From positions 1 to 22,237 of the forward strand of contig JARRRI010000014.1 of the NCBI GenBank assembly GCA_037380845.1: a DNA stretch of 22,237 nt, read 5' to 3'. The notes beneath the pieces were generated by a model. The model did no database searches and had not been told where the DNA came from. It was given only the letters and a program-made list of their open reading frames with translations. Every line of letters begins with the position of its first letter. Within the stretch, counting starts at the first letter, position 1. Origin of the DNA: Candidatus Sulfobium sp. (GTDB taxonomy: Bacteria; Nitrospirota; Thermodesulfovibrionia; Thermodesulfovibrionales; UBA6898). Shown here piece by piece: positions 1 through 22,237 of the stretch. A program made the translations under genes and the position numbers.

Positions 1-830
1 ATGTCGAGTTCGAAACCGAATATCCCCGAAAAGAGGTCTAGGAAAAATGAAGGAAACTTGAACAGAAAGGGTGGAAAAGGCAGTATCCTGAGTCTTCTGC
101 CCAGGAGTTCGGTAATCGTCGAAATGAAATCGATCCATTTGTGACTGGCCCCGTCGGTGATGTTGAATGTCTGGTTCGCCGCCTCCGCTTTCACGCCCGA
201 AAGGTAGATAGCCCTTGCGAGATCTTTCACGTAAATCAGGGGGGCGAGGTTTCTTGCGTCGCCGGGGAAAGGCAGTCCCACAGGTCCCAGCTTCTTTATG
301 GTTTCCACAACCCGTCCCAGATATCTGGATCCCGGACCGTAAACGGGGGCAGGCCTTATAATGGCGTATTCCGCACCCCCGGAATGATCGATAATATACT
401 TTTCACATTCGCGTTTGCCGTGAGTATAGTGGTCGTCAAGAGCAGTCTCCGGAACGGTCTCTTCGGTTGCCGGCACGGACGAAGGCACACCCGCCACCGT
501 GATGGAGCTGATAAAGACCAGCCGCCTTAAACCTTTGAGTGCAAGGTTGTCCGTTATGCGTTGGACCAGCCTTATGTTCCTGAGCGCCGTGGCCTTTGAG
601 ATGTTCTTTATTTCCCCTATGTGATAAAAGACCTCGACCCCTTCCATCGCCCGGACGACGGACGTGAAATCCTCAAGGTCTCCCTTGAAAACCTCGACCC
701 TCTTCCCGGCCCACCTTTCAGGCATAGAAGGTTTTCGAGAAAATAGCCTGACATCGTGGCCTCCCCCGAGGAGGAGATCCACGACCCCACTGCCGACAAA
801 CCCGGTCCCTCCGGTAACAAGTGCCTTCAT
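1..830 (-). CDS. NAD-dependent epimerase/dehydratase (extended SDR), 3' end runs off the window
   Basis: Not in the ORF track. Manual minus-strand translation from ATG at 830 gives MKALVTGGTGFVGSGVV (GxxGxxG), then LRRLVFISSITVAG, YTHGK (YxxxK), IIRPAPVYGPG and IYVKDLA, open towards position 1. Confidence 0.9.
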   Translation of the reverse strand, partial: MKALVTGGTGFVGSGVVDLLLGGGHDVRLFSRKPSMPERWAGKRVEVFKGDLEDFTSVVRAMEGVEVFYHIGEIKNISKATALRNIRLVQRITDNLALKGLRRLVFISSITVAGVPSSVPATEETVPETALDDHYTHGKRECEKYIIDHSGGAEYAIIRPAPVYGPGSRYLGRVVETIKKLGPVGLPFPGDARNLAPLIYVKDLARAIYLSGVKAEAANQTFNITDGASHKWIDFISTITELLGRRLRILPFPPFLFKFPSFFLDLFSGIFGFELD

Positions 831-1121
831 CCTAACCCGGCAAAGCCGCAACCAAGACGCATCCTGCCGCAAAAACTCAGGGTCCTCCGGGATTCAGTAA
901 ACCGTGCAGCTGCAAAAAGCCCCTCGCAAACCCCGGAAGGGAGGCCGAAAAAGGTCTTGTAGCGACACCTTAAAAACCTATAGAGCGGTCCGCCGGCCAT
1001 TTTTCGGACTTCACCAAACGTCAGGCTGTCATTTATGTGGAAGATAAATGGAATCATGTCGACATTGTAATAATTTTTCGGTGCCCCTTCCAAGCGGTAT
1101 GCGCCGTAAAGGCAGCCCGAC

Positions 1122-1691
1122 CTAATTCCCGGACTTTTCCGGCAGGAGCAGTTTCTTCAGTTCTTCCATCTCCTTGTCGCTCAGGATCATCGTTTCGGGC
1201 CTTCTCTCTCCCTCAAGCGCAGCGACCACTTTCTCAATCTGTGTCCTCCATCCGTAAGTGTCCGCAAAACCCTGCACTTCCGCCTCTGCATGGGTCATCG
1301 CAGTCTTAATGTCGGATGCGCCCTCCTCCTTCCTGCCGATACTGACCTCCGCCAGTCCCCGTGCGAAAATCGCCGCACGGTAATCAGGCTTCAACTCGGT
1401 CGCGCAGTTCATGTCGGCAATGGCCTTCTCATATTCCTCCTTCGCCATATGGGCCGCTCCGCGATAATAATATGCATTCGCCTTCTCCGGGTCGGCCTCG
1501 ATGCCGCGGGTGAAGTCTTCTATCGCTTTATCCGGCTCATTGATCTTCAGATATGCCGCCCCCCGGCTGACATAGGTGATGCCCGGCTCGTAACCGGCAT
1601 CCAGCGCTTCCGTAAATTTGTCCAGGCTCTCCCTGTGTTTGCCTTCTATGAAAAGGCGCTGGGCCTGTTCGAACGATTCTTCGGCTGCCAT
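1122..1691 (-). CDS. Tetratricopeptide repeat protein
   Basis: TPR-like repeats (YVSRGAAYLKINEPDKAIEDFTRGIE, AYYYRGAAHMAKEEYEKAIADMNCATEL). Start moved to MAAEES at 1691 because a GGAGGAGG Shine-Dalgarno lies just upstream. Confidence 0.85.
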   Translation of the reverse strand: MAAEESFEQAQRLFIEGKHRESLDKFTEALDAGYEPGITYVSRGAAYLKINEPDKAIEDFTRGIEADPEKANAYYYRGAAHMAKEEYEKAIADMNCATELKPDYRAAIFARGLAEVSIGRKEEGASDIKTAMTHAEAEVQGFADTYGWRTQIEKVVAALEGERRPETMILSDKEMEELKKLLLPEKSGN

Positions 1692-1856
1692 AATCCTCCT
1701 CCCCGACTTCTGTTTTTTTCTTGTCAATTACACCATATCGCAAAAAATCCGCTCCTGCAATCGCGCAGCCCGGGATTTAAGATGCCATGTCTCACAGGCG
1801 CGTGCGAAAGTGCATGTTTTTGACATGGCCCCCGGACAACATGTAAAAATAAATTA

Positions 1857-1872
1857 TGGCATTGTTTTTGCT
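1857..1872 (+). promoter_or_regulatory. sigma54 (-24/-12) promoter upstream of osmC-like gene and metF
   Basis: TGGCATTGTTTTTGCT has GG-N10-GC spacing and fits TGGCAC-N5-TTGCW, 76 nt before the next start codon. Confidence 0.75.
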
Positions 1873-1948
1873 AAATCGATGGCGGTTAATATCTGGGTTA
1901 AGCAGCTTCTTATCCACAAACAGGCAATATTTTTGAAAGGAGGTTTCA

Positions 1949-2476
1949 TTGAAAAAAGACAATGGAAGGGATTTAAAGGAAATCGTTTCGAGGAGATTGG
2001 ACTGTTTCAGGAGAAGGCCGGAAACGGCTACCTACAGACCGAAGGTCTCATCGAAACATATCGAAAAGCTCTATACCGAGACCACGGTCAGGGACCATCT
2101 GGTAAAAGCGGACTACGCAGAGGCCGCCGGAGGAAGCAACAAGGCGCCCAACCCTATCGAACTTCTTCTTTCAGCATTTGCCGCCTGCATCGAAGCCGCC
2201 TTTTACGAGTTCGCCGTCCATGAGGGGTTCACCATAAATTCTCTCAGCGTCGATGTAGAGGGGACCCTCGACCTGAGGGGCCTCTTCATGATCGACGACA
2301 TCGGAGCGGGATTCAAGGACCTGAAATATACATTCCGCATCGACTCCCCGGATGATAAGAAGAAGGTGAGGGAACTGGCGGAGAAGGTTGTATCACACTG
2401 CCCGGTGGTCGACAGTCTGAAGAACCCTACGGACATTACAGGAGAAATCGTCCTGACCGGAAACAATGAAAATTAG
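1949..2476 (+). CDS. OsmC/Ohr family protein
   Basis: APNPIELLLSAFAAC and HCPVVDSL carry the two OsmC-family cysteines; also GTLDLRG. TTG start with AAAGGAGG SD; overlaps metF by 11 nt. Confidence 0.85.
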   Translation: MKKDNGRDLKEIVSRRLDCFRRRPETATYRPKVSSKHIEKLYTETTVRDHLVKADYAEAAGGSNKAPNPIELLLSAFAACIEAAFYEFAVHEGFTINSLSVDVEGTLDLRGLFMIDDIGAGFKDLKYTFRIDSPDDKKKVRELAEKVVSHCPVVDSLKNPTDITGEIVLTGNNEN

Positions 2477-3332
2477 GGATGTTCTAAAAGAAAGGGACAG
2501 CGGAGTTTCGTTCGAATTCTTCCCGCCCAAATCGGCCGAGGGCCGTTCGAAGTTCATGAAGGTAGTGCACGACATCGAACGCTTCGACCCCCTCTATGTG
2601 TCGGTGACTTACGGGGCCGGCGGCAGCACGAAGGACAGGACGGGCAATACCCTTCGCTGGATACAAGAGGAGACCAGGCTGAACGTCATGTCTCATCTGA
2701 CGTGCCTGGGGGAGAAGAAATCTTCGATAGACGACATCCTGCAGGGCCTGGCAGCCCGCGGGATAGACAATATCCTCGCCCTTCGCGGCGACCCGCCAAG
2801 GAACGTCCCAGACTTCGACGCCTCGACAGGCGAATTCGGATATGCGAAGGATCTGGTGGATTTCATCGTCAAAAAAGGGGATTTTTCGATAGCTGTCGCA
2901 GTCTATCCCGAGGGACATTTCGAGTCCCCCAGCATCGAAAAAGACATGGAATATACCAAACAGAAGATAGATGCGGGGGCCGACTTCGCAATTACGCAGA
3001 TGTTTTTCGATAACCGCTATTTCTATGAGTTCACGGACAGGGTCGAAAAAATCGGCATAAACGTTCCGGTCTTCCCCGGAATCATGCCGGTGACGGACTG
3101 CAGGAAAATTATGGAATTCGCAAATTTTTGCAGCGCTACGGTGCCAAAGAGTGTGCGTGACGCGATGGAACCGTTTCTCGACAAGCCGGCGGAGATGAGA
3201 AAACTGGGCGTCGAACTGGCTATCCGGCAATGCAGGGACCTGATTGAGAACGGGGCAAGGTATCTTCATTTCTACAGCATGAACAGGTCCGACGAGGTAA
3301 CGGCGATCATCGACGCGCTGGATGGTGTGTAA
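2466..3332 (+). CDS. metF: 5,10-methylenetetrahydrofolate reductase
   Basis: SFEFFPPK, SVTYGAGGST, SHLTC, ILALRGDPP, YPEGH, GADFAITQMFFDN, GIMP and LHFYSMN motifs. Confidence 0.95.
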   Translation: MKIRDVLKERDSGVSFEFFPPKSAEGRSKFMKVVHDIERFDPLYVSVTYGAGGSTKDRTGNTLRWIQEETRLNVMSHLTCLGEKKSSIDDILQGLAARGIDNILALRGDPPRNVPDFDASTGEFGYAKDLVDFIVKKGDFSIAVAVYPEGHFESPSIEKDMEYTKQKIDAGADFAITQMFFDNRYFYEFTDRVEKIGINVPVFPGIMPVTDCRKIMEFANFCSATVPKSVRDAMEPFLDKPAEMRKLGVELAIRQCRDLIENGARYLHFYSMNRSDEVTAIIDALDGV

Positions 3333-3359
3333 AAATGCCCCACCCGGTGGGGCATTTTT
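3331..3359. terminator. Probable bidirectional intrinsic terminator after metF
   Basis: Inverted repeat AAAAATGCCCCACC-C-GGTGGGGCATTTTT with 14-bp arms that include A/T tails, overlapping the metF stop codon. Confidence 0.8.
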
Positions 3360-3496
3360 CTACTTCCGACCTTCCTTCCGGACCCCGACAAAAATATTAT
3401 AACCTCGACCTGAGACCGCGGGAAATTACCCCGGCGGACCCGCTCCAGCCCCAAAATAGCGCATTTTTCTCCGGAACTAAACGAGCATCGGCCCGA

Positions 3497-3512
3497 TGGC
3501 ATTGCAATTGCA
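3497..3512 (+). promoter_or_regulatory. sigma54 (-24/-12) promoter upstream of the methyltransferase operon
   Basis: TGGCATTGCAATTGCA has GG-N10-GC spacing and shares TGGCATTG with the 1857 motif. Confidence 0.7.
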
Positions 3513-3524
3513 TATTTATATCAC

Positions 3525-3875
3525 GTGAACAATATTCTCCTTTGCACCCACAATCCGATATCCGTCAAAAACCTTTACGGAATATTGAGGGATGAGGGAT
3601 TTGGGGTAGAGACTGCGGACCATCCCGCGCTGGCTGTCCGCATGGTGCTTGAACAGAGCTACAATGCCGTCATAATCGATTCCCAGCCCTTCGGCCTCTC
3701 CGTGGGAGACGCAGCCAAGATCATAAAGACCGTCTCCCCGGAAACAACGGTCATTTTGGTCGGCTGCAGCGACGATGATCAGGACAGCCCCGGTATAAAT
3801 GTGCCCATGGATCTATCGGAATTGAGAAATCTGGTCCATAATGTTATAAGCGTCCGCAAAATTTCGAAAACTTAA
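3525..3875 (+). CDS. Stand-alone atypical receiver (CheY-like) domain protein
   Basis: Receiver-like pattern ILLC...LRDEGFGVETADHPALAV...YNAVIID...IIKTVSPETTVILV. GTG start. Confidence 0.7.
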   Translation: MNNILLCTHNPISVKNLYGILRDEGFGVETADHPALAVRMVLEQSYNAVIIDSQPFGLSVGDAAKIIKTVSPETTVILVGCSDDDQDSPGINVPMDLSELRNLVHNVISVRKISKT

Positions 3876-3889
3876 GGAGGAGAGAAGAG

Positions 3890-4936
3890 ATGGCTATGAC
3901 ACCGAGAGAAACCATCATGAAGGCGTTCGAGCTGGGCAAGCCCGAAAGGGTTCCGGTGACGCTCTTCGGGGCCGGCATGTGGAGCATCAAGGACTATGGA
4001 ACGTCTTTCGAGGAGCTCGCAAGCGATCCGGCAAAGATGACGGATATGTGCGTGACGGAGGCAGAAAAGATAAGGAGCGACGTCGTCTATGTCGGCTCCG
4101 GTTACAACAACTTTCACGCTTCAGCCCTGGGGAAGGCTTTCGGGGTCGGCATGAAGTACCGCGAGATAGGCGCACCTGACCTCACGGCCCACATCGTCAA
4201 TACCGAGGAAGATATAGACAAGCTCAATATAGCCGACATACACAAGGACCCCGTGATACAGACCGTCGTGGATGCCACCCGCAGGGTCAAGGAAAAGATC
4301 GGGAACAAGTATCTTGTCACCATGACCTGCTGGGGACCTTTCACCCTGGCCGCGCGGTTTGTCGGCGAAGAGGTTTTTATGAAGGCGACATTCAAGAAGC
4401 CCGCCTTCGTCGAAAAGATGATCGACTTCTGCGCCGACCTGCTCATACATCTTTACGAGCCTCTTGTCAGCGACGGGACGCTCGAATGCCTCAGCATCGC
4501 CGACCCCACCGCCTCCGGAGACCTCATCAACCCCAAGCAGATGGAGCGTTTCGCGGTCCCGCCCCTGAAGAAAATGAGCGACTGGGCCAAATCGAAAAAC
4601 GTCCACACCATCCTGCACATATGCGGCAATACGAGCGACCGTCTCGACATGTTCCCGATGACCGGCTGCTCGACCATATTCTTCGATCAGAAGGTGGACA
4701 TAGCCAAGGCTAAGGAGGTGCTCGGCGGAAAGATGTGTTTTGGCGGCAACATCGCCCCGGTCCATGTCCTCCTGAACAAATCTGCGGCCGAGGTAGAGGC
4801 GGCGTGCAGGGAAGTCATAGAAATAGCTGCGAAGGACGGCGGATACATACTGGTGCCTGGCTGCGACATACCGCCGACCATACCTTATGAAAACATAAAG
4901 GTATTTCACGACGTCGCCCTCAACTGGAAATATTAA
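3890..4936 (+). CDS. MtaA/CmuA-family (UroD-fold) methylcobamide:thiol methyltransferase, copy 1
   Basis: MTPRE...PERVPV start, GPFTLAA, IADPTAS, Zn ligands LHICG and PGCDIP, FGGNIAP. AAGGAGG SD. Confidence 0.88.
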   Translation: MAMTPRETIMKAFELGKPERVPVTLFGAGMWSIKDYGTSFEELASDPAKMTDMCVTEAEKIRSDVVYVGSGYNNFHASALGKAFGVGMKYREIGAPDLTAHIVNTEEDIDKLNIADIHKDPVIQTVVDATRRVKEKIGNKYLVTMTCWGPFTLAARFVGEEVFMKATFKKPAFVEKMIDFCADLLIHLYEPLVSDGTLECLSIADPTASGDLINPKQMERFAVPPLKKMSDWAKSKNVHTILHICGNTSDRLDMFPMTGCSTIFFDQKVDIAKAKEVLGGKMCFGGNIAPVHVLLNKSAAEVEAACREVIEIAAKDGGYILVPGCDIPPTIPYENIKVFHDVALNWKY

Positions 4937-5018
4937 TCAACAAACGTGCCTGGTCCCGGACGGGAGGTGAAAAGAAGAAAGGGATTGAGGCGAGACCCCA
5001 GATAAGGGGAGGTGAAAG

Positions 5019-5525
5019 ATGGGAATTCTTGAGAGAATCATGTCGGCCATGAGGCCGGCGAACAAAATCAAGGAGGAAACGAAAATGGCAGAAACTATGA
5101 CCGTTGAACAGGTAAACGAGTACATGAAAGAGAAGTGCGGCTTCGTGCCGAGGATGTTCCAGATAATCAACACGGTCACTCCCGAACCCGGAAGGACGTT
5201 CGCCGATTTCTATGCAAGCATTTTCGGAGACGGGGCGCTTTCAAAAAAGATCAAGGAACTGATGTTCATGTCCGGCGGCGTCGGCTACTGCTCGCCAAGA
5301 TGCATCATTCACGTCATTCCGGCTATCAACGCGGGGGCGACCACCCAGGAAATATTCGAGGCCGCTGCCGTGGGCATGATACTCGCCGGTTTTGTGCCGG
5401 GCGGTCCGGGCATTCCCTATGCATTCGAGTATGCGCTGAAATGCCTCGACATAGAGGCGAAGTACAGAAAAGGGGAGAAATGGGAGTACCTGCCGCAGCC
5501 CAGGTTCGACCACGGCGTATTTTAA
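5019..5525 (+). CDS. Carboxymuconolactone decarboxylase/AhpD-family protein (alternative start at 5085)
   Basis: GALSKKIKELM...CSPRCIIHV..AINAGATTQEIFEA, the CMD/AhpD helix pattern with CxxxC. Confidence 0.8.
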   Translation: MGILERIMSAMRPANKIKEETKMAETMTVEQVNEYMKEKCGFVPRMFQIINTVTPEPGRTFADFYASIFGDGALSKKIKELMFMSGGVGYCSPRCIIHVIPAINAGATTQEIFEAAAVGMILAGFVPGGPGIPYAFEYALKCLDIEAKYRKGEKWEYLPQPRFDHGVF

Positions 5526-5707
5526 ACAAAGGCAATTGGCACGGGGCAAGGGGCGAGAGGGAAGACATAAGGTGAAGCCTTTCTTCAGTCACCTGCCCAC
5601 GGCTTCTTTCCCGCAGTAAAAAAGAGGCAGCGCCTTTTGAGGGAACGCTGCCTGAGCAGATGGTATATATCGGTATATTAACATAATTTCGACCTAAAGG
5701 AGATGTA

Positions 5708-6664
5708 ATGTTCAAGTTTCAGAAAGAACAGAAGGTGTTCAGCTTCGGCGGGATCATGATCGGGGGCCAGCCCGGAGAGAATCCGCCGTTGATGATTTCC
5801 TCGATGTTCCACAATAAAGACAAGATACTTCAGGACAGAAAGGGCAATTTCGACAGGCAGAGGGCAACAGAGATCATCCGGAAGCAGGAGGAGATGACGA
5901 AGGTGACGGGCGTCCCCGGAATGGTCGCCATGGTCGCCAACTCGCCCGACGAGGCGAAGATCTACATTGATTTCTTCCTGGAGACAACGGACATGCCTTT
6001 CGGGATAGACATGTAGGTTGCCGAGCAGAGGGCAAGGGCCACAGAGTATATCTCGAAGCTGGGGGTACAGGACAAGTTTCTGTATAACAGCATTACCCCT
6101 TGGGACAAGGATATAAAAGGGCAGGTCCAGCGACTGAAAGACCTCGGGATCCGGCATGTTGTTATACAGGCATTTGACGACCAGGATCAGAGTCCGGGGG
6201 GCAGGCTGAAATCCCTCGAATCCCTCCTGGACCAGGGCGCCGGCGATTTCGAAACGGTAATCGTCGACACATCCGTGATGAACCTTCCGTCCACTTCCTT
6301 CTCCCTTGTTGCAAACCGGCTGATAAAGGAAAAGCACGGCCTGCCCTGCGGAGGCGCCTACTCCAACGGGACGCACATGTGGAAGGAGATAAAGCCGGTC
6401 TGGGGACTGGACGGCTTCAAGGCGATGGACGCTGTAGTGCAGGGGATGTCCTCGGCACTCTGGAGTGATTACGACTTCTGCGGTCCGGCGGTCACGGCCC
6501 CCAGGGTATTCCCTGCGGTAGCCAGCGCCCACATGCTGCTTTCCACCCTCGTCTACGACGAGACAGGGGTCATCTACGATAACGAGAACCTGCCGATAAG
6601 GAAGCACTTCTCCGAGTTCATCGAGAAACTGAAGGCCGGAGGAGGAAGAAAGAAGAAGAAATAG
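5708..6664 (+). pseudogene. mtrH: MtrH/MtgA-like methylcorrinoid:pterin (THF) methyltransferase interrupted by an in-frame TAG at 6014-6016 (nonsense mutation, sequencing error or readthrough)
   Basis: ORFs 5708-6016 and 6275-6664 share a frame, and 6017-6274 is open (VAEQRARATEYISKLGVQDKFLYNSITPW...). N-terminus MFKFQKEQKVFSFGGIMIGGQPGENPP, plus YNSI, VIVDTSV and GLPCGGAYSN, are typical of MtrH. 318 codons in total. Confidence 0.85.
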
Positions 6665-6703
6665 CACTGAAGATGATAATCAAGATATAAGGAGAAAACA
6701 TTC

Positions 6704-7729
6704 ATGACGTCAAGAGAAAGAGTGATTAAACTGTTCAAGGGAGAACCCATAGACAGGGTGCCCTGTTTCAGCGGCATGGGCAACGTAACCGAGGAGGGCA
6801 TCAAGAAACTGGGATACAGGTTCGCCGATATCCACCTCGATGCCAAGATGATGGCGGATACGGCGGCAACGACTTACAAGCTTTTCGGTTTTGAAAGCGG
6901 TGTCGTGCCGGTCGATCTCTGCGTTGAAGCGGAAGCCCTCGGGTGCGTGATCAACGTGTATCCGCACGCCGAAGGCATCCTCTACCCCACCATCAAGGAA
7001 AAGCTCGTCCACAAGGAGGACGAGATGGACGTGAAAGTCCCCTCGGACCTCGCCAACAGGGGAAGGGTCCCCCTCCTCCGGGAGGCCATTAAACTTCTTA
7101 AGGCCGATATCGGCAGCGAGGTCGCTATAGGCTCTTATGTCCTGGGTCCTTTCACCCTTGCGGGGCAGGTCATGGAGCTGAACGATCTTCTCAAGCTTTC
7201 CTTCAAGAAGGCCGACAAGGTGGCGAAGATGCTGGATGTGATGGCCGACGCCATCATAGCCGTGGCCAAGGAGTACGAAAAAGCGGGCGCGGACTTCATA
7301 ACCGTCCGCGAGATGGGCGCCACCACGGACGTGTTGAGCCCGAGGGTCTTCAAAAGCCTCATTCAGCCCCCTCTCCAGAAGATAATGAAGGAGCTTACCG
7401 CATATTCCGTATTGCATATCTGCGGCAAGACTAATGATATCGTGACCTTCATGATGGAGGCCGGCCCCACCGCAATCAGTGTAGAGCAGAAAAACGATGT
7501 CCCCGAGACGCGGAAAAAGCTCGGTGCGGACGCACTCATCTTCGGTAATTACGACCCCTACAACGTCCTGGTCTCCGGCGACGAGGAACTGGTCAGGACG
7601 ACCATGAGGAAGTGCATAGATGACGGCGTGAGCGCTGTCTGGCCGGGGTGCGATATATGGCCCACTGTGCCGCCCAGGAACATGACGGCAATGATCGACG
7701 AAGTCAATAAACATGGAGGTAAGAAATAA
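6704..7729 (+). CDS. MtaA/CmuA-family (UroD-fold) methyltransferase, copy 2
   Basis: MTSRERV...DRVPC, DLCVEAEALGC, GPFTLAG, LHICG, GNYDP and PGCDIW motifs. Confidence 0.88.
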   Translation: MTSRERVIKLFKGEPIDRVPCFSGMGNVTEEGIKKLGYRFADIHLDAKMMADTAATTYKLFGFESGVVPVDLCVEAEALGCVINVYPHAEGILYPTIKEKLVHKEDEMDVKVPSDLANRGRVPLLREAIKLLKADIGSEVAIGSYVLGPFTLAGQVMELNDLLKLSFKKADKVAKMLDVMADAIIAVAKEYEKAGADFITVREMGATTDVLSPRVFKSLIQPPLQKIMKELTAYSVLHICGKTNDIVTFMMEAGPTAISVEQKNDVPETRKKLGADALIFGNYDPYNVLVSGDEELVRTTMRKCIDDGVSAVWPGCDIWPTVPPRNMTAMIDEVNKHGGKK

Positions 7730-8412
7730 TGGTAGACGAAACCAAAAAGAAAGAAATACTCGAAAAACTGAAGAACGGAGTTATCCAGTACGATGAGGAT
7801 GCCTGCCGAGAGGGCGCGCAGGAGGCCGTGGACCTGGGAATGGACGCCAATGAAGCCATATTCGAAGGCCTGGTGGCGGGTATGGAGGAAGTCGGGAGAC
7901 TCTTTGAGGCTCAGGAGTATTTCGTCCCCGAAATACTGATGTGCGCCGACGCCCTTTATGCCGGACTGGACATATTGAAACCCCATTGCCAGCAGATGGA
8001 CCTCGGCATAAAAGGTTCCGTCGTGATTGGTACGGTCGAGGGAGATGTCCACGATATTGGAAAGAACCTTGTGAAGATGATGTTCGATGTCGCCGGATTC
8101 ACGGTCTACGACCTTGGAAGGGACGTTCCACTCGACAAGTTTGTCGAGGAGCAGCTGAGGACCGATTCCGACCTCGTCTGTCTGTCCGCGATGATGACGA
8201 CGTCCATGGTCGGCATGCCCAAGGTCATAGAGAAGATCAAGGAAAAGAACCCTGAATGCCTTATCATGATCGGCGGGGCGCCTACGTCCAAGGAGCTTGC
8301 CGACAAGTGGGGCGCGGACGGGTATGCCCAGGATGCCAGCAACGCCCTTAAAGAGGCGATCAAGATGGTGGCCTTCCTCAGGAAACTCAGAGAGGAAAAG
8401 CTTAAAAAGTAG
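7729..8412 (+). CDS. Methyltransferase corrinoid (B12-binding) protein, MtaC/MttC type
   Basis: Cap domain GMEEVGRLFEAQEYFVPEI, B12 motif GDVHDIGKNLV (DxHxxG), LSAMMTT, IMIGGAP, GADGY. TAATG coupling to the upstream gene. Confidence 0.93.
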   Translation: MVDETKKKEILEKLKNGVIQYDEDACREGAQEAVDLGMDANEAIFEGLVAGMEEVGRLFEAQEYFVPEILMCADALYAGLDILKPHCQQMDLGIKGSVVIGTVEGDVHDIGKNLVKMMFDVAGFTVYDLGRDVPLDKFVEEQLRTDSDLVCLSAMMTTSMVGMPKVIEKIKEKNPECLIMIGGAPTSKELADKWGADGYAQDASNALKEAIKMVAFLRKLREEKLKK

Positions 8413-8413
8413 A

Positions 8414-9082
8414 ATGGAGTCATCGGCACTCAAGGAATATCTGAAGAGCAAAGGGGCAACCCTTGTCGGCGTGGGCGACGTGAGCCGGGCACTTACTGAT
8501 GAGATCATTCACCTCAACAGGGGAATTGCGATCGCCGTAAACAGGAGCCTGAACCGGACGACCGTGGACCTGCTTTCCCGACTTCAGGAGCTGACTGTGG
8601 AGTGGCTCAAGGAAAGGGGGGCAAGGGCTTTGGCCATACCCCCCGACTCCGACCGCATAACAGACACGTTTGTCTCGCGGTTGTATAAGCTCTTCAGTCA
8701 TAAGACGGCCGCCACCTGCTCCGGTCTCGGATGGGTCGGGAAAAACGGTCTTGTAATCAACAGGAAGTATGGTTCGAAACTGACCTGGGCAACTGTCCTT
8801 ACCGACGCTCCCCTGCAGGCTGATCTGCCGACCACGCACTCCGAGTGCGGCGATTGCGATCTCTGCGTCAAACACTGTCCCTCCGGGGCTATCAGGGGGC
8901 GTGTGTGGTCGTCCGGGGACCCTTTGAGAGAGATGGTGGCATATGAAAAATGCAGATCACTCAAAAATGACAGACTGCTCTTGAAGGGAAAGCCCAACTG
9001 CGGCCTGTGTGTTACGATATGCCCTTACTCCCGGAACGGCAGGAAGAAGGTCGAGCCCTGCGGAGTCTGCGTGGGAAGCTGA
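8414..9082 (+). CDS. QueG/epoxyqueuosine-reductase-like 4Fe-4S protein
   Basis: SHKTAATCSGLGWVGKNGLVINRKYGS, VLTDAPL, CGDCDLCVKHCP, C...CGLCVTICP. Start placed at ATG 8414, just after the upstream stop. Confidence 0.8.
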   Translation: MESSALKEYLKSKGATLVGVGDVSRALTDEIIHLNRGIAIAVNRSLNRTTVDLLSRLQELTVEWLKERGARALAIPPDSDRITDTFVSRLYKLFSHKTAATCSGLGWVGKNGLVINRKYGSKLTWATVLTDAPLQADLPTTHSECGDCDLCVKHCPSGAIRGRVWSSGDPLREMVAYEKCRSLKNDRLLLKGKPNCGLCVTICPYSRNGRKKVEPCGVCVGS

Positions 9083-9173
9083 TAACGTGTTGCTGCTTTC
9101 CGACCTGCCGGAAAATTATTTCTTCCCCGACAAGTTATCGGACCGCAAGGTCTCCGTTACAGTAAGGCCTTGG

Positions 9174-9265
9174 CGTCATTACCCGAGGAGTTAAGCGGTA
9201 ATCCAGGGGTTATCGAAACCTGGCCGGCTGCCGGCAGGAAGACCTGATTAAGGTTTCCGGATGAC
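9174..9265. repeat. Degenerate copy of the CGTCATT...ATGAC palindromic element
   Basis: CGTCATTACCCGAGGAGTTAAGCGGTAATCCAGG...ATGAC resembles CGTCATTCCCGAGGTAGTAATCGGGAATCCAGG...ATGAC at 21939. Confidence 0.55.
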
Positions 9266-9393
9266 TAGAGACTTGGGAAACATTATTGACAATGAACCTC
9301 AAAGGCGCAAAAAAGAGGTCAGGAATTCTCACGAAAAAACGAATAAAACTGATAAAGGTATTTTAAAGAAAGACAACTCAGGAGGATAAACAT

Positions 9394-11388
9394 ATGAGTC
9401 GCACATATAAGGTGATTTTTCAGCCCGCGGGCAGGAGAGGTGACATTGAGGAAGGGAAGACAATCCTCGAGGCCGCTCAGTCGCTTGGGGTCGACCTTGA
9501 GGCCCTTTGCGGCAACAAAAAGGTCTGCGGGAAATGCAAGGTCAGGATCGAAGAAGGCTACTTCGAGAAAGACAATATAGAATCGGGGATGGCCCATATT
9601 ACCCCGCGCGAGGCCTCCAAGGACGAGCTTAAGCACATCAAGCCCGAGGACGGCCCGGGCATCAGGCTCGCCTGTTCCTGCGAAATCCACGGCGACCTGA
9701 AGGTCTACGTGCCGGAAAGGTCGAGAGCGGGCAAGCAGGTCGTCCGGAAGGCGGCCAAAGAACTGTCCATAGCCCTGGACCCGGCCGTAAAGAAATACAC
9801 AGTCGAACTGGCGCCCCCTACCCTGCACGACATGACAACGGGCGACTACGAAAGGGTCCTCGCTTCACTGGAGGAAAATTACGGACTGAAAGGCCTTAAA
9901 TTCGACTATCTGGTGCTTAAAGACCTTCAGGATGTAATCAGGGCCGGAAACTGGATGGCAACCGTTACCGTCTGGATGGACAAGGAGATAATCAAGGTCG
10001 AGCCCGGCTCGGTCGAGGTCTGCTACGGTCTCGCAGTCGACGTAGGGACCACGACCTGCGTGGGCTATCTCTGCGACATGAGCACGGGAAAGGTAATCAA
10101 CACCGAGTCCATGATGAACCCCCAGGTCCCCTACGGCGAAGACGTGATGTCCAGGATCACGTACGCCATGACAAACCCCGAAGGGCTGGAAAAAATGCAG
10201 GAGGCCATCATAACCGGCCTGAACGAGATCATCGAGAGGGTCGTGAGTGAGGTGAAAAAAGACGGCCCCAATCCCGGATACGCTATCGATGACCTCACAA
10301 TCGTTTTCAACACCGCCATGCATCACATCTTCCTGGGACTGAACCCGACCTATATCGGCCGTTCACCCTTCATCCCGGCTGTCCAGCGTTCGCTGAACAT
10401 CAAGGCCCGCGACATGGGCCTCAGAATCAACCCCGCTGCTTACCTCCACGTCCTGCCGATCGAGGCCGGGTTTGTCGGCGCCGACAACGTGGGGGTCCTT
10501 ATCGCGCAGGAGCAGTACTTCCAGAACGAAATGGTCCTCGTTATCGATATCGGAACGAACGGAGAACTGCTCCTCGGCAATAAGGACAGGGTTTGCTCCA
10601 CCTCCTGTGCCACAGGTCCCGCATTCGAAGGCGCCCAGATCAAATTCGGCATGAGGGCCGCCCCCGGGGCCATAGAAAAGGTAAAGATCGACCCCGACAC
10701 GAAGGAGCCCCTGTACAAGGTTATCGGAAAAGCGGACTGGCATACTCACATCGAAGACGGGAAGATCAATGCCAAGGGCATATGCGGTTCGGCAATCATA
10801 GACGTCATCGCCGAGATGTTCAAGGCCGGCATCATAGACAAGACAGGCAAGTTTGTCGCCGGCCTGGACACAAACAGAATCAGAAAGGATGCGTCCGGAA
10901 AACCGGAGTATGTCCTTGCATGGGCCGACGAGACTTCCATCAACCAGGATATTACCGTCACCCAGGCCGACGTCAGGGCAATGCAGCTTGCGAAGGGGGC
11001 ACTTTACACCGGAGCAAAGCTCATGATGCAGAAAATGGGCGTTACCAGGCTCGACAGGGTGGAGCTGGCGGGGGCATTCGGAAGTCACATCGACAGGGAG
11101 GCATCCCTTACTCTCGGGCTGTTCCCGGACGTGCCGATTGACAAGGTGGTCGTAGTGGGCAACGCCGCGGGAGACGGTGCCCGCATGGCACTACTTAATA
11201 AAGGGAAAAGGATCGAGGCTGACGAAAGGTCCCGCTGGGTCGAATTCCTCGAGATTGCGACAGAGCCCGCGTTCGAAAAAGAGTTCATGCAGGCTATGCA
11301 CATCCCGCACATGAAGGACAAATTCCCCAGCCTCAAGGCAATGCTGGAAAAACAGAAGGCGCCCGTCGCGCCCAACATAAAGGCCTAG
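9394..11388 (+). CDS. ATP-dependent reductive activator of corrinoid proteins (RACo/RamA-like, 2Fe-2S plus ASKHA domains)
   Basis: N-terminal CGNKKVCGKC...RLAC 2Fe-2S site; DVGTT, YGEDVMSRI, GFVGAD, DIGTNGE, GPAFEG, GICGS, LAGAFG and GNAAGDGA motifs. Confidence 0.92.
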   Translation: MSRTYKVIFQPAGRRGDIEEGKTILEAAQSLGVDLEALCGNKKVCGKCKVRIEEGYFEKDNIESGMAHITPREASKDELKHIKPEDGPGIRLACSCEIHGDLKVYVPERSRAGKQVVRKAAKELSIALDPAVKKYTVELAPPTLHDMTTGDYERVLASLEENYGLKGLKFDYLVLKDLQDVIRAGNWMATVTVWMDKEIIKVEPGSVEVCYGLAVDVGTTTCVGYLCDMSTGKVINTESMMNPQVPYGEDVMSRITYAMTNPEGLEKMQEAIITGLNEIIERVVSEVKKDGPNPGYAIDDLTIVFNTAMHHIFLGLNPTYIGRSPFIPAVQRSLNIKARDMGLRINPAAYLHVLPIEAGFVGADNVGVLIAQEQYFQNEMVLVIDIGTNGELLLGNKDRVCSTSCATGPAFEGAQIKFGMRAAPGAIEKVKIDPDTKEPLYKVIGKADWHTHIEDGKINAKGICGSAIIDVIAEMFKAGIIDKTGKFVAGLDTNRIRKDASGKPEYVLAWADETSINQDITVTQADVRAMQLAKGALYTGAKLMMQKMGVTRLDRVELAGAFGSHIDREASLTLGLFPDVPIDKVVVVGNAAGDGARMALLNKGKRIEADERSRWVEFLEIATEPAFEKEFMQAMHIPHMKDKFPSLKAMLEKQKAPVAPNIKA

Positions 11389-11403
11389 GGGAAGGAAAAG
11401 GGA

Positions 11404-11721
11404 ATGACCCGGGTAGTGGTAAACCCTGGCGCCTGCGGCATGGAATCGACTATTGAGATAGAAAAGAAAGATTCCAAAACCTACAGCGTGAAAGTGGGCT
11501 CGGAGTGCGAGATGGTAGTGAAACTGGGCCGCGAGATACCGGAACTCACGATGATGGACGCATTCAAAAGGGTGATGGACAATCCCGTCTATACCGGGGC
11601 GGTGAAGTGCCTAAAACACGTTGCCTGCCCCGTTCCTTCCGCCATACTGAAGGCGCTGGAAGTGGAGGCAGGACTTAACGTGCCGAAAGACGTAAGCATA
11701 AAATTCGTGAAGGAGCCGTAA
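11404..11721 (+). CDS. Small Cys-rich protein of unknown function (DUF6951-like)
   Basis: PGACG...SEC...CLKHVACPVPSAILKALEVEAGL. Co-oriented, 15 nt after the RACo stop. Confidence 0.7.
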   Translation: MTRVVVNPGACGMESTIEIEKKDSKTYSVKVGSECEMVVKLGREIPELTMMDAFKRVMDNPVYTGAVKCLKHVACPVPSAILKALEVEAGLNVPKDVSIKFVKEP

Positions 11722-11767
11722 CAGCGTGGTTAAGCCCTAACATTGCATAAAGAACCTGCATTTAGGT

Positions 11768-11837
11768 CGTCATTGAGTAATCGGGAATCCAGGTTTTCAG
11801 ACAGATTGGATGCCCGACTAAAACCTCGGGCATGACG
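11768..11837. repeat. Palindromic interspersed repeat (REP/MITE-like), copy A
   Basis: AGTAATCGGGAATCCAGGTTTTCAGACAGA.TGGATGCCCGACTAA.ACCTCGGGCATGACG is nearly identical to 21939-22015; the left arm is about 7 nt shorter. Confidence 0.85.
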
Positions 11838-11909
11838 GAAAAGGGGTTTCATCTGGAGTCAACATTGAGCGAACTCCTGCATTAAGAAAGTTCAGTAAAG
11901 TGATGGTTG

Positions 11910-12590
11910 ATGGCTATACTGTTGACAGTCCTTGTGTACTGCGTATACGCCGCTTTTTGCTGGCGGGTCATCTTACACTCTCTTATCTGGTACAGGGCGA
12001 CCGGCGGGACAAGACAAGTTGCCGCCCTTTCCCGACTGGAAGCGTTGAGGGCATGGGTAGAAACGGCGGCGGACGTTGTTTTATTCAGGAGGCTTTTTCA
12101 TGAAAACGGTCTGCTATGGATCAGTGCATGGATCTTTCACATTTCATTTCTCTTCGTGGTGGTGAGGCATCTGAGGTACTTTATGAATACTGTCGCCCGT
12201 TGCATAGTCGATCTTCAGACTCTCGGCCTTATCGCAGGATATATACTCCCGGCGTCGATAGTATCCATAGCGTTCGTCAGAATGGCGGGCCGGGAGAAAT
12301 ACGTTTCCCGATTTAATTACTTCGTCCTGGGGCTTGTCTTTCTTATCGGCGTCAGCGGTATCATGCTACACGTATTCAGGGTGGATCTCGTGGGGGTAAA
12401 GGAGTTTGTCCTGGGCATTTTTACATTTTCTTTCCGACCGGTTCCCCACAGCCCCTTGTTCATAGTCCACTTTCTCCTTGTCCTTATCCTGGTGCTCTCG
12501 CTGCCTTTTCACCTCTTTATCGCCCCCGTCATCATGCATGAGGCGAGGCGACGGGAATCAGAGCTCAAGAGGTTGCTGCATGGAAAGTGA
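11910..12590 (+). CDS. NarI/DsrM/HdrE-like b-type cytochrome membrane anchor
   Basis: About 5 hydrophobic segments; DVVLFRRLF, FHISFLFVVVRHLRYF (DsrM-like His pair) and FIVHFLLV...PFH. Confidence 0.78.
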   Translation: MAILLTVLVYCVYAAFCWRVILHSLIWYRATGGTRQVAALSRLEALRAWVETAADVVLFRRLFHENGLLWISAWIFHISFLFVVVRHLRYFMNTVARCIVDLQTLGLIAGYILPASIVSIAFVRMAGREKYVSRFNYFVLGLVFLIGVSGIMLHVFRVDLVGVKEFVLGIFTFSFRPVPHSPLFIVHFLLVLILVLSLPFHLFIAPVIMHEARRRESELKRLLHGK

Positions 12591-13839
12591 GAGAGGGCAA
12601 AAAGCGATTATTGCGCAGAATCGACGCAGCCGGGACAGCAGGGACGCTTTCGGAAAAACACTCTCATCCCTGCAGCTCATGGAACTGGACGCCTGCACGC
12701 AGTGCGGACAATGTCTCAGACATTGTCCCGTGCAGGACGTGACCGGAAACCCCTCGATTTCTCCCCCGGAAAAGATCCGCGTCTTCAGGGAGTTCATAAA
12801 AGCCACGGAGGGCCTGAAGGCCAGGCTCTTCGGCAAAGGCGTCGATCCCAGGCTTATCGCGGATTTCAGCAAAGCCATCTATGAATGCACGACCTGCGGG
12901 GCCTGCGGCCAGAACTGCTCGGTGGGTATCTTCACCCAGAGGCTCTGGCCCGCACTGAGGAGAGAGATGGTAAGACGGGGCCTCGGTCCCTTCGGTTCCC
13001 AGGCCGAGATACCGGACCATGTCCTGAAAACTGGAAACCCTTACAATAAACCGGTGGATGAGAGGTTCAGCCCGTGGTTTCCCGAGGGCATGAAAGTCGC
13101 GGAAAAAGCTGAAATAGGGTACTATGCAGGATGCACGGGCTCTTACTCGGCAATGCCCATGGTTAAGGGGGACGTGACTGTGCTTGACGCGATTGGCGAC
13201 CCTTTCACCATGCTCACCGCCGAAGAGGAGGTCTGCTGCGGATTTCCCCTCTTCATCACCGGCCAGCACGACCTGCTCCGGGATCTTACAAAGAGGCTGG
13301 TCGGGGCTTATAAGGCAAAAGGGGTAAAGACGCTTCTTTGCTCCTGTCCCTGCTGCGTTAATATTATGTCAAGGGACTGGCCCGCTTTCTACGGGAGCGA
13401 CCTGCCTTTCAGGATCCGGCATATCACGCAGTTCGTAGCAGCCGCTGTCAGGGCCGGAAAGCTAACCTTCACGGAAGGGATGAAGGAAAGGATCATCTAT
13501 CATGACCCCTGCTATCTCAGCAGAGGGGTCGGCGTTATCGAAGAGCCTAGAGAGGTCCTGAGGAGTATCCCCGGGGTTGAGGTGCTTGAATTCGAACACC
13601 ACGGACTCGAGTCGAGATGTTGCGGCGCGGGAGGCGCCGCACGAAAGACCTTCGAGGAAAATGCGTCGGCGATGGCCCGACTCACGATAGACGAGGCGGT
13701 GGACAAAAAAGCGGACCGGCTCATTCTCAGTTGCCCTGCATGTTATGCCACAGTAAACGAAGCCATGGAAGGATATGAAAAACAGGTGCGGATTACCGAC
13801 ATCATGGAACTTGTCTCGGGGGTCATAAGGAGAAGATGA
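12580..13839 (+). CDS. HdrD/GlpC-like Fe-S oxidoreductase (two 4Fe-4S motifs plus two CCG domains)
   Basis: CTQCGQCLRHCP and CTTCGACGQNC; YYAGC...CCGFP...CPCC and YHDPC...CCGAGG...CPAC. ATG at 12580 overlaps the anchor gene by 11 nt. Confidence 0.88.
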   Translation: MESERGQKAIIAQNRRSRDSRDAFGKTLSSLQLMELDACTQCGQCLRHCPVQDVTGNPSISPPEKIRVFREFIKATEGLKARLFGKGVDPRLIADFSKAIYECTTCGACGQNCSVGIFTQRLWPALRREMVRRGLGPFGSQAEIPDHVLKTGNPYNKPVDERFSPWFPEGMKVAEKAEIGYYAGCTGSYSAMPMVKGDVTVLDAIGDPFTMLTAEEEVCCGFPLFITGQHDLLRDLTKRLVGAYKAKGVKTLLCSCPCCVNIMSRDWPAFYGSDLPFRIRHITQFVAAAVRAGKLTFTEGMKERIIYHDPCYLSRGVGVIEEPREVLRSIPGVEVLEFEHHGLESRCCGAGGAARKTFEENASAMARLTIDEAVDKKADRLILSCPACYATVNEAMEGYEKQVRITDIMELVSGVIRRR

Positions 13840-13840
13840 T

Positions 13841-15097
13841 ATGAGCCATTTCACCATCCGCTGCACCAACTGCGGCGCTGAACTGAAGGAAGTTTACTGC
13901 GCCTTCTGCGAGCATTGCGTCAATGCCCTGCTGGTAACGGAATATAAAGATAAAACTTTCATACGCAAAAAAGACAGGGGCATATGGGGCTTCAGGTGGC
14001 TTCCTGTTCACAACCCACGGTTCGATCAGCCCGGTCCCGTGGTCTACAGATCGGTCGGACTTGCCGGATATCTCGGGCTCGAAAACCTTTACATAGCCTT
14101 CAACGGCTACTGGCCGGAGAAGGGAGCGATGATTCAGACCTGTACTTTCAAGGAATTCGAGGCCGCGGTAGTCCTCCAGAACGCCATGGAGAACGGAGTC
14201 GACGGCCTGACCGTCGCATCCGCCGGAAATACGGCCAGGGCCTTCGCCCACCTCTCCGTAACTTCAGGGTTCCCGGTCATAATCGTGGTGCCCACGGCTT
14301 GCCTTTCCGAGATGTGGTATCTCGAGAGTTCATCCGTAATACCGACATTTGCCGTAATAGACGGCGATTACGCCGACTCCATAGATGTAGCGAGAAGGAT
14401 TTCCTCCTCCGCCGGCTTCCCTTTCGAAGGCGGCGTCAAGAACATAGCCAAAAGGGACGGTCTGGGTACCGTACTCATGACGGCCGTTTCGGAGATGGAG
14501 AGACTTCCGAACCATTATTTCCAGGCTGTCGGCAGCGGGACAGGGGCGATAGGCGTGTGGGAGATGGCCCGACGGTTTTTGGTGGATGGAAGGTTCGGTT
14601 CTCGCCTTCCGAAACTGCATCTCGCCCAGAACCTGCCCTTCGCCCCGATGGTAAAGGCATGGGAAAAGGGCAGCAGGGACCTTTTTGAAAAAGACCTGGA
14701 GCCTGACCTTATCGCGCTGATAACAACCAGGGTTCTCTCCAACCGCTATCCGGCGTATTCTATAAAGGGAGGTGTTTACGATGCCCTTAAGGCGACTGAG
14801 GGGGAAATGTACGGCATAGAGAACGAAGATGTCTACTCGGCCATGAATATCTTTGAAGAAAAGGAGGGCATTGACGTTGTTGCGGCTGCCGCCGTCGCGG
14901 TGGCGGCATTGAGGATGGCGGCAGAGCGGGGTACCATAAGGAGAGACGATACGATACTCCTCAATATAACGGGTGGCGGTGAGCACAGACTGCAGAAGGA
15001 CAAAGGGACCCACGCCGTCGAACCGCGGGTGATATCCAAAAAAATTTCGGAGCAGGAGATAAAGGAACTGTTATGCGCTATCCGGAAGAAGAACTGA
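13841..15097 (+). CDS. Cysteate synthase (PLP-dependent, threonine-synthase-like, Methanosarcinales type)
   Basis: LYIAFNGYWPEKGA, TCTFKEFEA (PLP lysine), ASAGNTARAF, EGGVKNIAKRDGLGTV, HYFQAVGSGTG, LHLAQNLPFAPM, VLSNRYPAYSIKGGVYDAL, LLNITGGG. Adjacent to comDE. Confidence 0.85.
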   Translation: MSHFTIRCTNCGAELKEVYCAFCEHCVNALLVTEYKDKTFIRKKDRGIWGFRWLPVHNPRFDQPGPVVYRSVGLAGYLGLENLYIAFNGYWPEKGAMIQTCTFKEFEAAVVLQNAMENGVDGLTVASAGNTARAFAHLSVTSGFPVIIVVPTACLSEMWYLESSSVIPTFAVIDGDYADSIDVARRISSSAGFPFEGGVKNIAKRDGLGTVLMTAVSEMERLPNHYFQAVGSGTGAIGVWEMARRFLVDGRFGSRLPKLHLAQNLPFAPMVKAWEKGSRDLFEKDLEPDLIALITTRVLSNRYPAYSIKGGVYDALKATEGEMYGIENEDVYSAMNIFEEKEGIDVVAAAAVAVAALRMAAERGTIRRDDTILLNITGGGEHRLQKDKGTHAVEPRVISKKISEQEIKELLCAIRKKN

Positions 15098-16206
15098 TAG
15101 AAATAATGAAAAAGGAAGGGGTTGATTTTACCGCTTCCCTGCCCTGCGAAAAGATCAAGGGTCTTTTGACCATGGTGGACCGGGAGTTCTTTCATATCCC
15201 TCTGACGAGGGAGGAGGAAGGTGTCGGGATCTGCACGGGGGCCGCTCTGGCAGGAAAAAGGCCTGCGATGTTCGTACAGAGTTCCGGCATGGGCAACATG
15301 ATCAACGCCCTTCTCTCCCTCACCGGTTTTTATGAACTCCCCCTTGCCGTCTTTATCAGCAGGAGAGGGATATACAAGGAGAAGATCGAGGCCCAGATGC
15401 CCATGGGCAAAAGGCTGCCCGGAATTCTCAAGGGAGCTGCCATACGTCACACGGTCATCAATTCAACCGAAGATTTCAGACTGGTGAAGCCGAGACTTGA
15501 AGAAGTGTACGGGAAAAACGAGATACACGCTTTTCTCCTCAGCCCCGCCCTTTGGGAGGAGTCCTGCGTAGCGGAGATCCTTTTGTCGAACCAGTGTCCG
15601 ATATCATCAACCCCGATGACACGGCCGGAGGGCGAACAGGTCCCGCAACTTACCCGTTATCAGATCATAAAAACGATCTCGCCTTATCTGGAATCCAGGG
15701 TCGTAGTATGCAACCTCGGCATCCCGTCAAAAGAGCTTTACTCACTCAAGCACCAGCCTTCCAACTTCTATATGCTGGGCAGCATGGGCATGGTCACACC
15801 CATTGGTCTGGGCCTGAGCCTTTCGACGGACAGGGAGGTTATCGTAATCGACGGCGACGGGAGCATCCTCATGAACCCCGGAACACTGGCTACCGTGGCA
15901 CATTCGGCCCCGCCAAATCTGACCATCCTCGCCGTCGACAACAGCGCTTACGGTTCGACGGGCAGTCAGCCTACTCTGACCGGCTCATGTGTCGACCTTG
16001 AGCTTGTTGCCCGGGGGTTCGGAATAAGAAACACCGTCAAAGTCTCGACCGAGGAAGGGATCATCGAGGTGATGAAAAAAGCGAAAAATGAGGGCCTGCG
16101 CTTCATCCATGTCCTGGCCCTCCCCGGCAATGAGGCGGTCCCGAACATCCCCATTCACCACCTGGAGATAAAGAAGCAGTTTCAGGAGTTTCTGAAAAAA
16201 AGATGA
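15073..16206 (+). CDS. comDE: Fused sulfopyruvate decarboxylase alpha/beta (ThDP-dependent)
   Basis: ComD half: SLPCEKIK, TREEEGVGICTGA, QSSGMGNMINAL, RGIYKEKIEAQMPMG. ComE half: NLGIPSKELY, NFYMLGSMG, GDGSILMN...DN..YGSTGSQ (ThDP motif). Confidence 0.85.
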   Translation: MRYPEEELIEIMKKEGVDFTASLPCEKIKGLLTMVDREFFHIPLTREEEGVGICTGAALAGKRPAMFVQSSGMGNMINALLSLTGFYELPLAVFISRRGIYKEKIEAQMPMGKRLPGILKGAAIRHTVINSTEDFRLVKPRLEEVYGKNEIHAFLLSPALWEESCVAEILLSNQCPISSTPMTRPEGEQVPQLTRYQIIKTISPYLESRVVVCNLGIPSKELYSLKHQPSNFYMLGSMGMVTPIGLGLSLSTDREVIVIDGDGSILMNPGTLATVAHSAPPNLTILAVDNSAYGSTGSQPTLTGSCVDLELVARGFGIRNTVKVSTEEGIIEVMKKAKNEGLRFIHVLALPGNEAVPNIPIHHLEIKKQFQEFLKKR

Positions 16207-16253
16207 CGCCCCCACAAGGGAGGCATCAGTCACCTCTTACAATCCTTTGCAGG

Positions 16254-16808
16254 TCACATTGTTCCGGCAAGAATACCTTCCAGTATTTCGTTCAGGTCAG
16301 AACACAGTCTGAATCCATTGTTCAGATAAGCCATGTTCCAGGGGAACAATAACCCTGTCGCCAATGCCCCGCTGCCGGCCGCTTTCTCAAGAACCTGCGG
16401 GGAATCGTCTACGACTACGGCGGTCGTACCGTCTATCAGTCTCGTCTTATTGAAAGACAGGTGGATATCCTCATAAACAAGGCCGTGTTTCCCCAGCCAT
16501 CTTTGGGTTTGGGACATGAACGAGGGGGAACGGTGACTGGCTATCGTGACATGATAGCCGTTTTGCCTCAGGCCTTCAAGGAAGCCCCTGGCTTCGGGAT
16601 AGGGCCTGAACGCATCGCTGTCCTGCTTAAGATGGACGGCGCCGACGGCGCCCAGGAAGTCCTGTTCCGAGCAATATCCCTCCCATATATCCCAGTTGGT
16701 CCACTTATCCGGGGGCGGGAAATTTTTGTTTATCTTTCGCAGTTCTTCATAAAAGGCATCGCAAAACTGCCAAAGGGTATTGTCTATGTCCACGATTGCC
16801 CTTTTCAT
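16254..16808 (-). CDS. HAD-superfamily hydrolase, 5'(3')-deoxyribonucleotidase-like
   Basis: MKRAIVDIDNTL (DxD motif I), IASHR, K...VVVDDSP. Start placed at ATG 16808. Confidence 0.78.
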   Translation of the reverse strand: MKRAIVDIDNTLWQFCDAFYEELRKINKNFPPPDKWTNWDIWEGYCSEQDFLGAVGAVHLKQDSDAFRPYPEARGFLEGLRQNGYHVTIASHRSPSFMSQTQRWLGKHGLVYEDIHLSFNKTRLIDGTTAVVVDDSPQVLEKAAGSGALATGLLFPWNMAYLNNGFRLCSDLNEILEGILAGTM

Positions 16809-17058
16809 GTTCGGTTCATCCCATCCATATGATATTATAACCAAGATGTCAGAGTACTTCCCCATGTTGTCGACAAAGCCACCCTCTCCCTATCCTACCC
16901 CTCCAGCTGAAAGTGATACATGATATCCCCGCTTACTGTGTAAGAGGGCGGTGTTCGTTCCGAAATATTCACGGAGATTACTTCCTTGACTTCGCATTCT
17001 GCGGATAAACATAGAGCATGTCATATTCTCGTGAAAATCAGTGCAATCGAACTATCTC

Positions 17059-17092
17059 GGAGATAACAAGAAAACTTGTTATCTCCACTTTT
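17059..17092. terminator. Perfect hairpin, terminator or operator
   Basis: GGAGATAACAAG-AAAA-CTTGTTATCTCC (12-bp arms) followed by ACTTTTT. Confidence 0.5.
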
Positions 17093-17230
17093 TGCATTGT
17101 TAACGGGTTAGAACGTGAGTAAATTCTACTCATTTATGTAAAGTTCTGTCGCACTCATTGACGAAGTATGATGACTGACGTATGATAACGAGAAAACTGG
17201 TTAATAATATAGTTTGGCATCATAGAACCA

Positions 17231-17246
17231 TGGTATAGGCATTGCA
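17231..17246 (+). promoter_or_regulatory. Possible sigma54 promoter for the rhodanese gene
   Basis: TGGTATAGGCATTGCA has GG-N10-GC spacing, but the predicted +1 falls very close to the SD. Confidence 0.45.
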
Positions 17247-17268
17247 CCGGTTAGAAGGAGGATCGCAC

Positions 17269-18183
17269 ATGCCGTATGTCAACCCGCAATATTTGGTCGA
17301 AACTGCATGGCTTGAGGCCCACTTGCAGGATACCAACCTGCGCATGATCGAGGTCTCAGGCATGCTTAACGCCCAGCGGAAAAACATCGCCAAAACCGTT
17401 TGCTACGACAAGCGCCACATCCCCGGCGCGGTGTTTTTGGATGTTGCAAGTTTCTATGGCCCCTTCTCGGACCCCCGGGGCACCTTTCCCCTGACGTGGC
17501 CCACGCCGACACAATTTGAAGCGATCATGGGCCAACTGGGCGTCGGCAATGATGCGCACGTGATCCTCTATAGTTCCACCGTCGGGCAACGACATTACAG
17601 TTGTCAGATGTGGTGTACACGCGCTTGGTGGATCATGCACCACTTTGGGGTGGAGTGCGCCATTCTCAACGGGGCGTTGGAGAAGTGGATGGCTGAAGGA
17701 CGTCCGGTCACCGCCGTGCCGGGGTACTATCCACCAACCCACTTTCGTGCCGACCCCCACTGGCGGCGCGGTATTGCCTATAAAGAAGATGTGCTGAAGG
17801 CCCTCCAGGGCGATAGGTCGTGTTGCGTGGTGAATGCGCTGCCTGCTGATCAATTCATGGGGGAAAGTGCGATCGTCTATGGCCCGAGGAAGGGTCACAT
17901 TACCGGCTCTGTGAGCGTCCCCATGCCGGACTTGGTGGACTGGGACACCGGGGTCTTTGCCAGTGCGGAAGCGATGCGTGCGCATTTTGACCAGGCAGAC
18001 GTGCTCTCCGCAGACCGTGTCATCATCTATTGCGGCGGTGGGGGCTGTGCCACCACTGCTGGATTTGCCCTGGCGCTTTTGGGGTACACAAATGTCGCGA
18101 TATACGACAATAGTCTGTTCGAATGGGGGGCAGATCCGTCCCTCCCGATGACCGATCCGAGCAGTGAACGGAAGGCGCCCTAG
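17269..18183 (+). CDS. Two-domain rhodanese/sulfurtransferase (SseA-like)
   Basis: LVETAWLEAHL, HIPGAVF, RAWW, ILNGALEKW, GHITGS, active loop YCGGGGCA, YDNSLFEW. AAGGAGG SD before ATG 17269. Confidence 0.9.
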   Translation: MPYVNPQYLVETAWLEAHLQDTNLRMIEVSGMLNAQRKNIAKTVCYDKRHIPGAVFLDVASFYGPFSDPRGTFPLTWPTPTQFEAIMGQLGVGNDAHVILYSSTVGQRHYSCQMWCTRAWWIMHHFGVECAILNGALEKWMAEGRPVTAVPGYYPPTHFRADPHWRRGIAYKEDVLKALQGDRSCCVVNALPADQFMGESAIVYGPRKGHITGSVSVPMPDLVDWDTGVFASAEAMRAHFDQADVLSADRVIIYCGGGGCATTAGFALALLGYTNVAIYDNSLFEWGADPSLPMTDPSSERKAP

Positions 18184-18202
18184 AACAACGGGGAGGAGAT
18201 GC

Positions 18203-18284
18203 GCCGAACCAAGGCGTGCAGGTAACGGCTTATGGCGTCCGCTGCGCTCCCGCTTTCAGCCGCGCCTGACGCACGACGTTCTGT
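18203..18284 (+). mobile_element. Integron attC recombination site (82 bp)
   Basis: R'' GCCGAAC, 5-nt spacer, L'' CGTGCAGG, central imperfect palindrome (CGGCT...AGCCG), L' CCTGACG (complement of L'' minus one extra G), 6-nt spacer, R' GTTCTGT. Confidence 0.8.
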
Positions 18285-18297
18285 GAATAATAGAAAT

Positions 18298-18690
18298 ATG
18301 AAAGACAATATAAAGGCATTCATCATCGGCTTTATTGTTATCGCAGTACTCTCTTGGCTGGCCTTATTGACAATGGATGCACTTGAAACGGCATATATTG
18401 GATTGCTTGCGTGGGCCTCGCCGGTTATAGGGGCGTTTATAACTGCAATAATGGCAAAATCAAGGAAATTAGCACTGGCTTTTCTTCTGGCTCTGCCTTC
18501 GGCAATCATATTCGGTATAGAAAATTATTTATGGCAACTTCTTGGCAGGGGGAGCGACTTCCCGGGATTCAAAGGTTTTGTTACCCTCGTTTGCCTAGAA
18601 TTTATAATAGCAATAATACTCTGCGGCATCGGCGGCTTGGCGGGAACTTTTATAGCAAAACGCAAATTTAAAACATCGAGTGAAAATTAA
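18298..18690 (+). CDS. AT-rich membrane protein of unknown function (about 4 TM segments), integron gene cassette ORF
   Basis: 130 aa, hydrophobic, visibly AT-rich relative to neighbours. Starts 13 nt after the attC R' and is followed by ACAGAAC at 18710-18716, the complement of GTTCTGT. Confidence 0.7.
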   Translation: MKDNIKAFIIGFIVIAVLSWLALLTMDALETAYIGLLAWASPVIGAFITAIMAKSRKLALAFLLALPSAIIFGIENYLWQLLGRGSDFPGFKGFVTLVCLEFIIAIILCGIGGLAGTFIAKRKFKTSSEN

Positions 18691-18931
18691 GGCAATAAAT
18701 GCAGAGACCACAGAACAAGGCCACTCAGTTTCTTCCGTAATTCCGGAATAGTTTCACCTCGGCTTACCTATCGGCTTGTCGGCGTACTGTTTTAAAAGGC
18801 CCTGCACCATACACGACGGAACACGCGTTCGGCGGAAGATGAAGATCATGTTTTCTTCGCAGCCGTTCCGGCAGGCTCACTTTGGAACAAAGAAGGCGGC
18901 CTGGAGAAGGGCGGGATAATGGATTACGGTA

Positions 18932-18940
18932 TGCTATAAT
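18932..18940 (+). promoter_or_regulatory. Extended -10 sigma70 promoter element
   Basis: TGCTATAAT ends 10 nt before ATG 18951, with no SD in between. Confidence 0.5.
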
Positions 18941-18950
18941 TCCCTAGCCC

Positions 18951-20072
18951 ATGGACACGACGGAAAAATTAGAGGTACTCTCTGAAGATTCCCGGTATGA
19001 CCTGGCCTGTGCGTGCGGTACGGCAAAAGACGAACACCGCAAGAGAGGCGCGGAGGGCAGATGGATATACCCTGTGGCACTTCCGCAGGGCGGTTACACG
19101 GTGCTCTTCAAGACGCTTCTTTCCAACGCCTGCTCAAACGACTGCAAGTACTGCCCTCTCAGGTCGGACACGAACGTGCGCCGCTGCACCCTTAAGCCGG
19201 AACAGGTCGCCTCGCTTTTCATGGAATACGTAAGAAGGCGCAAGGTCTTCGGTCTCTTCCTGAGCTCCGCAGTCATCAATAATGCCGATTGTACAATGGA
19301 GAAGATAAACAGCGTCGCAAGACTGTTGAGGAACAGACACGGCTTCAGGGGATATATTCACCTGAAGATCATACCGGGGGCGTCCGACGCTGCTATAGAG
19401 GATTCCCTCTCCCTGGCCACCGCTGTTTCACTGAATATCGAGACCCCCGGGAAAGAACATTTCCAGAGGCTTTCCGCCAGAAAGGATTACGACCGCGACA
19501 TCCTCCGCCCCCTCAGTCTTATGGGAAGTCTCACATCAAAAGGCATGAGATATTCCATGGTCAAGTGTACCACTCAGTTCATCGTAGGGGCATCGGACGA
19601 GACGGACTCGGAGATCGTCGGGTCAATGTTCAACCTTTACAAAAAACTCAACTTCAAACGGGTTTATTTCTCGGCATATCAGAAAGGTCTGGGCGATCCC
19701 GGGATACCCGGTGAGAGGACATTTCTTACCAACCCGGGGGAGATCTTTGTCCGCGAACACCGCCTTTACCAAGTCGATTTCCTCCTGCGGAAATACCGCT
19801 TCAACAGGGAGGATATTCTCCTGGGCCGGGACGGCAATCTAAGGCTCGACAAGGACCCTAAGGAGTTATGGGCGGAGAGCCATCCCGACTTTTATCCCGT
19901 AAGGATCAACAAATCGGACAGGGAAACACTGCTCAGGGTTCCCGGTATAGGCCCGGAGACCGCCGGGAAGATAATCCTTGGACGCCGGGAAAGAAGGCTC
20001 AGCCGGATTGAGGACCTTGGTGTAAGGGGAAAAAGAGCGGAGAAAATCGGGCAATACGTAGTCTTTGAGTGA
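18951..20072 (+). CDS. Putative DNA modification/repair radical SAM protein with C-terminal helix-hairpin-helix
   Basis: KLEVLSEDSRYDLAC, CSNDCKYC (CxxxCxxC), GLFLSS, GYIHLKIIPGA, TQFIVGA, REHRLYQVDFLLRKY, LLRVPGIGP. Confidence 0.88.
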   Translation: MDTTEKLEVLSEDSRYDLACACGTAKDEHRKRGAEGRWIYPVALPQGGYTVLFKTLLSNACSNDCKYCPLRSDTNVRRCTLKPEQVASLFMEYVRRRKVFGLFLSSAVINNADCTMEKINSVARLLRNRHGFRGYIHLKIIPGASDAAIEDSLSLATAVSLNIETPGKEHFQRLSARKDYDRDILRPLSLMGSLTSKGMRYSMVKCTTQFIVGASDETDSEIVGSMFNLYKKLNFKRVYFSAYQKGLGDPGIPGERTFLTNPGEIFVREHRLYQVDFLLRKYRFNREDILLGRDGNLRLDKDPKELWAESHPDFYPVRINKSDRETLLRVPGIGPETAGKIILGRRERRLSRIEDLGVRGKRAEKIGQYVVFE

Positions 20073-20117
20073 CAGCCGGCTGCTGGCGGCGACTTTGCAC
20101 ACAGGGAGGACAGGTAA

Positions 20118-21572
20118 ATGAAAAGACTCTTTCTCAAAAAGACGCTTGCGGAACTGACCGTGGAGGCCTTCGATGAGAAGCGGGGGCTCAAGAGGTCGCT
20201 CGGCCCGGTAACGCTTGTTCTCCTGGGCATAGGTGTCATCGTGGGGGCGGGCATATTTGTCCTGACAGGCCATGCTGCGGCAGAGATGGCAGGTCCGGCA
20301 ATCGTCCTCTCCTTCACAATGGCGGCCGTCGCCTGCGCCTTTGCCGGCCTGTGCTATGCGGAGTTCGCCTCGATGATTCCGATCTCGGGAAGCGCCTATA
20401 CTTACGCATACGCCACTCTGGGCCAGTTCGTAGCCTGGATAATAGGGTGGGATCTTATACTCGAATATACAATAGGGGCTACCACCGTGGCGATAGGATG
20501 GTCCGGGTACCTGGTCAGTTTTCTGAAAGACCTCGGCATAGTCCTTCCCGCCTCCCTGGTTGCACCGCCCGTTACTTATGACATTCAGCTCCACCAGTGG
20601 GTCACGACCGGCGCCTTCTTCAATCTGCCGGCGGTGGTCGTGGTGGTCCTTATTACCGCTATACTCGTGCTGGGCATAAAGGAATCGGCAGCCTTGAATG
20701 CCGTAATCGTCTTCATCAAGGTGCTCATCATTGTCGCCTTCATAGTGGCGGGCCTCTTCTTCATAAAACCTGAACTGTGGCATCCCTTTATCCCGCCGAA
20801 CAAAGGACAGTTTGGAATCTTCGGGATTAGCGGTGTCCTGAGAGGAGCTGGAATCATATTTTTTGCCTACATTGGGTTCGACGCTATTTCAACCCTTGCG
20901 CAGGAGGCCAGGAACCCACAGAAAGACATGCCGATAGGCATTCTGGGCAGCCTCGTAATCTGCACGATACTCTATGTTGCCGTATCGTTCGTGCTGACGG
21001 GGGTCGTCCCTTATACCAAACTCGACGGTCCCGCACCCCTCGCCGTCGCTCTGGATGCAATGAACCTGCATGTCTTTTCGCCTGTACTCAAGATAGGGGC
21101 CATTGCCGGCCTCACATCGGTTATACTGGTGCTCCTTCTCGGTCAAACCAGGATATTCTTTTCCATGGGCAGGGACGGACTTCTTCCCCCCTTTGTGTCG
21201 AAAATACATACAAGATTCAGGACTCCCCATATCATAACCGTGGTGACGGGCGCAGTCACGGCGCTTCTTTCGGCCCTCCTTCCCATCGGCATAGTGGGAG
21301 AGCTTGTGAGCATCGGTACCCTTCTGGCCTTCGTCCTGGTCTGCTCAGGCGTGCTGGTCCTCCGGTACACCAACCCCAATGCGAAAAGGGTGTTCATAGC
21401 CCCGGGGGGCGCTGCCACTCCGGTGCTGGGAATCATCACCTGTCTCTACCTGATGTCCGGACTTCCAAGGGACACGTGGATTAGACTCTTTACGTGGCTG
21501 ATCATCGGCCTGGTGATATATTTCACTTATGGAATCAAGAAGGCAAATGTCGGAAAGCCGGCCGGAGACTGA
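20118..21572 (+). CDS. APC-family amino acid permease (YfnA/YhdG-like)
   Basis: [64 protein letters not shown]; about 12 TM segments. Confidence 0.92.
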
Positions 21573-21633
21573 TTTTAAAGAATTTGTCCGCTATGCTGGT
21601 TCGGTGACTCGCAAGAAGACGGTTCGGGATCAT

Positions 21634-21720
21634 AACTCCCCCTTCCCCCCTCTTAACTTAAGAGGGGGTGCCGAAGGCGGGGGTGTTATTCCACAGGGGG
21701 ATAGAGGGGGATTTTTTAGG
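21634..21720. repeat. REP-like palindrome / possible terminator
   Basis: CCCCCTCTTAACTTAAGAGGGGG (11-bp arms around a single C), followed by GCCGAAGGC and G-rich tracts. Confidence 0.55.
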
Positions 21721-21750
21721 AAATATTTTCATGCCTCTTTGTGAGCCATA

Positions 21751-21872
21751 GTCATGCCGATTCTCGCAAGCCCCGAGAGTCGGGACAGACTCCGCGCGTA
21801 GTCGATCCTTCTTCAAGAAGTCTCGGAAGGATTCCGGACCTGCCTGCCGGCAGGCAGGCAAGCCGGAATGAC
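21751..21872. repeat. GTCAT...ATGAC-bounded palindromic element with an internal CCTGCCTGCCGGCAGGCAGG palindrome
   Basis: Starts GTCATGCCG and ends CCGGAATGAC; perfect 20-bp internal palindrome. Confidence 0.6.
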
Positions 21873-21938
21873 AGACCAGTAACGATTTTATACGCAGACT
21901 CTACCTTAACGTTGTAAAAAATGCCTGCACCCCGGGTC

Positions 21939-22015
21939 CGTCATTCCCGAGGTAGTAATCGGGAATCCAGGTTTTCAGACAGAGTGGATGCCCGACTAAG
22001 ACCTCGGGCATGACG
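21939..22015. repeat. Palindromic interspersed repeat (REP/MITE-like), copy B (complete)
   Basis: CGTCATTCCCGAGGT...ACCTCGGGCATGACG terminal inverted repeats, with an inner TCGGGAATCCA...TGGATGCCCGA pair. Confidence 0.85.
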
Positions 22016-22087
22016 CGAAAAAGCTTCCAGTTACACGTAACCAAGATAAAAGCTCATGCCGCCCTCTCCCTTATGCAACTGTAGAAT

Positions 22088-22237
22088 CTAATCAGGTTCT
22101 TTCCACCTGTCGTAAATGCCTGCCTTGAGGCTTGCCTGTGCGAGGACCACGCTTACAGTGTTGGCAAGGTTGTAATTTCGGACCTTCCCTGGCATGGGAA
22201 CATAGACCGTTCGTTCAGGCCATCGATCGAACCAATC
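22088..22237 (-). CDS. trmL: 3' end of a SpoU/TrmL-family tRNA/rRNA methyltransferase
   Basis: Minus-strand translation DWFDRWPERTVYVPMPGKVRNYNLANTVSVVLAQASLKAGIYDRWKEPD* matches SPOUT motif 3 (IPMxxxVRSLNL). Confidence 0.65.
   Translation of the reverse strand, partial: DWFDRWPERTVYVPMPGKVRNYNLANTVSVVLAQASLKAGIYDRWKEPD

Follow-up and report, generated by a model that had tools for sequence, protein, structure and literature searches.

Genes and other features of the locus

The window, the whole stretch of 22,237 nucleotides analysed here, is a contig of Candidatus Sulfobium sp. (Nitrospirota). It contains a gene cluster on one strand, with genes for cysteate synthase (CS) and then fused sulfopyruvate decarboxylase (ComDE) at its distal end (Table 1).

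Table 1. Features of the gene cluster, by position in the window
Feature	Position	Strand	Basis and remarks
MetF, methylenetetrahydrofolate reductase	2466..3332	+	TIGR00676 327.1 bits (cut-off 293.7)
Sigma-54-type -24/-12 element	3497..3512	+	TGGCAT-N5-TTGCA; ~13 nt 5' of first cluster gene
Small receiver-domain-like protein	3525..3875	+	PF00072 24.0 bits (below cut-off 30.2)
MtaA1, MtaA/URO-D-family corrinoid methyltransferase	3890..4936	+	PF01208 202.2 bits; Zn-type H-x-C ... C motif
AhpD/CMD-family protein	5019..5525	+	CSPRC motif; PF02627 26.4 bits
MtrH-type (pterin) corrinoid methyltransferase	5708..6664	+	Translation; N-terminal pattern
MtaA2, methylcobamide:thiol (CoM-type) methyltransferase homologue	6704..7729	+	NF004889 265 bits (cut-off 244); Zn ligands
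Corrinoid (B12-binding) protein (CorP)	7729..8412	+	PF02310 and PF02607; TIGR02370 204.8 bits (below 215.3)
Fe-S protein, QueG/RDH-like ferredoxin part	8414..9082	+	Two [4Fe-4S] motifs; TIGR00276 ~58 bits (below cut-off)
RACo-type ATP-dependent reductive activase of corrinoid proteins	9394..11388	+	PF14574 319.3 bits, PF17651 180.1 bits
DUF6951 small Cys protein	11404..11721	+	PF22263 105.3 bits; last gene of methyl-transfer module
Intergenic short repeat element	11716..11900		35 further genome matches (36 BLAST rows with itself)
Membrane cytochrome-b-like protein (DsrM/NarI/HdrE-like)	11907..12590	+	NF038037 (DsrM) 61 bits (far under cut-off 300)
HdrD/DsrK-type protein	12580..13839	+	Two 4Fe-4S and two CCG motifs; PF02754 73.3 bits over 2 stretches; PF13183
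CS	13841..15097	+	418 aa, ATG start
ComDE	15073..16206	+	377 aa, ATG start

ORF 13841-15097 matched the NCBIfam cysteate synthase model TIGR03844 with 480.7 bits (cut-off 324.9), whereas the best threonine synthase model gave 89.4 bits (cut-off 303). Further, PF00291 (PLP fold-type II) was matched with 107.3 bits and F103-K104 were invariant in 25 diverse family members, with K104 the presumptive PLP lysine. The predicted reaction of CS is the conversion of O-phosphoserine and sulfite to L-cysteate. In ORF 15073-16206, the ComD model TIGR03845 matched residues 5-161 (184.7 bits, cut-off 147.95) and the ComE model TIGR03846 residues 195-374 (234.1 bits, cut-off 221.5). Because both models exceeded their cut-offs in one chain, the protein is a fused ComDE. 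The phosphonopyruvate decarboxylase (Ppd) model TIGR03297 remained under its cut-off (202.4 against 312.5 bits), PF02775 was matched with 66.4 bits, and a GDG-X25-DN thiamine-diphosphate motif was read in the sequence. ComDE is predicted to convert sulfopyruvate to sulfoacetaldehyde and CO2.

According to the ORF list, bases 15073-15097 are common to both genes. The 25-nt overlap of a cysteate synthase gene with a fused comDE, claimed in a sequence-only reading of this DNA, is thus borne out by the ORF coordinates and the three models, and so is the archaeal (phosphoserine/cysteate) type of the pair, the gene order being that of Methanosarcina and Methanoperedens loci. The overlapping genes encode orthologues of the archaeal type-II coenzyme M (CoM) enzymes CS and fused ComDE. 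In a scripted count over two pooled sets of loci, with some genomes in both, the overlap of CS stop and ComDE start measured 22-28 nt at 62 of the 64 Nitrospirota-type loci and exactly 25 nt at 33, and such constancy indicates that the overlap is not due to chance. Spacing was variable, by contrast, among 37 loci of archaea and others, where the two genes could be as far apart as 2624 nt or share up to 34 nt.

The receiver-domain-like protein opens the conserved block, and its orthologues precede MtaA1 in 12 loci. The sigma-54-type element in front of it has two mismatches to the typed consensus and is weak evidence on its own, since the window has five matches against 2.86 expected. TGGCA[CT]-N5-TTGC[AT] was located 29-32 nt upstream of the orthologous start in five of the eight loci with enough upstream DNA. 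The element is a probable operon promoter, and the operon is probably sigma-54-driven. MetF lies upstream of the cluster; a MTHFR gene is near the cluster in some relatives only (loci L161 and L056/L088).

MtaA2 passed the cut-off of TIGR01463 (241.2 bits, cut-off 235.4) and MtaA1 did not (190.5 bits). No equivalog-level MtaA/MtbA match was obtained for MtaA2 (NF040654, 241.9 bits, cut-off 400; NF041608, 175.4 bits, cut-off 600). Aligned to MtaA 4AY7, MtaA1 retained LHICGN and PGC, and MtaA2 (172.3 bits) retained LHICGK and PGCDI; we take these H-x-C ... C positions to be the Zn ligands that bind the CoM thiol. The AhpD-like protein, 61-94% identical to its orthologues, is among the most conserved of the block.

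ORF 5708-6664 is tentatively assigned as MtrH-type from its N-terminal pattern and from the Mto paper (PMC8630106). An in-frame TAG at 6014-6016 breaks the gene in this assembly; the codon is W in 33 of 33 orthologues that cover it, and position 6015 was G, not A, in all three metagenome runs covering the site. The minus-strand ORF 5678-6667 is a shadow of this gene.

The Fe-S protein was listed as ORF 8297-9082 and, judged from the sequence, likely starts at ATG 8414. RACo has an N-terminal 2Fe-2S domain and also matched PF17650 and PF00111. The cytochrome-b-like gene is conserved 5' of the HdrD-like gene, which was listed from TTG 12478, likely starts at ATG 12580 or 12538, and stops 1 nt 5' of the CS start. 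The best NCBIfam match of the HdrD-like protein was TfrB (183.5 bits, under the cut-off of 385). ORFs 11907-13839 gave no match to HdrD- or HdrE-specific models; CCG and Fer4 domains and an adjacent membrane partner were seen. Read depth peaked at the repeat element, and three runs showed a junction, 11716->11894, that lacks it; the repeat is missing in some strains and is outside the pathway.

Conservation of the operon within and beyond Nitrospirota

The full run MtaA2-CorP-RACo-DUF6951-HdrD-like-CS-ComDE was present in 33 of 40 fetched Nitrospirota loci and was cut by contig ends in four more, and the HdrD-like gene was directly 5' of CS in 38 of the 40. The same run was found in named Nitrospirota MAG contigs. 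In the fetched loci, the MtrH-type gene was always within the block; FolD was inserted in the block at six loci inspected, with a degraded copy in a seventh. CS and ComDE are the last genes of this conserved operon. The genes downstream of ComDE in the window were not conserved in relatives, and no reductase, aminotransferase or dehydrogenase gene was conserved beside the pair in the fetched loci.

Of 301 sampled Nitrospirota genomes, 55 had a CS above cut-off, and the pair spans two classes. DUF6951 was found in 61 of the 301, including 51 of the 55 CS-positive genomes; three of the four CS-positive genomes without it have an MtaA2 orthologue. The MAGs are incomplete, and genomes reached via loci are of uncertain completeness. 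In one genome (G175), CS and ComDE lie on a different contig from the methyl-transfer module, and the module itself includes an SsuABC-type sulfonate transporter (SsuA 204.6 bits, cut-off 163.5). In family f19, DUF6951 was found in 4 of 12 genomes, and the module at the three loci fetched was without CS, ComDE and the SsuA-like protein described below, suggesting that the module can function without a home-made sulfonate. Further, an HdrD-like orthologue (69-70% identity) occurs in a CS-negative genome, and also apart from the pair beside sulfur-stress-type genes; HdrD-like is therefore not specific to the CS-ComDE pathway. The conserved methyl-transfer/Hdr-like context of the pair was missing from the sequence-only reading.

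The nearest relatives outside the phylum were in four Hydrothermarchaeota/Pyrohabitans MAGs (CS 50-51%, ComDE 48-51% identity). These share the SsuA-like protein with Nitrospirota (44-47%) and have homologues of MtaA2 (52%), CorP (68%), RACo (58%), CMD (59%) and MtaA1 (45%). They differ in being archaea, in an SsuA-like gene that is co-directional and overlaps the ComDE stop, and in methyl-transfer genes on another contig and in another order. McrA and MMP16 gave no match in the Hydrothermarchaeota-type genomes examined.

In Methanosarcina acetivorans, the type-II (phosphoserine) CoM genes cs-comDE-MMP16 are MA3297-MA3299, according to PMC11844431. Methanosarcina has CS and fused ComDE in the same order, with HMM scores above cut-off as in the window, and the pair of Methanosarcina sp. 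DH2 is 46-48% identical to that of the window. However, Methanosarcina has MMP16 beside the pair (611.3 bits), and the Nitrospirota genome has neither MMP16 nor MCR. In Nitrospirota, the pair comes last in a methyl-transfer/Hdr-like operon, and its companion is the cytoplasmic SsuA-like protein, which is absent from two Methanosarcina genomes.

Last step of the pathway and use of the product

The sequence-only reading had noted that the final thiolation step was not visible in the window, and this step is absent from the whole genome as well, which was scored 100% complete: the best TIGR03287 (MMP16/ComF) match was 27.2 bits (cut-off 363.95) over the ferredoxin part only, and COG1900 (PF01837) had no match. 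ComA/XcbB (PF02679) was not matched in the genome or in four f19 genomes, which agrees with the earlier claim that the genes differ from the Xanthobacter xcb route. McrA (PF02249), the only known CoM-dependent enzyme searched for, had no match in the genome, and two methanogen control genomes were positive. Xsc gave no match above cut-off. The genome contains dsrAB (dsrA 549.9 bits, cut-off 392.85).

According to PMC9457059, XcbA-E of Xanthobacter autotrophicus start from PEP with phosphosulfolactate synthase and take the thiol from cysteine. The likeness is that of a bacterium which makes CoM, or in the case of Nitrospirota may make it, with sulfite as the sulfonate source; the difference is that ComA was not found in the Nitrospirota genome and that the Xcb enzymes share nothing with CS or ComDE.

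A protein of predicted SsuA-like fold travels with the pair. It was found in 54 of 55 CS-positive Nitrospirota genomes, in 8 of 246 CS-negative ones and in none of the 12 of family f19. Its gene, on another contig of the source genome (C23:13308-14234), is a neighbour of ComDE at 15 distinct loci in Nitrospirota, and four archaeal loci have it overlapping the end of ComDE. The predicted fold is that of TauA/SsuA (pLDDT 93.9; TM 0.77-0.84 to PDB 6ssy, 3ksx, 3e4r and 2x26), with PBP-fold enzymes (Thi5) as the next structural neighbours. Sequence matches to TauA/SsuA are weak (TIGR01728, 75.8 bits, below the cut-off of 163.5). Unlike the periplasmic TauA/SsuA binders, the protein has no signal peptide, is usually away from permease and ATPase genes, and has two Cys (Cys75 and Cys258) and seven His that were invariant over 20 sequences.

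Methanoperedenaceae require CoM for MCR. All five Methanoperedenaceae genomes without a TIGR03287 match at E<=1e-10 had the SsuA-like protein, and the family has the CS-ComDE and SsuA-like set without an MMP16 or COG1900 match. This result may conflict with a 2015 paper, which states that Methanoperedens encodes 'ComDEF' (PMC4683180). The cytoplasmic TauA/SsuA-fold protein is our candidate to fill the last-step gap. A sulfide route is plausible by analogy with M. acetivorans, in which, according to PMC11844431, an MMP16 deletion mutant grows without CoM at high sulfide.

The proposed pathway would start from O-phosphoserine and sulfite, the latter from dissimilatory sulfite metabolism (DsrAB), which CS would convert to cysteate. 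A housekeeping aminotransferase would give sulfopyruvate (the aminotransferase is unclustered in archaea too), and ComDE would give sulfoacetaldehyde. From this, a sulfonate thiol would be formed, most likely 2-mercaptoethanesulfonate (CoM), not by MMP16/ComF but possibly by the SsuA-fold protein or, without an enzyme, from endogenous sulfide. The two Zn MtaA-type methyltransferases encoded upstream would use this thiol as their substrate. These and the MtrH-type pterin methyltransferase would use one common corrinoid protein, methyl groups would shuttle among tetrahydrofolate, corrinoid and thiol, and RACo would re-activate the corrinoid. The HdrE/HdrD-like pair may hold the thiol or a partner disulfide reduced, drawing on the quinone pool.

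Because the pair is at the end of a conserved B12 methyl-transfer operon, CoM, known as a "methanogen" cofactor, or a close relative of it is probably made and used by these sulfite-reducing bacteria, and we hold with modest confidence that a CoM-type sulfonate thiol is made for the corrinoid methyl-transfer module. In favour of this, HdrD-like, CS and ComDE abut or overlap one another at their ends, MtaA1 and MtaA2 both retain the H-x-C ... C positions of 4AY7, and SsuABC within the G175 module is a sulfonate link independent of adjacency. Further, DsrAB is a sulfite source, there is no competing Xsc sink, and CS-ComDE-SsuA-like and the methyl-transfer homologues recur in Hydrothermarchaeota-type archaea. 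Against it stand the absence of McrA and of the known last-step enzyme from the genome, the module without the pair in f19, the HdrD-like gene of a CS-negative genome, DUF6951 and AhpD-like genes in arsenic-type islands (Methanosarcina and a Spirochaetota MAG), and the stop codon within the MtrH-type gene of this assembly. The Mto cluster is not known to contain CS, ComDE, HdrDE-like, AhpD-like or DUF6951 genes. The Mto O-demethylase system (Methermicoccus shengliensis and bacterial O-demethylases) has the parts of the upstream module, namely MtaA/MtvB-family methyltransferases, an MtrH-like protein, a corrinoid protein and a 2Fe-2S activase, and according to PMC8630106 it passes the methyl group to a pterin without CoM. 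MtaA2 differs from it in passing the cut-off of the NCBIfam 'methylcobalamin:CoM methyltransferase' subfamily, a distinction drawn by HMM score. The Zn motif is no proof of CoM either, because MtaA methylates many non-native thiols (PMC13618148).

The product could instead be a non-thiol sulfonate, namely isethionate by reduction of sulfoacetaldehyde, taurine by its transamination or sulfoacetate by its oxidation. Such a product would serve as a solute, lipid head group or sulfite sink, and the operon would reflect shared regulation rather than chemistry. We consider this unlikely. It would account for the lack of MMP16 and COG1900 in a genome scored complete, and the co-travelling protein, with the predicted fold of a taurine/alkanesulfonate binder, might do no more than bind or sense this product. 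CS-family members also occur without adjacent ComDE in Spirochaetota, WOR-3 and one cyanobacterium, and named members from Streptomyces, Gammaproteobacteria and an amoeba suggest that cysteate has other uses. However, the conserved neighbours of the pair include no reductase, aminotransferase or dehydrogenase gene, in two classes of the phylum the pair shares an operon with two Zn-thiol-type methyltransferases, and the CoM-requiring Methanoperedenaceae share CS-ComDE and the SsuA-like protein without an MMP16 match. The earlier suggestion of isethionate, taurine or sulfoacetate retains some probability, less than that of a thiol, since a methyl-transfer/Hdr-like operon has the pair at its distal end.

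It is more doubtful still that a sulfonate thiol is made with a main role other than folate methyl carrier, either in thiol redox or sulfur stress with AhpD-like, DUF6951 and HdrDE-like proteins, or in corrinoid-dependent metalloid (arsenic) methylation. Metalloid methylation is a known activity of methanogen MtaA supplied with CoM and methylcobalamin. In the islands of Methanosarcina and the Spirochaetota MAG, DUF6951 and CMD genes are beside ArsP, Acr3-type (SBF) and ArsR genes; the only NCBIfam matches of the AhpD-like protein were arsenic- and selenium-linked AhpD families, all far under cut-off; and the stand-alone HdrD-like gene is beside ArsR/BigR-like, DsrE2-like and SQR/CoA-disulfide-reductase-like genes. 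Yet profile scans found no ars genes in the window, and the constant MtrH-type gene, the FolD insertions and MetF beside the block here indicate folate C1 metabolism.

The reading that a CoM-type thiol serves the methyl-transfer module can be extended, as a tentative possibility that falls short of probable. Sulfur-cycling anaerobic Nitrospirota, and Hydrothermarchaeota with this gene set, would make genuine CoM without MMP16 and run MCR-independent methyl transfer between methyl-CoM and folate, and the CoM synthase would be the cytoplasmic TauA/SsuA-fold Cys/His protein, which would also serve Methanoperedens-type methane oxidisers. If true, this would be a new kind of CoM synthase. In the literature searched, we found no published account of a CS-ComDE/methyl-transfer system in Nitrospirota.

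Ancestry of the pair

In a tree rooted on the genome's own threonine synthase (ThrC), the CS of the window was placed in the CS clade with archaeal CS and apart from ThrC. A long branch (SH-aLRT 100) set all ComDE apart from six true Ppd of other Nitrospirota (27-30% identity). The phylogenetic check proposed in the sequence-only reading therefore separates both proteins from their nearest paralogues. That the genes are a divergent ThrC and a Ppd of a phosphonate pathway is close to refuted: ThrC and Ppd are the nearest paralogues and TIGR03297 still gives a sizeable score, but the profile scores and trees favour CS and ComDE, the genome has its own ThrC (24% identity) on a separate contig, and no PEP mutase exceeded the cut-off (112.6 against 319.55 bits).

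The Nitrospirota CS and ComDE sequences formed their own clade outside Methanosarcinales. Methanosarcinales, Methanomicrobiales and ANME share a 97* CS clade to which Nitrospirota CS does not belong, its nearest from outside the phylum being Hydrothermarchaeota-type CS, and Nitrospirota ComDE grouped with the non-methanogenic, McrA-negative Hydrothermarchaeota-type archaea. The proposal of transfer from methanogens, with a Methanosarcinales donor, did not hold. That the pair was recently acquired from a methanogen, or that an archaeal contig was mis-binned into the MAG, would fit the archaeal CS-ComDE order but is for practical purposes refuted by these trees, by bacterial-type neighbours on both sides of the pair, by a GC content that is even across the 22-kb contig (0.50-0.57), and by 58-84% identical orthologues, placed alike, in dozens of Nitrospirota genomes, some of them on multi-megabase contigs.

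The bacterial context that had been proposed is upheld by the presence of dsrAB, the absence of McrA, and closest named CS proteins from Nitrospirota/Thermodesulfovibrionales MAGs. As the pair occurs in 55 of 301 Nitrospirota genomes over two classes, the data agree more with the other origin that had been offered, an unrecognised bacterial lineage of the pathway, than with methanogen transfer.

Cysteate synthase and ComDE at the end of a conserved cluster

The window's genome (3.18 Mb in 104 contigs, scored 100% complete; the window is the entire contig C14, 22,237 bp) encodes a cysteate synthase (CS) and a fused sulfopyruvate decarboxylase (ComDE). TIGR03844, the cysteate synthase equivalog, gave 480.7 bits on the CS ORF (cut-off 324.9), in contrast to 89.4 bits from the best threonine synthase model. 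Residues 5-161 of the ComDE ORF fit the ComD model at 184.7 bits (cut-off 147.95), and residues 195-374 fit the ComE model at 234.1 bits (cut-off 221.5); the phosphonopyruvate decarboxylase (Ppd) model gave 202.4 bits, under its cut-off of 312.5. Pfam agreed, with PALP in CS and the TPP_enzyme N and C domains in ComDE. The profile scores and ORF coordinates confirmed the sequence-only reading that CS overlaps a fused ComDE by 25 nt, both being on the plus strand. An overlap of 22-28 nt was found in 62 of 64 Nitrospirota-type loci, and the stop codon of an HdrD-like gene lies 1 nt ahead of the CS start. The best 120 CS relatives were 67-84% identical. Where they bore a name, it was that of a Nitrospirota, Thermodesulfovibrionales or Candidatus Sulfobium MAG, apart from one under an Acidobacteriota label. 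Further, the genome carries dsrA and dsrB (549.9 bits, cut-off 392.85); neither McrA nor a 16S gene was found in it.

Among 301 sampled Nitrospirota genomes, CS exceeded the cut-off in 55. These comprise all six members of the family to which the window belongs, genomes from several families of the same order and class, and a large number from a second class (f21). CS was not found in the families of this sample that resemble Nitrospira, Leptospirillum or cultured Thermodesulfovibrio.

The genes upstream of the pair, on the same strand, encode in order a receiver-like protein, MtaA1 (an MtaA/URO-D-family methyltransferase), an AhpD/CMD-family protein, an MtrH-type methyltransferase, a second MtaA-type methyltransferase (MtaA2), a corrinoid protein (CorP), a protein with two [4Fe-4S] motifs, a RACo-type activase, a DUF6951 protein, a cytochrome-b-like membrane protein and an HdrD/DsrK-type CCG protein. 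Sequence comparison revealed a Zn motif in both MtaA-type enzymes. MtaA2 passed the cut-off of the 'methylcobalamin:CoM methyltransferase' subfamily (265 vs 244); the CoM specificity of MtaA1 and MtaA2 is putative.

When the window's proteins were compared with about 10 kb on either side of CS in 40 Nitrospirota loci, the full run from MtaA2 to ComDE was present in 33. Four loci ended at a contig edge and were consistent over the part present, one (L069) was devoid of the cytochrome-b/HdrD pair, and in two CS-ComDE was separate from the methyl-transfer genes, which both genomes carry elsewhere. The HdrD-like gene stood immediately ahead of CS in 38 of the 40, and the named MAG contigs (26 loci) gave the same picture. 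A sigma-54-type -24/-12 element precedes the first cluster gene in the window and in five of the eight relatives whose upstream DNA was long enough.

Past ComDE, the window's next genes (HAD-like, rhodanese and others) showed no conserved place next to the pair across the 40 loci, and the rhodanese/3-MST and HAD-like genes were therefore rejected as pathway members. The former is a two-domain rhodanese/3-mercaptopyruvate-sulfurtransferase-like gene 1 kb past ComDE, a tempting sulfur donor.

Coordinates of the features discussed in the window and in compared loci
Feature	Location	Strand	Remarks
Minus-strand ORF	window 5678-6667	-	329 aa
MtrH-type gene	window 5708-6664	+	
In-frame TAG	window 6014-6016	+	codon 103 of the MtrH-type gene
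Intergenic repeat	window 11716-11900		
CS	window 13841-15097	+	418 aa
Fused ComDE	window 15073-16206	+	377 aa
Rhodanese/3-MST-like gene	window 17242-18183	+	
Intergenic repeat	window 21954-22021		
SsuA-like protein	contig C23 of the window's genome (G000), 13308-14234 (L178:7309-8238)		cytoplasmic, TauA/SsuA fold; outside the window
Conserved small protein	contig C23 of the window's genome (G000), 14291-14842 (L178:8292-8843)		C-terminus ...DWIILRAIRLYIREYERTGRL; no Pfam or NCBIfam match
SsuABC/TauABC-type sulfonate ABC transporter, complete	L162:10260-12842 (genome G175, contig C7)		between RACo and DUF6951
CysH	L130:9297-10019 (Promethearchaeota MAG)		
Radical SAM and methyltransferase genes	L159:6849-9971 (genome G030, family f19)		after DUF6951

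Origin of the pair

The CS family was broad (202 clusters at 50% identity, E<=1e-30) and included bacterial and even eukaryotic members. Trees were FastTree or quick LG+G4 searches, with SH-aLRT as the only support and no bootstraps. In a CS tree of 52 rows, rooted on the ThrC of the window's own genome, the Nitrospirota-type rows formed one clade (93). They lay outside a clade (97) of Methanosarcinales, Methanomicrobiales, ANME, Methanotrichaceae and a second bacterial group, in which no ComDE adjoins CS; the branching order at the base was without resolution. In the ComDE tree, the Nitrospirota-type rows and Hydrothermarchaeota-type archaea formed a group (96), which two Promethearchaeota rows joined next (99). 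When this tree was rooted on six true Ppd of other Nitrospirota, the whole group was nested inside archaeal ComDE (nesting nodes 81-86), and the six Ppd stood apart from all ComDE.

Transfer from methanogens had been proposed from the sequence alone, with an unrecognised bacterial lineage of the pathway as the other option. The trees do not favour a Methanosarcinales donor. They favour an ancient passage of the genes into bacteria from archaea of a non-methanogenic lineage, which would have been followed by spread within the phylum. The Hydrothermarchaeota homologues of the methyl-transfer genes were much closer to those of the window than any in Methanosarcina (52% vs 33% identity for MtaA2), with identities of 68% for CorP, 58% for RACo, 59% for CMD, 45% for MtaA1 and 41% for the MtrH-type protein. 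McrA was found in none of the four Hydrothermarchaeota-type genomes, nor was MMP16 (ComF; TIGR03287, COG1900/PF01837), the known archaeal last-step enzyme of CoM synthesis. Thus, the whole set of methyl-transfer genes and CS-ComDE is common to two lineages that do not make methane.

In a Promethearchaeota MAG (L130), a PAPS/APS reductase gene, cysH (199 bits, cut-off 154), lies immediately ahead of CS-ComDE, giving this Asgard archaeon, which had no MMP16 match, a sulfite supply of its own for the pair.

The methyl-transfer module and the last step of CoM synthesis

DUF6951, a marker of the methyl-transfer module (receiver-like gene to DUF6951), was found in 61 of the 301 genomes, including 51 of the 55 with CS. 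Three of the other four CS-positive genomes have an MtaA2 orthologue (67-71% identity), and the fourth genome is 65% complete. In a further Nitrospirota family (f19), DUF6951 was present in 4 of 12 genomes; ComA was not found in these four, and the three loci examined held the whole module followed by radical-SAM and SAM-methyltransferase genes. Because this family has the module without CS and ComDE, it is the sulfonate genes that are accessory to the methyl-transfer genes and not the reverse. Downstream of DUF6951 at one f19 locus (L159) come a variant radical SAM protein (NF045502, 224.1 bits), then a SAM methyltransferase (DVU_1556 and CpaM-like family matches, both below cut-off) and, last, a B12-binding radical SAM protein.

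In one genome whose pair is on another contig (G175), an SsuABC-type sulfonate transporter (SsuA 204.6 bits, cut-off 163.5) lies within the module, which gives a second, independent link of the module to aliphatic sulfonate. Further, a gene of about 312 aa, presumably FolD from its N-terminal pattern, stands between DUF6951 and the membrane protein at six loci (L044, L049, L057, L077, L094, L104), with a degraded copy at a seventh (L054), and MetF lies just upstream of the cluster in the window. The FolD insertion and the nearby MetF tie the module to folate-bound C1 units. Two other loci (L070, L092) carry a methyl-accepting-chemotaxis-like gene at the same site. In two Methanosarcina loci (L172, L173) and a Spirochaetota MAG (L174), DUF6951 lies amid ArsP permease, Acr3-type (SBF) transporter, ArsR, universal stress protein and CMD/AhpD-like genes, an arsenic-island-type setting for two small proteins of the Nitrospirota cluster.

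The HdrDE-like pair was considered as the missing thiolation enzyme or as private to CS-ComDE, and both ideas were weakened. An HdrD-like orthologue (69-70% identity) was found in a CS-negative f19 genome and away from the pair in G175, and CS-ComDE was found without the HdrDE-like pair at two loci (L069, L101). The neighbours of the stand-alone HdrD-like gene were NarI-like, ArsR/BigR-like, DsrE2-like and SQR/CoA-disulfide-reductase-like genes. Since the orthologue occurs outside a CS context, we do not assign to the HdrDE-like pair the role of a heterodisulfide reductase devoted to CoM.

In a Methanosarcina locus, used as positive control, MMP16 (611.3 bits) adjoined the CS-ComDE pair. The best MMP16 match in the window's genome had 27.2 bits and covered the ferredoxin part only, no COG1900/PF01837 protein was found there, and Xsc, ComA and PEP mutase had no match over cut-off. 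The absence of a visible final thiolation step, noted earlier for the window, therefore extends to the genome.

A TauA/SsuA-family protein tracked the CS-ComDE pair. Its gene follows ComDE immediately, overlapping the ComDE stop, in four Hydrothermarchaeota-type loci, and is convergent, 2-1620 bp past ComDE, in 15 distinct Nitrospirota loci, where a conserved small protein of about 190 aa usually lies between the two. The C-terminus of the small protein may resemble a ribbon-helix-helix tail. The SsuA-like protein was found in 62 of the 301 genomes, namely 54 of the 55 with CS, four with a broken CS and four others, and in 0 of 12 f19 genomes. A signal peptide is absent, and across 20 sequences, down to 45% identity, two Cys and seven His did not vary. 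It scored 55.9 bits on NMT1_2, and the predicted fold (pLDDT 93.9) had TauA and SsuA as neighbours (TM 0.77-0.84), followed by the PBP-fold enzyme Thi5. The protein could be a binding or sensing protein, not an enzyme.

We checked 16 CS-holding genomes for both proteins. The SsuA-like protein without MMP16 was found in 11 (the window's genome, four Hydrothermarchaeota-type, five Methanoperedenaceae and one Promethearchaeota), MMP16 without the SsuA-like protein in two (one Methanosarcina, one Methanomicrobiales), both in two and neither in none; one ANME-2 genome was ambiguous. All five Methanoperedenaceae genomes, whose completeness is not established, were without any MMP16 match at E<=1e-10, and hence without a COG1900 paralogue either. 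Methanoperedenaceae depend on MCR. Their possession of CS-ComDE and the SsuA-like protein without MMP16 is therefore the best indirect argument that the set yields real CoM. Against this argument, a 2015 paper credits Methanoperedens with 'ComDEF' (PMC4683180).

In the proposed pathway, phosphoserine and sulfite would be converted to cysteate, then to sulfopyruvate, sulfoacetaldehyde and a CoM-type thiol. This thiol would be the substrate of the Zn MtaA-type enzymes, which would exchange methyl groups with folate via one corrinoid protein and the MtrH-type enzyme, so that the thiol would serve as methyl carrier. Gene identities, the operon, the co-occurrence and the Zn motif are established by the data, and the thiol product, its methyl-carrier role, the direction of flux and the part played by the HdrDE-like pair are inferred. 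We lean slightly towards this reading as a whole. Against it, published work describes Mto-type O-demethylases that have the same parts and need no CoM, as well as thiol promiscuity of MtaA, and family f19 runs the module without CS and ComDE. For the last step, sulfoacetaldehyde could also react with sulfide without an enzyme in an organism that produces sulfide (PMC11844431).

CoM is regarded as a hallmark of archaea that metabolise methane and alkanes, the one bacterial pathway, that of alkene oxidisers, being unrelated. Published work already covers the archaeal pathway, MMP16 and the Xcb pathway (PMC11844431, PMC9457059). Our literature search, which covered papers outside their supplements, found none that links cysteate synthase with Nitrospirota or Nitrospirae and none that describes this cluster; in the parts of the Thermodesulfovibrionia literature examined, coenzyme M appears only in mcr or methyltransferase marker lists. 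If the CoM-type thiol is made as proposed, a second, archaeal-type CoM route would occur widely among uncultured Nitrospirota that reduce sulfate and sulfite, and would be connected there to enzymes of B12 methyl transfer. CoM, methyl-CoM and "CoM methyltransferase" genes in sediments would then not be markers of methanogens alone, and marsh and aquifer bacteria would have an undescribed methyl-sulfur or methyl-folate metabolism. Further, the SsuA-like family would be a testable candidate for the still debated last CoM step, present where MMP16 is missing and with a range that includes nitrate- and metal-dependent methane oxidisers.

Stop codon and repeats in this assembly

The MtrH-type gene of the window is interrupted by an in-frame TAG at codon 103. 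This codon was TGG (Trp) in all 33 orthologues spanning it, and position 6015 was G in contigs of all three metagenome DNA runs spanning the site. Recoding as pyrrolysine or selenocysteine was rejected on these grounds; the TAG is a strain-level nonsense mutation or an assembly/consensus error, and gives no reason to think the system dead in the population. The overlapping minus-strand ORF was rejected as a real gene, being a shadow of the conserved plus-strand MtrH-type gene; its frame stays open in relatives too (tblastn, 35-49% identity).

Two copies of a short intergenic repeat, which itself contains an inverted repeat, lie in the window, and the element had 35 further BLAST matches in the genome. 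A depth peak and many loose ends were observed at this repeat, and a join skipping 11717-11893 in three runs indicated that some strains are without that repeat copy.
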